The notes beneath the pieces are model-generated. The model was not told where the DNA came from. It saw nothing but the letters and a program-made list of their open reading frames with translations, and searched no databases. From the sequence record PP496436.1: DNA of 64,000 nucleotides; one strand, written 5' to 3'. How positions within the stretch are numbered: the stretch's first letter is position 1; the number at the start of each line of letters is the position of its first letter. Shown piece after piece: positions 1 to 64,000 of this stretch. The translations under genes were made by a program, and so were the position numbers.

Positions 1-598
1 TGTAAGCCGACGACTGCAGAGCGGTTTCGACGTACATCGATTGGCCCAAGCCGTTGACCGCGCCTTGCAAGCGGGACACCTCGAACGACTCGACCAGCGC
101 GCCGTAGAAGTACACACGAATGCGGAACGGGTTGTACGAAGCAGTCTGCTTGGTGATACGGTCAATGATCACCGAGATGTTCGACGACCATACACCTGGG
201 CTCGATGCGTAGATCAAACCAGCATCATCCGCAGTGAACGGATACGACTCTGGGTCGTCCAGGTCTTGGCTCGGAACGCGAACGTCCTGATCCGAAGTGG
301 AGACCGGGATGATCAAGCCGCCAGCCAGCGTCTGTGAACCGGCGCGGATTACCCACAGCTTGTTGGAAGCCTGAAGGAATGTCGCGGCGGAATACATGGC
401 CAGGTCGGCACCAATACGGATACTGGAGTTCTCCGTATAACTTTGAATCAGATCCTGCTCGGAAGTCGTCAACTTCGCTTCTTCCTGCGACCCTCGCGGG
501 GCACCTGGAAGTACGATTGCGCCGTAAACGCCCGGCGAACTCGCAACAGAAGTCGCGAGATTGATTTCCGAGAGGGTTACCTTTGCTGCACCACTCAT
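1..598 (-). CDS. Tail sheath protein, N-terminal part (runs off window start)
   Basis: Hand translation from ATG at 598: MSGAAKVTLSEINLATSVASSPGVYGAIVLPGAPRG...YSAATFLQASNKLWVIRA. Matches the sheath N-terminus pattern (V.v.EiD.s...G.vG.a.rGp...ffl.g..lwVvR). Absent from the ORF track because it is truncated. Confidence 0.75.
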   Translation of the reverse strand, partial: MSGAAKVTLSEINLATSVASSPGVYGAIVLPGAPRGSQEEAKLTTSEQDLIQSYTENSSIRIGADLAMYSAATFLQASNKLWVIRAGSQTLAGGLIIPVSTSDQDVRVPSQDLDDPESYPFTADDAGLIYASSPGVWSSNISVIIDRITKQTASYNPFRIRVYFYGALVESFEVSRLQGAVNGLGQSMYVETALQSSAY

Positions 599-619
599 AG
601 TGATTCCCTCGATGGAGTG

Positions 620-808
620 TTAAGCCTGAACTTGTTCAGTAACCTTGCCCGGCAACGGGTAGGTCAACTGATCACGATCCAGACGTTTCAGGACGCCGAG
701 CGGCGGCAGGGTAACGGAATCTTTTCCCTCTGGACCATAGGCCAGCTGGATGGGGTGCTTCGCCGTCGAATACAGATTGACGTAAACTTTTTCTTGATCA
801 GACATCAC
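620..808 (-). CDS. Small hypothetical virion-module protein
   Basis: 61-62 aa ORF, co-oriented, directly upstream of the sheath gene; SD GGAG before ATG. Confidence 0.6.
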   Translation of the reverse strand: MMSDQEKVYVNLYSTAKHPIQLAYGPEGKDSVTLPPLGVLKRLDRDQLTYPLPGKVTEQVQA

Positions 809-823
809 ATCGTCTCCTAACCG

Positions 824-1510
824 TTATGGCGTCGGGGTCAGATCTATTTCCTTGCGGAACAGTACCTCGCCCTTACCGTTTTCACCTTCATCAAGCTGGG
901 CAACGAAGATAATCTTCGAGCTGTTCTTGAGCTTCGTGTCGTACTTGCCCCCATCACTGGAGACATAACCGTGGACAGTGATGTCTACGTTGAACACGAA
1001 CGCCGATACGTCCTGACCCGCCTTCGACTTGGGAGGCAATGTCAGGTCACCACCGACTTGAGACTCAATCGTGAACGGGATACCTCGGTACTCCAGCGTG
1101 AAATCCAGCAGGCTTAAATGCTGCATGAACTTCGCGTCACTGATGAACTTTAGCGCCTTCAGGTAATCGTCGGTAGCGAACTCCAGAACCATACCCATTG
1201 TAACCGGGATGATACTGATTGCGTACTCTCGATCCCCCTCGTTGATGGCAAAGCGATTAACAATCCCTCGCGCTGTCACATTGGGGCGGTGTCGATTGGA
1301 ATCACCTACGGTGCCGTAAGTCAGATAAGCGAAAGGGAACGTGGGTGCCTTTTCCCTTTTCTGAACGAACACATCGTAAGCTTCTTCCCGCGTTCGAATC
1401 ATGACGCTGCCTTTAGCTAGGTCCAGCCCTTCTTCGACACGACGGCATACACCCGCCAAGACGAACACCTCGATGGGCTTGATCCTTGTACTTGCTGAAG
1501 ACTTAGCCAT
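824..1510 (-). CDS. Putative neck/tail-completion structural protein
   Basis: 228 aa, SD GAGG; lies between major capsid and sheath genes. Function inferred from position. Confidence 0.5.
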   Translation of the reverse strand: MAKSSASTRIKPIEVFVLAGVCRRVEEGLDLAKGSVMIRTREEAYDVFVQKREKAPTFPFAYLTYGTVGDSNRHRPNVTARGIVNRFAINEGDREYAISIIPVTMGMVLEFATDDYLKALKFISDAKFMQHLSLLDFTLEYRGIPFTIESQVGGDLTLPPKSKAGQDVSAFVFNVDITVHGYVSSDGGKYDTKLKNSSKIIFVAQLDEGENGKGEVLFRKEIDLTPTP

Positions 1511-1521
1511 TTTCTACCTCG

Positions 1522-1558
1522 AAAAAAGGGTGGGTGGGCGGTAACACCCACCCACCCT
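1522..1558 (-). terminator. Rho-independent terminator after major capsid gene
   Basis: Minus strand AGGGTGGGTGGGTG-TTAC-CGCCCACCCACCC followed by a T-run. Confidence 0.85.
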
Positions 1559-1579
1559 ATATCACCTGACGTGCTGTGG

Positions 1580-2668
1580 TTACTGGCGGATAGCCTTGGT
1601 CACAGTGCGAGAGTTGATGATGGACATCGCGGTCAGCTGGCTCATGGTCCAACCACGACCTGGGAAGCGCTCGGTGGTCTCGTCGATAGGGCGAGCCTCG
1701 ATGCCATCACGGTCGGAGTACACACCATGGTTCTCTGGCGAGGAAACCACGTACATCTCGCCACGGCCCAGCACCTTGTGCTGCGAATGACGGAACTGGT
1801 CAGTGATCACTTCCAGGCCGTACACGTTGCCGATGTTGCCGGTTTGAATCAGCTCTTCGGCGTACGAGGTGGCGTTGAAAGTGTTGACCCAGCTTTCTTC
1901 GCTGATGATGTCGGTCAGGATGTCCGACGAGATCAACCAGAATGCCGCTGGCAGTCCCCACTGGGTGATGTTACTCACCATGTTGGCCAGAGCGCGGGTG
2001 GTCACTTGACCGGCGAGGATGGTCTGCTCGTTGGCTACGCCGACCGACGCATCGGCCAGACGTTTCCACAGGCGGTCTTCCGCAACCATGAACGCTTCCA
2101 GCGTGGAGATGTACGTACGGTCGAGCAGAGTGGCCGGGCCGCGAGCCAGGTCTTTCTGTTCGATGTACGGACGCGCCTGGAGGTAAAACTCTTGCGGGTA
2201 GTACACGTTGTCGCGAACCAGGTGGGTCGCAACTTGGGCAGGACCAGTCGAGAGGACCGCGACGGACTGCTTCATGTCCACGGTGACTTTCGGCTCTTGG
2301 CCTTGTTCCAGTTCCATGCGTTGCAGCAGACGACGTGCGAAGCCGTCACGGTTGCCGGTCACTTGCATCTCGGCGGCGAACACTTCGCCCAGTGCAACCA
2401 GCTCTTCCTTGCTGGCGAATGCGGCTTCAACCATCTCGCGCTTGCGAGCGGCAGCAGCCGAAGCAGTTTCAACCTGCTTCTCGGTGGTCAGCTGGTGACC
2501 ACTCTTGGCCGCAGCTGCGAGGGTCTGGAGCATGCCGAAAAGTTCTTTGTTCGAACTGGCGTTGAACTCGCCGTTCTGGCCAACCAGCTTACCGCCGCCT
2601 GCCATGGACAGTTCGGTGATGATGCTCGGACGGCTGACGGACAGCCCTTTAAGTTGCAATGCTTTCAT
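1580..2668 (-). CDS. Major capsid protein (HK97-fold, jumbo phage type)
   Basis: 362 aa; N-terminal arm, E-loop-like 'RRLLQRMELEQGQEPKV', and 'GNIGNVYGLEVITD' P-domain pattern; followed by a strong terminator; downstream of scaffold and decoration genes. Confidence 0.75.
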   Translation of the reverse strand: MKALQLKGLSVSRPSIITELSMAGGGKLVGQNGEFNASSNKELFGMLQTLAAAAKSGHQLTTEKQVETASAAAARKREMVEAAFASKEELVALGEVFAAEMQVTGNRDGFARRLLQRMELEQGQEPKVTVDMKQSVAVLSTGPAQVATHLVRDNVYYPQEFYLQARPYIEQKDLARGPATLLDRTYISTLEAFMVAEDRLWKRLADASVGVANEQTILAGQVTTRALANMVSNITQWGLPAAFWLISSDILTDIISEESWVNTFNATSYAEELIQTGNIGNVYGLEVITDQFRHSQHKVLGRGEMYVVSSPENHGVYSDRDGIEARPIDETTERFPGRGWTMSQLTAMSIINSRTVTKAIRQ

Positions 2669-2731
2669 GAGGTTTTAATCCTGTGCAGGAAAATCAGAAG
2701 ACCTTGTCTGTATTGATAAGGCTAACTAGCC

Positions 2732-3439
2732 TTACAGCAGGACCAGTTTCAGGAACGGATAGCCTTCATCCGGGCCTTTCAGAACAGCGACGCCTTGCAG
2801 CACGGTGCCGTTGCCACCGCTGGTGAACAGGCCGTTCGCGCCGAGGGTGACCACGGTCTCAGGGGACCAGTCAACGTTGGTGTCGAATTCGGAAGTCGCC
2901 AGCTCGCCTTTGGTGATGGCGGTGGTAATACCGAGGAAAGCAGCGGCGGTACGACCGGCAGACTGTTCGCCTTGCAGCGAGGCAGCTTCTACGACGGTCG
3001 GGGTGTAGCGATAGCCAGCCTGAATCGCTTGGTCTTTCTGTGCAGCGTTCAGCGTGACGGTCTTGCCGTCCGACCCGAGGCTGAACTTGCCAGCGGTGGC
3101 AGCATCACCAGCGGCCAGCGTGGTCTTCTGACCGTTGGCGGCGGTAGCTACCAGACGCAGCGAACCGGCGTCGGCGACAGCCTTGTCCAGCACCAGAGTA
3201 GTGCTGTTACGGTTGGCTTCGAAACCTTGCAGCTTCGGCAGGAAGTCCGGGAACTGGGTCTGGTTGATGTTGATGCCGAAGAAGCGCTCACCGGCAACAC
3301 CAGTGGAGGGCTTGACTGCCAACTCACCGTCAGCGCCGGTAGTGATAACCAGAGCGCAACCTTCGTTGGTCAATTCGATCCCTTCCGCCACTTGGACAGG
3401 TTGGGATTCGCGCAGATGAACGACGTCGAAACTGAGCAT
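2732..3439 (-). CDS. Putative head decoration/auxiliary capsid protein
   Basis: 235 aa, Ala/Gly/Thr-rich, SD GAGGA, immediately upstream of the MCP gene. Confidence 0.55.
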   Translation of the reverse strand: MLSFDVVHLRESQPVQVAEGIELTNEGCALVITTGADGELAVKPSTGVAGERFFGININQTQFPDFLPKLQGFEANRNSTTLVLDKAVADAGSLRLVATAANGQKTTLAAGDAATAGKFSLGSDGKTVTLNAAQKDQAIQAGYRYTPTVVEAASLQGEQSAGRTAAAFLGITTAITKGELATSEFDTNVDWSPETVVTLGANGLFTSGGNGTVLQGVAVLKGPDEGYPFLKLVLL

Positions 3440-3500
3440 GGTACGTTCCTCAAAGGAAGGATAGATAAAAACGGATGACTGTCTCGGGTTGACTCAACCC

Positions 3501-5030
3501 TTAACTGATGCGGAACAGTCCGCCTTGAGCGAGTTCACGCACACGCGAGTTGCCCTTCTGAACAGGTTCATTCAGGAAGGATGCGGTGCTTACCTGGCGC
3601 AACGGGGTCTCGAGTTGGGTTTCCAGCTGCGCAGTAGAAGCCTGACGGCCAGTGCTGCGAGTCGAGGAGCCTACCGGAGTAGTGGACGCGATGGTTTCCG
3701 CCAGATCATTCAGGCTGCTCGGATCACGGGCTGCCAGTGTCTGAGCCAGCGCGAGGACGTTTTGGTTATGCTCGTCTTCGGTTTCGGCCAAAGCGCTCTC
3801 AACCATGGCTTGCGCGTTCTGTACACCGGCGGTGGTCAGATCGGCAATCAGGCGTTCCTTCACTTTGTGTGGGGTGTTGCGGAAGAACCCACGGGTCATA
3901 CCAGCTGTCGCCAGCTGAAGGCCATGCAGCAGTCGTTCGGTCTGATCGCCAACGGTGTCGGCGACTTCGGCGGCAGCGACAGCCTTAGCCTTTTCTTGCA
4001 CGAATGCCATCGCCATCGCGGCAGGGGCCTTGAAGCTGTTACGCTGGAAGCCGTAGCTAGCCAGAGTTGCGTCCAAGCCGTCCTTGTTGAACGTCTGGGC
4101 GATTGCTTCCATGTAAGCTGGCTCGCCGAAGATATCGGCGTTGGCGGTTTCTGCGGTTTTGTGCAGGACAGCCACGGTCTGATCGTTGACGTTAGCCAAG
4201 ATCTTGCCGTTCAGCGGGATGAATTCAGCAGTCGCGTTTTCACTCAGGCCAACCGAGGACAGCGCTTCGAGAACGTCGATGTTCATATCTTCGGGCTCGT
4301 CACATTGGTCGGGGTTCTGCGTGGACTGGATGACTTCGGCTTCTTCAACCGGTTCGTCGTCCGACTCCTCTTCTTCCTCGTCGTCAGCTTCGGCGGACGC
4401 AACCACCGGCTTCTGCTTCGGCATGATGATCATCGGATTGTCCTCGGCGGAAGCTTCTTCCTCCAAGTCCTCGTCAGATTCATTCGATTCGTCGTCTTCC
4501 AGTTCTTCGTCGTCGGCGCTGGTGTCGTCATCGCTTAGATCCGAATCGTCTTCCGACTCTTCTTCATCATCGGCGCTGGCTTCTTCGGCGGGTTGATCGC
4601 CGTCCCATGCCCAATCGGCGTTCGCATCTTCTTCGTCGGTGGCAGTGGTATCATCATCTGCACCAGCGAGAGTTACGTTGGGGTTCAGTACCATCCCCGT
4701 ACCACATTCAACACAGCAGATCTCTACGTGGCCTTCTTTGTTCACTGGCATTTGCGCCAGCTCTTCATCGAACATCACGTTAGCCACGGTGCACTGACGG
4801 CACTGCGCGCTGGTAAGGCTATCTTCTTCCGACTGGTTAAAGACGGAAGCAGTGATTGCCTCAGCACGCTGTTTCATGGCTGGACTGCCGCAGTGACCGC
4901 AGAACGGATCGCACCCCGCCAACGCTACCGTTTCCTCTTTGCAGTGACCGCACTGGTATGAAGCCAGTACAGCCTGCTTGAGGCTACGCATGGTTGGGGC
5001 GTGAGAAGCGATCATGGTGAGCTTCGGCAT
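3501..5030 (-). CDS. Putative prohead scaffold/core protein with Zn-ribbons and acidic linker
   Basis: Start MPKLTM at 5030 with SD GAGGAG; four CxxC pairs, long D/E tract, helical C-terminus; precedes decoration and MCP genes. Confidence 0.55.
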   Translation of the reverse strand: MPKLTMIASHAPTMRSLKQAVLASYQCGHCKEETVALAGCDPFCGHCGSPAMKQRAEAITASVFNQSEEDSLTSAQCRQCTVANVMFDEELAQMPVNKEGHVEICCVECGTGMVLNPNVTLAGADDDTTATDEEDANADWAWDGDQPAEEASADDEEESEDDSDLSDDDTSADDEELEDDESNESDEDLEEEASAEDNPMIIMPKQKPVVASAEADDEEEEESDDEPVEEAEVIQSTQNPDQCDEPEDMNIDVLEALSSVGLSENATAEFIPLNGKILANVNDQTVAVLHKTAETANADIFGEPAYMEAIAQTFNKDGLDATLASYGFQRNSFKAPAAMAMAFVQEKAKAVAAAEVADTVGDQTERLLHGLQLATAGMTRGFFRNTPHKVKERLIADLTTAGVQNAQAMVESALAETEDEHNQNVLALAQTLAARDPSSLNDLAETIASTTPVGSSTRSTGRQASTAQLETQLETPLRQVSTASFLNEPVQKGNSRVRELAQGGLFRIS

Positions 5031-5357
5031 GCGAAGTGCTCCTCTTGCTGTCAATGGGCTGCTACACACTATAAGCATGAGCAGATCTTCGAGCAGGCCA
5101 CCTCTACGGCCCCTGCTACGGTAAACTCGGATTCACCCCTCCACGCGTATATAACGTTTTGGGAACAATTCAAATTACATACGACCAGAGTGCCATGGTG
5201 TCCATACCTGCGTCAAAACGCCCGTTTGCCATCATGTCGGGATATGCCCAGCCATATGGGTGCTAAGTCATTGATTACCTTGACAATTTATTAGGGGGTA
5301 TGTGGCCCCCTAATTCATGGAAATTAAGGTATTTTGGCTATATCTGCGTCAAAGTGC

Positions 5358-5386
5358 TTGACAAACGCTGCCAGGCACCGTATACT
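5358..5386 (+). promoter_or_regulatory. Sigma70-type promoter
   Basis: TTGACA (5358-5363), 17 bp spacer, TATACT (5381-5386). Confidence 0.85.
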
Positions 5387-5449
5387 GCACGGGCGGGCTA
5401 CTATTCCAGCCCGCTACGTCCATGCCCACCGGGGCACCAAGGAACCAAC

Positions 5450-5926
5450 ATGAAGAGTATGATTCGCCGCAAAGATGGGTTTTACACGGAGTTGTTAGCC
5501 GGTGCAAAAGACCCTGTTGCCCTGTCCAAGACTGCATTCAACCGTGGACTGACCCGGATCGTTGCATCTATTACGAGCAGTGTTAAGCTGCGGTACGTAG
5601 TAGATTCCGAAACCGGTGATGCGGAATACCGGGTGAGAGTGAAGTTTCAGAAAAGCCAGTTGACCCGCAAGGGTACTCCGGCTATCAAGGTGGGACGGGT
5701 ACTGGTTCCTGTTGATCTCGATAGCATTGCAGTACATTGCACGTGTCAGGACTTTCGATTCACCTGGTACACCTATTTGAAGAACGCTGGGCACGCTGCC
5801 GGTTGGTTCAAGCAGGTGGAGTTGAAAGGTTCTGGCCGTACTCGGGAAGCTGACCACGCAGGTTGCTGCAAGCACATCGCCGGTGTACTGGCAATGGTTG
5901 AGCAGAACGTTATCGTCAAGCTGTGA
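5450..5926 (+). CDS. SWIM zinc-finger domain protein
   Basis: 158 aa from ATG 5450 (SD AAGGA); 'VHCTCQDF...GCCKHIAGVL' = CxC...CxH SWIM signature. Confidence 0.7.
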   Translation: MKSMIRRKDGFYTELLAGAKDPVALSKTAFNRGLTRIVASITSSVKLRYVVDSETGDAEYRVRVKFQKSQLTRKGTPAIKVGRVLVPVDLDSIAVHCTCQDFRFTWYTYLKNAGHAAGWFKQVELKGSGRTREADHAGCCKHIAGVLAMVEQNVIVKL

Positions 5927-5956
5927 CCCAGATGCAGTGAGTAGTACATGATAGAG

Positions 5957-5996
5957 AAAATAAAACCCCACCGGTTCGCGCCGTGTGGGGTTTTTT
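5957..5996. terminator. Bidirectional intrinsic terminator between convergent genes
   Basis: AAAATAAAACCCCAC...GTGGGGTTTTTT, hairpin flanked by A-run and T-run. Confidence 0.8.
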
Positions 5997-6013
5997 GTGT
6001 CTGCGATTCAATC

Positions 6014-8800
6014 TTAGGCAAAGTCTTTCTGTGCCAGCACCAGTGGAACGCCGACAGTATCCAGTGCTATCTGGGTGAACTCCTTCAATTCTGATCTGGT
6101 CAGCTTCCGGCTCAGCATCACCCCATCGTGCTCTTGTGCCACCACGATGTCTTTGTGTCGCATGTTGAACTCTATCATCACCGCTTGCTCCATACCGCAG
6201 GTGATGAAGTGCAGCAGCTTCGACTTCTCCTTTTGTGTCGTCCATCCATTCAGCAGCTTGTCCGTATAGAAGAATGCAACTGACCCTAGAGCATTGCGTA
6301 CGCTCACTGCGCTGGCCGTCGCGTTGTCTGGATCAAGTCCAGCATCCTTGATTGATCTGGACAGCGACTTGTACAGGAAGTAGTTCTGCTTGGCGATCAG
6401 GTCTCGATTGACCGGCAGCTTGACGTGTTCAGTTACCTTGTAGTAAGGGTGCGCAAGGATCATGCTGGGCAATGCCTGCATCGTCCTTATCACAGGAAAG
6501 ATCAACCGGTTGGTGGTGTAGATCAAAGCTATTGCCAGCTCCATCATCTTAATCTTGAGGGCTTGCACGTGGCTCTCGTTCAACTCCAGTTCAATCGGCG
6601 CAACAAGACCACGGATCAGTTTGTCGATGGTGTCGGGCACCACGGAAGATTTCAGGATGGACTCATGCGATGTCTTGAGGCTAGACCCGTACATGACGGA
6701 CAGGAACATCAGCTTGCAGACTCCGTCGATAACCTGGATGAACTCCTTCTCCTTGCGCCACGTCTGGCCGGGCGTTTCCCCTGCGCTTTTCCATACCTGA
6801 TGCAGCGCTAGTCGGTCATTCCATCTTGACTCGCTTCCAGACCACTTCGGTGCACCGTATACCCCAGCTCTCCATGGGTTCCGTACCATGACCAGCGCCG
6901 ACTCCAGCAGGCCTTTGAACCCGGAGTCCTCCATCTCAGTCAGCACATGATCCGTCCACGTCTTGGATTCGTACATTCCGAAGATGGTCAACGCGCTATC
7001 CACATCCCGGTCCGTGAGGAACACCTTGCCGTACTCGTCTATCGTCTCGACCAGTTCCTTGTGATATTTCTTGACCAGTCCGCCGATCAGCATCGGGTGG
7101 CAAGACTTGACGTCGTAGTTGACGTACCCACTCTTGGTGAGGATCACCTGCTTGAGTTGATTGGGCAGCGAACCGAAACCCACTGGAGAGTTTATCCGGG
7201 GCGAGCGCAAGGTGGTGAAGTGATGTGCACGGTGCATGACTATCTGGTTGTGGCGGTCGCTGCTCCCTTGCTGGCACCCCAAGTTCTCCGGATTGATCAT
7301 GCGGGCCAACGTGCGGAAGGCACCGGAGGATATGGCGTCACCCGAGGTGTGGTGCATCCAGCTCAGTTCCGCCAGCAGGTCGTTGACGGGTAAGCGTACA
7401 CTCTTGGTGGACAGCATGCGGATGTAGGCCTTTACGTTGACCGGTACAACTGGCCGGGTCGAAAGGTTTATGTTGTCACTGATCTCCTTGTACGTCGGGT
7501 TGTTCACCACACAAGACTGAACCATTGAGACTCGGCGCATCATCGTGCACGCCTTGATCGGCACCTTCTTGTCGTGGAACATGTATAGCTTGCCCGGCTG
7601 GCCGGTGAGGTTGTCGTTCGCCACCAGAGACTCGCCGTAGGGCAGCTGAGAACTGAATACCATTACGGCCTGCCCACGCTCGGCGAACGCATAGATCGCA
7701 TTGGGCAGTACCCGGTTGCTACCCTTCAGATTGGTCAGCCAGCGGCCCAACGGTTTCACGTCACGAGGCCGACCCATCAACCGCCCATGTAGGTAGGCGT
7801 CAACCTTATCCATGTACGAGTCAACGAACTGGGTGACCACGGGACCGGGTTCGAACGTGAACGTCTTGTGCTTCCAGTAGTCTGCCTCCGTGGTCACGGC
7901 CATCAGCCCCATGATCTCCAGCACAGCGCGCACGGTGTCCCAGTGATAAGACGTCTGACCCTTCTTCGATCCTTCGATGTTCCGCCAGTTGATCAGGTTG
8001 TTGAACCTCTTTTCACCTTGATGCGAGCCGAGCCCGTAGCCTTCCTTGACCTGATCCTTCTTGATCGCGAACTGGGTATCGTGGCTGTGATCCAGATCAA
8101 CATGCAGGAACCGGGATACAGACCGAGCATGGTTCAGTTCCATGGGGAACGCCAGCTTGTTGGTCAGGTCCTTGGGGTTGAACGCAGGGTTCCATTGAAA
8201 GCCGTCCTTCGAGGTTCCCTTGTGCACGGCGGACACCAGATGTCGGGCCATTGAGTCGCGGGAGTCGAAGTGGCCTTTGTCGTTCACCTTATCCAGCAGC
8301 ATGGGGTACGCCACGACAAGGCGAGCGATCAGGAAGGCAAAGCAGTAGGCAGCAGACGGGCCGGGCGCACAGTTGCGCTCCGCCATCTTCTGGAGGAATG
8401 TCTCGTACTGATCAAGGATGAAGTAGCCCAGACCGGGCGTGACGGCGACCGGCAGGCCAACGACGCGGCTGTCCAGCCAGCTCTTGCCACTGGGGTACAG
8501 GTTGTGCTTGGGATTCAGCGAAGGTTCAACCACCATCATCCGCACGTAGGGCACATGGGCCTGAACCCATTCAACGTTGGATTGGTCTTTGGCTTCGGGG
8601 AAGTCACGGGTAGCTTCACCCACCTTGGCGATGAGATCAGTATTGAACCGCCCTACATCCTTGACCTCGGGGGCCAGCGTAGGGTTCAACCGGGCGGTAG
8701 CCTTGATGATGGGTACTTGGTCATACACTGGATACAAGTCTAGGGGCTTGGACAGTATGCCTGCATATTCCTTTTCCGAGAGTGGGGTGTAATCAGCCAT
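6014..8800 (-). CDS. Large protein with C-terminal family-A-polymerase-like domain
   Basis: 928 aa; motif A-like 'YVNYDVKSCHPMLI', motif B-like 'KLMFLSVMYG', 'CGMEQAVM', motif C-like 'QEHDGVML'. No ExoI motif recognised. Confidence 0.5.
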   Translation of the reverse strand: MADYTPLSEKEYAGILSKPLDLYPVYDQVPIIKATARLNPTLAPEVKDVGRFNTDLIAKVGEATRDFPEAKDQSNVEWVQAHVPYVRMMVVEPSLNPKHNLYPSGKSWLDSRVVGLPVAVTPGLGYFILDQYETFLQKMAERNCAPGPSAAYCFAFLIARLVVAYPMLLDKVNDKGHFDSRDSMARHLVSAVHKGTSKDGFQWNPAFNPKDLTNKLAFPMELNHARSVSRFLHVDLDHSHDTQFAIKKDQVKEGYGLGSHQGEKRFNNLINWRNIEGSKKGQTSYHWDTVRAVLEIMGLMAVTTEADYWKHKTFTFEPGPVVTQFVDSYMDKVDAYLHGRLMGRPRDVKPLGRWLTNLKGSNRVLPNAIYAFAERGQAVMVFSSQLPYGESLVANDNLTGQPGKLYMFHDKKVPIKACTMMRRVSMVQSCVVNNPTYKEISDNINLSTRPVVPVNVKAYIRMLSTKSVRLPVNDLLAELSWMHHTSGDAISSGAFRTLARMINPENLGCQQGSSDRHNQIVMHRAHHFTTLRSPRINSPVGFGSLPNQLKQVILTKSGYVNYDVKSCHPMLIGGLVKKYHKELVETIDEYGKVFLTDRDVDSALTIFGMYESKTWTDHVLTEMEDSGFKGLLESALVMVRNPWRAGVYGAPKWSGSESRWNDRLALHQVWKSAGETPGQTWRKEKEFIQVIDGVCKLMFLSVMYGSSLKTSHESILKSSVVPDTIDKLIRGLVAPIELELNESHVQALKIKMMELAIALIYTTNRLIFPVIRTMQALPSMILAHPYYKVTEHVKLPVNRDLIAKQNYFLYKSLSRSIKDAGLDPDNATASAVSVRNALGSVAFFYTDKLLNGWTTQKEKSKLLHFITCGMEQAVMIEFNMRHKDIVVAQEHDGVMLSRKLTRSELKEFTQIALDTVGVPLVLAQKDFA

Positions 8801-9627
8801 TGGATAGCTCGCGTATTACCGGAGTGAATGGAATTGGACGTTATCAGCCCATTTACCAGACTATATACAGAGTATCTTATGGGGGTTAAAAAGGACCATC
8901 TTGCAATTATTTGGGTCATTAATTCCCTTTCATACCCTAAACCTCTATCTGTGAATACGGGGGTAGTTAGCCCTAGATACATCCCTATTACCTGTGTATA
9001 TTGCCCATGTAGACTCTATTCCCCTATCGGGAAGTATAACCTCGAAAAAGGTTCCTAGCTTGCATGGGCTGGCCCACCCACCCCCGTGGCCCACCCGACC
9101 GCCCGGTTAAGGCCATACCTAGGGATTCCTTTCTCCCAGAGGGACCCCCAGCCGCCCATCCTTCCCCTGCTCCTCCCTTTCCTTCATCATCTACACCCAC
9201 CCAGCTATTGACTTACCATCTAGTGATCCTCCTTCCTCCAGCTTCTACATAGGCAGTTAGTTTCCCCATGCCTCTAAGTCCCTACGCTTCATCATGCACT
9301 TATGCTCTGTAGTACTGATTCCCCCACATGCCCGTGACTTATGCTCTGGTGTCAGTATTCCCAGCCTCCCAGGTGAAAAGGGTGACCCGGCTTCCTGCTA
9401 TGGGTATGGGGTTGTCCGGGGAATAGCGCCCGTGAATAGGGCTTCCAGGCGTGCGATATGGGGAGTTTTTCGGGGATGGATGAGTCAGTATGGCGGGGAA
9501 TGGGGAATGTAGCGCCTGCGAGCTTGTAGGAGCCCGTGGTTATTGACTGGATATGCGGGACTGGGGCGGGGGTTTCCTGCGGAGGTGAAAAAGCCCGCAC
9601 GGCTTGGGACCGATACGGGCTCTGGTA
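8801..9627. other. Long non-coding region with C-rich to G-rich switch (candidate replication origin)
   Basis: No credible ORF; C-rich plus strand ~9060-9370, G-rich ~9380-9580; 12-bp direct repeat ACTTATGCTCTG at 9298 and 9337. Confidence 0.4.
9586..9622 (-). terminator. Intrinsic terminator ending the accessory gene block
   Basis: Minus strand GAGCCCGTAT...GTGCGGGCTTTTTCACC. Confidence 0.65.
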
Positions 9628-9918
9628 TTACTTGACGTACTCGGGATGTCTCACTTGCGGGTGACACACGAAGTCAATGGACTGCACGGGTAAGATGAGT
9701 GGCACCGTACCCTTATACTTGCGGATCAGCTGGGCGTATATCTCACCGTCCCACTTGCCCAGCTCATTCGCTTGACTAACTCTCTCATCTAGGGAGAGCC
9801 GGGTTGCCGCTGACCAGCAGTCTGACTTGGCTGTGGGTCCGTCGAACGTCTGGATCGGCGTGTAGCCGTTGTGCAACGCGGTGAAGACCGCGAGCATCAG
9901 GAAGTAACCCGTGTTCAT
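9628..9918 (-). CDS. Hypothetical protein
   Basis: 96 aa, hydrophobic N-terminus, start overlaps the upstream stop (ATGA). Confidence 0.6.
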   Translation of the reverse strand: MNTGYFLMLAVFTALHNGYTPIQTFDGPTAKSDCWSAATRLSLDERVSQANELGKWDGEIYAQLIRKYKGTVPLILPVQSIDFVCHPQVRHPEYVK

Positions 9919-10754
9919 TTTAGTATCTCGATAGGTGGCTTCTTGGCGTTGGGGTTCGGACGGGGTTTACTGTCAGGGTTCAGGGTCGCCGGTTCCCTCC
10001 ATTCGTACCTCGCCGGTCTTTCCTCTGTGCCCACGGTGTCGTCACCCGGCAATTCATCTATCAGCTTGTAGTAGCCAGTGGCCTGATCAATCGTGGGTTC
10101 CACATAGATCTTGGTGTGGATGGCCCCTTGCCTACTGACACATAACCTGCGAATGACCGGGTGTTCCTTAGTGCCGAACCTCGGCCCTCCAACCAGACTG
10201 GCTGTGTAATACGTCGGCCCCTCCGGTGGAATCTCTACGTATGTGCCGGGTACGTTCCCGTGATATAGCGGGGGATTAGTCTGCGTGCTGCCCGGCGTCA
10301 CCGCATCTGGTCCGTCCGGCGTGCCTTTCATCTTCATGCGATACACGCGGATCATCTCATGCAGTTCGCCGCCCGGCTTTAACGCGTCTGGGTCATCCGC
10401 GTGAATGAAGGCCAGCATGTCGATAGCGTCTACTTCAAAGCCTATCGCCTCAAACGGGATCAGCTGGAACTCCTGATACACGCCGGGGATCGGATCTTGC
10501 GGTCGGTACAACGCGACCACTCTTCCTTTGCCCGGCTCGACGCCGAGTACGCTTTCGTCTCGACCCACCCACATCTCACGTGATCCCGGCACACTAGCTG
10601 GCACGTGTTCGATAGTACCTTTCGGGTAGTGCGCGTTGAACGTGGCAGTGAAGCACCGCAGGTTGCCCTTGTAGCAGCGGAACGGTTTGGTCTCTCTGGC
10701 GTGGCGGGTCAGTGGGTTGCTCAATGGTGTAGATTGTTTGACGATCAGGCTCAT
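9915..10754 (-). CDS. Hypothetical protein
   Basis: 279 aa, SD GAGGA, CCACTACCC leader motif. Confidence 0.7.
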   Translation of the reverse strand: MSLIVKQSTPLSNPLTRHARETKPFRCYKGNLRCFTATFNAHYPKGTIEHVPASVPGSREMWVGRDESVLGVEPGKGRVVALYRPQDPIPGVYQEFQLIPFEAIGFEVDAIDMLAFIHADDPDALKPGGELHEMIRVYRMKMKGTPDGPDAVTPGSTQTNPPLYHGNVPGTYVEIPPEGPTYYTASLVGGPRFGTKEHPVIRRLCVSRQGAIHTKIYVEPTIDQATGYYKLIDELPGDDTVGTEERPARYEWREPATLNPDSKPRPNPNAKKPPIEILK

Positions 10755-10790
10755 GGTGTATGTTCCTCTTCGGGGTAGTGGGTGCTGCGG

Positions 10791-11111
10791 TTAGTCGTTG
10801 AACTCTGCTGGATCGAAGCCGAAACGTTCGCACCAGTCCCGGCGGCGCTCTACAATTTCACGTGCCTGCTCTTTGGAGTAGATGGCACAGCGGATCAGAT
10901 CACGGATATCCCCCATGCGCTTCCACATGTGGAACCCTTGATAGAAATCATCAAGTGCCTGCGTGTGTTCCTTGATCAGCGACGTGATGTGGAAAGACGG
11001 TTGGGTCAGCTTCATCAGCTCGGCGTGGTCTTTCGCGAACTGGGCCAGCTTGTTGCTCACCCAGATGTCGGCTTTGACTTGCAGCAGGGCGTAGTTGGTG
11101 TCAGTGTTCAT
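10791..11111 (-). CDS. Hypothetical helical protein
   Basis: Start MNTDTN at 11111 with SD GAGGT. Confidence 0.65.
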   Translation of the reverse strand: MNTDTNYALLQVKADIWVSNKLAQFAKDHAELMKLTQPSFHITSLIKEHTQALDDFYQGFHMWKRMGDIRDLIRCAIYSKEQAREIVERRRDWCERFGFDPAEFND

Positions 11112-11135
11112 GGTGTACCTCATTGGGGTAGTGGA

Positions 11136-11669
11136 TTATTTCTTCATGCCTTGGCGCACGAACGTGAGTGGTTCGAAGGGTGGTCTCTCAAACCACGATA
11201 CGGGGTTTGCTCTCTCCAATCCGGCACGCCACCCCAGATAAAAACTGGCGGTGACGATGGACTGACGACGGTTAGTTATCTCGATCCTTCCAGTTGCCAT
11301 CAGCGTCTTGATGTCCACGAAACCCGTACGCTCGACCTCGATGTCAACTTTGCTCCAGTGCTCCTTCGTCTTAGCGAAGTCGGATACAGCTTTCGGTTTG
11401 AACAATTTCTTGTCGGTGAAATACACGACGGGGTTGGTGATCTTACCCAGTGCACGGTCTGAGCGGCTGGTGTGATACCAAGCCTCATGAACTACGCTGG
11501 CAATGTCTCCCACCCCGATACGCGCAGCCAGGCATTGCCATACGGTCGGGGCAAAGCACACACGCAGCGTCTCAGCGCATTCGTCGCGGTTCCTGCCGAT
11601 TGGCACCTTGGCCTTCAGGATGACGTGCTTGCCTAGATCTTTCACGGACACGTGATAAAAGCGGGGCAT
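11136..11669 (-). CDS. Hypothetical protein, possible ADP-ribosyltransferase-like fold
   Basis: 177 aa; 'FYHVS', 'RVCFAPT', 'KEHW' spaced like ART H-S/T-E elements (weak). Confidence 0.35.
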   Translation of the reverse strand: MPRFYHVSVKDLGKHVILKAKVPIGRNRDECAETLRVCFAPTVWQCLAARIGVGDIASVVHEAWYHTSRSDRALGKITNPVVYFTDKKLFKPKAVSDFAKTKEHWSKVDIEVERTGFVDIKTLMATGRIEITNRRQSIVTASFYLGWRAGLERANPVSWFERPPFEPLTFVRQGMKK

Positions 11670-11716
11670 GGTGTGGCTTCCTATTGGACAGTGGGGCGGC
11701 AGTGTGCCGCACGTGC

Positions 11717-11746
11717 ATGATATCAGATGGGAACCATGGGTGTCAA
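11717..11746 (-). promoter_or_regulatory. Sigma70-type promoter
   Basis: Minus strand TTGACA-18 bp-TATCAT upstream of the 11669 start. Confidence 0.7.
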
Positions 11747-11764
11747 CACCCGACCGACGCAGGT

Positions 11765-11800
11765 GAAAAAGCCCACGCAGCGGCTAGGCAGGTGGGCTTG
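11765..11800 (-). terminator. Intrinsic terminator
   Basis: Minus strand AAGCCCACC...CGTGGGCTTTTTCACC; shares AGGTGAAAAAGCCC with the 9586 terminator. Confidence 0.65.
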
Positions 11801-11803
11801 AGG

Positions 11804-12094
11804 TCAAACGAGCTTCAATACTGGCCTTGGTTTTTCACCTACGTCAACGGACGCATGTAGTTCCAGATCAAGTGCGAGCCGTATTAAGTCCGAGTAGGGC
11901 TCTCGTGAGTGTGCCCAAACGTCTGGCAGTGTCGTGCGGTAGACGTGGACAACCGTGTGCAGCTCTTCCTTGGCGTAAACACCTGCCCGCATCAACTGAG
12001 TAACCCGTGCACGCACCTTGGGTGTGATCCACGTGATCAGATCCTCATACGTTCCGGTCCAGATCATCACCTGATGATTAACGCGCTTCGCCAC
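11804..12094 (-). CDS. Hypothetical protein
   Basis: 96 aa, GTG start with SD GAGGT. Confidence 0.6.
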   Translation of the reverse strand: MAKRVNHQVMIWTGTYEDLITWITPKVRARVTQLMRAGVYAKEELHTVVHVYRTTLPDVWAHSREPYSDLIRLALDLELHASVDVGEKPRPVLKLV

Positions 12095-12419
12095 TGGACA
12101 CCTCTTTGTTGGTCAGTATCCAGCCGATGCTCAGGACCAGACGTGGCCCATGGCACATAACCCTGTGTCGGTTGATGTCAGGACGGAACAGGTTGAAGCG
12201 ACCCTTGATCTTGGCGTCCGGGCACTGGAACGCTGTAGTCGAACCTCGAAGCACGATGTTCAATCGCCAGTGTCTCTTGCCGGGAACTGGATCGGTATGC
12301 CATGAGATTCCTTGTTTGTCCATGAACCGGATCAGGTACAGGTCACCATACCGGCACTGGAACAGCAGCATCTTGAGGTACTCCCCGCCACGACCTTGAA
12401 CCCACGTGAACCATTTCAC
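12078..12419 (-). CDS. Minimal 2OG-Fe(II) dioxygenase-like protein
   Basis: 113 aa; 'WHTD...RHRV...PRLVLSIG' = HxD...H...R pattern. Confidence 0.5.
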   Translation of the reverse strand: MKWFTWVQGRGGEYLKMLLFQCRYGDLYLIRFMDKQGISWHTDPVPGKRHWRLNIVLRGSTTAFQCPDAKIKGRFNLFRPDINRHRVMCHGPRLVLSIGWILTNKEVSSGEAR

Positions 12420-12715
12420 GCTTCACGCTCGAACGACTGGGCCGGGCGAGTCTTAGGCAAGGATGTCCGCTTGCCCTTGGACACACGGTTGATGAAGGTG
12501 GAGTAACGCACAGTACCCCTTGGGTCCCACCCCGCGTCCTTGGCCTTCTTGGTCACGGCACGGAACTCTTCCATTTCCTTTTCCGTAACCTCGACGTAGC
12601 CGTCGCGCTTGGCGTCACGAATGTTCTTCATATGGTCCTCACCGTCTTCAGGGCCGGACAACATTTGAACCATGCGGGTCTTGTGGTTGACGAAGTAACG
12701 TATCTTGGCGGGCAT
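12416..12715 (-). CDS. Hypothetical basic protein
   Basis: Start MPAKIRYF at 12715, translationally coupled to neighbours. Confidence 0.6.
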   Translation of the reverse strand: MPAKIRYFVNHKTRMVQMLSGPEDGEDHMKNIRDAKRDGYVEVTEKEMEEFRAVTKKAKDAGWDPRGTVRYSTFINRVSKGKRTSLPKTRPAQSFEREA

Positions 12716-13044
12716 TATTTGGTTTCTCCTGCTACTGACTCGATGGCAATGATCTCTGCACCGATGAGCAGGCTCTTCAGCCATTCTTCACCACGTTCCT
12801 CTTCGTCCTCGATTCGGACGTCTCCCATCATAATGAATGGGCAGTCATTGTGCGTCTCGAGCTTGTCAAAGACTGTGTTTACGGCGGCGTCGATAACATC
12901 CCAGCCGGTGCAGTTGCCCCCGATCTTTACTTGCATCTCGGCGCGAAGCAATCCCGATGCGAAGGTCAATATAACGGTTTGGGTAACCTTGCCGCCGAAC
13001 ATTGCGAGAAAAGATCCGAGCTGTTCGTGATCATAGTTCAACAT
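12715..13044 (-). CDS. Hypothetical protein
   Basis: 109 aa, coupled start/stop overlaps. Confidence 0.6.
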   Translation of the reverse strand: MLNYDHEQLGSFLAMFGGKVTQTVILTFASGLLRAEMQVKIGGNCTGWDVIDAAVNTVFDKLETHNDCPFIMMGDVRIEDEEERGEEWLKSLLIGAEIIAIESVAGETK

Positions 13045-13868
13045 TAGTCTGTCCTCTTGATATTACCGGGTAGGGTGTAGGACCACGGCTTGACATAATC
13101 TGCCGGGCGGGTGTAGCCTATCAGGTCTTCACCTTCGTAAGGGCCATACTTCCATGGGTCAGTAATCTCTGCGCGTTCAAACCCGATGGACTCGTATAGC
13201 TTGATCGCACCTTCGTTGTCCGGGTCCACGTTGAGATGATGGGGCAAACCTTGGGTAAGTTCCCAAGACAGCAGGAATTCCAGCATGCCTGTGGCAACAC
13301 CGCGACGGCGGTAATCAGGGTCAACGCTGATCTCCTTGACAAAGCACGCGTCCACCTTCTCGCTGTCCTCGTCTTCTTTGAACATCACAACGTCCATCAG
13401 CCCAACGACCTTGTTGTGCGCGGTCACGGTCACCCGTATCTCTTCCTGATCCGGAATATCCCCGCTCCAGCCATTCCATCTGGCCATGGTCACGGTGTAC
13501 AGATTGTGTTGCCCGTCGTGCTTGGGACTGTGCACCTGATGCAGTGCCCGTGCATTCTTCAACTCCATCTTGGCGCTGGGCTTGATGACCGGTAATTCCA
13601 GATGTTTGATTTCCTTTTCAAGCATGATACCAATCTCGGAGTCTTTCGCTTTCTTGTCTTTGATGGTGGCTCGGTACACTGTGTCTGTGTCCGTGTTGTA
13701 AACACCCACCTTATCCGTCATCACCGTAATAGACGGCACAGCGGACCAGATGTACTCTTTGCAATGAGCTTTATCCGGGAATGCGAAGCCAACGGACTTG
13801 CCGTCTACAATGACCAGCCACGGGCAATGGCCGGGATGCGGAAACCGAAGGATCTTTTGTGTGGGCAT
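13044..13868 (-). CDS. GNAT acetyltransferase with N-terminal extension
   Basis: 'ISVDPDYRRRGVATGML' (motif A, R-x-x-G-x-A) and 'NEGAIKLYESIGF' (motif B). Confidence 0.85.
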   Translation of the reverse strand: MPTQKILRFPHPGHCPWLVIVDGKSVGFAFPDKAHCKEYIWSAVPSITVMTDKVGVYNTDTDTVYRATIKDKKAKDSEIGIMLEKEIKHLELPVIKPSAKMELKNARALHQVHSPKHDGQHNLYTVTMARWNGWSGDIPDQEEIRVTVTAHNKVVGLMDVVMFKEDEDSEKVDACFVKEISVDPDYRRRGVATGMLEFLLSWELTQGLPHHLNVDPDNEGAIKLYESIGFERAEITDPWKYGPYEGEDLIGYTRPADYVKPWSYTLPGNIKRTD

Positions 13869-13873
13869 GACAC

Positions 13874-14206
13874 TTACCTCGAAGGGGCAGGGGATTTGAT
13901 TGGTGTCACCAGCTTAAGACCGGTCGAACTGGCATTAAGACGTGGGACCGGGTTGATGGTCATCTTGGTCAACGGTGTCAATCCCAGCACACGGACTACT
14001 TCTTCCGGCAGCTCGGCACGCGTCCACACAACTACGTCTGGAGACACAGTGGACATCACGTAGATGGGCAAGTCATTGATCGCCCGTGCTTCCACTCGGT
14101 GCACGGTCTTCAGCCGGTCCAGTGCTTCTTTGGTCAGAAAGGTGGTGAGTGACTCGACGCTACCCATCCAGGTCATGATGGGGATGTTGCGACTAGTAGA
14201 ATTCAT
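13874..14206 (-). CDS. Hypothetical protein
   Basis: 110 aa, ATGA overlap with upstream gene. Confidence 0.55.
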   Translation of the reverse strand: MNSTSRNIPIMTWMGSVESLTTFLTKEALDRLKTVHRVEARAINDLPIYVMSTVSPDVVVWTRAELPEEVVRVLGLTPLTKMTINPVPRLNASSTGLKLVTPIKSPAPSR

Positions 14207-14412
14207 TGTTCAATCCCTTGATCGAGTGGAGTTTCAAGTCTGGCGATAACCGAGTTCAACCAGATGATGCGGTTGTTGTAGCGCTGTTTCAGACGGCCTA
14301 CCGGTGGATTATTCCCTTGCAGCACCCCGCACATTCTTTGCAGCTCAAGGCGAAGGGAAGCAATAGCCTGCTCGACGTGATTGCGGTCAGGATTAGAGTT
14401 CTCAGTGCTCAT
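14203..14412 (-). CDS. Hypothetical coiled-coil protein
   Basis: 69 aa, SD AAGGA. Confidence 0.55.
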   Translation of the reverse strand: MSTENSNPDRNHVEQAIASLRLELQRMCGVLQGNNPPVGRLKQRYNNRIIWLNSVIARLETPLDQGIEQ

Positions 14413-14426
14413 GTATCTTTCCTTTA

Positions 14427-14753
14427 TTACGGTTGGGTCAATGCAGATTCAAGTTTCTTGTAGCATGCTGCGACGATGCCTCTGGACATGCGGTCAGCCG
14501 CCCAAGAGTTTTGTAGCAGCAAGTGACTGTAGTGGAACAGATCACCTTGGAGCAACAAGTCGGACAGCTCCATCCGGTTGGCCAGATGAATAGAATAGTC
14601 CTCGTCTGCCAGATCCGCCACCTTCGGACCCCACGTGGCAATCACAGCATCGAGATTGGTTGGAACGACGGCCAGTGTCAGCACCGTCTCTCCCTTCACA
14701 ACACGCAGTCCCGCCAGCGTCTTGCTCACATACCGTTCAATGGTGATGCTCAT
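14427..14753 (-). CDS. Hypothetical protein
   Basis: Start MSITIERY at 14753, 1 bp from the upstream stop. Confidence 0.55.
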   Translation of the reverse strand: MSITIERYVSKTLAGLRVVKGETVLTLAVVPTNLDAVIATWGPKVADLADEDYSIHLANRMELSDLLLQGDLFHYSHLLLQNSWAADRMSRGIVAACYKKLESALTQP

Positions 14754-14754
14754 A

Positions 14755-15384
14755 TCAGATGTCCGCAATGATCTTCAGGATGAACGAACGTGCTGCTTCG
14801 TTCAGTGTCTCGATACCCTCCAGTGCTTTCTTCTTGGCTGGCTTATACGGTGACAGACGTTGCTCGTCTACGTGTTCTATTGCACCGTCATAGTCGAAGT
14901 CGATGAACTCTGCTGACAGCAACCAATAGGCACACGCACGAGACGCAGCGAAGTGGAACTCCAAGAGTCCAGCAGGGTATTCTCTCATAACACCCTGACC
15001 CTCATCATCGTGAAGAAAGTACAGAGTATTGTAATCTTTGGGGCCGCCGGTGGTGAACTGGAAGGTGCGTTCCCCGATGTCCATCTTTTCGAACTCGGCA
15101 AAATCTGCTTCGTTGAACGGCCAGTCAACGGCCTCGATGGATTGAACGACGCCACCTATAGTCCAAGTATAGGTTATTATTGGCGAGTCACCCATCTTAT
15201 TTATGCTGCCCTTGGAAACGGTCAGGACAGATACGTCTGGGTGCTGCATGGTCAGGAACAGGTTGCCGGTTTGCACATGAGACGGAACAAGTCCTATCTG
15301 CATGGCACGCTGATATTCGTGGCGGCAGTCCAACCTGATGTGCAGTTTCGGTTTGGGTTTGCGTACCGGGGCCTTAGGTGGCAT
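14755..15384 (-). CDS. Hypothetical protein
   Basis: 209 aa, SD GAGGA, own promoter and CCACTGACC leader motif. Confidence 0.7.
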   Translation of the reverse strand: MPPKAPVRKPKPKLHIRLDCRHEYQRAMQIGLVPSHVQTGNLFLTMQHPDVSVLTVSKGSINKMGDSPIITYTWTIGGVVQSIEAVDWPFNEADFAEFEKMDIGERTFQFTTGGPKDYNTLYFLHDDEGQGVMREYPAGLLEFHFAASRACAYWLLSAEFIDFDYDGAIEHVDEQRLSPYKPAKKKALEGIETLNEAARSFILKIIADI

Positions 15385-15436
15385 GGTGTCTTCCTCGTTG
15401 GGTCAGTGGGCGGCGGCTTAGTGGCGCCGTGCTACC

Positions 15437-15465
15437 AGTATGGACTCATTTACCCAGTCTGTCAA
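15437..15465 (-). promoter_or_regulatory. Sigma70-type promoter with GTAAATGA in the spacer
   Basis: Minus strand TTGACA-17 bp-CATACT; spacer contains GTAAATGA (15446-15453). Confidence 0.7.
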
Positions 15466-15471
15466 GTCCAA

Positions 15472-15505
15472 CAAAAAGCCCACCGCCGGTTAGGGTCAGT
15501 GGGCT
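15472..15505 (-). terminator. Intrinsic terminator after RNase H gene
   Basis: Minus strand GAGCCCACTG...CGGTGGGCTTTTTG. Confidence 0.65.
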
Positions 15506-15509
15506 CAGG

Positions 15510-16172
15510 TCAAAACAAACTGTTCTTCGGTACACGTTGCGTCAATGCCTGCAATTCATCAAACGTAAATTGGAACCACTCATGATCTCCGGATACCAGA
15601 CTATCCGTGGGCTTGGCCTTCTTAGCCTGCTTCAAGATCAGCTTTCGCTGTTCCCCGGCCAGCACATCTGCCCGTTCATTCCCTACGTTGCCTTTGTGAC
15701 CACGCACCCATGACACCTTGGCATTGGTCTTCTCTTTCAACGCTTTGGCACATAACCATAGGTCGAAGTTGGCGACTGCCTCTCCATTAGCTTTGAGCCC
15801 ACCTCGACGCATCCAGCCATCCAGATGATCAGTGAATCCCTTCTGCACGTATTGGCTGTCGGTTATCACCTGAACGGGTCGTGGCACTTGCCCGAAGATC
15901 TGTCGGTGCAGCATGTTGTAGCGGAAGGCGTCAGCCATAGCTGCAATAACACCTGACAGTTCCATGCGTGAGATCGTGGTGTCGTTGTATCCGGCGGCAC
16001 GGTGACTGACCTCCAATACGTTAGTCAGGTCATTGAACTGTGCACGCAGTGGAGATAACACGGGGGCATTCAGGTCCACCATGCGGACAGCAGCCCAACC
16101 GCCAATACGGTCTTTCGATCCACAAGACCCATCGGTGTAGTACGTCAACGGTATGTTCTTCTTGCCACGCAT
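15510..16172 (-). CDS. rnhA: Ribonuclease HI
   Basis: 'YTDGSC', 'SRMELSGVI', 'VITDSQYV', 'WVRGHKGNVGNERADVLA' = all RNase HI catalytic motifs. Confidence 0.93.
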   Translation of the reverse strand: MRGKKNIPLTYYTDGSCGSKDRIGGWAAVRMVDLNAPVLSPLRAQFNDLTNVLEVSHRAAGYNDTTISRMELSGVIAAMADAFRYNMLHRQIFGQVPRPVQVITDSQYVQKGFTDHLDGWMRRGGLKANGEAVANFDLWLCAKALKEKTNAKVSWVRGHKGNVGNERADVLAGEQRKLILKQAKKAKPTDSLVSGDHEWFQFTFDELQALTQRVPKNSLF

Positions 16173-16181
16173 GGTAGGACC

Positions 16182-16916
16182 TTACTTGGTGATTATCTTG
16201 TAGGTGAACAGTGCATCGGACAAGATGCGATGAACCCCGTCGGCTTTGTTTACGAACAGGTCAGCGATAGCTTCCGCATTGAGTGCCGGGTCGATCTGCC
16301 GAACGGCGCCATCACCCATCACGTAGCCTTGATCCTGATCGCGGGTGCGTTCCTTGTCTTTCAGGATAGACAGGTGGATCACGCTACCGTAACGGAACAT
16401 GATCTGTGCACGTCCGTGCGCGGTGCTCTGGATACGATCAACGCTGTCCACTACCACCTGACCGTACGTCTGTGCGGCTTCCATAACGTGAGCAATCATC
16501 GGAGACGCATAACCGGGAGTGCACGCGTAACTAGAGCACTTCTGACCCAAGGTATGTTTCAGTGGATTGAACAACTGGAAGGCGGGCAAAGTCTTACCCA
16601 TCGAATGTAGGCCGTTGTGAACATCAGTCTTGTCCGCCATCACGTGCCAGTTGCGCAGGAAGATCTGGCTACTGGAATGGACAAGATACGGGAGTCGCAT
16701 CAGATCCTCCATCCGGTCCACGAACAAGTGAACGTCGATGATGAACTTGTTCTCCACCTTAGTCCACCGACCGGGATTGGTACGCTCGATCTCGAGGAAC
16801 CCGGTTAGGGTCAGGGCCTCTAGAATTACACCCTTGGCAAGCAGTGCGTCCCGGTCGGTCAGGTTGAACAGGGATTCGGAATGATCCCGGTCGGTGATTA
16901 AGGTAATGTAATTCAT
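16182..16916 (-). CDS. Hypothetical protein
   Basis: 244 aa ORF in operon context. Confidence 0.65.
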   Translation of the reverse strand: MNYITLITDRDHSESLFNLTDRDALLAKGVILEALTLTGFLEIERTNPGRWTKVENKFIIDVHLFVDRMEDLMRLPYLVHSSSQIFLRNWHVMADKTDVHNGLHSMGKTLPAFQLFNPLKHTLGQKCSSYACTPGYASPMIAHVMEAAQTYGQVVVDSVDRIQSTAHGRAQIMFRYGSVIHLSILKDKERTRDQDQGYVMGDGAVRQIDPALNAEAIADLFVNKADGVHRILSDALFTYKIITK

Positions 16917-16934
16917 GGTAGGGTACCTGGGTGC

Positions 16935-17243
16935 TTACAACTTCTGAGGACTGACGGTGACAACGCGGATGTCGGCGACGCCCGCACTGATCTGTAGTTC
17001 GACTTTGATGAACAGGCTCTTGTCCTCGTTGGTGTAGTAATACACCGCGTTGGTACGCTTGAGGAAGAACTTTCCTTTGTTCTCACTGCGGTACACAGTG
17101 AAGTCTTCCATGTTGTCTTTCTTGAACGTGGTGAAGATCAGTTCACTGGTGATCTTGGCGACGGCTTTGGTGCCGAGGTCATCCAAGTCCCACTTTATCC
17201 CTACACCGGTGGACTGTTGCACGAAGCTCGCGAGGGTAGTCAT
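16935..17243 (-). CDS. Hypothetical protein
   Basis: 102 aa, ATGA overlap. Confidence 0.6.
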   Translation of the reverse strand: MTTLASFVQQSTGVGIKWDLDDLGTKAVAKITSELIFTTFKKDNMEDFTVYRSENKGKFFLKRTNAVYYYTNEDKSLFIKVELQISAGVADIRVVTVSPQKL

Positions 17244-17716
17244 TTGGTCTCCAACACCCGAATGAAGTCGAGTGGATCTTTAATGATGGGGAAGAAGCAG
17301 TGTATTACCTTTTCTAATCCGGTCTGTGACGGGTGAGGATCATGGATAATCTTGCCGTCGTACATCACGACCATGTGCTGGCATCCACGCTTCGACGGCC
17401 CACCGGCTAGGTACAACGTAGGGAGTGCCAGATGAGTATCCCGCTGGGACAGGTGCATGCCACGGGATTCAAATGCCTCCTCCAAGTTGCACCAGAACGA
17501 ATAGGAGCGTTCATCCTCGGCCACCGTTGTATCATCTACACTCGGGTAGAACTTACCTATCTGTTCCAGTGACAGACCGAACAAAGTAGCCACACAGGCC
17601 TCTGTGCAGTTACCCGAACCGGGACTACTGGAATCGAAGAGGGTAGTCTGATTGACCCGGCGGGCCATGGGCAGCAAAGCCACCGCGTCTTCCTTGCAAT
17701 AGAAATCTACGCTCAT
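17240..17716 (-). CDS. Hypothetical protein, possible papain-like (C39-like) fold
   Basis: Start MSVDFY at 17716 (ATGA overlap); 'GNCTEACVA' then 'QHMVVMYDGKIIHDP' = Cys...His...Asp order. Confidence 0.4.
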   Translation of the reverse strand: MSVDFYCKEDAVALLPMARRVNQTTLFDSSSPGSGNCTEACVATLFGLSLEQIGKFYPSVDDTTVAEDERSYSFWCNLEEAFESRGMHLSQRDTHLALPTLYLAGGPSKRGCQHMVVMYDGKIIHDPHPSQTGLEKVIHCFFPIIKDPLDFIRVLETK

Positions 17717-17865
17717 CGCACCAACATCCATAGGCAGGTTGAAAAGCTGAATGTATCCCGGCAGTCAGACCACGTGAAGTATTCCCAGGTGAAAGCTGCA
17801 ATGATGATTGCGGCGATTGCGAGTAACCCCAGATTAGTAGTTAGCGCTGTATCCTTCTTACTCAT
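17713..17865 (-). CDS. Small membrane protein (below ORF-track cutoff)
   Basis: Hand translation MSKKDTALTTNLGLLAIAAIIIAAFTWEYFTWSDCRDTFSFSTCLWMLVR (50 aa); SD GGGAGG; fills the gap with overlapping start and stop. Confidence 0.7.
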   Translation of the reverse strand: MSKKDTALTTNLGLLAIAAIIIAAFTWEYFTWSDCRDTFSFSTCLWMLVR

Positions 17866-18052
17866 GGTTGCCTCCCGCGTTGGCCGCGTCCAGAATGCGG
17901 CGGGCGAAACCTTTGCGCTCTGCCATGCGCTTCATAGCTTTGCCGATGGCACGACCGAACAGGGTTAATCCAATACGGCTACGCATCTCTGCCCGTAGCC
18001 GGGGTGTGGCACGCTGTGGAATCTTCAAACCCCACCGATCTACCTTAGTCAT
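17858..18052 (-). CDS. Small basic hypothetical protein
   Basis: 64 aa, Arg/Lys-rich, coupled to neighbours. Confidence 0.6.
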   Translation of the reverse strand: MTKVDRWGLKIPQRATPRLRAEMRSRIGLTLFGRAIGKAMKRMAERKGFARRILDAANAGGNHE

Positions 18053-18267
18053 GACTTATCTCCAGTCAGGGGTGTGACTCCCAGGTAATTGCCGATGCGC
18101 GGAATGAACAATGGGCAGGCAGTTACACAGACCCAAGCAACGGACATGGGGAACACTACCCCTTGCAACATCGACCAGCCACATGCAAACAGGATGATCA
18201 GACTAAGTACTGCGTAGTACGCGGACCAGATGATCAACCACCAAGCCTTACGGGACACGTTCTTCAT
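18049..18267 (-). CDS. Small membrane protein
   Basis: Start MKNVSRK at 18267 overlapping the helicase stop; two hydrophobic segments. Confidence 0.6.
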   Translation of the reverse strand: MKNVSRKAWWLIIWSAYYAVLSLIILFACGWSMLQGVVFPMSVAWVCVTACPLFIPRIGNYLGVTPLTGDKS

Positions 18268-19871
18268 TTGTTCCACTCCTTGCGAGCCTTTAGCTGGGCT
18301 TCGGTAGGGGCCACCCGGAATCGTGTGTTCTGGGGCGACAAGTTCTTGAGCAGTGTGGTGGTCACACATTCGTGCGGCGTGATATGCAGCAGCAGGTCAC
18401 TGGCTCGGGTATACGACACGTATTGAACGTGGGGCAGCTGGCCGTCTTCACAGTCGAACCAGTCGTCGATCACCGCGACTCGTTCACTCTCCATCCCCTT
18501 CGCACCCCATGAGGTGTTAAGTTCCACACCTTTGCCGTGGTCATTGGCAATGATCTTGGTGATGAACGTCTTCACTTCGGCAGCGCTACCAAGGTCCCAG
18601 TTGGTGACGATGTACAACGCAGCGTCTGCGGCATCCTTGATCAGTGGTTCCTTTGCCTCCTTACGCAAATCATCCAACGCCTTAACGAAGTCAAGAGTGG
18701 ACTTGCGACCACAACGCATGGCGACACCAATCACCTGCTCAAGCACTTTGGCTTTCTTGAAGGTAACCTCCAGTCCGCGATCCATGTACTCCAGCGCGAT
18801 GCGGATCAGATGCTTGTTGCGGGCGCTGACCACACGCTGCACGTCGAACTTGATCATGCTCTTGATGCGGTACGGGTCCTTCTTGGTGTGCGCCGTCAGC
18901 ATCTTGACTTGCCCACCCTCGGCGAAGGCTTCAAGCGGCACATCGGGGAATCGACCCTTGACGAACTCGACGATCTTCGATTTGGACCGGTACGTGGTGG
19001 TAGACGGCAATCTCTTAGCGTTGAACTCCTTGAACATGTCAGCCATGCCCGCGCTCAACCCACCTCGGAACGCATAGATGGCCTGCCATGGATCACCGAC
19101 GAAGACGAACAACATGCCCGGCTTCAACCGGCGGAACAGGCGCAGTGTGTCATGCTGCACAAGGTTGAAGTCTTGGAACTCATCGACGAACAACACGTCC
19201 GGCAGGATCTTCGCCAGCGTGGCGTACTGCGTGCGGATAAAGCTGTTGGCCAGAACCATGCGGCTCATGTCGTTGAAGTCTACCGACGACGTGGTCTCAT
19301 CACTGGCTTCCAGCGCCTCACATATTTCAGGAAGCAGTGGCACCACCTTCTCATGGGGAATCAAGAAGCGGTACTTGCCGGTGATCAGTTCCTTGATCTG
19401 CTTGGGGTCGCTGTAGGGAATGCCCAATTCACGGATACGCTCTCCGTGCCAGCGGATGTCCTTGTTCACACGAGGCCCGTCTTGGGGGAACAGTGCGTCC
19501 ACCACCTGGAACCACTTGTCGAACATGATCGGTACGGCCTTGGCACCCGTCAACGTCTTGAACAACTCCAGCCCGTAGCTGTGCATGGTGGAACTGGAGA
19601 CCGCCCGATCCTTAATACGCTGATCGAACACCTTGGCGTTGTCCGTGTTGAACACGATGGCGCGCATGGTCAGCTTCGGGCACTCTTTACGAATGCGGCG
19701 GATAGTCTCGATGATCAGGGTGGTCTTACCCGATCCGGCACCGGCGTCGATGCCCACTGCGTCTTGTGGCTTGCCGGTGTACAAGTCTTTAGGCATCGAC
19801 TTGGCTTTCTTCAAGATCTCGTTGAAGATGTCATTCTGTTGCTTGGACCAAACTCTTTCAGTAGTGGACAT
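18264..19871 (-). CDS. UvrD/Rep-like SF1 DNA helicase
   Basis: 'AGAGSGKT' (I), 'VDEFQD' (II), 'VGDPWQAIYAFRG' (III), 'TYRS' (IV), 'AKGMES' (V), 'YVSYTRA' (VI). Confidence 0.92.
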   Translation of the reverse strand: MSTTERVWSKQQNDIFNEILKKAKSMPKDLYTGKPQDAVGIDAGAGSGKTTLIIETIRRIRKECPKLTMRAIVFNTDNAKVFDQRIKDRAVSSSTMHSYGLELFKTLTGAKAVPIMFDKWFQVVDALFPQDGPRVNKDIRWHGERIRELGIPYSDPKQIKELITGKYRFLIPHEKVVPLLPEICEALEASDETTSSVDFNDMSRMVLANSFIRTQYATLAKILPDVLFVDEFQDFNLVQHDTLRLFRRLKPGMLFVFVGDPWQAIYAFRGGLSAGMADMFKEFNAKRLPSTTTYRSKSKIVEFVKGRFPDVPLEAFAEGGQVKMLTAHTKKDPYRIKSMIKFDVQRVVSARNKHLIRIALEYMDRGLEVTFKKAKVLEQVIGVAMRCGRKSTLDFVKALDDLRKEAKEPLIKDAADAALYIVTNWDLGSAAEVKTFITKIIANDHGKGVELNTSWGAKGMESERVAVIDDWFDCEDGQLPHVQYVSYTRASDLLLHITPHECVTTTLLKNLSPQNTRFRVAPTEAQLKARKEWNK

Positions 19872-19901
19872 GGGTTTACCTTAACGCTTCACGGTTTCCA
19901 T

Positions 19902-19937
19902 CCATTTACACGAGGCCTATGCGCGTGGGGTAAATGA
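19902..19937. promoter_or_regulatory. Back-to-back GTAAATG motifs at the strand switch
   Basis: Minus-strand GTAAATGG at 19902-19909 and plus-strand GTAAATGA at 19930-19937, between divergent genes. Confidence 0.55.
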
Positions 19938-19998
19938 GCGTATAGCAATCGAATACGTGGAATTAGCCCTTAACGGCGTCCCCACTAGCGGAGAACAC

Positions 19999-21477
19999 AT
20001 GAAATCTGTAGCCGTTGACTACCAAAAGATAGCCAAGGAATGCCAGTGTACCGAGCTGCCTTCTAAGGTAAGAGTTACGCGTGCACGGGTCTATCCAAAC
20101 TTGAGGACGTGCCTACTCTTCCTCAAGTACGATGCCAAAGGCGATCTGGTGCAAGCCGAGATCACTGCGCCGTACGACACTTCCACCGAGCCAAAGGTGC
20201 GTGTGCTCAAGCACCCGGACAAGAAGTCCGACTTCCTTTCATTATATAGAGCGCTGATCCGCCATCAGATCATACCCGAGTCTATTCCGAAGAAAGGTAA
20301 CGGGATTGCACCGACGCTGGAGGTAATCGGCACACTGGTGAGCCTGCTGCCGGAACGGGATGTCGAAACCTTCCGAACCCTGACCCCGGCCATCCAGACT
20401 GGCAGCGTCATGTACGTCCCTCTGGTTACGTCCCGGCCAATGCCCATGGTGCAACACTGGATACCCGTTGACCAGCATTCAGAGCTGGGCATGATCGAGC
20501 TGGTCGATACGGATAGCAAGCCTTTCCTTAATCAGTGGGTCAACAGGTTGAGCAACACCGCCACCGGTTATGTGATCTACACCCCGGAAGGCTCACACGG
20601 TCAGGAACTCGCCTGCTTCCGTGTGCCCAATGTGCAAGGAGAGGAACTGTGCGTGGTCAAGAAGGTGGACTTCACCCTTACCGTTGCTCGCACCCTCAAG
20701 CCGGTACTGACCGTCTCCACCAAGAGTACGCGTGCCGTATCCCGCATTCCCCTACCCCACTATCTGATGCTGCGCAATCACCACATCAAGGTTGGCACGG
20801 TTATTTCCCTGCGGCGTAACGACCGAGGTGGGTTGGTGTACCATGAGACGGTGGCAGAGGAAGGGATGACACCTCTGCCACTGTGCCCACATTGCCATAG
20901 TGGATCTGTGCTGCGAAGTAGTAGCAATGACGTGTACTGCAATAACGATTCATGCCGAGGCCTAGCCATCGTGCGACTTCGCTACATCTTGAACAACAAG
21001 CTGGACGTCAAGTACCTGAGTCAGAACAAGGTGACGGCGTTGGTCAACGACAAGCAGGACCTGTTCAGCTTGCTCAAGACACCGACTCACCTATTGCGGC
21101 ACAGAGCGGGCTTCGGTGCACGTACGGTGGATGCGCTGGAAGAGAAGCTGAACACTATCGCCGGTCTTCCACTGCACACGCTGGCCGAGATGTCCTGCGC
21201 TTTCTACAACGTGGGTGTGCCCCCGCTGGATGAGATGGTGTTCAAGAAGATCTTTTCCGTGATGTCGCTTGACCACCTGAAAGCACTGCCCTCCACCGGT
21301 AAGATGTACAGCCAGTTGCTCGACATCGAAGGTATCCGCAACAACCGCGCAGTGGCTTTCCTCGCTGGTTGGCCTGCATTTCAACAGTGGATGATAGATC
21401 TTAACGCTGCCCTACAGTCTCGTAGCGCAATCTCCTCCACGGTAAATAACCCGAAACAAATTCGAGGTGTTAAATGA
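19999..21477 (+). CDS. ligA: NAD-dependent DNA ligase-like protein, degenerate adenylation motif
   Basis: OB-like 'LKPV...HHIKVGTVISLRR', Zn finger 'CPHC...YCNNDSC', HhH 'GFGARTV' and 'LLDIEGI'; motif I reads YPNLRT instead of EPKLDG; no BRCT. Confidence 0.65.
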   Translation: MKSVAVDYQKIAKECQCTELPSKVRVTRARVYPNLRTCLLFLKYDAKGDLVQAEITAPYDTSTEPKVRVLKHPDKKSDFLSLYRALIRHQIIPESIPKKGNGIAPTLEVIGTLVSLLPERDVETFRTLTPAIQTGSVMYVPLVTSRPMPMVQHWIPVDQHSELGMIELVDTDSKPFLNQWVNRLSNTATGYVIYTPEGSHGQELACFRVPNVQGEELCVVKKVDFTLTVARTLKPVLTVSTKSTRAVSRIPLPHYLMLRNHHIKVGTVISLRRNDRGGLVYHETVAEEGMTPLPLCPHCHSGSVLRSSSNDVYCNNDSCRGLAIVRLRYILNNKLDVKYLSQNKVTALVNDKQDLFSLLKTPTHLLRHRAGFGARTVDALEEKLNTIAGLPLHTLAEMSCAFYNVGVPPLDEMVFKKIFSVMSLDHLKALPSTGKMYSQLLDIEGIRNNRAVAFLAGWPAFQQWMIDLNAALQSRSAISSTVNNPKQIRGVK

Positions 21478-22238
21478 ACAATCAAAACAGAACTCGTATC
21501 GCTGTGCTTGTCGGCGGCGGTCTGGACTCACATGCGTACATGGTATTGAAAGCCGACCAGCCTCAGACAGACTTCATTCATGTGGACTACGGCCAGCGGG
21601 TTGCAGTAGCCGAGAGAAACGCCGTGTTGCAAATGGCTGAGAAGCTGGGCATTGCCCGCAGCCGGGTGTACACGCTGATCTGCAACAAGAAGAATCACAT
21701 GCGCAAGGTCAATGACGGTGTGGGTGTGTTGTTTGGCACCGGCCCGGTCGAGATGGACAATGCGTTTGTTAAGGGGCGTAACCTGTTCCTGATTCAGAAG
21801 GCCATCGAGCTGGGCTACGGTCACGTGCACCTGACGCTGACCCAAGAGCGTGGCCGGATGTTCCCCGATGCCGATCTGGCATTCGTCCAGCTGGTGGACA
21901 ACCTGATGCACCGCAGTTATGACGTGAGGGTGTCCGCACCCTACATCATGGAAGACAAACACCGGGTGATGTTCAAGGCGTATCGGCACTGTCCCGAGTT
22001 CATCGATATGTCTTTCACGTGCTGGGTAGGTCCTTATGTGGAATGCGGAACGTGCCCGCACTGCTACAAGAAGGAAAAGATTCGAGCCGAGATGATCGTT
22101 GAGAAGATTGAATACGATCTCAGCAAGGATGAACGTGAGGCGCAGTGGGAGCAAGTCAAGGCAGGCTACGGCGACGCGTTGAAGCCCGCTGAGACCATCA
22201 ACATGAACATTCAGGTTGTTGACGGGGAAATGAAATGA
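21474..22238 (+). CDS. queC: QueC-like protein (copy 1)
   Basis: 'VLVGGGLDS' PP-loop, 'VDYGQR', 'FVKGRN', 'FPDA', 'FTCW...CGTCPHC'. Confidence 0.85.
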   Translation: MNNQNRTRIAVLVGGGLDSHAYMVLKADQPQTDFIHVDYGQRVAVAERNAVLQMAEKLGIARSRVYTLICNKKNHMRKVNDGVGVLFGTGPVEMDNAFVKGRNLFLIQKAIELGYGHVHLTLTQERGRMFPDADLAFVQLVDNLMHRSYDVRVSAPYIMEDKHRVMFKAYRHCPEFIDMSFTCWVGPYVECGTCPHCYKKEKIRAEMIVEKIEYDLSKDEREAQWEQVKAGYGDALKPAETINMNIQVVDGEMK

Positions 22239-22996
22239 ACAAGTTCTTAGGTTGGTTCAAGCGTCTGCTGGGTAAGGAGCAAAAGGCGGTAACGATGACA
22301 ATGACCGACGCCAGTGGCAAGTTGGTCACCATTCATATACCTAAAGGTGCTGGGGTTGAGTACACCTTGTCGAAGTCGGGTGCCCACTTGAACGTCTCGG
22401 TCAAGGACGACATCTTCGTATTGAGCACGAACGGTGCTGGAGGCGGTGGGGGTGGCCGCGGTAGATCCAAACCTGGTGGCCCCGTCCATCCGCCCGTGCA
22501 TCCGCGCCAAACCGTCCCAGTGGGTCCAGGCGCCCCGAACATGGGTTGCGCTGGGGACGCACCGAGTGGAGCAGGTGTAACGTCGCCAGTGGGCGCTCAA
22601 GCTTCGTTCCCTATCGGTGCCCGAGCCACTGTTTCTGGTGGTGGCCGCGTTGGTGGTCTGGCGGGTGACGGACGGGAACACAGAGAACTCGGAGGTGCAC
22701 CCGGTCCCGGCGGAGATAGCTTCGTGCCCTCTCCAATCCGTAGTAGTGACCGAGCCTATCGCATCCGCGGTCTGTACTACGTCATTACGACTCGAAAGCT
22801 TACAGGTGAGGAGTACCCGACCCACGAACTTCTGCACTGGGGCCTTCGAGACATAGAACTCATGGGCAAGTTCTCAACGGTCCGTGAAGCTATCGACGAA
22901 CTCAAGAGTAAGCTGGGTATCGTGTTAGACGATATTACGGACTATCAGGTTGACTCCATTCCCAAACGAATGTGCAAACCACCGCACAAATCTTGA
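22235..22996 (+). CDS. Gly/Pro-rich hypothetical protein
   Basis: 253 aa, central Gly/Pro/Ala low-complexity tract, overlapping start with QueC copy 1. Confidence 0.6.
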   Translation: MNKFLGWFKRLLGKEQKAVTMTMTDASGKLVTIHIPKGAGVEYTLSKSGAHLNVSVKDDIFVLSTNGAGGGGGGRGRSKPGGPVHPPVHPRQTVPVGPGAPNMGCAGDAPSGAGVTSPVGAQASFPIGARATVSGGGRVGGLAGDGREHRELGGAPGPGGDSFVPSPIRSSDRAYRIRGLYYVITTRKLTGEEYPTHELLHWGLRDIELMGKFSTVREAIDELKSKLGIVLDDITDYQVDSIPKRMCKPPHKS

Positions 22997-23034
22997 GCGG
23001 GTAAATGGCTCGCAACTAATCCGGAGACACTAGA

Positions 23035-23853
23035 ATGACCACTACACCCCCGAAGATTCTTGTCGCATTCAGCGCTGGCACAGATTCAACCACTGCGGCC
23101 TACTACTATCGCAAGCTCGGCTATCAGGTAACGCTGGCCGTGTTCGATGACGGCGCATGCAACGATCCGCTTGACCCTCTGTACGATCCGAACAAGCCGA
23201 AGGACTTGACCAACTTCTCGGATGAGTTCTACGATTACGTACGGATTCACCAAGAGCATACGGAAGGTCATCTGCAGTTCGACTTCGTGGAGATTCGTTA
23301 TCCGCAACTCGCATTGCTGGAAGCCAATAAGACGGCCAAGCCCGGTCGGGACAATGCGGCAGCAGCAGAGGCTGACGGCTTGGGCTTCTGGGTCGGCTTC
23401 AAGGGCCTGATGGCAATGTTGCTGATGAGCCACGGCGCCGCCAATGGTTACGAGGCAGTAGTCTTCGGCCACATGCCGTACAACAACCATTACGAAGATG
23501 AGCTGCCCCAGAACTTCGAGCTGCTGCGTCAGTACATGGTTACGGCCTATGGCAGCCGAGTGGAAATTCCTCAGATCTACCACCCGTTCTATCGACCTAA
23601 TTTCGATACCAAGGAAAAGGTTATTGAGCTGGCGCAGGCAATCGGCGTGCCCTTGCGAGATACCTATTCGTGCCGCCGAGGTGAAGTAGAAACCCGAGGC
23701 ATCCTCCTGCCACTTCTGCGTGGCGGTAAATCCAACTACGTGAGCCCCACCTACCGCTGGAAGCATTGCGGTACGTGTGAGAACTGTGTCGAACGCAAGC
23801 GAGCCTTCGCGGCGCTGGGCATGAAAGATCCTGCCCCTTATATGGAACATTGA
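23035..23853 (+). CDS. queC: QueC-like protein (copy 2, more divergent)
   Basis: 'VAFSAGTDS' PP-loop, 'TYSC', 'HCGTCENCVERKRAF' Zn cluster. Confidence 0.75.
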   Translation: MTTTPPKILVAFSAGTDSTTAAYYYRKLGYQVTLAVFDDGACNDPLDPLYDPNKPKDLTNFSDEFYDYVRIHQEHTEGHLQFDFVEIRYPQLALLEANKTAKPGRDNAAAAEADGLGFWVGFKGLMAMLLMSHGAANGYEAVVFGHMPYNNHYEDELPQNFELLRQYMVTAYGSRVEIPQIYHPFYRPNFDTKEKVIELAQAIGVPLRDTYSCRRGEVETRGILLPLLRGGKSNYVSPTYRWKHCGTCENCVERKRAFAALGMKDPAPYMEH

Positions 23854-23854
23854 T

Positions 23855-24844
23855 ATGGCCCTTTCAACCTGGCCGCTGACCGAAGGTGAACTCGGTCAGG
23901 GCCTCGTCAACGAACTGAATCGTACCAGCAAGGCGCTGGTGAACCGGAGTATGTGGTCTTTGCCATTGCTCCGGCGTTTGTTTTATCGGCGCACCGAGAT
24001 TGGTGTCCCGGAGCTACTCCACGTCTGTACCAGCATTCATCGGGGCAAGACTTACTTCTGCCTGTTGGTGAACTTCCGAGACGTGGTGATGGGCAATCCC
24101 GACCAGTATGGCTGGGATCTGGCGGGCCGCTGGTTGTTCTACGACGTTGACCTGCTGGACACCCCGCCGTTCAAAGCGGTGAAGAAGTCCATTGAGTCCC
24201 GTGCCACCAAGACCGAAGTGTCGTACGGTCAGGCTTTCCTCCCTTACGAGAAGAGTGATGAGGAATACGTCAAGTCCCTCAAGGGCAACTACAAGCCCCA
24301 CATCTTCGGCGAGAAGTCCAAGCAGTATCGCGTCTTATCGTACTTCGGGCTGGCAGCGGTAGCCCCCTTCGCTCAAGCTCTGATGTGCTTCGGCATTCAG
24401 CGCGCCGAAAGGTTTATGGCCGAAGGGCAGAACGATGTCCTCCCCGAGTTGTACGACCTGCCACTGCAACTGGCGGGGCTCGGCAATGTCTCGAACACCC
24501 GCATCGGCTGCGTGACCATTGAAGTCGAAGGTACGATGGTAGGTGCTATCAGCATGTATGCTCAAGGTGCACTGGGCGACGCGGACATGCTGTATCTGCA
24601 CGAGATCCTCATCGACCCGGACCCCAAGTGGAAGAGCTTGTCGCTGGCTACTCTGCTGCACATTCATGCCGTCCTGTACTATCGCCGATCCCTCCAGAAA
24701 GACATAGTGTTCAACCTGGGCTATAACTTCGCCGATGGGTATCAAGGTTACAAGGATGTCTTCCGTCCCAACGCCAACGCCTTCAACGTGTACACCGAGA
24801 TGGACACCGAGCCCGGCGTACCACTGTCCTGTTTCAAGGGGTAA
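23855..24844 (+). CDS. Fem/Acetyltransf_6-like GNAT-fold protein 1
   Basis: C-terminal 'LATLLHIHAVLYY...FNLGY...GYKDVF' resembles the Fem/BioF2-like F(D/N)xG...YK.xF tail. Confidence 0.5.
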   Translation: MALSTWPLTEGELGQGLVNELNRTSKALVNRSMWSLPLLRRLFYRRTEIGVPELLHVCTSIHRGKTYFCLLVNFRDVVMGNPDQYGWDLAGRWLFYDVDLLDTPPFKAVKKSIESRATKTEVSYGQAFLPYEKSDEEYVKSLKGNYKPHIFGEKSKQYRVLSYFGLAAVAPFAQALMCFGIQRAERFMAEGQNDVLPELYDLPLQLAGLGNVSNTRIGCVTIEVEGTMVGAISMYAQGALGDADMLYLHEILIDPDPKWKSLSLATLLHIHAVLYYRRSLQKDIVFNLGYNFADGYQGYKDVFRPNANAFNVYTEMDTEPGVPLSCFKG

Positions 24845-24847
24845 GAC

Positions 24848-25849
24848 ATGTACACTCCGTATTCCCAAAACAGCCTTATGCAGTCGATCCCTCTGGATGA
24901 CCAAGGTACATTCGCCCATCCACCGTACACGATGGAAGGAGAGTTCACCGACGTGTGGACGAATCCCAGCCTGTACGGGTTTGTTAGCTTGTTGAACGGT
25001 CAGAGCAATAGCCGGGCATATCGAGACTGGATGACCACCCACAATCTTCCAGCCCTGTTCCTCGGTCCGCACCATGAAGACAACTTCTGGTTTGAATTCA
25101 GCACTGGTCTCGATTCCAACTGCACGCTGGATTACAACGAGATCAACGTCCAAGGCAACCTGCAGGACTTCCTTGGGAGATTGACGTCATCTCGCCGTCG
25201 CTCCGTGCTCAAGGCAAAGGAAACGGATACAATGATCCACAAGGCAGGCTCGGTAGCCAACTTCAACCTGTATCATCCGGTAGAGGGTAGGCTGTATAGT
25301 CTGACCGTGATTCACGAACGCCGGGTGATGAAAGATATTTCCGAGTTTATCGAATCGAAACTCTGGAGTATGAAGCATACGCCTACTGACCTCACGTACG
25401 GTGCATTCACCACTCTGATGGACTACATCCGGTTGAAGCAGCGAGATGACACGCCGCTGGGCCACCGGTTGCGCAACGTACAGCTCTTGGTTATCCGAGA
25501 TGAACGCTCCGGGTTTATCGTGTCGGTACACCTGGTGGCGATCACCACGTTGAAAGATGAGTCCATGAACCCCATCAAGACGTACATGCACTCCTTCGCA
25601 CGCATCACTGTTCTCCCTGCACGCATCGCCTTACTTGCGTTGATCAAGGCGGTTCAAGAGTTAAACGTCACCAGTCAGTATGCGTCCCGTGCACTGGCGA
25701 AGATCGACTATCTTGATGTGAGCAACGTGGTGCTGTCCGAGCGAGAGCAGTACAAGTCGGACTTCTTCACCGGCAAATGCCAAGTGCGTGCGTGGGCATC
25801 CCCGGCGCTGCTGGAACGGCAGTTACCTTTCGTCACGCCGATCCCGTAA
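24848..25849 (+). CDS. Fem/Acetyltransf_6-like GNAT-fold protein 2
   Basis: 'LQDFLGRLTSSRRRSVLKA' and C-terminal 'DYLDVS...QYKSDF'. Confidence 0.5.
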   Translation: MYTPYSQNSLMQSIPLDDQGTFAHPPYTMEGEFTDVWTNPSLYGFVSLLNGQSNSRAYRDWMTTHNLPALFLGPHHEDNFWFEFSTGLDSNCTLDYNEINVQGNLQDFLGRLTSSRRRSVLKAKETDTMIHKAGSVANFNLYHPVEGRLYSLTVIHERRVMKDISEFIESKLWSMKHTPTDLTYGAFTTLMDYIRLKQRDDTPLGHRLRNVQLLVIRDERSGFIVSVHLVAITTLKDESMNPIKTYMHSFARITVLPARIALLALIKAVQELNVTSQYASRALAKIDYLDVSNVVLSEREQYKSDFFTGKCQVRAWASPALLERQLPFVTPIP

Positions 25850-25903
25850 CTCTGTAAATGATGGGAACAGCCCCACCATCACTTCATCTCTAGGGTAGTT
25901 CCC

Positions 25904-26956
25904 ATGCAAGACTTCGATAAGATAATGATCGATAGTAGTTTGACATCCAATCTGGTGTACGCAGGGTTGGGTAACTTGATCACGCCCCGCGCACTTGACC
26001 TGCTGATCGAACATCAGGCTGCACTGGAAAACGTATACGCCAATCTGGAAACGGCCTATCAGATTACCCCACCCTTCCCCTGTGAAGCTGCATTCAATTC
26101 CCCTGACAAAGATCCTGTGCTGGTCGCCGACTATCTGAATGCTACTCCCGCCATCCGTTGCGGAGAGCTGGCTGGATTCGAGGCAAAGCCCGGCAGTTAC
26201 TACCATGCGCCCGCCGCTGGTATCTCCCCGGAACATCGCATTGACGTACGTGGTATGTCTTTGCGTGAGTTCGACCACTATCTGGTTGAGCGTAAGGAAG
26301 TATCCCGTATCACTACCAATCTGGTGGCCGACAAGTTCCGCTGTGAGACGCATGTGTACAAAGTGGATGAAGATCATATCCTGATCCATGACGCCGAACG
26401 AGTTGGGATCAGCCAGACGGACTTCCGCCGCATGTGGGCGCAGACCCGCCGCCGGGAAATCGCTGAAAACTATCTGCAGTACATGCCCATCGAAGATTCC
26501 GCCAAGGATGATCAGGTGGTGCGACTGATCAACGAAGACGTAGCACGGGTGTTCGCCCAGAACGTCGACTACGACCGCATGATTCCGCCCGAGCTGATCT
26601 TCGATGGTCAGGGCAAGCCGGTGCTGACCGTGCTGAAAGATTGCAACGCCAAGGTATTGGGCATTGGTGTGTACGTCATCTACAAGTCAGCTGACCCAGA
26701 GCATGACAGCGAACTGCACTGGCGTGGCGCTTTCTACGATCACGAAGATCCTCGCGTAGCATCCATGGGCATTGAACACGCTCTGGTTGCCAGCGCACTG
26801 CACACAGCGTACGCCTGCAACGCGGTCCTCTATCTGACCAAGGCACCTAAGTCCGTGTGCGACGCATGGAAGACGGAAGTGCACCAAGGTTACGGTCTGG
26901 TCCGTAATGCGATGCCGGAACTGTCTGACACCCCTTACATTCTGGCTATCCAGTAA
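25904..26956 (+). CDS. GNAT-fold-like protein 3
   Basis: 'FDHYL', 'KVLGIGVYVI...WRGAFYD...MGIEHALVASAL' resemble GNAT beta strands and helix (weak). Confidence 0.35.
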   Translation: MQDFDKIMIDSSLTSNLVYAGLGNLITPRALDLLIEHQAALENVYANLETAYQITPPFPCEAAFNSPDKDPVLVADYLNATPAIRCGELAGFEAKPGSYYHAPAAGISPEHRIDVRGMSLREFDHYLVERKEVSRITTNLVADKFRCETHVYKVDEDHILIHDAERVGISQTDFRRMWAQTRRREIAENYLQYMPIEDSAKDDQVVRLINEDVARVFAQNVDYDRMIPPELIFDGQGKPVLTVLKDCNAKVLGIGVYVIYKSADPEHDSELHWRGAFYDHEDPRVASMGIEHALVASALHTAYACNAVLYLTKAPKSVCDAWKTEVHQGYGLVRNAMPELSDTPYILAIQ

Positions 26957-26989
26957 ATAGCCGGTAACTCCATCCATTGAGGTACTTCC

Positions 26990-29074
26990 ATGAAATCCGT
27001 GAACCCCATCTTCAAACACGTTCCCCAGTTCGACTGGCCTGTCATTCCCCGTGCGCAGTGGGAAGAGATCATCAAGGGAAAAGAGCATGTGATGTTCGAC
27101 TCCTTCTCGCAGCTCGCTCAGGTGCTGGCTATCCCGGTGAGCAGTTACCAGTTCTACTTCGAAGATGGGTCCACGTTGTTCGCCGGTCCCGAAGCAACCT
27201 TCACCGCCGCCCCCTATCCGTTGTATCAGGATCTGGAATTCGTCCTGACCCCGGATGAGACGTTGGTGCCGGGTCTTGCACTGGATACCAAACCGTGGGG
27301 CCTGTACACCGACGAATGGGTGGACAACTACGAAGGTGCGGACAAGGAAGACATCGGCAACAAGACCGGGTTCGAATTCATTCCGCTGTCGGACGCTTTG
27401 AAACTGGTGGTCCTCAACACGGAGACCATGCAGCTCCAGTACACTGCAATCGAGAGCTTCACGTACGACGGCGTGACTTACGTATACCTGCTGGCCGATG
27501 GCGTGTGCTGGGTACTGGCGGGCAAGTCCGGTGGTCTGGTTGCCAGCGAGCATGACAAAGGCGCGGCGTTCATCATGGTGTCCCATCCCGAGTTCGCCGG
27601 GTGCAGCGTAGACAACATGTACCCAAGTGAGTTCGGTGAAGCGGAAGCGACGTTCTACGTTCAAGACGAGGAACACAATTACCTGGACGCGGCTAACCGC
27701 ATCTTCGAGGAAGCCAAGGACGTAGGCGCTGGCACGTTCCTGACCATTGAGACCGGTGATGGATTGCCGACCGCGCTGGCGTACAACCTGCGGTACAGTG
27801 ATGTGGCCCACGTTAATCTGCCGATGCACAACATCCACCAGTTCACTTCTCTTCACGTACGACTGGGTGAGACGCCTAACTTCTCCGAGGCCCCGGAAGC
27901 GTGCCGCATGAAAGAGGTGATGGAGTATCTGGCGGACCCTGAGTCCCCGGTAGATCATTACTGGTCGGCCATCATGGTACTGGAGAAGAACTTCCCCGGT
28001 TTCGCCGACGCCCTGAAAGACTCCAGTGTCCCGACCCGTGACATCGTGCACTCCAAACAGGCGTTCAGCTTGGAGATCGATCGCCAGTTCGGCAAGGAAG
28101 TGGCAAGCAAGATCGGGCTGAACACTGGCGTATTCGCTCAAGTGAAAGACCGTGATGAATGGCTGGTACGCAAACACGAGTTCCCTACCGATAAGGTGGC
28201 CGTCAAGTACAACACCAAACACTTCATCGGCATCTTCGACAAGGACGAGGTATCGAAGTCCATCAACATGTGGCTGGCTGGTCAACCCGGAGAGTCGCTG
28301 ATGATCGAAGAGTACTTCGGTGAGGGCAATCAGGAATTCAACCTGTGCTACGTGATCAACGAAGATTTCGTGCAGCCGACGCTGTTCCTGTGCGAAGTCA
28401 ACAAGATCCTCGGCAATGACACCGGCGGCAAAGGTGGCAACACGCTGGCCTGCCATGATGCTCGTATTAACAAGTACCCTGAGTTCTTCGAGCCGGTCAA
28501 TAATGCGCTTGCTAACCTGCATGAGCACGTGGAAGGTGTGAAGGGCTGGGTTGACCTGAGCTTCATGGTTCGCGACGGTATCCCATACTTCACAGAGTGG
28601 TGCATTCGCATCGGCTGCTCCAACAACGCCACCATCGTGCGCCAGATGGAGACCCCGCTCGACGTCCTGTTGACTAACGTGGTCAACAAGGTGCATACCG
28701 AGCTGTCTTGGAAACACTCCATGTCTGTCAGCGTGGACATCTACAGCATGCCGCTATCCGCAGGCAACGACGCCAACATGCAGTTCACCGACTCGCTGAC
28801 CACTCCGGTAGAGATGGTGTCCCCGCTCAATCTGGAACTGGCGGCGGAGAGTTTCTTCGACCCGATTGATTCGGCCTGGAACGCGGTGTACGACGGCTAC
28901 ATCGTCGAGGCGTATAATCGCTATGGCACCGTCTCGGGGTACTCCACCAACTGGAACTTCGCCTGCAATGCGGCGTATAATCACTTGAAAGATCAGTCGG
29001 TGTTGTACGGAGCGTACCGCGAAGCGCCTGCCCACCATGACCCACTGACTCTGTTCCCTTTCCTCAAGGCGTAA
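26990..29074 (+). CDS. PurD/GARS-like ATP-grasp ligase with extra N-terminal domain
   Basis: 'FSLEIDRQFGK', 'VAVKYN', 'LMIEEYF', 'NKILGNDTGGKGGNT', 'FTEWCIRIG' parallel PurD 'LEGSK.F', 'VIKADG', 'VIEEFL', 'HKR..DGDTGPNTGGMG', 'EFNCRFG'. Confidence 0.7.
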   Translation: MKSVNPIFKHVPQFDWPVIPRAQWEEIIKGKEHVMFDSFSQLAQVLAIPVSSYQFYFEDGSTLFAGPEATFTAAPYPLYQDLEFVLTPDETLVPGLALDTKPWGLYTDEWVDNYEGADKEDIGNKTGFEFIPLSDALKLVVLNTETMQLQYTAIESFTYDGVTYVYLLADGVCWVLAGKSGGLVASEHDKGAAFIMVSHPEFAGCSVDNMYPSEFGEAEATFYVQDEEHNYLDAANRIFEEAKDVGAGTFLTIETGDGLPTALAYNLRYSDVAHVNLPMHNIHQFTSLHVRLGETPNFSEAPEACRMKEVMEYLADPESPVDHYWSAIMVLEKNFPGFADALKDSSVPTRDIVHSKQAFSLEIDRQFGKEVASKIGLNTGVFAQVKDRDEWLVRKHEFPTDKVAVKYNTKHFIGIFDKDEVSKSINMWLAGQPGESLMIEEYFGEGNQEFNLCYVINEDFVQPTLFLCEVNKILGNDTGGKGGNTLACHDARINKYPEFFEPVNNALANLHEHVEGVKGWVDLSFMVRDGIPYFTEWCIRIGCSNNATIVRQMETPLDVLLTNVVNKVHTELSWKHSMSVSVDIYSMPLSAGNDANMQFTDSLTTPVEMVSPLNLELAAESFFDPIDSAWNAVYDGYIVEAYNRYGTVSGYSTNWNFACNAAYNHLKDQSVLYGAYREAPAHHDPLTLFPFLKA

Positions 29075-29077
29075 TCC

Positions 29078-30238
29078 ATGAGCACTCCATTCCAAGAGTT
29101 CACCCTAGAGGGGTGGATTCAACATATGAATCAGGATCAAATCTGGAAGCGGTACGCCAACGATCATCCTAACAGGGTTGAGTTCAGCCCTGTTTGGCGT
29201 GACGAGATGTATCGGTTGATGGTACAGTTCAAAGAGCTGCTGCCGATGTCGTTCTCCAATCCGGTGTACGGCTTCACCGAAGGCTATCTGGAAGGGTTCG
29301 GACTCCAGCCCTTCTACGGCGATGATCCTTTCAATCCGATGGTTCAGCCTCTTAGCCATCCTCTGGTTCACGTGGGCTTCCCACTCACACTGGACGAGAT
29401 CGTAGCGAGCGTGCGGGACTGGCAGTCCCTGAGCGATCACCTGGGGCGTCCGCAACTGGTCGATACATTCGAGCCGGTTTCACTGCTAGCGCGCAACCTG
29501 TACGAGCCTAACGCGCTGCTGGCCGTACGGAACAAGGAAGAGATCGTGATGAACGGGGGCACGCCCGCGAACTACTTCCTCTGGCTGAATAGCCCGGTCA
29601 CCGAACTCAAAGACGACTTCGACGTTTATCTGGCCAGCCTGACCAAGAAGCGCCGCTACAAAGTGAAGCAGGCGTTGGCGACGGTAGGCACCGAAGAGAA
29701 TCCCCGGATCAGCGTCAGCACCGGGTCTCGTTTCGGCGAAGGGCTGTTGTCCGATCAGGTGGACAGCATCCTTGCGACGTTCGAAGATCCAGTGGACATC
29801 GAGTGCATGCTTCTTCAGTTGCTATTCGGGGTTGCAACCTGCAATACCCATCCGCATCTTGTCGATCTGGTGTGTGCAGACCAGCAGTTGGGGATCTTCA
29901 TCAAGCGTAACGGCCACACGATGAACTTCCTCTACAACCGCGACCCGGACAACCGCGCTGATTCAGGCATAAACCTGCTTACCCAGTACGTGCGCCATCT
30001 GCACATGAACCGACCGGAAGGCGTTATGTACGTGGACCCGACATGCCGATATCGGCCTGACGAGGACAGTATGAACACCTACAAGCGGGTGATCACCAAC
30101 GAGAACCGGTATCACCCAATGCCGTTCGTCTCGGCTGACCCTGCGCACATCGAAGGTGTGCTTACCCCGGCGTTCATTGCAGGCCATTGGCAGATGTCGG
30201 CGTCCAACGGACCGGCCAACCCCGAGATGATGGAGTAA
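29078..30238 (+). CDS. Fem/Acetyltransf_6-like GNAT-fold protein 4
   Basis: 'DDFDVYLASLTKKRRYKVKQAL' is the typical sfeeYL..LskkrR..lR signature; C-terminal 'TYKRVI'. Confidence 0.65.
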   Translation: MSTPFQEFTLEGWIQHMNQDQIWKRYANDHPNRVEFSPVWRDEMYRLMVQFKELLPMSFSNPVYGFTEGYLEGFGLQPFYGDDPFNPMVQPLSHPLVHVGFPLTLDEIVASVRDWQSLSDHLGRPQLVDTFEPVSLLARNLYEPNALLAVRNKEEIVMNGGTPANYFLWLNSPVTELKDDFDVYLASLTKKRRYKVKQALATVGTEENPRISVSTGSRFGEGLLSDQVDSILATFEDPVDIECMLLQLLFGVATCNTHPHLVDLVCADQQLGIFIKRNGHTMNFLYNRDPDNRADSGINLLTQYVRHLHMNRPEGVMYVDPTCRYRPDEDSMNTYKRVITNENRYHPMPFVSADPAHIEGVLTPAFIAGHWQMSASNGPANPEMME

Positions 30239-30240
30239 CC

Positions 30241-31188
30241 ATGGCAAAGTCCAAAATGAGACGGTTGGCGATCAACCACATCTATGACTTCTACCCGTTG
30301 TATCAGGTGATGTACGGGCGTGGCATGGAGACCAAAGCGTTCGAGGTATCCAAGTTCGCCAAGATGGTTATGGACTTCGAAGCCTCGACCAGTACTCGCC
30401 GGAAGTGGGACGTGCTGGAGCCCTTCAGCGGTATCAGTGAACACGAACACTTCTTCGCTGCGACCGGCCTGAACATCGAGCACTACACCGGCATGGACAT
30501 TGTGGTTCCAGATGGGGCCACGAACGTCATTCAAGGGGACATCATCACCGACACCCTTCCGTTTCACGTCAACGCAGTGTTCGCCTTCTACTACAGCTTG
30601 CAGAATGTACGGGACGCGGCGACCGGCATGCACACGCGGGCCAAGCTGGTGGAGTTCTTCGACAACATCATTGGTCATCTGCAAGTAAATGCGAACAAGA
30701 GCCGTATGCCCGCAGTGTTCGCGTTCCACCTTGACCAGCCTGAAGATCCTAATTACTATCTGACGTCCCGTGCCGACGTTGGAGGTGAACAGTCATGGAC
30801 TGCACCCGCGTGTGGTCTGCTCGGGCAGTGGGTCAAGTGCAAGCCGACTGACACTCTGGAAGTCAAGTGCAATCTGGATACCTGGTACAACCGCGTGCAG
30901 TGCACAGCGTATGATCAGGCAGAGGACATTCAGATTCTGGTAAATGGGAAAGTAACCGCTGTCGTAGACATCGAGCAGCCGTTCACCCATCGGGTCTGGA
31001 CCGAGCATGAGGTCATCGATATCCTGCGGGGTCTGGACTACAATCTGCACTTCCACATGTACAACGGCACCCTCTCCAATTACGACTTCTTGATGACCCG
31101 GCTGGACGACAAGCCCGTTCCCGGCGATGAAGAGTCTAATACTAATCAGATGACAACTGATATGTTGGTTGTCGTTAATCCGAGGTAA
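30241..31188 (+). CDS. Class I SAM-dependent methyltransferase 1
   Basis: 'VLEPFSG' (motif I), 'YTGMDI', 'IQGDI', 'VNAVFAFYYSL'. Confidence 0.75.
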   Translation: MAKSKMRRLAINHIYDFYPLYQVMYGRGMETKAFEVSKFAKMVMDFEASTSTRRKWDVLEPFSGISEHEHFFAATGLNIEHYTGMDIVVPDGATNVIQGDIITDTLPFHVNAVFAFYYSLQNVRDAATGMHTRAKLVEFFDNIIGHLQVNANKSRMPAVFAFHLDQPEDPNYYLTSRADVGGEQSWTAPACGLLGQWVKCKPTDTLEVKCNLDTWYNRVQCTAYDQAEDIQILVNGKVTAVVDIEQPFTHRVWTEHEVIDILRGLDYNLHFHMYNGTLSNYDFLMTRLDDKPVPGDEESNTNQMTTDMLVVVNPR

Positions 31189-31190
31189 GC

Positions 31191-32108
31191 ATGGCTAAGC
31201 CCAAGGTTCCAACCAAGACGATCCCCACGTTGTACCAAGACTGGGGATTGTACAGCGCCATCTGCGAACTGCCGCAGGAGACGATGCTGATGATGTCGCG
31301 CTTCGTGGCAGACCGAACCATTGAGCACGCTGAGCGTATCGATCAGGTAATGGTCGAGATCATGGAACCCTTCAGCGGCCCAATCCCGTATTACGAGCCA
31401 GACATCCGCAGCTTCCTGACCCGCGCTAAGCTTGATCTGTACACGTACGATCACGTCGAATACCTGGATCACGGCAAACTGTCGGAAGACAACGGCATCA
31501 TCATCGGTGACATTACCACCATCGATCTGAAGCAGAAGTACGACGTCATCTACGGCAGTTACGGCAGCTTGGCCTGCCTGCTGCTGGATCAGACGCACAA
31601 CAAAGCGTACGAGAAGTCGCACGCGGCGCTGGTCAACATCCGCAACCACCTGAAACCCAACGGCATCTTCATCCTGAACGCCAACGGGTCCAGTGAGAGC
31701 CTACTGAACAACCTGCTGAACTCCGATGAGCCGGATCAGGAGATTCGCGTTCGTCCGGGATCGCAGCTTGGCAAGAAGTTCGGCATCAAGCCGGACAGCA
31801 ACGCGCTGCTTCGCTTCACCTATCACGTGGAGTACGACCGACGCACCACCTGCACCATGTGCCACTACAGCGATATGGTGCTGTCTGTAAATGGGGTTGA
31901 CATCCAGCGCTGGGAGGTGGAATCCCCGACGTATCTTGCTCCGCTGGACGAACCCGAACTAATTCGAATGGCAGGTATGGCGGGTTTCAATCTGGACAAC
32001 ACTGAGTTCTACGGATTGGACACCACCGGTTATCCTGCCTTCTTCAAAATGGATACGGTCTGCGACGGGTCATGGTCACCCGCCGAGTTCGTAGTCTTTC
32101 GCACCTAA
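31191..32108 (+). CDS. Class I SAM-dependent methyltransferase 2
   Basis: 'IMEPFSG', 'IIGDITTIDLKQKYDVIYGSYGSL', 'NHLKPNGIFIL'. Confidence 0.85.
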   Translation: MAKPKVPTKTIPTLYQDWGLYSAICELPQETMLMMSRFVADRTIEHAERIDQVMVEIMEPFSGPIPYYEPDIRSFLTRAKLDLYTYDHVEYLDHGKLSEDNGIIIGDITTIDLKQKYDVIYGSYGSLACLLLDQTHNKAYEKSHAALVNIRNHLKPNGIFILNANGSSESLLNNLLNSDEPDQEIRVRPGSQLGKKFGIKPDSNALLRFTYHVEYDRRTTCTMCHYSDMVLSVNGVDIQRWEVESPTYLAPLDEPELIRMAGMAGFNLDNTEFYGLDTTGYPAFFKMDTVCDGSWSPAEFVVFRT

Positions 32109-32118
32109 CGAGGTTCCT

Positions 32119-33354
32119 ATGAGCGTTATCATCCCCACCGTAGCGATGGAGAGTGGTCAGCCAGACATGATCATTCAAGGCTGTTCCACTGGTCGCGTCT
32201 CTATGGCCGAGCCTAACGAGAGCGCCAAACCCAAGTCTTCCAAGAAGCTGTACGAACGTGAAGACCTGATGGCGTACGACAGCGAGTCGGAGCACTGGCA
32301 GAAGCAGTTGGCCCGCCGCTACGCTCACCATGGTGAGATGGTCGGTGTGTTGAACAACGTCGAGGTGGTGCCGGAAGCCACCTACCAGAACTTCGACATG
32401 AAGATCACTCCGTACACCGCGCAGTTGATGGATCAGAACGACCCCAACTGCCCGATTCGTCTGCAGTACATGCCGACCAACAAAGAGCTGGAGTCGATTC
32501 AGCGTGAAGAGACCATGCACAACGAGCTGGGCGAGGAAGAGGACACCGTCCCCGGTACCTCGGTCGTGCACCGCTACCCGCGCCGCGTCTTGTTCCTGAC
32601 CACCACCCAGTGCGCTAGCTTCTGCCGTTACTGCACCCGTGCACGCATCGTCTCTCACGGCGGTGAAGCGGCTATCACCAAGAAGCACCTGGACGCCAGC
32701 ATCGACTACATCGCCTCGAACAAGGACATAGAAGACGTGTTGCTGTCCGGCGGTGACCCGTTCATCCTGCCAGACAACAAGCTCGACGAGATCCTCGGTC
32801 GTATCCGCGCCGAAGCACCTCACGTTCGCTTCCTGCGTATTGGTAGCCGACTGCCGGTACAGATGCCGACTCGTATCACTCCAGAGCTGTGCGAGATTCT
32901 GGAACGCCACAACGTCAACATGGTCAACATCCATGTGAACCACCCGAAAGAGGTCACCCCACTGCTGGCCTCCCGGATGAAGATGTTGCGCAAAGCTGGC
33001 GTGATGATCGGTAATCAGGCGGTCCTCCTGAAAGGCGTGAACGACTCCATCGAGGTGATGACCGAGCTGTGCTTGCGCATGGTCGAGATGGGTGTGCGTC
33101 CGTACTACGTCTACTCCAACGATCCGGTTGCGCAGGCCGCACACTTCACCGTCTCGCTCCGTGATATGCTGGACATCAACGAAGGCATGCGTGGCTTCCT
33201 GTCCGGCCCGGCAATGCCCACCTTCGTGGTGGACGGCGTGGGTGGCTTGGGCAAGATGCCCGTGCAGAAAGAGTATGTGACAGTACTGGGGAGTGGTAAG
33301 ATCTGGGCCACCAACTTCGAAGGAATGACCACTCGCATGCCCCATCTGGAGTAA
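32119..33354 (+). CDS. kamA: Lysine 2,3-aminomutase (KamA/EpmB family radical SAM-PLP enzyme)
   Basis: 'HRYPRRVL', 'CASFCRYCTR', 'LLSGGDP', 'NQAVLLKGVNDS', 'PYYVY..D', 'VVDGVGGLGKMP' (PLP lysine retained). Confidence 0.92.
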   Translation: MSVIIPTVAMESGQPDMIIQGCSTGRVSMAEPNESAKPKSSKKLYEREDLMAYDSESEHWQKQLARRYAHHGEMVGVLNNVEVVPEATYQNFDMKITPYTAQLMDQNDPNCPIRLQYMPTNKELESIQREETMHNELGEEEDTVPGTSVVHRYPRRVLFLTTTQCASFCRYCTRARIVSHGGEAAITKKHLDASIDYIASNKDIEDVLLSGGDPFILPDNKLDEILGRIRAEAPHVRFLRIGSRLPVQMPTRITPELCEILERHNVNMVNIHVNHPKEVTPLLASRMKMLRKAGVMIGNQAVLLKGVNDSIEVMTELCLRMVEMGVRPYYVYSNDPVAQAAHFTVSLRDMLDINEGMRGFLSGPAMPTFVVDGVGGLGKMPVQKEYVTVLGSGKIWATNFEGMTTRMPHLE

Positions 33355-33504
33355 GCGGCACAGACACTCCCTAGTTCCAGTGTACAAGCTTCAAACGCCC
33401 CATTTGCGCTAGGTCCTGTAAATGGGGTTGCTTATCAGCGTTGCAATGTGTTACGCTGGATTGGACCCATATTATTCCGATAACCGAACCACCGAGGTAT
33501 CACC

Positions 33505-33939
33505 ATGAGCTTCTCCGTAACCGTAGCTGCACAGACCATCGCTGCCCCCGAGTCGCTGGGTAGCCCGAAAGGCATCAGCGTCCTCGAAGCCAACGAAGGC
33601 TTTGCTGTCATTGAATTCCAACGTCCTCGCGCCTCGAAGCGTGACCAGATCGCCGTCCCCCGCGTCCAGATCCTTTCCCTGAGCCACGGCAGCGCCGACG
33701 GCGACAGCGGTTACCTGATCGCTCAAGGCATGGCCGGCGTGGCTGACGAATTCGAAGCCGCAAGCTTCACCATCGAAGGCAACGTTGCCACGTTCGTGAC
33801 CGCTGAAGGCGCCACCATCGAAACCGACGCACGTCTGACCCGCATCCTCGCTTACGGCGTGGAAGAAGGCGAAGGCAGCCTGCTGGGCGCGCCGAAGAAG
33901 AAAGCTGGCAAAGAAAAAGCAAGTACCAAGAAGAAGTAA
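33505..33939 (+). CDS. Hypothetical protein with basic C-terminal tail
   Basis: 144 aa, SD GAGGT, strongly biased codons, followed by a terminator. Confidence 0.75.
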   Translation: MSFSVTVAAQTIAAPESLGSPKGISVLEANEGFAVIEFQRPRASKRDQIAVPRVQILSLSHGSADGDSGYLIAQGMAGVADEFEAASFTIEGNVATFVTAEGATIETDARLTRILAYGVEEGEGSLLGAPKKKAGKEKASTKKK

Positions 33940-33967
33940 TCAACACGGCCCGCGCCGGTTGAACTAA

Positions 33968-34000
33968 GAAAAAGCCCCTTCCGTTTGGTTGGGGCTTTTT
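33968..34000 (+). terminator. Intrinsic terminator
   Basis: AAAAAGCCCC...GGGGCTTTTT. Confidence 0.8.
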
Positions 34001-34019
34001 CGTTATACCGAGGTGTCCC

Positions 34020-34340
34020 ATGGCTAAAGACAGATTCCTGATCTACTCCAACAAATGCTTAGGGTGTAAACACCTCGTTGATGGAGCCAAGAAGACCTAC
34101 ACTGCTTGTCACTACAGTGTAGGCAACGAACGCTGCCCCGCGCAGTACGTCCAGATTATTACGGGTGTGGATATCCATGCCTTGGCTACTGAGTTGGCAA
34201 ACGCCATCAGGGCCAACGATTCCAAGAAGTACGATCGGGTGAACGCCAAGATCGGTAAATTGGACACTGTGATTGCCAGCAGCGTGAAGCTGGCCGCAGA
34301 TAACCTAATAGCAGGGGCCGGTGATGGCGAAGGTAAATAG
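34020..34340 (+). CDS. Cys-containing hypothetical protein
   Basis: 106 aa, SD GAGGT, CxxC plus further Cys residues. Confidence 0.65.
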   Translation: MAKDRFLIYSNKCLGCKHLVDGAKKTYTACHYSVGNERCPAQYVQIITGVDIHALATELANAIRANDSKKYDRVNAKIGKLDTVIASSVKLAADNLIAGAGDGEGK

Positions 34341-36294
34341 TAAGCAGGAAGGTTACAGCGCCGACAGCGTTCGGGCACTGACCGGTTTGGAAGTAATCCG
34401 CAACAACATCTCGATGTACATCGGGTCTACCGACTCTGACGCACTGTTCACTCTGGCCCGCGAACCGTTGGACAACGCGGTGGACGAGGCTCTGGCTGGT
34501 CGTAACGACGAAGTGTTCTTCCGTGCACATGGCACGTGGAAAGGTTCATCGTTCACCCCGACCGTTATGTTGATCGCAGACAACGGTACCGGTATCCCGA
34601 TTGAGAAGCCAAAGGGTGAGACGCGTTCCGCACTGGAGATCGTGACCAGTCACGTGCACGGCGGCGGCAAGTTCAAAGACGCTGGCGCCTACGCTGCATC
34701 GATTGGTACGCACGGCGTGGGTATCAAGGCGACCAACGCCCTGTCCTCCTCGTTCTCAGCGTACACGTTCCGCAACAAGAAGTGGCACGTGATCCACTAC
34801 AAAGACTCCAAGCTGGTCAAGCCGCCAGCGGAAGCCAGTGCGTTAGAAATGAAGTCGCTGTGGGGTGAACTGGGTGAGACCCGGAAGCGCGGCACTGTCA
34901 TCCGCTTCTCCCCGGACTACAGCTTCCTCGATAAAGGTTCGGCACTGTCTATCGCAGACCTGACCCACTGGTTCGAACTGCGCGCCTACTTCAACTCAGG
35001 CATCAAGTTCCGCATGGAGTACGCCCAAGCCAAGAAGGAAGACTTCAAGGCGCTGGAGTTCTACCACGACGATGGTCTGAACGACTACATGAAGATGCGC
35101 TTGAAAGAACTCAAGTGCGAGTTGATGACCGACAGCCACTTCTCGATCCACACGCCGCATCTTGATGTGATCCTCGCCTTCAGTGATACCGACGGCTGCA
35201 AGGTGGACAGCTACACCAACACCATGTACAACTCTGTTGGCGGCAACCATCAGCGTTCCACGTTCACCATGATTTCCGAAGCGCTGGCCCCCTATGCAGG
35301 CAAGCTCGAATTCCACAAGGATGACATTCGGGAAGGTGTGGTCGGCCTGATCAACTTCAAGATCGATACGCCGAAGTTCGCCAGTCAGACCAAGGAACGC
35401 TTGGCTGACCCCCGCTTCGAGATCCTGTGCACTGAGGAACTGGAAGAGGCGCTCACCAAGTTCTTCAAGAAGAACAAGGATCTGGCAAAGCAACTCTGCG
35501 AGCGGGCAGCTCGACTGCGTGACCTCAAGGACAAGTTCAGCCTAACTAAGAAGGCGGCTACCGCCCTCAAGAAGTTGCGGTCAGGTGGATCTCTGCTGCC
35601 GGGCAAGCTGACTGAGGTTAAGGACTGCTCCGTAGAGGAGCGTGAGCTGTTCACAGTGGAAGGTGACTCGGCGGGCGGTACTGCCAAAGGCGCTCGTATG
35701 CAGGAACCATATCGCTATCAGGAAACACTGGCCCTCAAGGGTAAGATCCTGAACGTGATCAAGGAAGTGGAGAAGGGCAAGGGCGACGCTATCTGGGACT
35801 CCCACGAAGTGCAGTGCATCTTGACGTCCCTCGGCTACAAGCCCGAAGCCAAAGATCCGCTCAAGGAGCTGCGCGTAGGCAAGATGATCCTCATGGCCGA
35901 CGCCGACGATGACGGTGCTCATATCGCCATGCTGCAGATCGCGTTGATCGCCAAGTTCCTCCCAGGTATGTTCGACATGGGTATGGTGTATATAGCTGAT
36001 CTGCCCAAGCGCATGTGCACGGTTAAGGAGAAGGGCCGGAACAAGATGTACTTCGGCAACACGGTCGATGAGATCAAAGCCCAGATCCCACACGTCAAGG
36101 AACCGCCGATTGTTTATCTGAAAGGGCTGGGTGAGATGAACGCTGACGCATTGCGTTATACTGCCTTCGACCCGGAAACCCGCAAGCTGATCAAGATCAT
36201 GCCGCCGTCCGCAGCTGACCTACTGGACATCGACCGGCTTATGGGTGTGTCCACGGCGGAGCGTAAGCGCTTGCTGGGCATCGAGACCGAGTAA
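34321..36294 (+). CDS. gyrB: Type IIA topoisomerase, GyrB/ParE-like subunit
   Basis: GHKL 'DNAVDE', 'DNGTGIP', 'HGGGKF', 'GTHGVG'; TOPRIM 'EGDSAGG', 'DADDDG'. Confidence 0.95.
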   Translation: MMAKVNSKQEGYSADSVRALTGLEVIRNNISMYIGSTDSDALFTLAREPLDNAVDEALAGRNDEVFFRAHGTWKGSSFTPTVMLIADNGTGIPIEKPKGETRSALEIVTSHVHGGGKFKDAGAYAASIGTHGVGIKATNALSSSFSAYTFRNKKWHVIHYKDSKLVKPPAEASALEMKSLWGELGETRKRGTVIRFSPDYSFLDKGSALSIADLTHWFELRAYFNSGIKFRMEYAQAKKEDFKALEFYHDDGLNDYMKMRLKELKCELMTDSHFSIHTPHLDVILAFSDTDGCKVDSYTNTMYNSVGGNHQRSTFTMISEALAPYAGKLEFHKDDIREGVVGLINFKIDTPKFASQTKERLADPRFEILCTEELEEALTKFFKKNKDLAKQLCERAARLRDLKDKFSLTKKAATALKKLRSGGSLLPGKLTEVKDCSVEERELFTVEGDSAGGTAKGARMQEPYRYQETLALKGKILNVIKEVEKGKGDAIWDSHEVQCILTSLGYKPEAKDPLKELRVGKMILMADADDDGAHIAMLQIALIAKFLPGMFDMGMVYIADLPKRMCTVKEKGRNKMYFGNTVDEIKAQIPHVKEPPIVYLKGLGEMNADALRYTAFDPETRKLIKIMPPSAADLLDIDRLMGVSTAERKRLLGIETE

Positions 36295-36379
36295 TTCGCC
36301 CCATTGCATACCCCGATCCGTTGCGCCCCGCCTGGAGCGTTATACGCGGTCGGGTAAATGCTGGGTAGTGAGGTGATTC

Positions 36380-36595
36380 ATGCGCAACACAATGATGAAG
36401 GCGGTCAAGTGCAAGACCTGCAATGGTGAAGGGTTCACGGTTGATACGTCTCGGTCCAAAGGATCGATGGACGAACAGATAGACCGATGCCACACGTGCA
36501 AGGGCCAAAAGGTGGTGATCGTTAAGATCGTTGACCCGTCCCCGGAAGACCAAGCCAATCAGTACGCTGCCCTATACGAACAGGATAAGAAGTAA
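36380..36595 (+). CDS. DnaJ-type CxxCxGxG zinc-finger protein
   Basis: 'CKTCNGEG...CHTCKGQK'. Confidence 0.65.
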   Translation: MRNTMMKAVKCKTCNGEGFTVDTSRSKGSMDEQIDRCHTCKGQKVVIVKIVDPSPEDQANQYAALYEQDKK

Positions 36596-38103
36596 TGGCG
36601 AAGCCAACGAGCAAGACCCGAGCTGCCAAAGTTAAAGCGGGAATCGCAGCAGACGTAAACATCCGGGAAGTTCCCATTCTGGAATGGTCTATCGAGGCGT
36701 ACATCGATACATACGCCAAGATGACTCTGGAAGACCGAGCCATCCCCGACGTGATCGACGGCCTGATGCCATCGGAGCGTCGCACCATCTGGGCAGCTCA
36801 TGTCCTGAATGCCCACCACGAAGGCAAGTTCTACAAAGCCGCCCGTATCGTCGGCGACGTGATCGGCAAGTTCCACCCTCATGGTGACACGTCGGCGTAC
36901 GGTACGCTAGTTAAGAGCGTGATGCATCTGTGCCACCCGTATTTCCTCGGGCAAGGTAACTGGGGTACGGTCGAGGAACCCAAGAAGTTCGCGGCCATGC
37001 GATACACCGAGACGAAGCTGTCCAAGTACAGCGGACTGGTCTTGCTGGACAAAGACTACTTGGCTGTGACCGAGATGGTGCCTACGTACGACGGCTCATT
37101 GCGAGAACCGTTCGTGCTTCCGGCGCTGCTCCCCAACCTGCTGATTAACGGCACGTACGGCGTGGCGACAGGTGCGACCACGTATTGTCCGTCGTTCAAG
37201 ATCGAAGGGGTTATCGCACTGGTTCAGAAGGCCCTGAAAGGTTCGAAGCTTCGTGCACGTGACTGCCACAACCTGCTGGAGTTCAACACCCCGTACGGCG
37301 GCTACGCTGTCGTAGACGAGGACGATGAAGAAGAGGTGGCGGAACTCACCAGCATCTTCGAGACGGGGGTGGGTCGAGTCTACTATGCCTGCGACTACGA
37401 ACTACTGGAAGACAAGCATGCGGCACTGGTGACCGGGTTCGTACCTTATCAGTCGGTCACCGCAGCCGTCCTCAAGATCGGTGAGGACGAACGCGTTGCC
37501 GAAGTTAAAGACGTATCGGGTATCAACGAGGCGGGTGATGTTGAGATCGCCTACCAGATCACGTTCAAGCGCAGCGTCAGCAAGATGATGTTGCAGGAAG
37601 TGGCCGACGAAGTACTGTCTGCATTCGACCGGGTTCAAAACTTCAAGATGAACGTCAACCAGCGGCGCTGGAACGAGATGGACGGTAAAGCTAACTCGAC
37701 GTTTGGCAGTACCGGCGTGCTCGGTGTAGTAGAGACGTGGGTGGCATGGCGGCTGGCGCTGGAGCAACGGTACCTGGAGTACAAGAACTCGAAGCTGGAG
37801 CAACGCAACTGGGCCATCAATACCCTGCTGCTCGCGGCCAATGCGCTGGATGTTATCATGGCAGGCTTGAAGCGGGACGATACCGAGGCCTACATCAAGT
37901 CCAAGCTCAAGATCACTGATGAGCAGGTCGAGTATATCCTTGACCGTCAAGTGCGGTCCCTGAAGAAGCTTAATCAGGATCGACTCAAGTCTGAGCTGAA
38001 AGAAAACCTGGCGACCATCAAACACCACAAGGAAATGATCAAGACTCCAGAGGTTCCTGTGGCGGCACAACTAAAAGACTTCGCCAAGACACTGGCTGAG
38101 TAA
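36595..38103 (+). CDS. gyrA: Type IIA topoisomerase, GyrA/ParC-like subunit lacking the beta-pinwheel CTD
   Basis: 'DRAIPDVIDGLMP..RR', 'GKFHPHGD', catalytic 'AAMRYTE'; ends at 502 aa after the coiled coil. Confidence 0.93.
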   Translation: MAKPTSKTRAAKVKAGIAADVNIREVPILEWSIEAYIDTYAKMTLEDRAIPDVIDGLMPSERRTIWAAHVLNAHHEGKFYKAARIVGDVIGKFHPHGDTSAYGTLVKSVMHLCHPYFLGQGNWGTVEEPKKFAAMRYTETKLSKYSGLVLLDKDYLAVTEMVPTYDGSLREPFVLPALLPNLLINGTYGVATGATTYCPSFKIEGVIALVQKALKGSKLRARDCHNLLEFNTPYGGYAVVDEDDEEEVAELTSIFETGVGRVYYACDYELLEDKHAALVTGFVPYQSVTAAVLKIGEDERVAEVKDVSGINEAGDVEIAYQITFKRSVSKMMLQEVADEVLSAFDRVQNFKMNVNQRRWNEMDGKANSTFGSTGVLGVVETWVAWRLALEQRYLEYKNSKLEQRNWAINTLLLAANALDVIMAGLKRDDTEAYIKSKLKITDEQVEYILDRQVRSLKKLNQDRLKSELKENLATIKHHKEMIKTPEVPVAAQLKDFAKTLAE

Positions 38104-38130
38104 CCCAATCCGAAACATGAGGCACATCCC

Positions 38131-38823
38131 ATGGCGAGCACGCTGGGCATTAAAGAAGCACAAGACATACTGGGGCTGGAACCGGGCGCTGACCTTGCCG
38201 ACGTCAAAAAGGCGGTGCGCAAGCTGTGCCAAAGGTTCCACCCGGACAAGGAAGGCGGTGACCCTGAGATGTTCCGACGTGTACGGGAAGCTGGGGAGTT
38301 GCTGGAGGAGATTCTGGCGGATCACGACATCATCCCGAATGAGGAATACCTGGACGCGCTCAACTACGTCATCACCATGCTCGGCCAGAAGTACGTGGCG
38401 GCTGAGATGGACGGGATGAATGCCAGGCGTCGTGTCGCGATCAAGATGACCAACGACGTTTTCAGCTTCCACAACCTGCAGCAAGCGGCCTTCGCAGCGG
38501 CAGCCCCGCCCAGTGCAGAGTCCTACGTGTTGAACGAACTCGAACAGGAGATCAAAGTCAACATCGATGAGTTCAATTCATCTATCGAACGGCACTCTGT
38601 TCAGGGTAAAGGGCTGCGCATGTTGATGCAAAACATGAAAGCGCCGAAGATGGCCTACTCCGTGTGGCAAGACGCTCGGGATTCCTTGGCGCAGGCTATT
38701 CGCCAGCAACGCAACAACATCCGCATGGCGAAGATCCGGCTGCAAGCACTGGAAGAGTTCGAAGCCATCCAGCACAAGCGCAAGCAGGAAGCCATTCGTC
38801 TGGCCCATGGGGTGCGCTCATGA
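38131..38823 (+). CDS. J-domain (DnaJ-like) protein
   Basis: 'AQDILGL...VKKAVRKLCQRFHPDKEGGD..MF' with HPD motif. Confidence 0.85.
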   Translation: MASTLGIKEAQDILGLEPGADLADVKKAVRKLCQRFHPDKEGGDPEMFRRVREAGELLEEILADHDIIPNEEYLDALNYVITMLGQKYVAAEMDGMNARRRVAIKMTNDVFSFHNLQQAAFAAAAPPSAESYVLNELEQEIKVNIDEFNSSIERHSVQGKGLRMLMQNMKAPKMAYSVWQDARDSLAQAIRQQRNNIRMAKIRLQALEEFEAIQHKRKQEAIRLAHGVRS

Positions 38824-39431
38824 TCTCGGAGCAAATGGTGCACTGGTTGAAGACCGCAGCTCCGTGGAAGCCCGTGCTGATCGTGGATATCGACGGTGTG
38901 ATCTTGAACAACGAACATCGCCTGCATCACATCGTGCACACGGTGGACGGCGTTCAGGTGAACCGTACGGATGCGGACTGGGAGGCCTTCCATGCCAAAG
39001 GCTCCATGGATACGCCGGGCGCGGCGGCAGCGTTCATTGAGGCAGCTTACAACACGTTCACTCCGATCTTCGTTACGGCCCGTGTGGCCTTTGGTGAGCA
39101 GCGCAAGCACGTGCACCAGATGCTTGAGAAGACGTTGCCCAAGATCAAGGACATCAACTGGCGTACAGGTTGCCCGTCCAAGGATGAGATATTTCCATTG
39201 TTCATGCGGGCGCCCAACGAGAACTGGGACACACAGAAGGTGGGCGGTGGGGACGCCATCGTGCACCACTCTGATTACAAGCGAGTGGCGATCCAGTGGC
39301 TTCGGGCTCAAGGTATAAATCCCATGGCTGGTCTGGATGACTCCCTTACCATTTGCAAGATGTTCGCGGAGGAAGGCCTCCTGAGCTTGCGAGTGCACAA
39401 CCACGTAGCAGATGCGGCGCTGATGCGCTGA
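38820..39431 (+). CDS. HAD-family phosphatase (PNK 3'-phosphatase-like)
   Basis: 'IVDIDGVI', 'VTAR', 'LDDS'; ATGA overlap at 38820. Confidence 0.8.
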   Translation: MISEQMVHWLKTAAPWKPVLIVDIDGVILNNEHRLHHIVHTVDGVQVNRTDADWEAFHAKGSMDTPGAAAAFIEAAYNTFTPIFVTARVAFGEQRKHVHQMLEKTLPKIKDINWRTGCPSKDEIFPLFMRAPNENWDTQKVGGGDAIVHHSDYKRVAIQWLRAQGINPMAGLDDSLTICKMFAEEGLLSLRVHNHVADAALMR

Positions 39432-39441
39432 GGATAAGAAC

Positions 39442-39825
39442 ATGAAGACTGAACAAGAAATGCAGCGCGCCAAGATTTCCCAATCGATGGCCGCGCTTCT
39501 TAACGATGCCGTCGGCGGATCGATTGGTTCTTCGTTGCGTGACCTGGGAAACGCGACCATGGGTAAACCTGAAGCAGCTCACGAAGGTGGTATGTCCGCC
39601 GCCATGCGACAGGAGAAAGAGTCGCTGGAAAAGTTCGGTGACAACTACCTTACCATGATGAGCAGACCGAAACACAAGCGCAAGGTGATGAACCGAGCGA
39701 TCACGCGGGTCAACGCCATCGTCTCCAAACATGGCGTGTGCCCAAAGGTGCTGGCGCCGGTCCGCTTCGTGTCGTCTAAGACGGACGTGTTCAAACTGGC
39801 TAAGATAAAACTGATCAAAGCGTAA
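39442..39825 (+). CDS. Hypothetical protein
   Basis: 127 aa, SD GAGG. Confidence 0.65.
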   Translation: MKTEQEMQRAKISQSMAALLNDAVGGSIGSSLRDLGNATMGKPEAAHEGGMSAAMRQEKESLEKFGDNYLTMMSRPKHKRKVMNRAITRVNAIVSKHGVCPKVLAPVRFVSSKTDVFKLAKIKLIKA

Positions 39826-39871
39826 GGTGAGTAAACCAATGCCCGGCCTAACCGTCGGGCATTGTCGCCTG

Positions 39872-39901
39872 TTGACAGCCCGCTTCGACGTGTGGCATAC
39901 T
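39872..39901 (+). promoter_or_regulatory. Sigma70-type promoter
   Basis: TTGACA-18 bp-CATACT. Confidence 0.65.
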
Positions 39902-39970
39902 GGCACCATGGGGCTACCATGGCCCCGGAAATGCTGGATCGACCAGCCACTGTCCTAAGAGGAAAGCACC

Positions 39971-40393
39971 ATGTCCAAGCCCGTACCCACCCTGTTCCTT
40001 AAGGCCCCGTTCGAAATCGTCTGGGGTAAACCGGAAGATGGCAACGAACTGCCGGGATCTCCGTTTGACGGCATCAACGTCAAAGGCAATGACTACGCTG
40101 CCAGCGCACAAGATCTTATGCTGCTGCACACGATGGTCGATGACTGGGCCTTCGTTCGCTTCACCGTGTTCGGCTTCGAGTTGACTCTGGATCAGATGCT
40201 GATGCTTTGCTGGTGGGAAGACAAACGCCCGGCGCACTGGTCAATGGCAGAGCATGTGGACAATCCCCAAGTGAATACTGCCAGCCCTAACGAGGCAACT
40301 CTCGCCCAGCGCTGTGCCCAGATTATTTCAGTCGCATTGGGCAGCGCCGGGAATTGCATTCTTGATACCGAGTCGAATCCCAGCAACATCTGA
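39971..40393 (+). CDS. Hypothetical protein
   Basis: 140 aa, SD GAGGA, CCACTGTCC leader motif. Confidence 0.65.
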   Translation: MSKPVPTLFLKAPFEIVWGKPEDGNELPGSPFDGINVKGNDYAASAQDLMLLHTMVDDWAFVRFTVFGFELTLDQMLMLCWWEDKRPAHWSMAEHVDNPQVNTASPNEATLAQRCAQIISVALGSAGNCILDTESNPSNI

Positions 40394-40449
40394 TTAACAC
40401 ACGGACCTTTCGGGGTCCGTTTCCACTATGTCCCAAAGAGGAATGCAAC

Positions 40450-40803
40450 ATGAGCCGTGCACCCGTTCGCAACAGGGTATACACCCTAGGTGAAATCATC
40501 GACGATCTGTTCCTACGTGACACACCGTGTCTGCTGGTGTACGTCGGTGATGGTGGTAGCCCGATCAAGAGCTACTACCCTGTCAACTATGAAGGCACCT
40601 ACGAAGAGATGCGTAAGCTGCCGGGCTGGGAAGACAGCCGCTGGACGTTCACTCGCGAGACCAGTGAATGGATTCCAGTCTTCCACTGGGACAACGATCA
40701 GGGTAGTCCATCGCAACTGGTGCAGGTGACCCGCAGCGAGTACTTCGATCTGGAGCACACGTCCATGGATCGTCTCATCGTAACCCCGAAAGAGGTGGCT
40801 TGA
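40450..40803 (+). CDS. Hypothetical protein
   Basis: 117 aa, SD GAGGA. Confidence 0.65.
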   Translation: MSRAPVRNRVYTLGEIIDDLFLRDTPCLLVYVGDGGSPIKSYYPVNYEGTYEEMRKLPGWEDSRWTFTRETSEWIPVFHWDNDQGSPSQLVQVTRSEYFDLEHTSMDRLIVTPKEVA

Positions 40804-40804
40804 C

Positions 40805-41269
40805 ATGATCCAGATGGCACGTGACATTGACTTTTCCCTTCCGCACTCCAGCTCCAACTCGGTCAATTTCATCTTGCATGTAGGAAAGATCAAGAACGGT
40901 GAGCGTGTAGATTCCTTCGCGTCAGACGAGTTGAAGCTTACAATCGAATCCACCAATCTGGACGGGGTGCTTATCAGCCTGCTGGCTAAAGCGTCCAACC
41001 TAGAACTACCTACCGTTGCACGGGCCGGACTTGATTATCTGATCGAGCGTGTCCAGCGGCAGTACGATTATGCTGTGATCGAGAACAGCTTCTACCGAAC
41101 CATTCAAGGCTCTGATAATAAGGGTATGGGTATCCGCCGCAATAAGCAGGTGACTGGCAACCGGGAGTACACATTGAAAGAGTGGGCTGCGTGCTTCCTC
41201 CGGGGCCAAGGTGCCTATCCCGAGTACGAACGGGAGTTCTTATCGAGCCCCTGCCCTCCCCGCTTCTGA
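40805..41269 (+). CDS. Hypothetical protein
   Basis: 154 aa, SD GAGGT. Confidence 0.6.
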   Translation: MIQMARDIDFSLPHSSSNSVNFILHVGKIKNGERVDSFASDELKLTIESTNLDGVLISLLAKASNLELPTVARAGLDYLIERVQRQYDYAVIENSFYRTIQGSDNKGMGIRRNKQVTGNREYTLKEWAACFLRGQGAYPEYEREFLSSPCPPRF

Positions 41270-41278
41270 GTAATCGAT

Positions 41279-41773
41279 ATGAAGAACTATCGAGTAGAAA
41301 AGACCACGGTGACTGATCTGATGCTTTGTGCGTTGGATCAGGGATTCTTAGTCAATGCCTACCACGACAATAAGAAGAGACCCGTGGTAATGGTGGTGCG
41401 TATCCATGAGGACAAGATGAAGCTGGTCAGTCATACGACGGGCAAGAGCTACGTCCACATGCTGGTTCAGTCTCTCGCTGATTCTCACGCACTGTTCCCC
41501 AGCGTTCGTGACGTAGATGCACCCGTGGCTAAGAAAGACCTTACCCCACTGCTGGTGCAGGCAATGGAACGCGGATTCCGTGTTCACGGTGGCGGGCCAA
41601 GGGATAAAGGTGACACCACCTATTCAGTGATGATCTCACGGGACACTGACACCGAGATCCTTGTCCTCGCAGCGGCCACTGAGGAAGATCACTGTGACGC
41701 ACTGGAAAAGGCATTGACACTGGCGCTGGAACGCTTCGGCCAGGTTGTCCCGATCAGGAAAAATAAAGTTTGA
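41279..41773 (+). CDS. Hypothetical protein
   Basis: 164 aa ORF in operon context. Confidence 0.6.
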   Translation: MKNYRVEKTTVTDLMLCALDQGFLVNAYHDNKKRPVVMVVRIHEDKMKLVSHTTGKSYVHMLVQSLADSHALFPSVRDVDAPVAKKDLTPLLVQAMERGFRVHGGGPRDKGDTTYSVMISRDTDTEILVLAAATEEDHCDALEKALTLALERFGQVVPIRKNKV

Positions 41774-41798
41774 CAGCCAAAACTGGCTCTGGTACAAT
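41770..41798 (+). promoter_or_regulatory. Sigma70-type promoter
   Basis: TTGACA-17 bp-TACAAT. Confidence 0.85.
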
Positions 41799-41848
41799 GT
41801 ATGTGCCGCGCCGTAAAGCGGCACACTACCCGAAGTGAAGGAACCGAG

Positions 41849-42751
41849 ATGACCAAAACATTAGCGCTGGCTCCTATGGAGAAAGCAAATCTGATACAGG
41901 ACGCTGAGTTCGCCGCGACCGCCATCAAAGAGTTGCTTACCCTGCTGATCGAAACCACTACCGAGTTGAAGAAAGAGCACGAAGACCCAATGTCTGCGGC
42001 CAAAGCTCGGTGTGATGAGTTGCATAAGACGGTGACCAAGATCGTGTCGTCGCACAACGCCAAGAACCCTGAATTCATGTTGGCTATCGAGTCTTCGACC
42101 CGAGTGACCAACCATACCGTCTCAATCATGGACTTGACCAAACGTCGAGGGTTGAGAGTCGGTAAACCCTATCTCCTAAGCTACAAGAAAGAGCTGGCTG
42201 ACAAGCTGGTTCAACTCGTAGACTTTCATCAGTTCTCAAAAGGACTGCCCGTAAAAGGGACGAAAGACGCCTTGTCTGATACCGTGGTAGCACTCGCCGC
42301 CGATGCCGACAGCATCGATGCAAAGGTGAAGGCTAGCTCGGACAACTCCAAGAACCCTGTGTTCATGATGGAGATGAATATCGTCCCGCCGTTCAACTAC
42401 TTCTACGTACAACCCCGCAAGTTTCTGCTCCACAAGCTCGCCTTCGACCGCATCGGCAAAGGTGACAACAGCGACTTCATCGTGCTGAAGAAGCAAAAGG
42501 TTCTGGTGGTGGACAACGTTGCCGCCGAGAACTACAAGATGGAACCGCTGGAGCTGGCCGCTACGCTGATCGAAGCCATCAATCTGAAACGCCCCGCTGG
42601 CACATCAGAGCTGGCGATGGTGATGGAAGAGCATGCGTCACTCAAAGGCAGTTCAGGCTACACGTTCTACTGGGTGGTTCCTCTGCCCACGCTTCACGTG
42701 CTGCAACCCATCATCGGCCAAGGTACCCTCGCTTGGGGCTTGGCAGTCTAA
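41849..42751 (+). CDS. Hypothetical protein
   Basis: Start MTKTLAL at 41849 (SD AAGGA); 300 aa. Confidence 0.7.
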   Translation: MTKTLALAPMEKANLIQDAEFAATAIKELLTLLIETTTELKKEHEDPMSAAKARCDELHKTVTKIVSSHNAKNPEFMLAIESSTRVTNHTVSIMDLTKRRGLRVGKPYLLSYKKELADKLVQLVDFHQFSKGLPVKGTKDALSDTVVALAADADSIDAKVKASSDNSKNPVFMMEMNIVPPFNYFYVQPRKFLLHKLAFDRIGKGDNSDFIVLKKQKVLVVDNVAAENYKMEPLELAATLIEAINLKRPAGTSELAMVMEEHASLKGSSGYTFYWVVPLPTLHVLQPIIGQGTLAWGLAV

Positions 42752-42781
42752 TCCGTTCACCCACCATAAAGAGTAATTGAA

Positions 42782-43207
42782 ATGGCAAAAGGTAAAACCC
42801 CGCTGTATCTGAGCTACATTGACACCATCAATGGTCTGCTCAACTCCATCAAGTTCTCCGCAGAACTGCCGGTGCACAAGAAGTCCATCGACCGCTCGGG
42901 CCGTAACGTCGAGTGGTTGCGCAAGGGGATCAAGCGGGGTAAGCTGACCATCCCCGGCACCGACTATGGCAACGAGTTCTGGAAGTTGGCCCAATTGCTG
43001 GAGGTGGAAGCACCAAGCGTTGAATTGTCTAGTAAGGTAGATATGATTAATGTCAAGCCCGGCGAGACGGTTACCCTAAACGTTCAAGGTAGTACTCCTG
43101 CTCATAAGCGTCAGATCAGCAAGAACCGTCACTTCGCCGAGAACTACGGCACCAACGCAGACGTGACGGCCAGCACCAAGACCCTCGACAAGTATGAAAC
43201 CCGCTAA
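42782..43207 (+). CDS. Hypothetical protein
   Basis: 141 aa. Confidence 0.65.
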   Translation: MAKGKTPLYLSYIDTINGLLNSIKFSAELPVHKKSIDRSGRNVEWLRKGIKRGKLTIPGTDYGNEFWKLAQLLEVEAPSVELSSKVDMINVKPGETVTLNVQGSTPAHKRQISKNRHFAENYGTNADVTASTKTLDKYETR

Positions 43208-43685
43208 TCTCAAAGCTCTAGGGATCGACACCAGACCCGGAGCGATGAACATTCCTGATGGAAGGTGCTGGGTGTGCCCGGCGGTAGCTGGGCTGGAAGA
43301 CCATCACATCATTCCGCGACACTGTGGGGGTGAAGGTGGGCCACAAGTCAGACTGTGCGGCGTGTGCCATACGTCGATCCACAATCTGGCCAACAACAAG
43401 AAAGTGCTGGCGCAAGAGATTGAACCGCTGGAGATCCATGAGTACAACAAGGCTTGGTCCGACGCACTGATGCTGCGCAAAGGTCATGCACTGGCGTATG
43501 TCATCGCGAAGTCCAACAAGGTGACGAAGGGGGACGCCAACAGGAAGGTTAAGTTCGCCACCACGTTTGACGGACTCACCAGCAGGCAGTTGAAGCAACT
43601 CAAGAAGAGCATGGGCTGCACAAGCCTTGACCAAACAATAGTGACGTTGATAAAACAGGCCCACGGGCGACTGTTTAGGGGATAG
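43194..43685 (+). CDS. HNH endonuclease-family protein
   Basis: 'CWVC...EDHHIIPRHCGG...VRLCGVCHTSIH'. Confidence 0.8.
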   Translation: MKPANLKALGIDTRPGAMNIPDGRCWVCPAVAGLEDHHIIPRHCGGEGGPQVRLCGVCHTSIHNLANNKKVLAQEIEPLEIHEYNKAWSDALMLRKGHALAYVIAKSNKVTKGDANRKVKFATTFDGLTSRQLKQLKKSMGCTSLDQTIVTLIKQAHGRLFRG

Positions 43686-43687
43686 AG

Positions 43688-44611
43688 ATGACCAAAAGTA
43701 CTTCAGCTAACCAGAAGCAATTGAAAGACGTAGTTAGCTCACCGAAGCCATTCAATACAAAGCTAGAGCTGTATGTAGAAGATCATTTGTATTTCGATAC
43801 GAAGAAGCCGTCGATCAAGGCGTCTTTCTCCGAGCTGGGGTTACAGCCGTTCGCCAAGGCACCGTCCAAAGGGTTCATCCCTAATCTGTCCAAGCTGGCC
43901 CGCTCCACCAACGGACCCGAACTGTTCCAGCATCTGGGCTCCCTCACCCAGAACCTAGATGCCAGCCAACTACGGCTGCTGTCCGTGGTGTTCAACAACA
44001 TGGCGAAGATGGAAGCCCATGGCTTGAATTTCGGCCAGAAGGTTTACGTCAACGTCTCAAGCCCGCGCATCGAGTTCGTCGAGTGCTACGTCGAGGCCAT
44101 CGTGATCGGCGTCGAGTCGGAACATCCAGAGTCCCCGGTGTTCCTGAGCGTAGCCTTCGAGAAGATGGCGGCAGATGCTCCGATGTGTTGGTCAATGCCC
44201 ACCAGCTCTTTCCTGACCGAACGCCAGTTCCGGCTGCTGCGTAAGAGGCTGCGTGCGGAAGGCAAGACCAGTGTACCGGACAAGATTCGCAAGGAACACT
44301 TGTGCTGGGAACGCGAGAACTTCGGTAAGCCGTCGAACCGGTTGTCCGTTGACGAGACTGTTCAAACCATCGACACCGTCTCGGAGGACTGGCTCAACAG
44401 CAACGTCCTCTCCCTGCTTGATCCGTATGTGGATCCGACAGCACTGGAAGAGACCGAAGTGGCCGATGTCGAAGTGGTTGAAGAGAAGAAGACGCGAACC
44501 CGTGGTCCACGGAATCGTCGTGCAGAAGATAAGCAGACGCTTAGCCAAACTAAGGTCAAGTCGTCTGGTTCAGTGAAGATGAGCAACAACAGCATCTCCA
44601 TCGTTCACTGA
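43688..44611 (+). CDS. Hypothetical protein
   Basis: 307 aa. Confidence 0.7.
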   Translation: MTKSTSANQKQLKDVVSSPKPFNTKLELYVEDHLYFDTKKPSIKASFSELGLQPFAKAPSKGFIPNLSKLARSTNGPELFQHLGSLTQNLDASQLRLLSVVFNNMAKMEAHGLNFGQKVYVNVSSPRIEFVECYVEAIVIGVESEHPESPVFLSVAFEKMAADAPMCWSMPTSSFLTERQFRLLRKRLRAEGKTSVPDKIRKEHLCWERENFGKPSNRLSVDETVQTIDTVSEDWLNSNVLSLLDPYVDPTALEETEVADVEVVEEKKTRTRGPRNRRAEDKQTLSQTKVKSSGSVKMSNNSISIVH

Positions 44612-44675
44612 TACCGATCCGCTGTATACCTTAAGTTGCTTATACCTTCAATACAACGAACCGAGATTCTGATAC

Positions 44676-45755
44676 ATGAAGATTACAAATGTGCATTCCA
44701 CCCTACTCAATCTTGGAGTTAACCGATCACTGCTGGAGCAAGCAGTTCAGGTTACATTGAGTGCGTTGATGCGACTGATCTCAGTTGACGCATACTGTAA
44801 GAAGATGAAGAAAGACTTCGGCATCGTGATGAACACTCAAGTGTTCAACGACACCTTCGACAACGGCTACTATCTGAAACATGTCAAGCTTTATCTGGCG
44901 TGGTGTGTCGGCAAGAAGCTGACGGACAGCATCGACATCCGCCGGGCAGGTCGCCAGTTCGAACTAGATGCCAAAGATCGTCAGCTGGTCAACCTGATGA
45001 AACCCGCCGACCGCAAGATGGTACTGAGCAAGATCAATCCGGAAGTCGAACTGTACGCGTCACCCAAGGTGATGGACATCAAGATTGGTGCCGCCATCGA
45101 CTCGCTGACAGACCACATCGGCAAGTTCACCAACAAGAAGTTGACCTTCACCACGAAGGGCACTGGCCGGGACAAGGATGACGTGCACAGTGATCTTCGT
45201 ATCGCCGCGTTGCGTGCCGCCTACAAGACCTACCCGTTCCAGCTGTGTGACTTGCATCTCATCAACTCGATGAAGTCTGCCATCCACAACGTCGGCATCA
45301 ACCTGATCCAGTCCGCCACGACCAAGAGTCGTCAAGTGATGGTCAAGGAAGATGATGAGTTCATCATGCTGCGCGAGAACTTCGACTTCTACGGCAGCCA
45401 TAACGACGTGGCGTCGGTCGTGAGCAGTTGCGGGCTGGACGGGGGCGCCGCTATGGGCTCAGGCGGGTGTTCCACCACTGACAGCATTACGTATCAGCAG
45501 TTGGTGTCCCAAGTCAAAGGCCGGGCAGCACAGTTCCTCGTAATGCTGGCCGGTCACTACTCGGAAAGGTTCTCCGCGTACTTGCGACAGATCGGCATCA
45601 ACAAAGACAATGATGAATGGTCCCAAGCAGTTCTCACCGGTCGGCGCACGTCCATCCAGCGCTACTGTGAGATCATCGCAGACTATTGCAAAGTCCCCCA
45701 CGAGATTGCCAACAAACTGCTAGCAGGTTATCGCCAGCAGATGGCTGTAATGTAA
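44676..45755 (+). CDS. Possible phage RNA polymerase sigma-like factor
   Basis: 359 aa, mostly helical; 'DKDDVHSDLRIAALRAAYKTY...SMKSAIHNVGINLI' resembles sigma70 region 2 (weak). Confidence 0.35.
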   Translation: MKITNVHSTLLNLGVNRSLLEQAVQVTLSALMRLISVDAYCKKMKKDFGIVMNTQVFNDTFDNGYYLKHVKLYLAWCVGKKLTDSIDIRRAGRQFELDAKDRQLVNLMKPADRKMVLSKINPEVELYASPKVMDIKIGAAIDSLTDHIGKFTNKKLTFTTKGTGRDKDDVHSDLRIAALRAAYKTYPFQLCDLHLINSMKSAIHNVGINLIQSATTKSRQVMVKEDDEFIMLRENFDFYGSHNDVASVVSSCGLDGGAAMGSGGCSTTDSITYQQLVSQVKGRAAQFLVMLAGHYSERFSAYLRQIGINKDNDEWSQAVLTGRRTSIQRYCEIIADYCKVPHEIANKLLAGYRQQMAVM

Positions 45756-45766
45756 GGAGAGCTGTC

Positions 45767-45982
45767 ATGCCCCGTATCGTATTGCACCCCTCTGCAAGTA
45801 GTTGGTTCAACGGTCTGAAGTTCGCTGAGCGTCTGTATATCAGCGATGGACATACGCTCGATCAGATCGAGCACCACCTTGCCACAGAGAGAAATATCAT
45901 CCTGCGGGATGCAGAGTACCTACGGGGCGTTGATGACTATCTGGGATACGCCCGTGAAAATCTCCGGGCTGTCCATCACTAA
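45767..45982 (+). CDS. Hypothetical protein
   Basis: Start MPRIVL at 45767 with SD AGGAG; 71 aa. Confidence 0.6.
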   Translation: MPRIVLHPSASSWFNGLKFAERLYISDGHTLDQIEHHLATERNIILRDAEYLRGVDDYLGYARENLRAVHH

Positions 45983-45999
45983 TCAAAGAGGAAACGACC

Positions 46000-46137
46000 A
46001 TGCGTCGAGCCCAACGTACATCTCAAGGCTTCAAGAACGGTTCCCACAATCGCAAGATGAAGGACCACCGCAAACAACTCAACCAACCTCAAACCGAAGT
46101 ACCGAAGGTTTGGGAAGCACTGGCGGAACTGGCATGA
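46000..46137 (+). CDS. Small basic protein (below ORF-track cutoff)
   Basis: MRRAQRTSQGFKNGSHNRKMKDHRKQLNQPQTEVPKVWEALAELA (45 aa), SD GAGGA, ATGA overlap with the next gene. Confidence 0.6.
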   Translation: MRRAQRTSQGFKNGSHNRKMKDHRKQLNQPQTEVPKVWEALAELA

Positions 46138-46823
46138 AAGACTACACACTGATCGTAATCTCCGGCACGCATCGCACCGGCAAGACCACCATGATGCAGG
46201 AGTTCGTCAAACAGAACCCTGAGTTCCAGATACTGCCGTTCACTGTGACCAAAGTCTGGCACGACGTGTTTGGCGACCGCCCGTACACCATGGATCTTCA
46301 CCCAGCAGACCGAGTGTTGTTCCAGTACGGGGTGCTCAATGCGTGGCATAAGTGTGTAGCAGAACATGTCTTACGCAATGGCAAGTGGGTTGTTGACCGA
46401 GGCCCCCTCGACTTCGCCACGTATATGCGCCTTGGACTGATCGACTGCATGGATCACGAAGTAAACCTGCAAGCAGAGCATTTCGTGCTCAACTGCATCC
46501 AGGCCACGGCGGGGCTTGTCAGTTACGAAATCTTGGTCAGTCCTGTGCTGCACCGGATCAACGGGGATATGGTAGAGGATGACGTCACGAAGCTCACCGG
46601 CAAGGTGGGGTTGATGAACCAGACGGTGTTCCATTCCATCCTGCGCGACGTGGCCCAAGACACCATCCGGTCCAGCATCTGCAGCGGGTACTCGGTCGGG
46701 CAACTGATCAATCTGCAGGAGTTGCCTACCGAGATCATTCATCTTGGGGATCGTGTCAATTGGCTGCGGGAGGTGATCGATGCCAAACAAAAAGGAAAGG
46801 CCCGCCTACAGCCAACCCGCTAA
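46134..46823 (+). CDS. P-loop nucleotide kinase (dNMP kinase/AAA_28-like)
   Basis: 'IVISGTHRTGKTT' and 'VVDRGPLDFATY'. Confidence 0.7.
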   Translation: MKDYTLIVISGTHRTGKTTMMQEFVKQNPEFQILPFTVTKVWHDVFGDRPYTMDLHPADRVLFQYGVLNAWHKCVAEHVLRNGKWVVDRGPLDFATYMRLGLIDCMDHEVNLQAEHFVLNCIQATAGLVSYEILVSPVLHRINGDMVEDDVTKLTGKVGLMNQTVFHSILRDVAQDTIRSSICSGYSVGQLINLQELPTEIIHLGDRVNWLREVIDAKQKGKARLQPTR

Positions 46824-48312
46824 GGCGTTCTCCGTCGGCGTACGGTTACTGGGGCGCCTGTGGTGGGAGCCTGCCAGCGGCAAGCATCGGCGGTTCGCCA
46901 CAGTCAATCTGCCCCACGCCGCGCTCACGCTGTACATGGCAGATAGTGCGGGTGGTACGCAACTGAGTGTGACCACTCGTCTGAGCCGCCGCACATCCAA
47001 GAAAGATAAGAAGCCCAAGTCCGCATACATAAATCTTGGCCATTATCTAGACTACCAACATGCCAGCAAGGCAGCGCTCGGGAAGCTCAAAGAGTTTCTC
47101 GACAATAATCCGGAGCACTGTGTCATGCCTGAAGTCAACACCGCAACAAAGCTGGACATCACGCTGGATCAGATGAAGTCGTTACTCGACGCTGCCGGGG
47201 TTAAAGAACATACTGCTGACACCCTGTGCCGCGTGTTCATGCCGGTCCCAATCAAAGGTGATCCTACCGATGGTCAGTCCAAACTCTCCATTGCGCTGGC
47301 AAAGCTGACCGACGACATCGACGCGATCTCCGGGATGTTCGACGCGGCAGAAGGTTTTACCGCCATGGACTTCTGTCAGGCGGACGTGGCCTTCCAGAAG
47401 TTAATGCGACTGATCAACATCAAACCCCATGACCTGGACTCGGGTGGCGAAGAGATCAGCAAGTCGATCAATCGTTTGGTCACCAGCATGTGGCGGTTCA
47501 AGATTGATCCGGCACCCTATCTGCTGGAACTGGGTTTGGACCCAGATCAGTCCACTGTGCTTGCCATGGAGAAGAAGCTGGTGGAAGTGTACGATGTTGA
47601 ACCTGAGTTCATGCAGATGATGGAGTCCCAGTTGTCTAAGGCAGACATAGTTCGGGCTAACCAGCTTCGGTGGGGTTCAACAGACCTGAAACGTTACTTG
47701 CGAGACAACGGGTTACATATCCGTATGATCTTTAGCGACCCCGACAAAACCCCCTACGTAAAACGGTCCGTGTTCGTGTGCGATCTTGATGTCGTCAGCG
47801 TGGACGCGTTGGTAGATTCAGGTATTCTTTCGGCTAGTACCACTGAGCCTGATCTCATGTACCGAGCTTTCAACAGTCAGACGTGGAACCGTAAGCAAGC
47901 TCGTTACCTAGTAATCCAGAAAGAGACGTGGGATTTCCTTGATGCCAAAGGGTTAGAGTCCTTGGAAATTGAGGTAGCAGGATTACAACCGCATGTACTG
48001 GAAGGGTATGTTACACCGGAAAATGGAGAGTGGCCGGAAGATGTTGCCAACTATTTGGTAGACCTGGGATTCCGGAAACACGGGCATGCAGGTAGTGAAT
48101 GTTACGTCATGCGACAACCATCTGGGATTAGCAAGAACGATTTCATTCGTAATCTGATCGACGCCCGTATACTTCGGGTCGACGGTACAGGGCACTATGC
48201 CAAAGTACGAGCCTTCACCGACGGTTTCAAGTCGAAGATTTACAAGTCCGACATCGATGAGTATCTGATCCTCCACGTTGACAACTGGCAGACGTCGTCC
48301 ACGGCGCGCTGA
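46780..48312 (+). CDS. Hypothetical protein
   Basis: 510 aa, no recognised motif. Confidence 0.65.
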   Translation: MPNKKERPAYSQPAKAFSVGVRLLGRLWWEPASGKHRRFATVNLPHAALTLYMADSAGGTQLSVTTRLSRRTSKKDKKPKSAYINLGHYLDYQHASKAALGKLKEFLDNNPEHCVMPEVNTATKLDITLDQMKSLLDAAGVKEHTADTLCRVFMPVPIKGDPTDGQSKLSIALAKLTDDIDAISGMFDAAEGFTAMDFCQADVAFQKLMRLINIKPHDLDSGGEEISKSINRLVTSMWRFKIDPAPYLLELGLDPDQSTVLAMEKKLVEVYDVEPEFMQMMESQLSKADIVRANQLRWGSTDLKRYLRDNGLHIRMIFSDPDKTPYVKRSVFVCDLDVVSVDALVDSGILSASTTEPDLMYRAFNSQTWNRKQARYLVIQKETWDFLDAKGLESLEIEVAGLQPHVLEGYVTPENGEWPEDVANYLVDLGFRKHGHAGSECYVMRQPSGISKNDFIRNLIDARILRVDGTGHYAKVRAFTDGFKSKIYKSDIDEYLILHVDNWQTSSTAR

Positions 48313-48324
48313 CCGAGTGACCAA

Positions 48325-48356
48325 GAGCCCTGTGCCAGTACGGACGGGGCTTTTTT
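48325..48356 (+). terminator. Intrinsic terminator
   Basis: AGCCCTG...CGGGGCTTTTTT. Confidence 0.7.
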
Positions 48357-48373
48357 GCATCTGAAAATAAATG

Positions 48374-48403
48374 TTGCACGCCGTAATGCCCATGTGCTAT
48401 ACT
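48374..48403 (+). promoter_or_regulatory. Sigma70-type promoter with extended -10
   Basis: TTGCAC-18 bp-TATACT with TGn. Confidence 0.65.
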
Positions 48404-48448
48404 GGAATCACGGGAACTCCCCGCCACTATCCCACTGAGGAAAACGCC

Positions 48449-48712
48449 ATGACTACTACCCAGATGAAAGCCCCAGCCCGCCCGGTCCAGTATCAGGTCG
48501 CTGTCGCCATTTTCATTACGTGCACCGCAATCTCCGTCGTGATCGGTTTGCACCACTTGTTCTGGATGATGGTGTTCGGCTTCACCCCGGCAGGTGTGGT
48601 TGACTTTTCTTCACCGATCATCTTCGGCCATGCCAACGTCACCGCCCCACTCCTGATCGTCACGGCTCTGGTTGCCGTGTTCACTTGGCAGCTCGTTGAC
48701 GTGGAGGCTTGA
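48449..48712 (+). CDS. Small membrane protein
   Basis: Start MTTTQM with SD GAGGA; two hydrophobic segments. Confidence 0.65.
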   Translation: MTTTQMKAPARPVQYQVAVAIFITCTAISVVIGLHHLFWMMVFGFTPAGVVDFSSPIIFGHANVTAPLLIVTALVAVFTWQLVDVEA

Positions 48713-48714
48713 TC

Positions 48715-49056
48715 ATGGGCCATCGTAGCAAGTTCCCATCGCTGGACAAGCAGGCACGTGAACTGGAAGCCATGCGCAAGTATCTGGGCTTGGGTACATC
48801 GGTCGTCACCCCGCTGGTAGAACAGAATCTGGTTCCGGTCACCACCGTCAAGCGGGCAGGTTGGAACGTGAGCATGTGGATCATGCCGAAAGATGGATAC
48901 GTCCCAGAGTTTCTTGAGGTGTTCATTACCCTCATGGACAGACAGCTCGCTTGGGACTCGGCGATTCAGTCGATCCCTAAGACCCACAAGCTGCACTTCG
49001 TCGTTGACTGCATCTACGTTTACGAAGTCAGAGAATGGCACCCGGAGAACAACTGA
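48715..49056 (+). CDS. Hypothetical protein
   Basis: ATG 48715 with SD GGAGG. Confidence 0.6.
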   Translation: MGHRSKFPSLDKQARELEAMRKYLGLGTSVVTPLVEQNLVPVTTVKRAGWNVSMWIMPKDGYVPEFLEVFITLMDRQLAWDSAIQSIPKTHKLHFVVDCIYVYEVREWHPENN

Positions 49057-49313
49057 TGAATGCCCAAGAAAGAGCTGCACCTAAGTTCGTGATCAAGAAA
49101 GACGGCAAGTATCACGCCGGTTCTTCTTACGCCACGGGGTACGGGTATCGCAACAGCTGGAGCAAGACGATCGAGGGTGCACGAATCTTCGTCCCGGCGA
49201 ACTCCCGTGTTAACAGTGACGCAGGTGCGCTTGAGAACATCGCCGCCCGGCTGAAAGGCAAGATCATTCAAGTTACCCTCAATGCAGCTAACCGATACGT
49301 AGAGGTCCTCTAA
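49056..49313 (+). CDS. Hypothetical protein
   Basis: TGATG overlap; 85 aa. Confidence 0.6.
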   Translation: MNAQERAAPKFVIKKDGKYHAGSSYATGYGYRNSWSKTIEGARIFVPANSRVNSDAGALENIAARLKGKIIQVTLNAANRYVEVL

Positions 49314-49314
49314 C

Positions 49315-49743
49315 ATGCAACTGACCAATCAGCAACTGACTGCCCGTGAAAAAGATTACTGTGTGAACCGCTTGAAAGGTTACCGTAACGAGATCAAGAC
49401 GCTGCGCAACTGGGAGCATCGGGATAAGGTGAAGCGGCCGCATCGTGTCCCTAGTCTTCGTGCACAGCGCGTCAATGACATCCGCCGGGCGGTGTTCTAC
49501 CGAGGCATCCTGCGCGGCACCGTTGAACTGCCGCTTGCCAATCTGGGCCACAACCGATTCATCACGCCCGCCGTGCCACTCGGCTACACCATCACCCAGA
49601 CCAGAGACGGAGTGTGGGGTTGGGAGTCAGCCACCTCCCCCGAGTCGCATCGCAAGTCAGGCTTCGACATGTATCTAGTGGCGCTGATGGATTGCGTCCG
49701 GGCACAAGGCCCGACGTACGCTGCTGCCGCTGTATCGTACTAA
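49315..49743 (+). CDS. Hypothetical protein
   Basis: 142 aa, SD GAGGT. Confidence 0.6.
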   Translation: MQLTNQQLTAREKDYCVNRLKGYRNEIKTLRNWEHRDKVKRPHRVPSLRAQRVNDIRRAVFYRGILRGTVELPLANLGHNRFITPAVPLGYTITQTRDGVWGWESATSPESHRKSGFDMYLVALMDCVRAQGPTYAAAAVSY

Positions 49744-49748
49744 CAGAC

Positions 49749-49779
49749 AGCCCATGTGGTTTCGGCCCATGGGCTTTTT
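49749..49779 (+). terminator. Intrinsic terminator
   Basis: AGCCCATG...CATGGGCTTTTT. Confidence 0.8.
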
Positions 49780-49821
49780 CCTCTTTGTAAATAGTCCGCA
49801 CAACTCAACGAGGTACCTGCT

Positions 49822-50313
49822 ATGAAATTTCCAACGACTAACGATGTAGTCGAGATGATGACCAACTCTGAATGGTATGTGATGACTATCGGATGGGTAC
49901 TCGTATTCTGGATGTGTTGGATGGTCTCGTGGATCCTCTGGAACGTTATGCTCCGTTTCATCAAGTGTTATGCCAGAGGGTTCAGCTTTGGACTGATGAC
50001 TACCTACGTGGCCCTACGCTCTGGGGCACCCGTCCAGTACGTCCTGTTCTACCTCTTAGTTGAGACGATCTTCCTTTCACCCTTCCATTTTATCCGAGAG
50101 GAAATGTTCGCCAGCACCCATTACTCCAGTATGACTCTGGCCAACGGCGGCACATGGTCCGGTACCTTCCAGTGGTACATCCGTAAGGGGATCACCCGCA
50201 ACAGCTGGAATGAGTGGGAAGCAGAGCGGCTGGTTAAGAAAGCCAAGCAAGCAGAAATAGATCGCCGCAACCGCGAAGACTATCTGCGTGACCCTGACAA
50301 CTTCGACGTGTGA
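49822..50313 (+). CDS. Membrane protein
   Basis: 163 aa, Trp/Met-rich hydrophobic N-terminal segments, SD GAGGT. Confidence 0.65.
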   Translation: MKFPTTNDVVEMMTNSEWYVMTIGWVLVFWMCWMVSWILWNVMLRFIKCYARGFSFGLMTTYVALRSGAPVQYVLFYLLVETIFLSPFHFIREEMFASTHYSSMTLANGGTWSGTFQWYIRKGITRNSWNEWEAERLVKKAKQAEIDRRNREDYLRDPDNFDV

Positions 50314-50322
50314 GACTGATCC

Positions 50323-50673
50323 ATGGATATCTCTTACCGCACTATCAGCTTCTCCACCCGCTTCCCCGACAGCGGCGGACCGATCAAGTTCTACTTCCTT
50401 GTGGTCGGCAAGGTGACCCGTGCCGACTTCACCGTGAGGTTCACGTACGAGTGCAAGCGTAATCGTGTGCGCCCAACTCTGAAGTTCCATGACAGCGTGT
50501 TCCTCGACATTCAAGGGCAAGGATTCCCTACGGGAGTCGGACTAGACGATACTGAGGAACGGCGACTCCAGAACATGTTCACGGAGCTGGCGCGTGAGAT
50601 CAAGCTGCAAGTCACCCAGCGACTCAAGCAAGAGCTGCTGGAACACGTCAACGCTATCGAGATCCCTATGTGA
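50323..50673 (+). CDS. Hypothetical protein
   Basis: 116 aa, GTGA overlap with the next gene. Confidence 0.6.
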   Translation: MDISYRTISFSTRFPDSGGPIKFYFLVVGKVTRADFTVRFTYECKRNRVRPTLKFHDSVFLDIQGQGFPTGVGLDDTEERRLQNMFTELAREIKLQVTQRLKQELLEHVNAIEIPM

Positions 50674-51332
50674 ATATATTCTTCGTCCACGCTGATCCTG
50701 TTATTGCCGCAAGCATGCTCTGCGACCAGCATGTGACCAAGATGATCACCGAGTCAATCCAGATGCTGTGTACGGCGCACCGATGGTTCGGTAACGAAGA
50801 TATGCCGTATGCCTCGATGAACCCGAACCATCGGTGCAACATCTGGGTCCGGGAGTCCACTGAGAACTATCGGTGGTTATGGCGGCACGCCCATGCGCTG
50901 GCGCTGGTGGCAGCGTCCCGATACGGGGCTGTACGCTCGCAGGCGGTGACTTTGTTGTCCCGACTGATCGATGCCCCGGCTGGCGTCGATCGCGGCGCCT
51001 TGACGATCCCAGCGGCTGCTATAAGTGAGCCGCCCGGTTCCCCAATCCCACCGGAGTACTTGCAAGCATGGCGGGAGAGTGTGGTGTGCTTCGAGTCTGC
51101 CGTCGTTGCTTATCGCCAATTCTATATTCAACAGAAGTCGACATTCGCACGCTGGTCTGGATCGGCACCCGCATGGTATATCCAAGGTTTGCGGCAGTAC
51201 AGACTTATGCACCGACTTCGTGAACGAGACCCTAAGCTACCGTGGCCGCGAGGTATGACTAAACCCGATACCCGTCTGCAGTTCCGGTCGCACCCTACCC
51301 TAAGTGATTGGAGGCACTTCCCTAATGAATAA
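50670..51332 (+). CDS. Pyrimidine-dimer DNA glycosylase/endonuclease V family protein
   Basis: 'MNIFFVHADPVIAASMLCDQHVTKMITESIQML', 'NHRCNIWVRES..NYRWL', 'YRQFY'. Confidence 0.8.
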   Translation: MNIFFVHADPVIAASMLCDQHVTKMITESIQMLCTAHRWFGNEDMPYASMNPNHRCNIWVRESTENYRWLWRHAHALALVAASRYGAVRSQAVTLLSRLIDAPAGVDRGALTIPAAAISEPPGSPIPPEYLQAWRESVVCFESAVVAYRQFYIQQKSTFARWSGSAPAWYIQGLRQYRLMHRLRERDPKLPWPRGMTKPDTRLQFRSHPTLSDWRHFPNE

Positions 51333-51343
51333 GAGGATCTTGT

Positions 51344-51619
51344 ATGACGACCCCATTGACTGACTCTGAACTTCAGATGCTGGTTACGGCTGCACGTGAT
51401 CAGATGGCTGACGTGATCACCCGACACTTGCGCACCGTACTGCTACCCCAGCATACCGGAACAGAGGCGGAACAAGCTCGTATCGTGGCAGAGGATTCCG
51501 GTATTGATCTTATCCAGCTGGTGTTCCTGCTGAATGGAGATTCGGCCAAGCTGTCCACGCACAAGCTGCTTGAGATCGCCATCCGCTTGCGGCTGCGTCC
51601 CGTGTTCACCCTGACCTGA
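51344..51619 (+). CDS. XRE/HigA-like helix-turn-helix protein
   Basis: 'VAEDSGIDLIQLVFLLNGDSAKLSTHKLLEIAIRLRL' resembles HTH_37 (A..lGi.q..vs.ll.Gk..kfS.dkL...a..lG). Confidence 0.55.
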   Translation: MTTPLTDSELQMLVTAARDQMADVITRHLRTVLLPQHTGTEAEQARIVAEDSGIDLIQLVFLLNGDSAKLSTHKLLEIAIRLRLRPVFTLT

Positions 51620-51634
51620 TCTAGCGTCACCCTA

Positions 51635-51669
51635 ACCCCGCCCGGCCATTGTGCTGCGCGGGGTTTTTT
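51635..51669 (+). terminator. Intrinsic terminator
   Basis: ACCCCGC...GCGGGGTTTTTT. Confidence 0.8.
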
Positions 51670-51742
51670 CGTCTCCACCATTCACTTTCGCTCTGGTAAA
51701 TAGCACGCATGAAAGTCCCCGTTTTTGAAGAGGGTAACCTGT

Positions 51743-54700
51743 GTGTTAATATCCAGAGCGTCATTAGAGAAGTTTGATTTCGGAAGTCTGTTTGATGATC
51801 ACGTCAACAACGTCGGCAAACCGTACAAGGTACAGTCAGTAAGATCCACCGATTGGTTCCAGTCCAAGGAACGTCTGCTGGTGATCATGGGTCGTCCCAA
51901 CTACCGGGATGCCAAAGACGAAGTGCGCTGCATGATGGGCGCAGATGAAACCCGCATGGTGTTCGATAACCTGCTGGACTTGGCTGCGTCCAACGCTGAG
52001 GTTTATGCGAAGAAGGCGGGAATCAAGCTACGGTCCCGTAACAAGCACGCGATCATGGTCACCAATTTCCAGATTGCTGACCTGAGTTCCGCGTCGGAGG
52101 AAACAGAGTCCATCGCCAACCACGCAGCGGCGAATCGCGTCTCCATGCTGATCCACGTTACCCGGCCCACCAAGGTATTGATCGTCGGGCTGTACGCCGA
52201 GTCGTACCTGATGGAACGCTCGGGCATCGAGTACCCGGCCAAGAAGCGCGGCAACCCGCATCAGGTTGAGTTCAAGGTTGAGTTCAAGCCCAACGAAAAA
52301 GAACTCAAGCGCATGCAGTCACTGGAAAAGATGCGCTCTAAGGCTTTGGTACGGGAACTGGAGAGCAACGAGTATCACCCATGGGTAAACTTCTTCCTTG
52401 AGGAAGTGGCGCACGAAGGTGCCAAGCTGGCTGACTTCGCCAAGAAGGGTGGCACGTACTCGCTGAGCAACACGGTCCAGACGTTCTCCACTATCGACTA
52501 TGACCGGGCGTTCACCAGTGGTTCCGGCGAGAGCGACCTCGATGATGACGCGGTGGTAGAAGCCAACCTGCTCGGGTACGTGAGCCGGAACATCGCTAAC
52601 TGCCTGCTGGGCTGCAATCCATTCAGCCTGCGTCATCTGTTCAGTGAGAGGCAACCGTCCGGGCCAAAGGGTAAGCCCACGATTCAGTGCCACTATGTCG
52701 ATACGCTGAAGAAGTTCGACACCCTGTGGGATAAAGTGATGGAAGCTGACCTGGTGTCCCTCGACGTTGAGACGACCGGCTTCTACCCGCACACTAACCG
52801 GTTGCTGTCACTTCAGGTAGCCACTCGTAAGGAGGAAGGTTTCTTCGTCCCGCTCTATCACAAGGACACCCCGTTCACCAAGAAGGAACTGGAGCACATC
52901 CGTCTGCGCGTCAAAGCGTTGCTGGAACTCAAGGTTACCTATCACAAGAACCAGCGCCGCAAGCGCATGATGCTCGGCCAGAACTTCGGCTTCGACAAGA
53001 AGTGGCTGATGCACTGGTGCGACGTACGCTATCTGTACTGGCCGGTGTGGGACACTATCGCCGGTGAGTTCTGCCTCGACGACAACCTCAAGGGTCTGGT
53101 GGGTAAAGCCCTCGGCTACAAGTACACCCCGTTCTCGTTGGACTCCATTGTGGCGTCGTACGAGAACTACCACTATTTGGAATCGGAGTTCGGTAAGGAA
53201 GATCGGACGACCATTGAACATGTCAAGTTTGGTCCAGGTGAACCAGTGGTAACCTATGGTTGCATGGACGTTGTCTTCCCCATCGCCGCCATGGAACAGC
53301 AACTGAACCGTGCAGAGTGTGAGCACTGGCCGACCGGTAACTACCGAGACACCATGTTCAACTTCATGCTGGCCCAGATGTCGAACATGATCAAGGTGCA
53401 GTCGGGTATGTCGCACCGAGGCATCATGATGGACCAAGGTTACATGGAGTTCCAGCTGAGCGAAGAAGGTGTGTTTGCCAAGGACGTGGAACGCCTGACC
53501 CGCGAGTTGTACGCGTCCAAGAACGTGAAGAAAGCATCCGAGATGCTCAGGGGAAAGAAAGGTATCCCTCAAGGTTCCCTGTTCGGTAATGCGGGTGGTG
53601 ACGCTGCGGGCTTCAACCACGCCAAGCAGGAACACTTGGAGATCCTCTTCTTCGACGTGCTCAAGCTGGCACCGGTCAACGTCAAGAAGGAGACCGATAA
53701 GCGCTCGCTGGACGATGACTTCAAGAAGGCGTACAAAGCCGTACCAGAGGTTGCGTGCTGGGCGCAGATGGGTAAGATGCAGCGGTTGCTCGATACGTTC
53801 ATTCGCGCCATCTACAACCACATGAACAACGACCCAGACTATTCGGTGCACAACAGGCTCCATCCCGGCTACGGGTTCAAGGAGGTTGTGACCGGTCGAT
53901 CCAACAGTAGCAAGCCGTCGCTCCAGCAGATCCCGGTGCACAGTGCCGAGGCCAAGTACGTCAAGCGGCAGTTCGTGGCCCCGATGTGGACCTTGTTCGA
54001 TGACGCTGACTATAGCTCTCACGAGGTTCGCTGCGCGGGTATCACGGCGTTCGACGAAGCTTCATGCTCGGGCTTCCGCAAGATTCACAACATCGTACTG
54101 GATCACAGGCTGTATCCATCGAAGGACAACAAGATCGTCCTGCTCACAGCGGGCGACAGTCACAAGCAGAACTACTCCCGCTTCACCGGTCTGGATATCA
54201 AGGAGTGGATCACCTTCGACTTGACCGAGGAAGGCAAGAAGAAGGCAAAGGCACTGCGACAAATCGCCAAGACCATCGTGTTCGGTGCGATCTATGGTAA
54301 GTCAGCCCCGTCGCTGGCGGCAGAGCTGGGTATCAGCGTCGAGGAAGCCGAAGAACTGCTGTTCAACTTCTTCAAGGAGTTCGCGGACCTCAAGGACTGG
54401 CTGGAGTGGACCAAAGACTATTCCAACAAGCACTTGTACACCTTCGGCCCCCACGGTCGCAAGCGCCGTCTGTTCGGCTACATCACCGGCATCAAGCGTA
54501 CCCAGTCTGCGATGGAACGTCGTGCGCAGAACTCACCAATTCAAGGCTTCGCATCGGACGTTATGTTCGACGCCGCCGAGATGTATGCGCAAAAGCAGCA
54601 TGAGGTGTACGCACTGATAGAAGCCAACCGTAGCCTGCGCAAGATGCTGAGCAAGGAGCTGGAGATCGTCAATCAGTTCCCGACCGGCGCCAACGTTCTG

Positions 54701-55144
54701 GTGCACGACTCCAGCAAGTCAGAGTCGCCGTTCAACTTCCTGCTGATGAACATGCACATCAAAGAGTGGTGTATGACCACGGGCGTCCAGAACTATCTGG
54801 AATCCAACTTCGACATGCAGTTCTTGACCCCGTTCGGTATCGACTTCGACATCGGCGCATCGTGGGCAGACATGGAAGGCTGGGACTTCAACCCGACCAC
54901 CCTGATCGGACCTCAGCCCAAGGACAAAGACGGCAAGCCGGGTATGGGCATCATCGAGACGGCACTGGAGAACAGCCAGAAGATTCACAACTACTCGTTC
55001 AACACCGACAAGGTGGCGCAGGGTATGTTCACCAGCTACCACATGCTGCGAGACGAGCTGAAGCTGGATGAACTCTTCCCGTTGAACATGAAGTACTGCG
55101 TGGACAAGGACTGGCAGGTGCCTACCCCGAAACTTCCAAAGTGA
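51743..55144 (+). CDS. polA: Family A DNA polymerase with N-terminal UDG-like domain and 3'-5' exonuclease
   Basis: GTG start with SD GAGGG (TTG 51725 is an alternative); ExoI 'LDVETTG', 'GQNFGFD'; 'TGRSNSSKPSLQQIP', motif A 'DADYSSHEVR', motif B 'RQIAKTIVFGAIYG', motif C 'VHDS'. Confidence 0.95.
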   Translation: MLISRASLEKFDFGSLFDDHVNNVGKPYKVQSVRSTDWFQSKERLLVIMGRPNYRDAKDEVRCMMGADETRMVFDNLLDLAASNAEVYAKKAGIKLRSRNKHAIMVTNFQIADLSSASEETESIANHAAANRVSMLIHVTRPTKVLIVGLYAESYLMERSGIEYPAKKRGNPHQVEFKVEFKPNEKELKRMQSLEKMRSKALVRELESNEYHPWVNFFLEEVAHEGAKLADFAKKGGTYSLSNTVQTFSTIDYDRAFTSGSGESDLDDDAVVEANLLGYVSRNIANCLLGCNPFSLRHLFSERQPSGPKGKPTIQCHYVDTLKKFDTLWDKVMEADLVSLDVETTGFYPHTNRLLSLQVATRKEEGFFVPLYHKDTPFTKKELEHIRLRVKALLELKVTYHKNQRRKRMMLGQNFGFDKKWLMHWCDVRYLYWPVWDTIAGEFCLDDNLKGLVGKALGYKYTPFSLDSIVASYENYHYLESEFGKEDRTTIEHVKFGPGEPVVTYGCMDVVFPIAAMEQQLNRAECEHWPTGNYRDTMFNFMLAQMSNMIKVQSGMSHRGIMMDQGYMEFQLSEEGVFAKDVERLTRELYASKNVKKASEMLRGKKGIPQGSLFGNAGGDAAGFNHAKQEHLEILFFDVLKLAPVNVKKETDKRSLDDDFKKAYKAVPEVACWAQMGKMQRLLDTFIRAIYNHMNNDPDYSVHNRLHPGYGFKEVVTGRSNSSKPSLQQIPVHSAEAKYVKRQFVAPMWTLFDDADYSSHEVRCAGITAFDEASCSGFRKIHNIVLDHRLYPSKDNKIVLLTAGDSHKQNYSRFTGLDIKEWITFDLTEEGKKKAKALRQIAKTIVFGAIYGKSAPSLAAELGISVEEAEELLFNFFKEFADLKDWLEWTKDYSNKHLYTFGPHGRKRRLFGYITGIKRTQSAMERRAQNSPIQGFASDVMFDAAEMYAQKQHEVYALIEANRSLRKMLSKELEIVNQFPTGANVLVHDSSKSESPFNFLLMNMHIKEWCMTTGVQNYLESNFDMQFLTPFGIDFDIGASWADMEGWDFNPTTLIGPQPKDKDGKPGMGIIETALENSQKIHNYSFNTDKVAQGMFTSYHMLRDELKLDELFPLNMKYCVDKDWQVPTPKLPK

Positions 55145-55151
55145 GACAACC

Positions 55152-55412
55152 ATGAACTTCATCTACAAAGAGGACTTCAACCCTGCTGACGTAGAGTTGT
55201 ATCGCCAAGTCCAGATAATCACGCCGACTGACCCAACGGAGGACCTGATGATGCTGTGGTTCTCCTTCCGCTACATTGCGCTGCGCCAGTCCATCCTCCG
55301 GGGAAAGACATTGACCCCGGCTACCAACTGGTCGAACGAGATATTCGACGAAGCGGTGGATTCCTTGCTGGAAGACACATTGGGACTAAAGCGCCCACCC
55401 ATGGAGGCGTGA
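55152..55412 (+). CDS. Hypothetical protein (paralog of next gene)
   Basis: 86 aa; ends 'FDEAVDSLLEDTLGLKRP'. Confidence 0.65.
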   Translation: MNFIYKEDFNPADVELYRQVQIITPTDPTEDLMMLWFSFRYIALRQSILRGKTLTPATNWSNEIFDEAVDSLLEDTLGLKRPPMEA

Positions 55413-55416
55413 CGCC

Positions 55417-55740
55417 ATGATAGGTAACGGTCAAGCTTTCAATGTAAGTCAGGAGCTGAAAGACGCTACTGCTGAATATCTGGATATTTATCGCCATGGC
55501 ACTTCAGGTGACATCGAACTAGCGTGGACAGTCGTGCGCTACGAGTTCCTCAAGGCACAAGCCACGTGCGACGCGGAGGCAATTATCGAAGGGGGACCAG
55601 CACCACGAAGACAAGTCGGTTCTAATTTCTGGTATGACTTGAAGATGCGCGTTCCCGCAGCAACAGTTTCCGAAAGCTTCGATGATGCTGTAGACTTGTG
55701 GCTGGAAACGCTGCTAGACGTCAAGCGACCGGGTAAATAG
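55417..55740 (+). CDS. Hypothetical protein (paralog of previous gene)
   Basis: 107 aa; ends 'FDDAVDLWLETLLDVKRP'. Confidence 0.65.
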   Translation: MIGNGQAFNVSQELKDATAEYLDIYRHGTSGDIELAWTVVRYEFLKAQATCDAEAIIEGGPAPRRQVGSNFWYDLKMRVPAATVSESFDDAVDLWLETLLDVKRPGK

Positions 55741-55778
55741 CCGGTGACTAACTACGTATCTATAGGGATACCGCAAAC

Positions 55779-56750
55779 ATGAAAGATATGCGCTATACCG
55801 AACTGTTCTATTCCCTCCAAGGTGAGGGTTTACGCGTTGGAGTGCCGTCGGTATTCTTCCGCATGTTCGGTTGCAACTTCGAGTGCAAGGGATTCTCCAA
55901 TCCTGAAATGAAAGACCCCAACGTGATCCCGGCAATAAATCTGCTGTCGATCAACGAAGCTGACCTGGAGCTAGGTTGTGACTCTCGTTACAGCTGGCAC
56001 AAGGACTATCGCAACCTGGCTATCAAAGCTGCACCTCATGAGGTGGCCAACACCCTGATCGACTTCACGAAAGAGAAGCACCGGGCGGCGGTGGCTCGCT
56101 GGCCCAAGCGTAACCGTGCAGGCAATGTCGTCCGTTTGATCCCCGGCCAGACTACGAGTGAACTACTCCAGATTGCCACGATGGCTCATGTGCCTGACTG
56201 GGTCTTCACCGGCGGTGAACCGTTCATGCAGCAAGAGCAACTCGAAGCCCTGCTGCGGCACACCATGTACGTGGTGGATGAAGAACAGGTGGAGTTCGGC
56301 GGCAATGGACTTCCTATGTTGACCTTCGAGACTAACGCCAGCATCAAGATGCGTGACTCTATGGTTAGCTGCCTGCGTGAGTACAATGACAACTTCGGGG
56401 ACTTGCACTTCTCCAACAGCCCCAAGCTGTCGTTCACCGGAGAGCATCGCAGTGCGGCGCTCAAGCCCGAAGTTATCGGCCAGCAAGAGCAAACGGGTGG
56501 ATCCAGTTCTTTCAAGTTCGTGGTACGCCCCGCACGTGAAGACTTCGATGAGCTGATGGAGTTCATGCAAGAGTACATGTCGTACACCGGATCGGGCAAT
56601 CTGGAAGGCATTTACGTCATGCCGGTCGGTGCCAGCCTACATCAACAGCAGGCCATCGCCACACAGGTTGCCGAGCTGGCACTGGAATACGGCCTGTCCT
56701 ACAGCCCCCGACTCCAGTGTGACCTGTGGGCCAACAAGATAGGGACGTGA
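55779..56750 (+). CDS. queE: 7-carboxy-7-deazaguanine synthase (radical SAM)
   Basis: 'ELFYSLQGEG...PSVFFRMFGCNFEC...GCDSRYSW', 'FTGGEP', 'FETNA', 'SPKL', 'SPRLQ'. Confidence 0.88.
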   Translation: MKDMRYTELFYSLQGEGLRVGVPSVFFRMFGCNFECKGFSNPEMKDPNVIPAINLLSINEADLELGCDSRYSWHKDYRNLAIKAAPHEVANTLIDFTKEKHRAAVARWPKRNRAGNVVRLIPGQTTSELLQIATMAHVPDWVFTGGEPFMQQEQLEALLRHTMYVVDEEQVEFGGNGLPMLTFETNASIKMRDSMVSCLREYNDNFGDLHFSNSPKLSFTGEHRSAALKPEVIGQQEQTGGSSSFKFVVRPAREDFDELMEFMQEYMSYTGSGNLEGIYVMPVGASLHQQQAIATQVAELALEYGLSYSPRLQCDLWANKIGT

Positions 56751-56752
56751 TC

Positions 56753-57097
56753 ATGGATTCCTTTCAAGAGTGGTTCATTTACGACGTGATGTTTTGGGTG
56801 ACGACAGGTGCCATGTTACTCGTTGCCTTGACGAGCTTACTGGTGACACTGGTACTGGTCAAGATGGACCAGCGCATGGTAAATAAAGGTTACTGGAGTG
56901 CACCCCAAAATCGGGGTGATCCGGCCTTCCTGTGGTTCCACATAACCATGACCGTGATCTTCTTTCTCCTTGTCATCACGGACCTCATAAACGCCAGACT
57001 GTTCACTATCATCGGAACCCTTGGGTACTGCGCTATCTCTATATACGCGCTGATCCTCAGGTTCCCCACGACTACCAACAAGGACACCCCGCAATGA
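56753..57097 (+). CDS. Small multi-pass membrane protein
   Basis: 114 aa, three hydrophobic segments. Confidence 0.6.
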   Translation: MDSFQEWFIYDVMFWVTTGAMLLVALTSLLVTLVLVKMDQRMVNKGYWSAPQNRGDPAFLWFHITMTVIFFLLVITDLINARLFTIIGTLGYCAISIYALILRFPTTTNKDTPQ

Positions 57098-58320
57098 CGA
57101 TCAAAGACCGTAACCGCCGAGAGAAACGTAGCAAGCGCGACAGCCGACTGGTCAAGTCTGTCAAGTCCCGTACCTCCAGCTGGAAGTTGCACATCAACCC
57201 CGGAACACTGGTCAAGAGCATGCAGAACGCCCTGACCATGACCAAGAGCGAGCACGTGCTGCTGACTGTCGAGACGTCGCCGGAGGGTAATGCCCAGATA
57301 GTAATCGTCGCCACGGGTAACGACGTGCAGTTCAAGCAGGTAGTGGTCGGCACCATCGATCAACTGGGTCCAGAGCCGGGGCTGGGGTTGGACGTTAACG
57401 TCTTGACCGGCATTGCACGTGGCCGGAAAGAGATGTGCCTGTTCACCGAACCAGACGATACCCGCATTCACTTCTCGTCGAAGGGCGCCAATGGCCGGGC
57501 CTATTCCGGAGATGTGTGTTCGGTCCCTGATATCGCCTTCGCCGTGGACAGCATCGCCCCGAGTAAAGACGATGTGATCCTCGATCAGAGCATTCGTACC
57601 GCGTTGCAGGCGGCCGTCAACCGTGTGGGACTGACCGACGTGGTGGAAGGCAAGGAGCTGGATCTGTGGGTACAAGCCAACATGAAGGGCTTGACCGTGG
57701 CGTGCTTCGACACTCTGCACGTAGCAACCCTGCATTTCTCCGAACTCAAGGTGAAGCGTGACTTCAACCTGAACTTGCCGCTGTCCACGTTCACTACCAT
57801 TCAAGGCCTTACCGAGAGCGGCGAGTTCACCATCGGCATCGCAGACAACACCATCACGGCGTACAGCGACGAGTTCTTCGTGAGCATGCCGCTGCTGCAA
57901 GAGACGGCGCGTACCCAATCGCTGGCCGACGTGTTGAGCCTGCTGCAAACCATCGCCAGCAACGGCAGCCCAGAGGCTAGCTTCACGTGTTCGGTGGAAG
58001 ATCTGAACACCGCGCTAGGCTCGACCAACGCGGTCTTTGAAACGGGTGCCAAGACCCGACTGACCGTCGAGAAGAAAACCGGGGTGACGATCAACATCAA
58101 GACCAGCTACGGTCAAGTAAATGACCAAGTGGCGAACGACAACTTCACAGGCAGCGGCGAATTCGTAATCTCGCAACCGTTGCTGGAAGATATCCTGCGG
58201 GTGTACAGCGACGACAAGATCACCCTCAAGCTGTATAACGATAAGCCGGCCTCGCTGCTGTCGGCCACGGGTAAGGTAAAGGATTATACCTATACCTACA
58301 TCGCACTGTTGATGGATTGA
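57094..58320 (+). CDS. dnaN: DNA polymerase sliding clamp (DnaN-like)
   Basis: 408 aa, three repeated alpha/beta domains; 'IVIVATGND' and 'LTVACFDTLHVA' parallel DnaN 'L..TDLE' and 'VATDGHRLA'; replication-gene context. Confidence 0.65.
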   Translation: MTIKDRNRREKRSKRDSRLVKSVKSRTSSWKLHINPGTLVKSMQNALTMTKSEHVLLTVETSPEGNAQIVIVATGNDVQFKQVVVGTIDQLGPEPGLGLDVNVLTGIARGRKEMCLFTEPDDTRIHFSSKGANGRAYSGDVCSVPDIAFAVDSIAPSKDDVILDQSIRTALQAAVNRVGLTDVVEGKELDLWVQANMKGLTVACFDTLHVATLHFSELKVKRDFNLNLPLSTFTTIQGLTESGEFTIGIADNTITAYSDEFFVSMPLLQETARTQSLADVLSLLQTIASNGSPEASFTCSVEDLNTALGSTNAVFETGAKTRLTVEKKTGVTINIKTSYGQVNDQVANDNFTGSGEFVISQPLLEDILRVYSDDKITLKLYNDKPASLLSATGKVKDYTYTYIALLMD

Positions 58321-58709
58321 TGAAACCCTCGGACATCAAGCACATACCGTTGCATACGTTCGTCAAGGTGGGAGTGGCCGAATACCTGTTCCTGAACCGC
58401 AGCGCAGTTTCAGGTATCAAGCTGACCACCACCAAGATGGCGTTGGATGAGATTCCGAGCATCCATGTCCACGAGATTACCATGGGTAAAGACGGCATCC
58501 ACGTAGGGTATCTGTTCAAGACACCCAAGCGAGTTGCCCACTCGGCGAAGTCGCTGATCTTTGCCCCCGCTATTTCCATAGATGCAGCCAAGCGATGTGA
58601 GGCTGTGTTCCAAGAATTCTTTGTCGGCTTAGACTGCTGGGTGACTTCCGAAGGGGGTACGTTGTTCAACGCCCAGAAGTACGATGCCTCATTACTCAAA
58701 CCATTATAA
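58317..58709 (+). CDS. Hypothetical protein
   Basis: 130 aa, overlapping start. Confidence 0.6.
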   Translation: MMKPSDIKHIPLHTFVKVGVAEYLFLNRSAVSGIKLTTTKMALDEIPSIHVHEITMGKDGIHVGYLFKTPKRVAHSAKSLIFAPAISIDAAKRCEAVFQEFFVGLDCWVTSEGGTLFNAQKYDASLLKPL

Positions 58710-58718
58710 GGGCCTACC

Positions 58719-59459
58719 ATGGCTATTGATGCACATAAGTATCCGTTGTTGGCGGCGGCTCAAGACCGACTCATCGAGTCTGGTCAGCGCTATTTTGCGA
58801 ATGACAATATCCATCCGGTATTTGAATACCTGGACAACATGGCATTGCCTATGCCAGTCGGGGCTCAGACACTGGAGCAGATGAAGGAGGCTGTTCAAGA
58901 GAAGTACGGCGAGCTGCTGGAACTCCTCTTGATCGATTGGGCTGCGGATCATAACTCCGAAGGTACCCCGCGCCGTGTCGCCAAGATGCTGGTCGAGGAA
59001 ACCTACAAGGGTCGCTATCAGCCGACGCCGAAGATCACCGCGTTCCCCAACGACAGCAAGCGTACCCAGATGATCGTGATCGGGCCGCTGCGCGTTGAGA
59101 GCCAGTGCAGCCATCACCATCAGAACATCCGGGGCTGGGCATGGGTCGGTGTTATGCCGTCGGAAGATGGTACACTGATCGGTCTGTCGAAGTTCAGCCG
59201 CCTACTTGATCATATCTGCCGCCGTCCTCAGATCCAAGAGGAAATGGTTGCTCAGGTGTGTCACCAGTTGAACGATCTGGTCAAGGACAACCTCGGTGTC
59301 GCGGTCGTGATCAACGCAGAGCACCAGTGCATGGCCGTTCGGGGCGTGCAAGAGCCGTGTGCCCAAACCGTTACGTCGGAGATGCTGGGTGCGTTCCTCG
59401 AACCTGGTGTTCGTCAGGAGTTCCTGACCTACGTGCAAATGAACCCAGCCCCGTGCTAA
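58719..59459 (+). CDS. folE: GTP cyclohydrolase I
   Basis: 'TPRRVAKM', 'SQCSHH', 'GLSKFSR', 'RRPQIQE', 'HQCMAVRGV'. Confidence 0.95.
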   Translation: MAIDAHKYPLLAAAQDRLIESGQRYFANDNIHPVFEYLDNMALPMPVGAQTLEQMKEAVQEKYGELLELLLIDWAADHNSEGTPRRVAKMLVEETYKGRYQPTPKITAFPNDSKRTQMIVIGPLRVESQCSHHHQNIRGWAWVGVMPSEDGTLIGLSKFSRLLDHICRRPQIQEEMVAQVCHQLNDLVKDNLGVAVVINAEHQCMAVRGVQEPCAQTVTSEMLGAFLEPGVRQEFLTYVQMNPAPC

Positions 59460-59468
59460 GGTGACATC

Positions 59469-60050
59469 ATGGCAGTCAAGTCCACCCCAAAGAAACCGGA
59501 GAGGCCACCCAAGACGGATCGGGTAGCTCGGGGCTTCTCCGCCAAGACGGAAGATCCGTACAAGGACATCAACTACATCTCCCTCGGGAAGATCCTCAAG
59601 TCGGTGCGGATCGATCCTGCTGGAATGAAAGTGGAGATCCGCCGGATCCACAAGGACCGTAGTTCTCGAAAACTGGTCAGTATCAACGTGACAGGTGATG
59701 AGCTGTCCGCAACGGGTCGCCGGGATAACTCTCGTCGGTCCCGACTGGTGGAGATTGCCAGTGACTGCCGTGAAGCGCGTAACGAAGTGGCTAAGGCCTA
59801 TGACGCCGTGCACATGCACATCGCGGTAACCTACGGCAAGACGTACTTCACGGAGTTCAAGGCCATCGCATCGCTCAACTCGGCGGTGTACAACATGGAG
59901 AACTTCGTGAAGGCAGCTGACCTGCTGGGGACGCTGGACTCGGTTATCCAGATGGCAACCTTCGCCATCGAGGACATCGACAAGTCCGGCATGAACCTGA
60001 CCATGGCATTGAAAGCGCTTGAACTGAAAGCGCGAGGGAAGGACTTCTAA
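59469..60050 (+). CDS. Helical hypothetical protein (position reminiscent of UvsY-like mediators)
   Basis: 193 aa, coiled-coil character, coupled to the SF2 helicase. Function is inference only. Confidence 0.4.
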   Translation: MAVKSTPKKPERPPKTDRVARGFSAKTEDPYKDINYISLGKILKSVRIDPAGMKVEIRRIHKDRSSRKLVSINVTGDELSATGRRDNSRRSRLVEIASDCREARNEVAKAYDAVHMHIAVTYGKTYFTEFKAIASLNSAVYNMENFVKAADLLGTLDSVIQMATFAIEDIDKSGMNLTMALKALELKARGKDF

Positions 60051-61639
60051 TGAGGCGTACTCGGCGGCGGGTGTTCAAGCCGTTCATTGAGTGCAATGCC
60101 ATCTGGCTGCCGAAAAGCCAGGTGTACATGAGCACCGTGAAGCGGCTCTTCACGTTGGAGCTGGAGGACAAGCAAGTCAAGTCCAAGAAGCGTGAAGACC
60201 GGATGTACGAAGTGCAGGTGTTCCGTACGAGGAACTGGCACGGGGAGGAGATCGTCGGACTGCCACTGGGTGACAAGAAGCGTGTGCGTCAATGTCTGAT
60301 GGACAAGCACGCGGTCAACGACGCGATAGATATGCGTCCGAAGTTCGACGATGTAAGAATCAAGGCGTGCTCAACTAGTATCGTGCTGCGGGACTACCAA
60401 GATCCCGCCGTTCGCACCTTCACGACAAAGGAAATGGTCAGCGGCGTACTGCGTGCACGCCCTCGTTCCGGCAAAACGGTGATGGGTGTAGAGATCGCCA
60501 TCCGTAACCGGGTGAAGACTCTGGTGCTGGTTCACCAGTCCGATCTGCTCAAGCAATTCAAGCGTGACACCTTCGACGCGTTGACTGCTGCGGGCATGCG
60601 CTCCAAGATCTGCAAAACGTGGAAAGACTTTCGGGAAACCGATTTCTGTCTGGCCACGTATCAGTCGTTCCTGAGTCCCGGCGGCAAGAAGCTACTGCGC
60701 CGGATCGCGAACATGTTCGGCCTCGTCCTGACCGATGAGATTCACCGGGCGGCGTCCAAGGAATACAACAACGTTCTCTGTCAGCTGAACGCACTCCAGT
60801 ACATTGGTCTGACCGGTACACCGGATCGTAAAGACGGCAAGTACGACATGATCAACGTGTGCGTAGGTCCTATTCGGATCACGTGCAAGGCTCCGGCGCT
60901 CAAGCCGAAAGTCCAGATGGTGTACACCGATCTTCCGCAGCGGCACTTCGGCGGTAACGGTTGGACCTACATGGTCAAGTACATCGCCACCAACAAGGCT
61001 CGCAACGAACTGATCGCAGACCATGCGGTCCGGGATATGCTGGCAGGTCATCACGTGGTTATTCCGATCACCATGATCGAACATGGCAACCTGTTGGAAG
61101 CGCTGATCAGCAAGAAATGGGAGTCCCTTGGCAAGCAATTGCCTGTGGCTGCGCGCTTCGATGGACGACTGCAAGGTAACAAGCGTGACGCCGTGCTGGA
61201 CGACATCCGAGACGGTAAATATGGTTGCACCATTGCCATGCGTTCGATGCTCACAGGCGTCAACGTTCCACGCTGGTCTATGATCTATACGGTCATCCCT
61301 ATTGCCAATGCCCCGACGTACACTCAGGAGGTAACCCGAGTCGGTACTCCAATGGAAGGTAAGAACCGTCCAGTGGTCAAGTGCTTCCTCGATACCGAGA
61401 TGACTGCGTGCGTGGCGTGCTTCCGCAAGATGTTCTTTGCGGTCCTCAACATTCGGTCTGACTTCACCGTGTCGTACGGTGTTCTCAAGTACTTTCACAT
61501 GTCCGGTCGCACGATTGAGCAGGTGGCGTCAACCCCAGCGTCCAGTGCCCGTGCCCCAAGCTATACCAGAAGCTCGCAGGCCATTACCCGGACAGCCACT
61601 GCTCGGGGTGGGAAGATGCGTGGCTTCGGTGGGAGATAG
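60050..61639 (+). CDS. uvsW: SF2 helicase, UvsW/XPB-like
   Basis: 'LRDYQ', 'ARPRSGKT', 'LTDEIH', 'GLTGTPDRKDG', 'LTGVNVP'. Confidence 0.85.
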   Translation: MRRTRRRVFKPFIECNAIWLPKSQVYMSTVKRLFTLELEDKQVKSKKREDRMYEVQVFRTRNWHGEEIVGLPLGDKKRVRQCLMDKHAVNDAIDMRPKFDDVRIKACSTSIVLRDYQDPAVRTFTTKEMVSGVLRARPRSGKTVMGVEIAIRNRVKTLVLVHQSDLLKQFKRDTFDALTAAGMRSKICKTWKDFRETDFCLATYQSFLSPGGKKLLRRIANMFGLVLTDEIHRAASKEYNNVLCQLNALQYIGLTGTPDRKDGKYDMINVCVGPIRITCKAPALKPKVQMVYTDLPQRHFGGNGWTYMVKYIATNKARNELIADHAVRDMLAGHHVVIPITMIEHGNLLEALISKKWESLGKQLPVAARFDGRLQGNKRDAVLDDIRDGKYGCTIAMRSMLTGVNVPRWSMIYTVIPIANAPTYTQEVTRVGTPMEGKNRPVVKCFLDTEMTACVACFRKMFFAVLNIRSDFTVSYGVLKYFHMSGRTIEQVASTPASSARAPSYTRSSQAITRTATARGGKMRGFGGR

Positions 61640-61641
61640 TT

Positions 61642-61905
61642 ATGCGTATGCTCGTTGTCAAAGGTTACAAGGTCGAGCGTGATATGGAGGAACTACCCGC
61701 GAAGGATAGAGAGTTCGGGGCTAACGATGTCTTCGCCTATTCGTCGGGTCATCCCGGAGATAGCAATATCGAGGCGACTATCAAGGCAGCGATTGAGTCC
61801 CAAGGCTTTACCGAAGCCGACATCATCTCGATCACCATGGTACCATGGCAGGTTAACGGACGTGATCGCGGCAGCAACGACTATCACATCTTCCTTCGGG
61901 GATAA
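61642..61905 (+). CDS. Hypothetical protein
   Basis: 87 aa, SD GGGAG. Confidence 0.6.
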   Translation: MRMLVVKGYKVERDMEELPAKDREFGANDVFAYSSGHPGDSNIEATIKAAIESQGFTEADIISITMVPWQVNGRDRGSNDYHIFLRG

Positions 61906-61917
61906 GGAAAGCAGGCC

Positions 61918-62565
61918 ATGGCCGTCAATAGCAGTATGATCAAACTCCCCAAGATGGGGAGTGTCACGTTCAAGAAGATGCAAGCGGTCAACGTGCCGAT
62001 CCATCGTCTGGCCCAATCCAACATTCAGTTCAACTTGCGAGAGAACTTGCAGGAAGATGTGTTTGTTGAACGCAACAAGGCCAAGGAAGTAAAAGACATC
62101 GTTCGCCACACTGCTGCGTCTCAACTCCGGGCGTGGCAGTTGCTGATGCAAGAACCCTTTGGTGAACCGTACAGCATGTGCGTGTCCACCTACGAGTCCG
62201 ATTTCCTGCCCAAGATGGTAGCTGCCACACTGGTTGCTGCTGCCTTCGATCAGGGCGCCACTGTCAATCAGGTGGCTTGGCACACGATCACCGGGGACGC
62301 GGTTGACTACATGTTGGTAGATCATCACGCCCGGAAGAAAGATCTGAAGCTGATCGTGCTTGCCAACCTGCCAACGTCCTACGATCACACGACCCGGATG
62401 GACAGCTCTTTGCTGAAGTATGAGAAGGTGCGGGACATCATCGAGGTGTTCCCCAACGCGGCAGTGTGCGTGGTATCAACAGGCACCAGCCCGTCGGACC
62501 TGTTTCATAAACTTCAACTTCCTCTGGACATCGCCATCCGCCTGATGGATAAGAGACAACTATGA
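61918..62565 (+). CDS. Putative helicase loader (degenerate DnaC-like)
   Basis: 215 aa directly coupled to dnaB; 'LIVLANL', 'VCVVST' strands resemble AAA+ core but no Walker A. Mostly positional. Confidence 0.35.
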   Translation: MAVNSSMIKLPKMGSVTFKKMQAVNVPIHRLAQSNIQFNLRENLQEDVFVERNKAKEVKDIVRHTAASQLRAWQLLMQEPFGEPYSMCVSTYESDFLPKMVAATLVAAAFDQGATVNQVAWHTITGDAVDYMLVDHHARKKDLKLIVLANLPTSYDHTTRMDSSLLKYEKVRDIIEVFPNAAVCVVSTGTSPSDLFHKLQLPLDIAIRLMDKRQL

Positions 62566-63989
62566 AACTGGTTAACCAACCCGCAGAAGTACGTGCAGTT
62601 GTGTCCATCTGTAAGAGCCCAACAAAGCTTCGCTACAAGCTGTTGGCTAACCTCAATGAAACTCACTTCGACTCAGACATCGCCAGCCGGGCATTCAGTC
62701 GTATCTCCACACTGGCCCGGAAGCGCGCCACACTGGTGAGCTGGGAAGACCTGTGTGAAGATCCTACGCTGCCGGACGCCACCAAAGCTGCGTTGCGTAA
62801 TGCCAAAGTCAGGCCGATCAAGACCGACAAGGATATGTCCTCGCTGGTAGAGAACCTGACCTACTATCGCAAGTGCCGACTGACCTTCGAAGCAGCGCAA
62901 GCGGCCATCACCTCTTTTCAGACTGATGCGCCGAACGTAGACAACATCGTGGTAAGTCTGGCTAACGCCGTGACTGCTGCTAACACCTCCATGGCCGTGG
63001 ACAGCGAGCTGCTCGTCTTCGGTAAGGGCTCCAACTCCAAGGAGATGATCGACGAACTGCTGGACGGGGAGGCACCCGAGGTTATTCCCTTGGGCTTCTC
63101 CGGGTTCGATGACCGCAACGGTGGCCTGTTCCCCGGCTCGCTGGTAATCGTGGCCGGTCCATCTGGTGGGGGTAAGTCGCTGACGGCTGGTCAGATGGCG
63201 ATCAACTTCACGGAAGGTGGGTATTCAACCGCTATCGTGCCGTTGGAGATGACCAAGCGTGAGCAGACTGCACGTATCGTCGCAAACCTTGCGGACATCC
63301 CGGTCAACAAGATTCTTACGGGCAAGCTGACGCTCAACGAGAAGAAAAAGATTCGCAAGTCGATGAAGGACTACGAGCGCCGCTGCAAGAAGCTCGGTTC
63401 CTCGTACGCCATCTACGAGCCGGAAGAAGACGTCACCATCGAAAACGTGCTGGGCAACCTTCGCCCGTTCGGCCATCGTGTTGTGATCATCGACTACGTG
63501 GGTCTGCTGGACGGTGTTGACGGCGATGACTCTTGGAGACAGCTGGGTAAAGCGGCTCGCTACGCCAAGATCTGGGCCAAGCAGAACAACGTGCTGGTCA
63601 TCCTGCTGGCGCAAGCGGCGGAAGATGGTACGCTGCGTTACTCCAAGGTAATGACCGACCATGCCAACAACGCCTTCGTGTGGGTGACCACGGAAGAGAT
63701 GAAGGATCACGGCATCATTCGTGTCATGCAACCTAAGGCACGTAACCATGACCCGGCTCCGTTCTACATCAAGATGCATTGGGGCAGTATGAAGTGCGTC
63801 GGCCTCACGGATCAGGAAGCCGAGGAACAGATGTCGGCCAGCGGGCATCGCAACGTGGTCAATACGGAACGGCGAGGTGCACGACAAGGCGGGGATAATT
63901 CCGGGAAAGCTGGACGGACCAATAACTTGCGCCGTGAACTGCAAAACCGCAGGCAGCAAATGGGCGGCGGACAGAGACGCGCCGCGTAA
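62562..63989 (+). CDS. dnaB: DnaB-like replicative helicase
   Basis: 'LGFSGFDDRNGGL', Walker A 'AGPSGGGKS', 'PLEM', 'IIDYVGLL', 'ILLAQ', 'KARN'. Confidence 0.93.
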   Translation: MKLVNQPAEVRAVVSICKSPTKLRYKLLANLNETHFDSDIASRAFSRISTLARKRATLVSWEDLCEDPTLPDATKAALRNAKVRPIKTDKDMSSLVENLTYYRKCRLTFEAAQAAITSFQTDAPNVDNIVVSLANAVTAANTSMAVDSELLVFGKGSNSKEMIDELLDGEAPEVIPLGFSGFDDRNGGLFPGSLVIVAGPSGGGKSLTAGQMAINFTEGGYSTAIVPLEMTKREQTARIVANLADIPVNKILTGKLTLNEKKKIRKSMKDYERRCKKLGSSYAIYEPEEDVTIENVLGNLRPFGHRVVIIDYVGLLDGVDGDDSWRQLGKAARYAKIWAKQNNVLVILLAQAAEDGTLRYSKVMTDHANNAFVWVTTEEMKDHGIIRVMQPKARNHDPAPFYIKMHWGSMKCVGLTDQEAEEQMSASGHRNVVNTERRGARQGGDNSGKAGRTNNLRRELQNRRQQMGGGQRRAA

Positions 63990-64000
63990 CCGGAGGCTAC

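Follow-up and report, generated by a model that had tools for sequence, protein, structure and literature searches.

Transposon/virus polymerases (TV-Pols) have a family-A-like core without a nuclease, with an arginine hairpin and two aspartates, and they occur in phages and mobile elements that possess a replicase in addition (PMC2579912). A subset of them has an uncharacterised N-terminal domain, and tyrosine integrase neighbours have also been described for TV-Pols (PMC2579912). In CcPol-MP / PolA-SSB, from SCCmec and Firmicute mobile elements, an A-family core without proofreading acts as a primase, and such a core can therefore start chains de novo; CcPol requires a small OB-fold partner encoded immediately downstream and a helicase encoded in the same operon (bioRxiv 10.1101/2022.12.02.518924).

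The window analysed here is a stretch of 64,000 nucleotides, the final 64 kb of PP496436.1 (201,178 bp), which is the record of the P. putida jumbo phage vB_PpuM-Illi-2 (Pseudomonas phage). The gene under study, Illi2_00162, is an ATG-to-stop ORF of 928 aa on the minus strand (window 6014-8800), annotated in GenBank over the same span as a 'hypothetical protein'. Comparison with the Amme-1 allele showed 156 synonymous and 21 non-synonymous differences. We judged the gene to be real and functional because these differences are distributed along its full length and because dN/dS among Illi-2-like alleles is ~0.04, which indicates strong purifying selection. It is flanked by small hypothetical genes and by head genes, and a head/tail gene block adjoins. 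The downstream neighbour is on the opposite strand, while the upstream neighbour, a 96-aa gene without a Pfam match, lies beyond 827 nt and a terminator-like hairpin. The parts of the gene, in window coordinates, are as follows:

6014..8800, minus strand: whole coding sequence of Illi2_00162, 928 aa plus stop (ORF list, GenBank annotation and dN/dS)
7511..8800, minus strand: N-terminal region, aa 1-430, unrecognised in family searches, AlphaFold pLDDT mostly <40
7205..7510, minus strand: predicted helical segment before the polymerase core, aa 431-532 (secondary structure of a low-confidence model and position relative to the Arg hairpin)
7082..7204, minus strand: putative Arg hairpin and motif A, aa 533-573 (hmmsearch domain 1, hhalign A1 vs A6, mafft --add)
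6677..6718, minus strand: putative motif B (O-helix), aa 695-708 (mafft --add; the family motif B matches Pol gamma and T7 DNA polymerase)
6116..6295, minus strand: putative beta-hairpin, G-M-E block and motif C, aa 836-895 (hmmsearch domain 2, hhalign A2 vs A4)
6017..6028, minus strand: C-terminal K-D-F-A-COOH (K-(D/P)-F at or near the C-terminus is conserved across the family)

Scans of Pfam, PHROGs, NCBIfam and PADLOC gave no match for the target, its halves or its relatives. DNA_pol_A (PF00476) did not match the target, its halves or the Peetri protein even at E up to 10, and Pfam RNA_pol did not match Illi2_00162. Searches of the PDB sequences with phmmer and with target-family profiles gave nothing relevant, and a pattern scan of IMG/VR revealed no relative of Illi2_00162. 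A search of 5.8 billion protein clusters returned the target's own near-identical cluster only, while a search of 1.8 billion cluster representatives returned that cluster and the protein of phage Peetri (Peetri_00163) and nothing else; the latter is the only close homologue, with 31% identity overall. The preliminary description had left the N-terminal ~500 aa unrecognised and had reported the absence of an exonuclease motif. Both observations held, the former in Pfam, PHROGs, NCBIfam, PADLOC and the PDB sequences and the latter in Pfam and other family libraries, which detected no exonuclease domain in Illi2_00162. The region of aa 1-430 is conserved block-wise with Peetri (e.g., aa 105-133, 253-266 and 366-387) but could not be aligned to the N-termini of the related phage family described below, and the helical segment of aa 431-532 may have a thumb-like role.

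Because the target alone reaches no polymerase (in Pfam, in the PDB, or by hhalign of a target-only profile against PolA, E 0.31), the polymerase assignment depends on an intermediate family. The equivalent locus in related jumbo phages holds unannotated proteins of 525-618 aa, and the phages of this bridging family are Vibrio phages GR7B and GR11A and phages of Erwinia, Dickeya and Yersinia. A profile built from 34 jumbo-phage proteins, with the target left out of the build, matched the Illi-2 target with 20.6 bits (E 8e-6) and Peetri with 26.4 bits (E 1.5e-7), while the top score among 1000 shuffled decoys was 3.2 bits. The match to the target consisted of two collinear blocks (hmmsearch domains 1 and 2). 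The hhalign comparisons also gave two matches, which do not overlap each other, one covering the G-M-E/motif C region (A2 vs A4, aa 836-895, E 0.0015) and the other the Arg hairpin/motif A region (A1 vs A6, aa 533-573, E 0.0018). When the target was added to the family with mafft --add, every polymerase motif block lined up. The Arg of the hairpin, the Lys of the O-helix with the Tyr after it, and the two catalytic Asp did not vary among 30 family members that are just ~20% identical. At the level of sequence, these comparisons showed that Illi2_00162 is a member of an unannotated family fixed at one locus in a jumbo-myovirus clade.

This locus sits between helicase/RNase H genes and head genes. 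The phage copies have no adjoining integrase, resolvase, transposase, homing endonuclease or D5-like helicase, and neither a D5-like helicase nor a small SSB partner was evident beside the target. A bacterial relative, P0029, lies 1 kb from a Phage_integrase (tyrosine integrase) gene, which parallels the neighbours described for TV-Pols, and its island also has SLFN_AlbA_2, HATPase_c_3 and PDDEXK_4 genes.

The C-terminal motifs quoted in the preliminary description were all present in the claimed order, with SLPNQLKQVIL...GYVNYDVKSCHPMLI at aa 544-573, KLMFLSVMYG at aa 696-705, GMEQAV at aa 869-874 and EHDGVML at aa 890-896. We considered them to be more than chance since they lie within the most conserved blocks shared with Peetri and align block for block with the independent phage protein family. 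R535 and the G-F-x-S-L-P...L-K-Q block would be the equivalent of PolA TGRLSS..PNLQNIP; R535 corresponds in the alignments to the invariant family Arg (in G-G-R-L-F) and to the Arg of PolA T-G-R, and it lies 28 aa ahead of motif A, a PolA-like spacing. The putative motif A (V-N-Y-D563-V-K-S-C-H568-P) comes directly after the L-K-Q block, and motif B (C-K696-L-M-F-L-S-V-M-Y704-G-S-S-L) has the Lys and the Tyr-Gly. A beta-hairpin N-A-x-G is then followed by H864-F-I-T-C-G-M-E-Q-A (corresponding to PolA Q-G-T-A-A-D) and by motif C (Q-E-H891-D892-G). Both G3 alleles (Illi-2 and Peetri) keep D563 and H891-D892 as well as the Arg and the Lys, and the two Asp, which would bind the metal ions, align with the invariant Asp residues of the family.

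Other positions differ from those of canonical enzymes. The Lys of the RxxxK motif (K696) is present alone in the target and in Peetri, the Arg being absent and the residue four before K696 being an Asp in the target and a Gln in Peetri, while some members of the bridging family retain R-x-x-x-K. Position K+4 of motif B is a Leu (L700) and not an aromatic residue; the retained Tyr, Y704, stands at K+8. The position of the steric-gate Glu, five after the motif A Asp, is occupied by His568 in the target and by a His in Peetri, an equivalence made by spacing only, and by an invariant Gln in the related phage family. The residue after the motif C Asp is a Gly in the target and a Glu in canonical PolA. 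The predicted active site is remodelled in comparison with working PolA enzymes, with the catalytic Asp retained.

The results of our profile comparisons showed that the top matches of the A6 family profile in the PDB were 14 Pol gamma sequences (E 3.5e-4, on motif B), although Pol gamma was matched at E only ~1.5 with A7, which uses another profile weighting. The family motif B also matched T7 DNA polymerase. The hhalign comparison with a PolA alignment gave E 1.8e-4 over 136 columns for the family and E 3.6e-4 for the family plus the target, and a greedy alignment of the family with PolA was collinear from the Arg hairpin through motifs A and B, the Q-G block and motif C. Comparison with a nine-sequence RNAP alignment was not significant (E 0.33, 0.23 and 0.059-0.15). 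By profile comparison, the bridging family fits the family-A DNA polymerases better than the T7-like RNA polymerases.

AlphaFold models of the full length and of the C-terminal half, each made from three-sequence alignments, were both poor (pLDDT 43.5 and 49.8), and Foldseek found nothing significant in the PDB for either of these low-confidence models; the non-significant list was led by POLRMT and T7 RNAP. With VIA, 11 of the top 27 matches were PolA or single-subunit RNAP chains across aa 520-928 of the poor model, at Z values (5.0-7.0) within the noise range of the tool; they included Pol nu, Klenow, Pol theta and T7 DNAP as well as N4 RNAPII, T7 RNAP and mitochondrial RNAPs. For GR7B_00126, the ESM model had a pTM of 0.68, and its neighbours included DNA_pol_A clusters and D5_N-helicase fusions of Preplasmiviricota (virophage/polinton-type viruses). 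One top cluster was nearest to both the target (0.93) and GR7B (0.97), and among the 100 named clusters nearest to the C-terminal half, 83 contain DNA_pol_A. Together with the bridging family, the Pol gamma and PolA matches and the enrichment of PolA and single-subunit RNAP chains among the long VIA matches, these structural and language-model neighbours give convergent, though indirect, support to the earlier proposal of a family-A-polymerase-like core, with no exonuclease domain, in the C-terminal ~400 aa.

A complete PolA had been noted elsewhere in the window, and it was present (ORF 51725-55144, GenBank start at window 51887; DNA_pol_A E 3e-38). Its 3'-5' exonuclease domain was found at E 1.2e-4 with 22.4 bits, slightly below the Pfam cutoff of 23.6 bits. 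The possibility that Illi2_00162 is a recent paralogue of this PolA was rejected, pairwise similarity being absent. The preliminary description had also stated that no DnaG-type primase is present in the window and had argued from this for a priming role. The statement is literally true, but a Toprim primase is encoded beyond the window, at record 87357-88475, and the genome also encodes a DnaB-like helicase and a sigma factor. The argument from a missing primase therefore fails, and since the phage already has a primase the need for priming is not evident.

The 827-nt gap upstream of the gene (8801-9627) holds no annotated gene and is made up as follows:

8801..9238, minus strand: proximal upstream non-coding DNA, not alignable between Illi-2 and Peetri and varying together with the allele
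8935..9026, minus strand: four direct TAGGG repeats, at -226, -187, -175 and -139 from the ATG
9239..9627, minus strand: distal upstream non-coding DNA, 89.5% identical between Illi-2 and Peetri, starting with the terminator-like hairpin of the upstream gene

The proximal part is AT-rich beside the ATG and has weak sigma70-like sites. The four repeats form the densest TAGGG window of the 64 kb, and the upstream DNA of Peetri has five TAGGG repeats at -150 to -28, so that a cluster is found in both alleles. The gap had been proposed as an origin, a suggestion that gained nothing from our analysis, which gave no Rfam match, no skew signal and weak repeats only. A structured RNA in the gap was rejected for want of the same Rfam match, and a small hidden protein-coding partner was rejected as tblastx gave no preferred frame. 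T7-style repeated promoters were also rejected, no word of at least 12 bases recurring outside low-complexity coding runs in 164 kb; this count was of exact words only, and degenerate or few promoters would escape it.

Illi-2 and Peetri share 31% protein identity at this locus, against 75-93% DNA identity in the flanks and 97.8% in the major head protein. The Erwinia Alexandraviruses, which are of the same genus, likewise have alleles 20-25% identical at one locus. A core replication enzyme would not usually diverge so strongly between alleles, which counts against the explanation that we favour below. A BLAST segment at the 3' end of the gene raised the possibility of a recombination boundary, which was rejected: the last 201 nt are just 70% identical and therefore simply encode the most conserved part of the protein.

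The core could instead be that of a single-subunit DNA-dependent RNA polymerase (T7/N4/mitochondrial type) that transcribes a few phage genes or makes primer RNA at the adjoining non-coding region, an explanation that we regard as improbable. The 928-aa length and the motif spacing are like those of T7 RNAP, since N-L-S-T-R449 (D-L-S-G-R470 in Peetri) lies 114-115 aa before motif A, compared with 112 for the T/DxxGR of T7 RNAP; in addition, the protein has K-x7-Y-G-S and H-D motifs and ends in F-A-COOH, the steric-gate Glu of DNA polymerases is missing, and RNAPs head the Foldseek list and are among the VIA matches. However, we set the spacing argument aside because the family alignments put the conserved Arg at R535, placed as in PolA, and not at R449. 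The hhalign values for RNAPs (E 0.059-0.33, compared with 2-4e-4 for PolA) weaken the RNA polymerase option of the preliminary description, as do the missing Pfam RNA_pol match, the language-model and structure neighbours (DNA_pol_A and not RNA_pol) and the lack of a repeated promoter-like word; the sigma factor of the phage suggests that host RNAP is used. The least probable reading is that the protein is not an active polymerase, its motif likeness being a relic or due to chance and its role structural or regulatory. The Arg of RxxxK, the K+4 aromatic, the Glu that follows the catalytic Asp of motif C and the Glu of the steric gate are all missing, the target has no direct significant match to any polymerase, and the gene adjoins the head and tail block. 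Evidence against a relic comes from a catalytic Asp pair, Arg, Lys and Tyr that are invariant across so divergent a family, from the two G3 alleles, which retain the Asp pair together with the Arg and Lys, and from the motif blocks, which are the best-conserved parts of the protein.

Another explanation is that of a conflict gene, encoding a polymerase-like enzyme for counter-defence, for exclusion of rival phages or as a selfish cassette with its own cis site, and having no part in ordinary replication. P. putida prophages strongly restrict G3 phages (PMC7616413), which we counted in favour of a conflict gene. This explanation would also be consistent with the divergence hotspot amid better conserved flanks, with its repetition in the Erwinia Alexandraviruses, with proximal upstream DNA that varies with the allele and with the island in which P0029 lies. 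We consider it unlikely, but not negligible, since PADLOC gave no match, the phage copies lack an integrase, a transposase and a homing endonuclease beside them, and purifying selection is strong within the allele class. The gene occupies a single syntenic position in genera that are far apart, and this suggests that its role in the phage life cycle is conserved. Replication-initiation modules can be equally mosaic, which also counts against a conflict gene.

The most likely identity of Illi2_00162 is that of a DNA-polymerase-I-like enzyme, highly divergent and lacking proofreading. The best explanation overall, to which we give a slightly better than even chance, is that it would be a catalytically intact nucleotidyl-transferase of the family-A superfamily, accessory and without proofreading and closest, among described kinds, to the mobile-element polymerases of the TV-Pol / CcPol type. 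A right-hand polymerase core (aa ~533-928) would lie behind a large lineage-specific N-terminal region and act as an accessory DNA-templated polymerase rather than as the replicase. We infer a primase or origin-priming activity, and the most probable role would be that of a low-fidelity primase-polymerase for initiating or restarting DNA synthesis at particular sites, to which the N-terminal region and the allele-varying upstream DNA may guide the enzyme. The replacement of the steric-gate Glu may make the enzyme less selective for the sugar. A bolder proposal, which we think decidedly unlikely, is that these proteins would form a novel functional class within the A family, with a nucleotide pocket remodelled by the lack of the steric-gate Glu and of the finger Arg. 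The allele and its upstream TAGGG DNA would form a specificity cassette for priming or replication start, or else the enzyme would make a non-genomic nucleic acid (RNA, mixed polymer or untemplated product) in phage-host or phage-phage conflict. Either would explain why this locus is the most divergent one in otherwise near-identical jumbo phages.

If the accessory polymerase that we favour is real, a clade of jumbo phages of Pseudomonas, Vibrio, Erwinia, Dickeya and Yersinia has a second, unannotated A-family polymerase beside a complete replisome, and the known range of the PolA/TV-Pol superfamily is extended by a branch lacking residues considered important for the binding of dNTPs and the choice of sugar. 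As these residues are lost and the catalytic Asp are kept, the family would be a natural test case for the minimal A-family active site. More than 30 'hypothetical proteins' would gain a testable name, and alleles that vary so strongly at one fixed position point to a role in specificity or conflict of which current phage annotation gives no hint. The practical value is modest until activity is demonstrated.

Comparison with the known systems showed likenesses to each of several groups. The target shares with the T7-like RNAPs (PF00940) the superfamily, the length, the K-x7-Y-G-S and H-D motifs and a hydrophobic F-A C-terminus, but it differs from them in having no significant profile match, a PolA-like Arg spacing and a genome without promoter-like exact repeats. 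With Pol I, T7 gp5 and Pol gamma (PF00476) it shares the motif order of hairpin Arg, motif A, O-helix, Q-G block and motif C, whereas its fingers are ~80 aa longer than in canonical PolA (motifs A and B being 133 aa apart instead of about 50), it has neither a Pfam match nor an exonuclease domain, and it has a steric-gate His, no RxxxK Arg and a Gly after the catalytic Asp. It differs from CcPol, which is likewise an A-family core without proofreading, in its long N-terminal region and in having no evident OB-fold partner beside it. The preliminary description had pointed to relatives of the TV-Pol type, and these are indeed the nearest described kind, as compared by their published description and by structural neighbours. 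The phage copies differ from TV-Pols in having no adjoining D5-like helicase, integrase, resolvase or transposase, and the target differs in the absence of the Arg of the RxxxK finger motif and in an N-terminal region of ~430 aa that is not predicted to be purely helical. However, like the TV-Pols, the target has a core without a fused or neighbouring nuclease domain, with a hairpin Arg (R535) and two Asp, and the structural neighbours of GR7B_00126 include the D5_N-helicase fusions.

The open reading frame at 6014-8800 (minus strand), singled out in a preliminary description of the window, codes for 928 amino acids, and a translated search of a phage collection showed that it is identical to the CDS Illi2_00162, annotated "hypothetical protein", of Pseudomonas phage vB_PpuM-Illi-2. 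This phage is a myovirus of 201,178 bp from Estonia whose host is P. putida; it is a member of G3, a jumbo cluster in the CEPEST collection (PMC7616413). The window covers the final 64 kb of its record. Alleles of the gene in seven sister phages are 97.6-99.9% identical to Illi2_00162, while that of Peetri, the ninth G3 phage, codes for 1010 aa with 31% identity. The four motifs quoted for a family-A-like polymerase were all found in the order given there, and they sit where the Illi-2/Peetri alignment is best conserved. Purifying selection is strong over the entire length of the gene, with a dN/dS of about 0.04 against the Amme-1 allele (156 synonymous and 21 non-synonymous changes).

At first the protein looked like an orphan. 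Neither the whole sequence nor its N-terminal half, which had been called unrecognised and stays so, gave a match in Pfam, PHROGs, NCBIfam, PADLOC or the PDB sequences. A word-indexed search across 5.8 billion protein clusters retrieved nothing beyond the protein's own cluster; when 1.8 billion representatives were searched exhaustively with HMMER, the Peetri cluster was the one addition, and a scan of IMG/VR found no relative. AlphaFold models built on a three-sequence alignment were poor (full-length pLDDT 43.5, C-terminal half 49.8) and gave no significant match with Foldseek; POLRMT, T7 RNAP and the HIV RT palm headed the non-significant list for the full-length model. In the VIA search, which does not depend on Foldseek, Z scores were only 5.0-7.0, inside the noise range stated for the tool, and 11 of its 27 top entries were family-A DNA polymerases or single-subunit RNA polymerases (among them Pol nu, Klenow, N4 RNAPII, M. 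smegmatis Pol1, T7 RNAP, Aquifex Pol1, apPol, T7 DNAP, Pol theta and the human and yeast mitochondrial RNAPs), each of them aligned over 195-239 residues across aa 513-928. This enrichment among model-based matches is a lead, not proof. Among named clusters, the 100 nearest to the C-terminal half included 83 with DNA_pol_A.

Judged by the major head protein, the closest phages outside G3 are the Vibrio phages GR7B and GR11A (54% identity), with phiRSL1 and jumbo phages of Erwinia and Dickeya next. GR7B codes for a 618-aa hypothetical protein, GR7B_00126, between its helicase and RNase H/head genes, and a long non-coding gap precedes it, as for Illi2_00162. BLASTP between the two proteins was not significant but nonetheless aligned N-Y-D-(I/V)-x-S, E-H-D-G and the C-terminal K-(P/D)-F-A. 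GR7B_00126 matched, with E-values down to 4e-6, hypothetical proteins of 525-560 aa in Erwinia Alexandra-, Sasquatch- and Yoloswag-viruses, Dickeya Salmondvirus and Yersinia fHe-Yen9-02, and a profile search added about 25 further clusters, all unannotated and without Pfam domains. The sole bacterial member found, among these added clusters, is the 571-aa protein P0029 of Desulfobacula sp. (JAQYWD010000037.1, L068:10001-11716); it follows a DUF5131 gene, with a tyrosine integrase 1 kb further on, in a mobile island that also has HTH, HATPase_c_3, SLFN_AlbA_2 and PDDEXK_4 genes.

A profile of 34 proteins of this family, from which Illi2_00162 and its G3 relatives were left out, was searched against 1003 sequences including 1000 shuffled copies. 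It matched the Illi-2 protein at 20.6 bits (E 8e-6) and the Peetri allele at 26.4 bits (E 1.5e-7), and the best shuffled copy at 3.2 bits. The match consists of two collinear blocks, aa 541-579 (pre-motif A and motif A) and aa 845-899 (hairpin, G-M-E block and motif C); independent hhalign comparisons recovered the first at E 0.0018 and the second at E 0.0015. When the G3 proteins were added to the family alignment, every motif block was aligned, including motif B and the C-terminal K-x-F. In a protein language model, one 507-aa unnamed phage cluster was the nearest neighbour of both Illi2_00162 (0.93) and GR7B_00126 (0.97). On sequence statistics, Illi2_00162 can be considered an established member of the jumbo-phage family.

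The family was then compared with known polymerases. The 14 best matches of a nine-sequence family profile among all PDB sequences were DNA polymerase gamma (E 3.5e-4), and the alignment fell exactly on the O-helix, motif B; with a 30-sequence profile, made mostly of Erwinia alleles, the Pol gamma matches dropped to E ~1.5. Against an alignment of ten PolA (family-A DNA polymerase) domains, made up of T7 gp5, relatives from IMG/VR and the PolA of this phage, hhalign gave E 1.8e-4; the 136 matched columns start behind motif A, take in motif B and reach the Q-G-x-A block. With Illi2_00162 included, the value was E 3.6e-4 over 158 columns. In a greedy alignment, the T-G-R hairpin and motifs A, B, Q-G and C were collinear. 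The structural neighbours of the ESM Atlas model of GR7B_00126 (pTM 0.68) fall into three groups: phage and bacterial clusters without a name (418-706 aa), Preplasmiviricota proteins fused to a D5_N/DUF5906 helicase, and DNA_pol_A clusters at TM 0.4-0.5. The link from Illi2_00162 to PolA runs through the intermediate family, each step having an E-value of about 1e-4 to 1e-7 and not better. The polymerase fold originally proposed is likely to be right, given the match to the bridging family and then that of the family to PolA.

Features of the 928-aa protein
aa 1-430: unrecognised region
aa 431-532: predicted helices, which might have a thumb-like role
R535, then G-F-x-S-L-P...L-K-Q: corresponds to PolA T-G-R-L-S-S..P-N-L-Q-N-I-P
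D563: motif A
Finger region: about 130 aa here, about 200 aa in Peetri
K696...Y704-G: motif B
H864...G869-M-E: counterpart of PolA Q-G-T-A-A-D
H891-D892: motif C
C-terminus: K-D-F-A

The hairpin Arg, both Asp, the motif B Lys, the Tyr at Lys+4 and the G-x-E and E-x-D-G blocks are invariant in the alignment of 30 family members, which are only about 20% identical to one another. PolA enzymes carry a steric-gate Glu five positions past the motif A Asp; this position is taken by His568 in Illi2_00162 and invariantly by Gln in the family. The G3 proteins lack the Arg of the PolA RxxxK; in them K+4 is Leu and the motif C Asp is followed by Gly. As read from these residues, the nucleotide pocket is remodelled, and the sequence therefore gives no reading of sugar selectivity or efficiency.

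Illi-2 and Peetri are 75-93% identical in the DNA flanking the gene and 97.8% identical in the major head protein, whereas the gene and the ~440 nt before it are not alignable as DNA. The corresponding locus is likewise hypervariable in jumbo phages of Erwinia, Dickeya and Yersinia: within the one genus Alexandravirus (Erwinia), alleles at one locus are 20-25% identical. Each allele class there has its own following gene, of 167, 174 or about 342 aa, and the pEa_SNUABM_5 allele is annotated "putative helicase", a label that is probably wrong. Since deep divergence between alleles is combined with strong purifying selection within a class, the pattern is one of swapping of old, deeply divergent alleles and not of ongoing rapid change.

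The 827-nt gap upstream (8801-9627) holds no annotated gene and gave no Rfam match and no convincing coding frame. Its distal 390 nt (9239-9627), opened by a terminator-like hairpin after the upstream gene, are 89.5% identical between Illi-2 and Peetri. Its proximal part has direct TAGGG repeats, four in Illi-2 and five in Peetri, which form the densest TAGGG cluster within the window (Poisson probability 6.6e-6 for a stretch of 250 nt, about 2e-3 once corrected). The sole other cluster in 164 kb lies in the unannotated gap before the PolA operon, a stretch of ~670 nt (50674-51343) before Illi2_00222 and the PolA gene, with four copies at 51230-51320 (minus strand) including the tandem TAGGGTAGGG. 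The repeats may be regulator sites, iterons or chance. In GR7B, a geneless gap of ~750 nt (L015:6690-7439) precedes the polymerase-like gene and a second, of ~800 nt (L015:10146-10951), follows RNase H, the position of Illi2_00162 in G3 phages. Long non-coding leaders may be common to this locus in the different phages.

The complete PolA reported earlier was confirmed at 51887-55144 (open reading frame from 51725) as the phage's own replicase, a normal PolA (DNA_pol_A, E 3e-38) whose 3'-5' exonuclease domain scored slightly below the Pfam cutoff (E 1.2e-4, 22.4 bits); it has no pairwise similarity to Illi2_00162. A DnaB-like helicase lies at the window's end. A 215-aa open reading frame just before it (61918-62565, plus strand) is annotated "DNA polymerase" and gave no Pfam match. 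Outside the window, the genome codes for a Toprim-type primase, a sigma factor, a clamp loader, SSB and UvsX. The argument from a missing primase was thus a window artefact and fails. Elsewhere in the window, two QueC-like genes, one QueE-like radical-SAM gene and one GTP cyclohydrolase gene are annotated (21474-22238, 23035-23853, 55779-56750 and 58719-59459), and GR7B likewise has a 7-cyano-7-deazaguanine synthase; on these annotations, the phage DNA probably carries a 7-deazaguanine-derivative modification. Illi2_00160 (3501-5078, minus strand), just before the head genes, is annotated "ATPase"; it is without a Pfam domain, its sole match is a PHROG of that name, and with its Cys-rich N-terminus and Asp/Glu run of ~100 aa it resembles a scaffold or head-core protein more than an ATPase.

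Because its catalytic residues are invariant, Illi2_00162 is unlikely to be an inactive relic. The diversity of the alleles hints at a role in conflict, though nothing supports this directly. Of a single-subunit RNA polymerase and a primase-polymerase, the former is the less likely; the family compared with a nine-sequence alignment of T7-like RNAPs gave E 0.059-0.23, not significant although the topology was correct. The likeliest reading of Illi2_00162 is as an accessory DNA-templated primase-polymerase, a prediction made by analogy with transposon-virus polymerases (TV-Pol) and the primase-type A-family enzyme CcPol (PMC2579912; bioRxiv 10.1101/2022.12.02.518924), from its place in the replication gene block, and from the upstream DNA, which varies with the allele and recalls initiator-plus-origin modules.

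Its core is quite probably that of an exonuclease-less A-family polymerase resembling TV-Pol. Fusion to a D5 helicase is the described architecture of Sputnik-type TV-Pol, and such fusions are among the structural neighbours of GR7B_00126. The TV-Pol subset with an N-terminal domain was described beside an integrase (PMC2579912), a context like that of P0029 in Desulfobacula.

Follow-up and report, generated by a model that had tools for sequence, protein, structure and literature searches.

A single-copy non-coding block beside a 928-aa orphan gene of Pseudomonas phage vB_PpuM-Illi-2 is probably a DNA-copying start site or the control region of that gene

Several described systems share features with the locus analyzed here. 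In the ColE1 RNA II system and at the T4 origins oriF(uvsY) and oriG(34), a G-rich RNA lies over a C-rich template beside easily melted AT-rich DNA, and RNase H and a Pol I-family polymerase are both available. In the iteron rep-ori cassettes of lambda (O/ori), P1 (RepA/oriR) and T4 (oriE with repEB), direct repeats lie in or beside an AT-rich segment which is present once in the genome and adjoins a co-diverging gene. Flanking the lytic origin of a herpesvirus, EBV oriLyt, a G-rich tract is transcribed and gives rise to G4-associated R-loops (PMC12203722). Directly past the end of an operon, Rho-dependent terminators (rut sites such as lambda tR1) and zones of bidirectional termination have an untranslated RNA that is C-rich and G-poor over at least 80 nt, while RsmY, RsmZ and CsrB combine a non-coding nature with a very high density of GGA or A(N)GGA motifs. 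To our knowledge, hardly any origins of replication have been mapped in jumbo phages, and hardly any of their long regulatory regions.

The analyzed window (64 kb) is the final part of the 201-kb genome of Pseudomonas phage vB_PpuM-Illi-2, which infects Pseudomonas putida. At window positions 8801-9627 (record ~146 kb) lies a block of 827 nt, the largest unannotated gap in this genome (the next gaps measure 670 and 594 nt). A preliminary description, made from the letters alone, had called the block gene-free, and our results agree. None of the 9 related phage records annotates a gene at this place, and the ORFs of the block are broken in sister phages: Aura and SKa-4 have a stop codon within the 76-aa ORF (8828-9058, plus strand), SKa-4 and Amme-1 have a frameshift in the 58-aa ORF on the minus strand, and 1-nt indels hit the ORFs of 62, 72 and 82 aa. 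A protein-coding function was rejected because of these indels and stop codons, and a six-frame search of the block for a conserved gene remnant found none. The block is thus non-coding. It sits exactly between the early/replication operon on one side and the 928-aa orphan gene with the late structural module on the other, and apart from its terminator T1 (9581-9623) it has no counterpart elsewhere in the genome. The block is best explained as an element that acts in cis, does not code, is present once and goes with the 928-aa gene, and this element is probably either a start site of DNA copying or the control region of the gene. The question is readily testable, as the phage is cultured and its host, P. 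putida KT2440/PaW85, is a laboratory strain.

The composition of the block, whose switch from C-rich to G-rich had been noticed from the letters, departs from the rest of the genome far beyond chance. Runs of three or more G reach 18 per 400 nt (genome mean 4.2, sd 2.1) and runs of three or more C reach 22 per 400 nt (mean 4.5, sd 2.3), both being genome maxima. The block also holds both GC-skew extremes of the genome in 300-nt windows, the most negative (-0.46) at window ~9073 and the most positive (+0.37) at ~9403. Next to the 928-aa gene, segment 8803-9003 is AT-rich, with a GC content of 0.40 compared to 0.55 for the genome, which places it in the lowest 0.3% of 200-nt windows as the 4th most AT-rich 200-nt site. 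It is followed by a C-run-rich tract at 9060-9370, C-rich on the plus strand and G/A-rich on the gene-sense (minus) strand, which includes the skew minimum; within it, 9061-9237 is 100% identical in SKa-4 and KoPa-5. The G-run-rich tract at 9385-9580, G-rich on the plus strand and C-rich, G-poor on the gene-sense strand, includes the skew maximum and is kept in Peetri at about 92%. Plus-strand G-tracts were found where they had been reported (9402-9421, 9496-9506 and 9559-9574), and so were the repeated strings, ACTTATGCTCTG at 9298 and 9337 and AGGTGAAAA at 9371 and 9583. Whatever its function, this pattern is a simple signature that can be searched in other phages.

The preliminary description took the C-left/G-right polarity as a sign of a bidirectional origin. 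This argument did not hold at the scale of the genome: across the 201 kb, the cumulative GC skew stays between about -60 and +278 counts, a flat curve that does not turn at the block, and we rejected it as origin evidence. AT skew is the only genome-scale skew. Its minimum (record ~157 kb, window ~19.9 kb) and its maximum (~66 kb) coincide exactly with switches of gene orientation, so that the minimum and the divergence point of the genes are 11 kb from the block. A skew minimum and a replication-initiation signal mapping elsewhere had been named in advance as evidence against an origin, and for the skew minimum the cumulative-skew check gave that outcome (AT skew). The origin proposal itself nevertheless stays the leading candidate on other grounds, namely the AT-rich iteron cluster, an R-loop-prone tract, the linked orphan gene, and the phage-encoded RNase HI and Pol I-type polymerase.

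A simplified QmRLFS-type R-loop rule, which includes a 40% G criterion, selected 9402-9505 for rightward transcription, one of only two such sites in the genome; the G-rich tract on the minus strand of the block fails the 40% G criterion. The phage encodes a true RNase HI (window 15510-16172; PF00075, E 2.5e-26) and a family-A (Pol I-type) DNA polymerase (PF00476, E 8.6e-40). As at R-loop-primed origins, there is a tract predicted to hold a persistent hybrid of G-rich RNA and C-rich template, together with an RNase H and a polymerase that could extend a primer. The sole rightward promoter candidate leading into the tract is a weak sigma-70-like match (9/12) at 8974-9002 on the plus strand. Its distance to the G-rich tract, 400–600 nt, is comparable to the ~555 nt of RNA II. 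In contrast to ColE1 and T4, the block has no clear promoter, and its skewed tracts are far longer and mirror-imaged on both strands, while T4 origins are short (a promoter and an unwinding element of ~50 bp) and AT-rich. With EBV oriLyt the block shares a G-rich tract, which would flank a viral origin; the analogy is one of mechanism only, since EBV is a eukaryotic virus with different proteins.

G-quadruplex formation had been named as a possibility for G-tracts. Canonical motifs (G3+, loops 1–7) are absent from the plus-strand G-tract region. Two occur instead in the C-rich part, on the minus strand (9073-9104 and 9135-9177), and these are two of only three in the 201-kb genome with both strands counted. 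According to the QueC, QueE and GTP cyclohydrolase genes of the phage, guanine in its DNA is probably replaced by a 7-deazaguanine derivative, a change that would keep the DNA from folding into G4s at modified sites.

The AT-rich segment contains a cluster of six iteron-like TAGRG repeats on the minus strand (8935-9026), mostly ATAGGG or ATAGAG. Their density, 6 per 250 nt, is the genome maximum (mean 0.18, sd 0.46). Such a cluster of six copies in 92 nt inside an AT-rich site, present once in the genome and adjoining a gene that diverges with it, recalls the iteron rep-ori cassettes. It differs from them in that the repeats are only 5–7 nt long and irregularly spaced (8, 31, 12, 28 and 8 nt), that one of the six copies is not kept in five sister phages, and that the candidate partner, the 928-aa protein, has no recognizable initiator domain.

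On these features of the sequence, we tentatively read the block, at somewhat less than an even chance, as an origin-type element overlapping the promoter region of the linked 928-aa gene. The AT-rich segment with its TAGRG repeats would be the protein-binding and unwinding part. Transcription through the flanking G/C-skewed tracts would give G-rich transcripts that stay hybridized to their C-rich template as R-loops, those of the minus strand possibly being stabilized by the two G4 motifs. The hybrid, once processed by RNase HI, could serve as primer for the Pol I-type DNA polymerase of the phage, as in ColE1 or at T4 oriF/oriG. The 928-aa protein, with motifs reminiscent of family-A polymerases, would be the cognate partner of the element.

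The gene of this protein (6014-8800, minus strand) lies immediately downstream of the block and lacks a Shine-Dalgarno sequence. Its product gave no match against Pfam, PHROG or PDB sequences, and among 1.8 billion representatives its relatives are only its own cluster and the Peetri allele. IMG/VR contains one distant relative of 446 aa without known function. By eye, the protein resembles family-A polymerases at the level of motifs (D563; K696..Y704-G; H891-D892; a C-terminal DFA), and language-model searches gave weak leads to polymerase-like proteins (0.78–0.85). Comparisons by hhalign with T7 RNA polymerase, T7 DNA polymerase and the phage's own polymerase were non-significant (E 0.15–0.58), and a Foldseek search with two AlphaFold models (pLDDT 30 and 51) gave no match. 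No significant match to PF00476, PF00940 or a solved polymerase fold was thus obtained, all profile and fold tests being non-significant, and the polymerase-like nature of the protein is a possibility at the level of motifs.

Comparison with Peetri links gene and block. The limits of the blastn HSPs between Illi-2 and Peetri define a mosaic junction at 9230-9245. Right of ~9238 Peetri is backbone-like (84%–92% identity); left of it, as far as ~6213 within the 928-aa gene, its allele is divergent, with a protein that is 31% (tblastn) to 38% (phmmer) identical. In Peetri, the 928-aa gene and the proximal half of the block have thus diverged as a single cassette. The skew extremes, the GGA density (13 per 150 nt) and the TAGRG repeats (5 copies) are nevertheless retained in the diverged sequence. 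Physical linkage alone could account for the joint divergence of the gene and the proximal half.

The gap next to the gene also exists in more remote relatives. In the Vibrio phages GR7B and GR11A, whose capsid protein is 54% identical, gaps of 750 and 1086 nt precede a remote homologue of the 928-aa gene, which lies inside the replication module with RNase HI directly after it. Each gap contains about 10 TAGAC/TAGAG/TAGAT motifs. In GR11A the order of C-skew then G-skew is repeated on the sense strand, and the GR7B gap has no G-rich tract. PhiRSL1 has neither the gene nor the gap. Searches of IMG/VR with two DNA patterns, the ATPase and the capsid protein found nothing, nor did a metagenome scan with the protein alignment.

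If the 928-aa protein were the cognate partner of the origin-type element, the joint exchange of gene and proximal half in Peetri would be explained. A more specific proposal is that block and gene make up a type of replication cassette that has not been described in jumbo phages: an R-loop-prone skewed origin with short TAGRG iterons and a fast-evolving, highly divergent family-A-like polymerase or initiator that recognizes it. The pair would be exchanged as a unit between Illi-2 and Peetri, and its general layout would be shared by Pseudomonas and Vibrio phages, the latter having RNase HI in the same operon. We consider this full version unlikely. A link between an origin and the orphan gene would mean a new family of initiators, and it would show how replication starts in a phage that probably carries modified guanines.

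The same region can be read in terms of transcription. T1 (minus strand) begins 5 nt past the stop codon of the 96-aa gene; its hairpin leads into a U5 run, after which comes CACCTCC. Its minus-strand fold reaches -22.1 kcal/mol (z -3.54), none of 200 shuffles being as stable, whereas the plus-strand fold does not stand out (z +0.34). The genome contains 6 copies of the T1 motif TTTTTCACCT, of which 5 follow genes in the sense orientation, and the copy of AGGTGAAAA at 9583 is the tail of this recurring minus-strand terminator motif. T1 is conserved at 100% in SKa-4 and KoPa-5 and at 97.8% in Peetri. These results show that T1 is a strong intrinsic terminator ending the leftward early/replication operon.

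On either strand, a transcript entering the block would first be C-rich and G-poor for 200–300 nt, each strand having here one of the two strongest C>G regions of the genome. The block is therefore predicted to yield, on both strands, untranslated RNA that is C-rich and G-poor for 80 nt or more, as is typical of Rho-dependent terminators. Weak sigma-70-like matches point toward the 928-aa gene at 8889->8860 and 8933->8906 (minus strand), 60–130 nt upstream of its ATG. Together with the rightward one, the block has three 9/12 matches, compared to 0.9 (sd 1.0) in shuffles. In all four phage types, the sequence upstream of the homologous gene shares short strings (ACAGATAGG, TTTAGRG, TGCAAAAG and a T-run). 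A control region with a role in transcription only, and none in replication, would account for these observations: T1 would stop the early operon, and the AT-rich part, through its TAGRG operators and weak promoters, would time the expression of the 928-aa gene. The RNA past T1 would be a Rho loading zone catching read-through, the mirror-image C-rich tract would do the same for antisense transcripts, and the position of the block exactly between the two gene groups, behind a strong and strand-specific terminator, fits such a role.

However, a strong bidirectional terminator lies at window ~5960-6000, and with T1 it would already halt most incoming transcription, so that a back-up of 500 nt seems excessive; the block is also much longer than known rut sites, and 600 nt is very long for an operator region. 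The recognizable promoter types of the phage are absent as well: all sigma-70 matches of at least 10/12, the level of its clear early promoters, are in other gaps, and the recurrent GCTAATT motif has no copy in the block, so a strong promoter of either type was rejected. Transcriptional control would, moreover, leave the 26-nt repeats, the G4 motifs and the GGA density kept in Peetri without a role. We regard it as possible but on the doubtful side.

The GGA motifs suggest another product. On the minus (sense) strand, the purine tract at 9110-9283 resembles an array of Shine-Dalgarno or Rsm-binding motifs, with 12 GGA per 150 nt (mean 2.5, sd 1.6), the top non-coding site of the genome. One or more non-coding RNAs made from this strand, for example a GGA-rich sponge for the host proteins RsmA/RsmE (CsrA family) or for ribosomes, might free the GAGGAA-type ribosome-binding sites of the phage. 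Consistent with this, the GGA density equals that of Rsm sponge RNAs such as RsmY, RsmZ and CsrB, is found in a Pseudomonas-infecting genome and persists in the diverged Peetri; the late phage genes use GAGGAA-type sites, which contain the RsmA motif; and the region is nearly invariant in spite of being non-coding, as the identity of 9061-9237 in SKa-4 and KoPa-5 illustrates. But the GGA motifs of the block lie in unbroken purine runs and not in hairpin loops, GR7B has no G-rich tract, and the density may be a by-product of the G/A-rich composition.

Direct searches did not favor such an RNA, and a structured RNA, which had been one of the first suggestions, found no support. Rfam 15 returned nothing for 8000-10500 at E<=1, Rsm families included, except a chance JUMPstart match inside the 928-aa gene, and nothing at the gathering score for the whole genome. 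There is no tRNA or tmRNA in the block, and we found no promoter or terminator that would delimit an RNA of suitable size. The fold energies of the two strands equal those of shuffles (z -0.22 and +1.58), and covariation gave 1 and 0 compensatory pairs; these tests have low power, since sequences that are 89%–100% identical are too similar to exclude a structured RNA. A non-coding RNA made from the block, for example a sponge, is quite unlikely. Should the block turn out to stop transcription in both directions, or to act as an RNA sponge, nature would offer in it an exceptionally clear case of such a part. We also rejected a long hairpin or cruciform joining the C-rich and G-rich halves, as C-arm/G-arm pairing is no better than in within-arm, composition-matched shuffles (z -0.42 to +0.85).

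Identity of the block among the sister phages is 98%–99%, compared to 80%–85% at third codon positions of the 928-aa gene. The genome background between these phages is itself 92%–99.75% identical, and other intergenic gaps are 92%–100% identical, which weakens any claim of strong purifying selection on the block. Since background and other gaps are similarly conserved, it is the 928-aa gene that stands out as a divergence hot spot, rather than the block as exceptionally conserved. This conservation within the range of other intergenic regions is compatible with a spacer or recombination boundary that has no sequence-specific function, a relic of lost genes and duplicated terminator pieces kept as homology for swapping the variable gene modules at its flanks. 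The D1 repeat points the same way (9371-9393 is 74% identical to 9583-9605 and resembles the 3' half of T1), as do the mosaic junction at ~9238 and the genes right of T1, which differ among sister phages while T1 and the right half of the block stay constant. Decayed DNA, however, would drift to the average composition of the genome and not to both skew extremes and the densest repeat cluster; the unusual composition is kept in the diverged allele of Peetri and partly in GR11A, and the six-frame search gave no conserved gene remnant. We therefore think that a mere spacer is very unlikely. A packaging (pac) or terminal site, also suggested at first, would suit a single-copy, repeat-containing and non-coding block but is hardly credible: about 55 kb, counted across the ends of the record, separate it from the terminase genes (record 76-3127), and these ends fall outside the block.

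Some smaller features complete the description. A 12-nt inverted repeat (9002-9013/9244-9255) was discarded, being at chance level (about 1 expected by our own estimate) and absent in Peetri. Two 26-nt direct repeats, 9298-9323 and 9337-9362, are 39 nt apart and unique in the genome; a function as a general phage promoter was rejected, as no further copies exist in the genome even at 2–3 mismatches. No significant RNA fold was found for the repeats (9298-9362, z +0.15) or for the patch at 9384-9413 (z +0.57). The repeats are nearly invariant in all 9 phages, and the patch is hypervariable, with an 11-nt indel between sister phages (alignment columns 646-676).

The gene-free block at 8801-9627 is 100% identical to phage vB_PpuM-Illi-2 (PP496436, 201,178 bp) and to Lauda. 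The window covers the final 64 kb of the Illi-2 record, so that window coordinates are record coordinates minus 137,178. Illi-2 is one of the P. putida 'G3' jumbo myoviruses described as a new genus, in a paper that does not mention the block region (bioRxiv 10.1101/2024.03.26.586772). At 827 nt, the block is the largest annotated gap of the Illi-2 genome, and our analysis identifies it as a real, statistically striking and undescribed non-coding element. The next largest gaps, of 670 nt (window 50674-51344, record 187852-188521) and 594 nt (record 24722-25315), are not extreme in composition and have no Rfam match. Genes on both sides of the block lie on the minus strand. On the right, a 96-aa hypothetical gene (9628-9918, minus strand) is the last of a leftward operon that starts where genes diverge at record 157.1 kb and, besides many small genes, includes a helicase and an RNase H. 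On the left lies a 928-aa hypothetical gene (6014-8800, minus strand), followed by a small gene in reverse orientation and by the late structural module with its ATPase, capsid and sheath genes.

As proposed in the preliminary description, whose named motifs were all recovered in place, the block contains no credible gene and is non-coding, its small ORFs being disrupted in relatives. Aligning eight phages places 1-nt indels within the 62-, 72- and 82-aa ORFs; Aura and SKa-4 carry a stop codon in the 76-aa plus-strand ORF, and a frameshift interrupts the 58-aa minus-strand ORF in SKa-4 and Amme-1. The composition of the block is extreme at whole-genome scale. The reported switch from C-rich to G-rich sequence brings together the genome's lowest and highest GC skew (-0.46 and +0.37, 330 nt apart in 300-nt windows). 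Runs of G3+ and of C3+ both reach their genome maximum here, at 18 and 22 per 400 nt against means of 4.2 (sd 2.1) and 4.5 (sd 2.3). G-quadruplexes had been named as one possibility for the plus-strand G-tracts. However, the canonical G4 motifs of the block (9073-9104 and 9135-9177) are on the minus strand only, within the C-rich part; they are two of the three in the genome, none of which is on the plus strand. The phage's DNA probably carries 7-deazaguanine derivatives, since genes for QueC, QueE and GTP cyclohydrolase are present; these derivatives would prevent DNA G4 formation at the modified guanines, a weak point of the origin reading given below. Pairing between the C-rich and G-rich halves was considered and rejected, as their complementarity is no better than composition gives (z -0.42 to +0.85).

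Read along the minus strand, the direction of the flanking genes, the block opens with the intrinsic terminator motif T1, which begins 5 nt past the stop codon of the 96-aa gene. Its hairpin (9623-9581, minus strand; -22.1 kcal/mol, z -3.54, its stability equalled by none of 200 shuffles) is followed by U5, and the same DNA is unstructured on the plus strand (z +0.34). The T1 tail motif TTTTTCACCT occurs six times in the genome, five times downstream of genes in sense orientation. The repeat AGGTGAAAA is indeed found at 9583, but this copy is the tail of the terminator motif. T1 is followed by a C-rich, G-poor tract of about 200 nt (9580-9385, minus strand), a hypervariable patch (9413-9384, minus strand) with an 11-nt indel in the phage alignment, a degenerate copy of the T1 3' half, two 26-nt direct repeats that are unique in the genome even with mismatches allowed, and a G/A-rich tract of about 300 nt (9370-9060, minus strand). 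The latter contains both G4 motifs and reaches 12 GGA per 150 nt where the genome averages 2.5 (sd 1.6). Six TAGRG repeats then occupy 92 nt (8935-9026) of an AT-rich segment; their density, 6 per 250 nt, is the genome maximum (mean 0.18, sd 0.46), and 8803-9003 (GC 0.40) ranks fourth genome-wide for AT-richness among 200-nt sites. Weak sigma-70-like sites lie at the end of the block, two facing the 928-aa gene and one facing right. No Shine-Dalgarno sequence precedes the ATG of the 928-aa gene, whereas GAGGAA sites lie before most late genes.

This arrangement could be that of a purely transcriptional control region, in which T1 would be combined with Rho loading zones on both strands, operators and a promoter. 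Such a region would neatly account for the mirror polarity, as every incoming transcript is C-rich at its start, but T1 and a strong bidirectional intrinsic terminator at ~5960-6000 (z -2.9 for plus, -2.0 for minus) already halt most incoming transcription. We rank this explanation only slightly below the origin reading given further on. The second terminator sits in an 87-nt gap where the 928-aa gene and a small plus-strand gene converge.

The whole block is present at 95-100% identity in eight sister phages. In the more diverged Peetri, whose backbone is 75-92% identical to Illi-2, only 9238-9627 is retained (89.5%). A divergent allele extends from ~9238 left to ~6213, inside the 928-aa gene, and its protein shows 31% (tblastn) to 38% (phmmer) identity to the 928-aa protein. 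This joint divergence suggests that the 928-aa gene and the half of the block next to it form one exchangeable cassette. The diverged half nevertheless holds both skew extremes of Peetri's 50-kb neighbourhood, five TAGRG repeats and a GGA density of 13 per 150 nt: sequence character is kept rather than the sequence itself. A functionless spacer fits poorly with the extreme composition and its retention in Peetri, and we find it quite improbable. The packaging or terminal site also put forward earlier found no support and deserves almost no credence.

Strong purifying selection on the block was at first deduced from its low variability, 8801-9399 being 98-99% identical versus 80-85% at third codon positions of the 928-aa gene. 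Wider genome comparison weakened this idea: the median window of SKa-4 is 99.75% identical to Illi-2, identity reaches 92.2% in KoPa-5 coding DNA, and it spans 92-100% in other intergenic gaps of the compared phages, so that conservation of the block is high but ordinary. With 92.9% nucleotide identity to SKa-4, against that genome median, and 31-38% protein identity to Peetri, it is the 928-aa gene that forms a divergence hot spot. The small genes just right of T1 (9628-11500; matching parts of comparison sequences L003-L008) vary among sister phages, with 96-aa and 279-aa genes in Illi-2, Aura and SKa-4 and other genes in Amme-1, Pori-4, Voja-6, KoPa-5 and Peetri. These neighbours differ while T1 is kept along with the ~25 nt just before it, which makes this a module-swap boundary.

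The 928-aa protein carries polymerase-like motifs (D563, K696..Y704-G, H891-D892 and a C-terminal DFA) conserved across Illi-2, Peetri and the 618-aa orphans of Vibrio phages GR7B and GR11A, and a language model gave two weak leads to DNA_pol_A (0.78 and 0.85). The putative resemblance to family-A polymerases stays at motif level. Pfam returned no significant match, PDB sequence and profile searches were negative, hhalign against T7 RNA polymerase, T7 DNA polymerase and the phage's own polymerase was not significant, and AlphaFold models (pLDDT 30 and 51) with Foldseek supported no fold. Among 1.8 billion representatives, relatives formed one cluster only.

GR7B and GR11A, which infect Vibrio coralliilyticus, are the nearest capsid relatives outside the genus (54% identical) and keep the local gene order. 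A gap of 750 nt (GR7B) or 1086 nt (GR11A) precedes their 618/617-aa orphan gene, which lies within the replication module with a type-1 RNase H directly behind (7495-8145, plus strand, in Vibrio sequence L019). The Illi-2 gene annotated RNaseH (15510-16172, minus strand) is likewise a true type-1 enzyme (PF00075), not a T4-type flap nuclease. The Vibrio orphan aligns with the last 71 columns of the Illi-2/Peetri profile end to end (35% identity, P 0.0085) and shares NYD(I/V)xS, K-x7-[YF]G, EHDG and a C-terminal FA. On the gene-sense strand, the GR11A gap passes from C-skew to a strong G-skew of +0.59 to +0.78 per 100 nt, in the same order as the block; the GR7B gap has C-skew and an AT-rich repeat region but little G-skew. 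TAGAC/TAGAG/TAGAT repeats abound in both. Short motif strings are shared by the four phage types, but not in one order with respect to the G-rich tract, and this sharing is only suggestive. phiRSL1 has neither such a gene nor the gap. The sole further relative of the orphan family found is a 446-aa protein (L022 1841-3181) on a 36-kb viral contig, IMGVR_UViG_3300025451_000033, which aligns at 22% identity with the 240 C-terminal residues of the GR7B protein; upstream of its gene lies a divergent gap of just 246 nt.

Tentatively, we read the block as an origin-type element overlapping the promoter of the 928-aa gene. The block would unite parts typical of origins: the TAGRG repeats within an easily melted AT-rich segment, a neighbouring gene that changes along with the repeats, and a strongly G-skewed tract, one of only two genome sites passing a simplified R-loop rule. 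ColE1-type origins use a Pol I-family polymerase and RNase HI, and the phage encodes both; the place of the Vibrio orphan gene within a replication module, ahead of RNase HI, fits this reading too. The replication origin of the preliminary description is kept on these grounds and not on skew: genome GC skew is flat, with no cumulative minimum at the block. Cumulative AT skew is V-shaped (minimum at record ~157.1 kb, window ~19,900; maximum at record ~66 kb), and its turning points coincide exactly with the divergent and convergent switches of gene orientation. The repeats are also short and irregular, which speaks against an origin, as does the lack of a clear promoter into the skewed tracts. 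The function would be that of an origin-type element or of a region controlling transcription, and is directly testable, the phage-host pair being tractable.

A non-coding RNA, for instance an Rsm/CsrA or ribosome sponge, is the third reading to survive, though it seems improbable. We found no Rfam family, tRNA or tmRNA in the block, folds on either strand are no more stable than shuffles, and covariation is essentially nil on both strands, among sequences too alike for a strong test; the structured ncRNA suggested earlier was not borne out. No literature report of a phage Rsm/CsrA or ribosome sponge RNA was found, and the phage ncRNAs catalogued by Grad-seq in phiKZ include no such sponge (PMC8545117).

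The phage's clear early promoters (TTGACA, 17 nt, CATAAT-like, at least 10/12) and the recurrent gene-oriented motif GCTAATT are absent from the block and all lie in other gaps. Genome-wide, 13 near-consensus sigma-70 promoters (16-18 nt spacing, at least 10/12) were counted, for example at 5358-5386 (plus strand), ~11746 and ~15465 (minus strand); most are intergenic and face the next gene, and are thus probably early promoters of the host RNA polymerase. GCTAATT has eight copies (record 3123, 9785, 14966 and 19955, plus strand; 157145, 132292, 111695 and 97411, minus strand), always in local gene orientation and mostly 40-125 nt before a start codon. The motif may belong to a class of phage-specific promoters; a sigma factor is among the phage's genes. 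The 408-nt gap at 11670-12077 combines back-to-back terminator motif copies on both strands with a strong minus-strand sigma-70 promoter and, at 71% identity in Peetri, is the least conserved of the compared intergenic gaps.

Follow-up and report, generated by a model that had tools for sequence, protein, structure and literature searches.

Two non-canonical QueC-family genes of Pseudomonas phage vB_PpuM-Illi-2 as a possible sequential pair of amide ligases

Introduction

Pseudomonas phage vB_PpuM-Illi-2, a virus of Pseudomonas putida with a genome of 201 kb, carries two genes for QueC-like proteins in one operon, and this raises the question of whether either of them makes preQ0, as ordinary QueC does, or whether they carry out some other reaction, jointly or one after the other. 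The DNA analyzed, hereafter the window, is a stretch of 64,000 nt from record PP496436.1, and positions given below refer to it. These genes go unmentioned in the paper describing the phage collection. The original prediction described them as paralogs with complementary deviations from the QueC consensus, at least one of which would use a different nucleophile or substrate, unless the two act as a heteromer.

Active-site motifs of the two QueC-like proteins

The QueC signature includes a C-terminal C(x)8CxxCxxC zinc site, and in the E. coli enzyme Y35 of YxQxHxxE and R99 of VPxRN are essential, while an aromatic residue is required at Y131 of YPDC, Y131F keeping partial activity (PMC13329287). 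Copy 1 (21474..22238, + strand, 254 aa; Pfam QueC match, 5.6e-19), here called the GGG type, has G14-G-G-L-D-S19 in its translation in place of the SGGxDS pyrophosphate loop (PP-loop) of canonical QueC. The second motif reads Y39-G-Q-x5-E47, lacking the His of YxQxHxxE and being one residue longer, and VPxRN is represented by V-K-G-R102-N103 (G101-R-N103). At the YPDC position is F130-P-D-A133, with the aromatic and the Asp kept and the Cys gone. The original prediction took this as loss of a zinc ligand, but the Cys of YPDC is not one (PMC13329287), and all four zinc cysteines are present (C183-x7-C191-xx-C194-xx-C197), the first followed by Trp where canonical QueC has Tyr.

Copy 2 (23035..23853, + strand, 272 aa; Pfam QueC match, 4e-12), the FDDG type, departs from canonical QueC as well. 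Its PP-loop, S13-A-G-T-D-S18, fits only the looser pattern SxGxDS and not SGGxDS, and is followed by an insertion of about 75 aa. F37-D-D-G replaces DYGQ, so that both the Tyr and the Gln of YxQxHxxE are gone; V120-G-F-K123 aligns to PxRN, leaving no VPxRN motif; and Y153-E-D-E156 aligns to YPDC, again with the aromatic and Asp kept and the Cys gone. The four zinc cysteines are all found (C213-x31-C245-xx-C248-xx-C251), with Arg where canonical QueC has Tyr after the first. These correspondences come from a MAFFT alignment with E. coli QueC and from hhalign of the profiles of the clades described below, which match each other at 99.5 % probability; active-site geometry is read from alignments at 20–30 % identity. 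The motifs of both copies, as first described, hold in the translations and are invariant across five sister phages.

Family scores place both proteins far from canonical QueC. Against NCBI's TIGR00364 equivalog cut-off of 150.3 bits, copy 1 scores 62.4 and copy 2 only 22.6. Among solved structures, Cap9 of type IV CBASS (9nto, 1e-8) is closest to copy 1, ahead of B. subtilis QueC at 4e-5, and the PADLOC 'QueC' model scores it at 64 bits, about equal to Pfam QueC at 69; the ESM Atlas returned broad QueC-family likeness only. In the Cap9 structure, R86, Y115 and D117 contact the deazaguanine (10.1101/2025.04.06.647259), and these correspond to R102, F130 and D132 in copy 1, and to F122, Y153 and D155 in copy 2, which does not fit the Cap9 motif set.

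Separate clades under purifying selection

In the tree, copy 1 falls within a 26-row clade (SH-aLRT 99) with the signature GGGLDS / YGQx5E / GRN / FxDA, and the first Ser of SGGxDS is Gly in 26/26 members. Copy 2 belongs to a 20-row clade (SH-aLRT 96) with the signature SxGxDS / FDDG / G-aromatic-K / [YF]xDE. The base-contact Asp is invariant in both. The phylogenetic check called for at the outset sets the two clades apart from E. coli QueC, from Gat-QueC and from ordinary phage QueCs. An HMM of the GGG clade found two new IMG/VR members at 213–224 bits, versus 80–134 for ordinary phage QueCs; an IMG/VR scan with copy 1 itself as query gave no matches, and a word-index search with it recovered its own family only. 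Relatives of copy 2 at E<1e-10 are few, just 12 among 1.84 billion representatives.

Because the active-site deviations are fixed in 26 (copy 1) and 20 (copy 2) clade members, they are more than chance. They are also not complementary, each being a clade-wide signature in its own right. With a dN/dS of about 0.09 each, both copies are under strong purifying selection. To call them paralogs is loose, as BLASTP similarity between them is not significant and their clades are not sisters. They are neither recent paralogs nor decaying genes. Since signature residues are missing, scores lie under the cut-off and the clades are separate, neither copy resembles an ordinary preQ0 synthase, and to this extent the proposal of an altered function is indirectly supported.

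Operon and 7-deazaguanine genes of Illi-2

The operon begins with a gene (19957..21477, + strand) for a 506 aa protein with a weak resemblance to the C-terminal region of NAD-dependent DNA ligase (TIGR00575, 1.4e-6, residues 309-409; 0.013 against a DNA ligase in the PDB), a homolog of which, with a Pfam OB_DNA_ligase match, occupies the equivalent place in lineage L021. Between the QueC-like genes lies an ORF for a 253 aa protein (22235..22996, + strand) with conserved N- and C-terminal domains joined by a variable Gly/Pro-rich linker. In the sister phages it has in-frame indels and conserved ends, its dN/dS is 0.18–0.23, and family scans gave no match. It was considered as a conserved third partner and rejected, as it is missing in most other lineages with the pair, and the ORF at the equivalent place in L022 shows no similarity to it; it is a lineage-specific insertion and not a core partner.

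The rest of the operon (23855..33354, + strand) codes for three proteins of ~330–350 aa without an assigned family (PDB and family searches with the ~330 aa neighbors gave no match), a 386 aa protein also without one, two proteins of ~305–315 aa with a weak methyltransferase match and, from family scans, a PurD-like ATP-grasp protein (26990-29074, + strand) and a KamA-family amino-acid 2,3-aminomutase (32119-33354, + strand). Homologs of several of these genes recur next to the QueC pair in other lineages. The presence of the aminomutase makes an amine other than ammonia plausible.

Genes of the 7-deazaguanine pathway are found elsewhere in the genome. GTP cyclohydrolase I (FolE; 58719..59459, + strand; Pfam, 3.8e-39) performs the first step of 7-deazaguanine synthesis. 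A QueE-like radical SAM protein (55779..56750, + strand, 323 aa) gives a partial match to QueE models, which fit it only over the N-terminal ~37 residues and in the region of the Fe-S cluster, and it is similar to the Motura phage QueE (3e-9). The genome also encodes a QueD-like protein and, 77 kb from the operon, a TGT that has a homolog in the DpdA-like TGT from the DNA-modification operon of Motura (3e-30). Across the Illi-2 genome, neither QueF nor a third QueC was found.

The pair in other phage lineages

The order GGG type followed by FDDG type is found in 12 phage lineages, where the two genes mostly overlap (stop/start) or nearly abut, and their neighbors include genes for ATP-grasp proteins, aminomutase, FolE, QueD and QueE. 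The aminomutase is absent in several lineages carrying the pair, and for this reason beta-lysine is not the general amine. Another gene separates the two copies in the Illi-2 window, L022 and L042. Co-phylogeny of the two clades was tested and not found: tree distances of copy 1 and copy 2 show no correlation (r = -0.001, p = 0.48; r = -0.18, p = 0.79), and therefore partners have been swapped between lineages.

Each type also occurs with other partners. In Motura and L032 the GGG type is the sole QueC-family gene within the stretch examined and is followed by an AsnB-like (GATase/Asn-synthase) carboxylate-adenylating amidoligase; the Motura operon runs QueD-QueC-AsnB-TGT-QueE-FolE, with the GGG type at the QueC position. 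In L040 the FDDG type is found alongside a canonical QueC and an ArcS-like DUF5591 protein, a context that suits an FDDG-type step acting once the first C7 substituent is in place. The resulting pairing rule, in which a GGG-type QueC is followed by either an FDDG-type QueC or an AsnB-like protein as the second enzyme to adenylate a carboxylate, offers a straightforward genomic marker of phages that probably carry side-chain-bearing 7-deazaguanines. Newly described here are the definitions of the two clades, the rule for their pairing and the swapping of partners.

A possible two-step reaction and its alternatives

Each copy having its own conserved, altered active site, the pair probably forms two successive amide bonds on a 7-deazaguanine base and not ordinary preQ0. 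The reading tentatively favored here, with confidence a little short of even, is that the copies belong together functionally, as a conserved pair of non-canonical ATP pyrophosphatases of the QueC family that act sequentially and not as one enzyme. Copy 1 would replace QueC in the phage 7-deazaguanine pathway (FolE, QueD-like, QueE-like, DpdA-like TGT), adenylating the carboxylate of 7-carboxy-7-deazaguanine (CDG) and handing it over to an amine, and its product would be an N-substituted or plain 7-amido-7-deazaguanine, with no further conversion to the nitrile, preQ0. Copy 2, with the aromatic and Asp of YPDC kept and an aromatic in place of the stacking Arg, may still bind a deazaguanine while its ATP/substrate rim has been rebuilt, and would adenylate a second, more distal carboxylate on the side chain to give a second amide; this role is read from context in single examples (L040, L032, Motura). 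The side chain may be extended or supplied by the ATP-grasp protein, the ~330 aa proteins, the methyltransferase-like proteins and the aminomutase, and the DpdA-like enzyme would insert the base into phage DNA. Membership of the QueC family, the signatures of the clades, purifying selection, the recurring tandem order and the presence of pathway genes in the genome are observations, and from them we infer the substrates, the order of the steps and DNA as the final target. A more specific version, which is possible but held with less confidence, has the GGG type as a CDG:amine ligase and the FDDG type as a ligase acting on a deazaguanine-borne amino-acid carboxylate, which together with ATP-grasp and aminoacyl-type transferases would yield a peptide-like 7-amido-7-deazaguanine bearing amino acids, installed in phage DNA by the DpdA-like enzyme. 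As Illi-2 and eight sister phages have been cultured on P. putida KT2440, the side-chain prediction is directly testable.

A competing explanation is that copy 1 is just a phage preQ0 (or ADG) synthase using ammonia and that only copy 2 has a novel role, for example in further amidation or side-chain ligation. Copy 1 does keep YxQ, the Glu, RN, aromatic-x-Asp, K162 and the zinc site, it takes the QueC position as the only QueC-family gene in the Motura operon stretch, and in other phages a 'QueC*' has been suggested to make ADG (PMC10516641); with most canonical residues kept and E. coli Y131F partly active, it could simply make ADG or preQ0. However, its PP-loop Ser to Gly change, loss of His and YPDC Cys to Ala change are fixed in 26/26 clade members, the clade stands well apart from ordinary phage QueCs (80–134 vs 213–224 bits), and a TIGR00364 score of 62 bits falls far below the cut-off of 150, so that this explanation appears rather unlikely. 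Another possibility is that the pair is unrelated to 7-deazaguanine and adenylates other carboxylates (for example on peptides, cofactors or a different modified base), given that PF06508 also holds LarE, GMP synthase and sugar amidotransferases (PMC13329287) and that YxQ and RN are gone from copy 2. Yet both copies keep aromatic-x-Asp and a QueC-type zinc site, features that are lacking or reordered in other clusters, genes for FolE, QueD, QueE, TGT or ArcS-like proteins lie nearby in L026 (uncertain), L027, L029, L040, L042 and Motura, and Illi-2 itself has FolE, QueD-like, QueE-like and TGT genes, all of which make such a role improbable.

The heteromer offered as an alternative in the original prediction would be an obligate heterodimer in which each subunit makes up for what is missing in the other, copy 2 contributing an intact PP-loop Ser and copy 1 contributing RN and YxQ. 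Cap9 is homodimeric in its solved complex (10.1101/2025.04.06.647259), and in 12 lineages the two genes are neighbors, often with translational coupling. Against this, the trees are incongruent and partners are reshuffled, with L032 and Motura having the GGG type with an AsnB-like partner and no FDDG type, and L040 the FDDG type with a canonical QueC; a gene intervenes in the window, L022 and L042; and each protein by itself has all of the ATP-loop Asp/Ser, the base-binding Asp and the zinc residues. The heterodimer is improbable on these grounds. Protein deazaguanylation of the Cap9/QatC kind, in which one copy would link CDG to a protein of phage or host (such as the Gly-rich 253 aa protein) at its N-terminus or at a lysine, possibly to subvert or mimic host defense, is less probable still. 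Copy 1 has Cap9 as its best solved relative, sharing YxQx5E and C-x7-C with it, and Cap9 targets start with M(G/S)G(G/S)GG, recalling the Gly-rich ORF between the genes; but the glycines of that protein are internal and the ORF is absent or non-homologous elsewhere, no CD-NTase, QatA, QatB or QatD was found among the operon proteins in family scans, PADLOC gave no QatC match for either copy, and the GGG clade is found in DNA-modification operons with a DpdA-like TGT.

Comparison with known QueC-family systems

Both copies share with canonical QueC the PF06508 fold family, a PP-loop, a four-Cys zinc site, a conserved Lys and aromatic-x-Asp, as well as a placement in the 7-deazaguanine pathway downstream of FolE, QueD and QueE. 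They differ from it in GGGLDS, the longer, His-less YxQx5E, FPDA and C-x7-C (copy 1), and in FDDG for DYGQ, G-aromatic-K for PxRN, YxDE, C-x31-C and the 75 aa insertion (copy 2), and both are far under equivalog cut-offs, in clades of their own. Gat-QueC and the QueC plus AsnB-like arrangements of phages resemble the pair in combining a QueC-type domain with a second amide- or amidine-forming activity, whereas the second enzyme of Illi-2 is itself of the QueC family and lacks a glutamine amidotransferase domain, and the C-domains of Gat-QueC (JG054, MiCath) fall in another clade than either copy. The nearest proven analogue of the proposed reaction type is CmoY, an asparagine-synthetase homolog of Synechococcus phage S-B43 that joins glycine to a DNA-base carboxyl (PMC12783734). 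It is likewise a PP-loop ATP-dependent ligase, but of another PP-loop family, acting on another base (5-carboxymethylcytosine) and as a single enzyme.

Cap9, which forms amides only (PMC13329287), resembles copy 1 in Y/FxQx5E, RN, aromatic-x-Asp and the seven-residue spacing of the first two zinc cysteines, and its chemistry, in which CDG-AMP reacts with an amine larger than ammonia and stops at the amide, is the one proposed for copy 1. It keeps SGGxDS (as LxSGGxDS) and YxDC (within H-x4-YxDC), as do the Cap9-like sequences P0177, P0186 and P0188 (SGGLDS and YxDC), whereas copy 1 has neither SGG nor the Cys of YxDC, and also lacks the CE of CE-x6-CxxCxxCxD. Cap9 is also shorter (~185 aa versus 254 aa), and is encoded beside a CD-NTase and Cap10 (TGT-like) to modify a protein N-terminus, while copy 1 sits in a phage biosynthetic/DNA-modification operon and in the separate GGG clade. 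QatC, from the QatABCD defense system, is another QueC-family protein that has come to form amides with an amine other than ammonia, and the long spacer of its zinc motif (C-x19-C) may be compared with the C-x31-C of copy 2, but it has ~400 aa (254 and 272 aa in the two copies), its own motif set and QatA/B/D as neighbors. In these two systems, Cap9 and QatC, QueC was recently reported to have been turned from nitrile synthesis to amide ligation. The GGG and FDDG clades would be the third and fourth such repurposing, on the phage side and as a two-step pair, and, if the proposed reactions are correct, would represent two undescribed enzyme classes and a new chemical class of DNA hypermodification in many jumbo phages.

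Two divergent QueC-family genes in Illi-2

The two QueC-like genes of Pseudomonas phage vB_PpuM-Illi-2 (Illi-2) lie at 21474-22238 (copy 1; 254 aa, Pfam QueC 5.6e-19) and 23035-23853 (copy 2; 272 aa, Pfam QueC 4e-12). The window is 100% identical to the 201 kb record PP496436.1, and its positions are those of the record minus 137178. Eight sister phages that infect P. putida KT2440/PaW85 share the locus (85–96% DNA identity). Both genes are labelled in GenBank merely as 'QueC-like queuosine biosynthesis protein', and they are not mentioned in the paper describing the phage collection that includes Illi-2. The motifs assigned to them in the original prediction (GGGLDS, GRN and FPDA in copy 1; SAGTDS, VGFK, YEDE and a CxxCxxC cluster in copy 2) were all found, and are unchanged in five sister phages. 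Aligning the copies to E. coli QueC with MAFFT, and aligning the profiles of the two clades described below (99.5% probability), both upheld the equivalences to PxRN and YPDC; all residue equivalences rest on alignments at 20–35% identity. The FPDA motif of copy 1 had been read as the loss of a zinc ligand, but this is wrong: the zinc site of the QueC family is the C-terminal C(x)8CxxCxxC motif, while the YPDC position is at the entrance to the substrate pocket (PMC13329287), and copy 1 keeps all of C183, C191, C194 and C197.

The two genes had also been described as paralogs. Both do belong to the QueC family, but they share no significant similarity by BLASTP and fall in separate clades. Copies 1 and 2 have dN/dS values of 0.091 and 0.088, respectively, between Illi-2 and its sister phage Peetri (dS 0.6–0.7). 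They are neither recent paralogs nor decaying genes. The 253-aa Gly-rich ORF between them (22235-22996) is a real gene too: its ends are conserved, its linker indels are in-frame and its dN/dS is ~0.2. It is nevertheless lineage-specific, being absent from the other lineages that carry the pair and showing no similarity to the ORF in the equivalent place in the phage locus L022. Copy 1 of Peetri (L016:11001-11825) is 20 aa longer than that of Illi-2, and the C-terminal residues that it has in addition (…SSPIRSPDQAMIKSIRG…) look like the SPIRSSDRAYxIRG segment conserved in the downstream Gly-rich ORF; a small duplication or a moved gene boundary could account for this.

Two clades with distinct signatures

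In a maximum-likelihood tree of 116 sequences, all 26 with a Gly-Gly-Gly PP-loop, copy 1 included, form a single clade (GGG type; SH-aLRT 99), and copy 2 belongs to a clade of 20 sequences (FDDG type; SH-aLRT 96). The two are placed in different halves of this arbitrarily rooted tree, and both are separate from E. coli QueC, two Gat-QueC C-domains, the QueC of Mycobacterium phage Saguaro and the ExsB of Vibrio phage nt-1. When 1.84 billion representatives were scanned with copy 2 by HMMER, only 12 proteins matched at E<1e-10; a profile search with the relatives of copy 1 added about 20 proteins in a graded series. GGG-type proteins carry the PP-loop GGG[LI]DS, YGQ-x5-E (without His) in the YxQxHxxE region, GRN at PxRN, F-x-D-A at YPDC and the zinc motif TC[WY]-x6-9-CGxCxHC. 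The corresponding FDDG-type features are SxGxDS, [FI]-D-D-G replacing D-Y-G-Q, G-[FYW]-K (K to V in the clade proteins P0009-P0011), [YF]-x-D-E and SC...HCGxCxxC..R. With HMMs of either clade, ordinary phage QueCs score 80–134 bits, compared to 213–239 for two new IMG/VR members. Copy 1 (62 bits) and copy 2 (23 bits) both lie well below the NCBI QueC equivalog cut-off of 150 bits.

A conserved tandem pair with interchangeable partners

FDDG-type genes close to copy 2 have a GGG-type gene upstream in every case where upstream DNA is available. This order is seen in the phage loci L021, L022, L023, L025, L026, L027/L028, L029, L030/L031, L038/L039, L041 and L042 (the last two being IMG/VR contigs of 231 and 210 kb), which, with the Illi-2 group, makes 12 lineages, and there is a truncated thirteenth (L020). 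In most of the 12 the genes overlap by 4–38 nt or are 3–8 nt apart; in L022 they are separated by an extra ORF. The two types form a conserved unit. Recurrent neighbours include ~330-aa, ~310-aa methyltransferase-like and ~390-aa families, a PurD-like ATP-grasp, a ligase-like protein, a KamA-type aminomutase and FolE; the gene between the pair in L042 belongs to the ~330-aa family. A different kind of tandem, two adjoining SGGLDS-type QueC genes, one with FWDC and the other with YPDC, occurs in three IMG/VR contigs (L048:5968-7436, L050:5968-7444 and L051:5968-7434); both genes lie outside the GGG and FDDG clades.

Three loci show alternative partners. In L032 and in Achromobacter phage Motura, an AsnB-like GATase/Asn-synthase follows the GGG-type QueC (GGGIDS, YGQx5E, GRN, PFPDA), replacing the FDDG type. 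The Motura operon (L060:8540-14758, NC_049849) reads QueD, QueC-like, AsnB, TGT, hypothetical, QueE, hypothetical, FolE. Motura is a jumbo phage in culture, and with so short an operon it would be an easier system in which to study the GGG-type enzyme; the papers searched appear to contain no determination of its DNA modification. In L040 (5302-8696), which lacks a GGG-type QueC, an FDDG-type protein (P0021) is encoded beside a canonical QueC (307 aa with insertions; SGGQDS, YGQSH, VPARN, YPDC), an ArcS-like DUF5591 protein and a 215-aa unknown, possibly an amidine-based counterpart of the Illi-2 pathway. The partners of both types are interchangeable. Distances within a set of ten copy-1 proteins show no correlation with those within the set of their ten copy-2 partners (r = -0.001, Mantel p = 0.48), and patristic distances, compared over nine pairs, show none either (r = -0.18, p = 0.79). 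Both the partner swaps and the lack of co-phylogeny speak against an obligate heteromer of mutually complementing subunits. Both fit two separate steps, in which the GGG type would take the place of QueC and would be followed by another enzyme that adenylates a carboxylate to make an amide.

Predicted substrate and reactions

Illi-2 encodes FolE (58719-59459), a 323-aa QueE-like radical SAM protein (55779-56750), a 400-aa protein matching PTPS/QueD (record 17743-18945, outside the window; L014:3744-4946) that is annotated as hypothetical, and a 456-aa TGT-like protein (record 80825-82195) homologous to the Motura TGT (376 residues, 3e-30). QueF and a third QueC are absent from the genome. Given this gene set, one copy or both would be expected to act on 7-carboxy-7-deazaguanine (CDG). 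QueE models match just the first ~37 residues of the QueE-like protein, and its Fer4_12 match is in two parts with a long insertion between them (residues 13-178); if it is a QueE, it would be an unusually expanded one. The 400-aa protein has two separate QueD-like stretches (residues ~34-74 and 305-395) and may be a QueD-like enzyme with tandem T-folds.

In the Cap9-CdnD structure, Y115 (the Y of YxDC) and R86 (the R of RN) stack against the conjugated deazaguanine, and D117 (the D of YxDC) forms a hydrogen bond with it (10.1101/2025.04.06.647259). The aligned residues are F130/R102/D132 in copy 1 and Y153/F122/D155 in copy 2, and every member of the two clades has the Asp. As the aromatic and Asp base-contact positions are kept, both copies probably still bind a 7-deazaguanine. 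Copy 1 would adenylate CDG, transfer it to an amine and halt at the amide; copy 2 would bind this deazaguanine amide and, by adenylating a distal carboxylate on the group so attached, make a second amide. Other operon enzymes would supply or extend the side chain, and the DpdA-like TGT would insert the base into DNA. Beta-lysine, an amine put forward in the original prediction, would not be a general one, because the aminomutase is confined to some lineages with the pair. The main rival is that copy 1 simply uses ammonia to make 7-amido-7-deazaguanine or preQ0: its pocket is near-canonical, and E. coli QueC Y131F is partially active. Transfer to an amine with a halt at the amide would be in keeping with the features that copy 1 shares with Cap9, considered below.

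Comparison with known systems

New here are the definition of two QueC clades, each with its own signature, their tandem pairing over 12 lineages, the exchange of partners for AsnB or for canonical QueC with ArcS, the finding of no co-phylogeny, the zinc-ligand correction, and the QueD-, QueE- and DpdA-like genes of Illi-2. The QatC model matched neither copy, and family scans of the operon's proteins matched no CD-NTase. The best solved relative of copy 1 is Cap9 (1e-8; B. subtilis QueC, 4e-5), an amide-only enzyme that, like copy 1, has YxQx5E without His and one residue longer, and its first two zinc cysteines 7 rather than 8 residues apart. Unlike copy 1, Cap9-like sequences retain SGGLDS and YxDC; judged by this and by the lack of a CD-NTase match in the operon scans, copy 1 is no Cap9. 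A proven analogue is CmoY, a PP-loop enzyme that ligates an amino acid to a carboxylated DNA base (PMC12783734).
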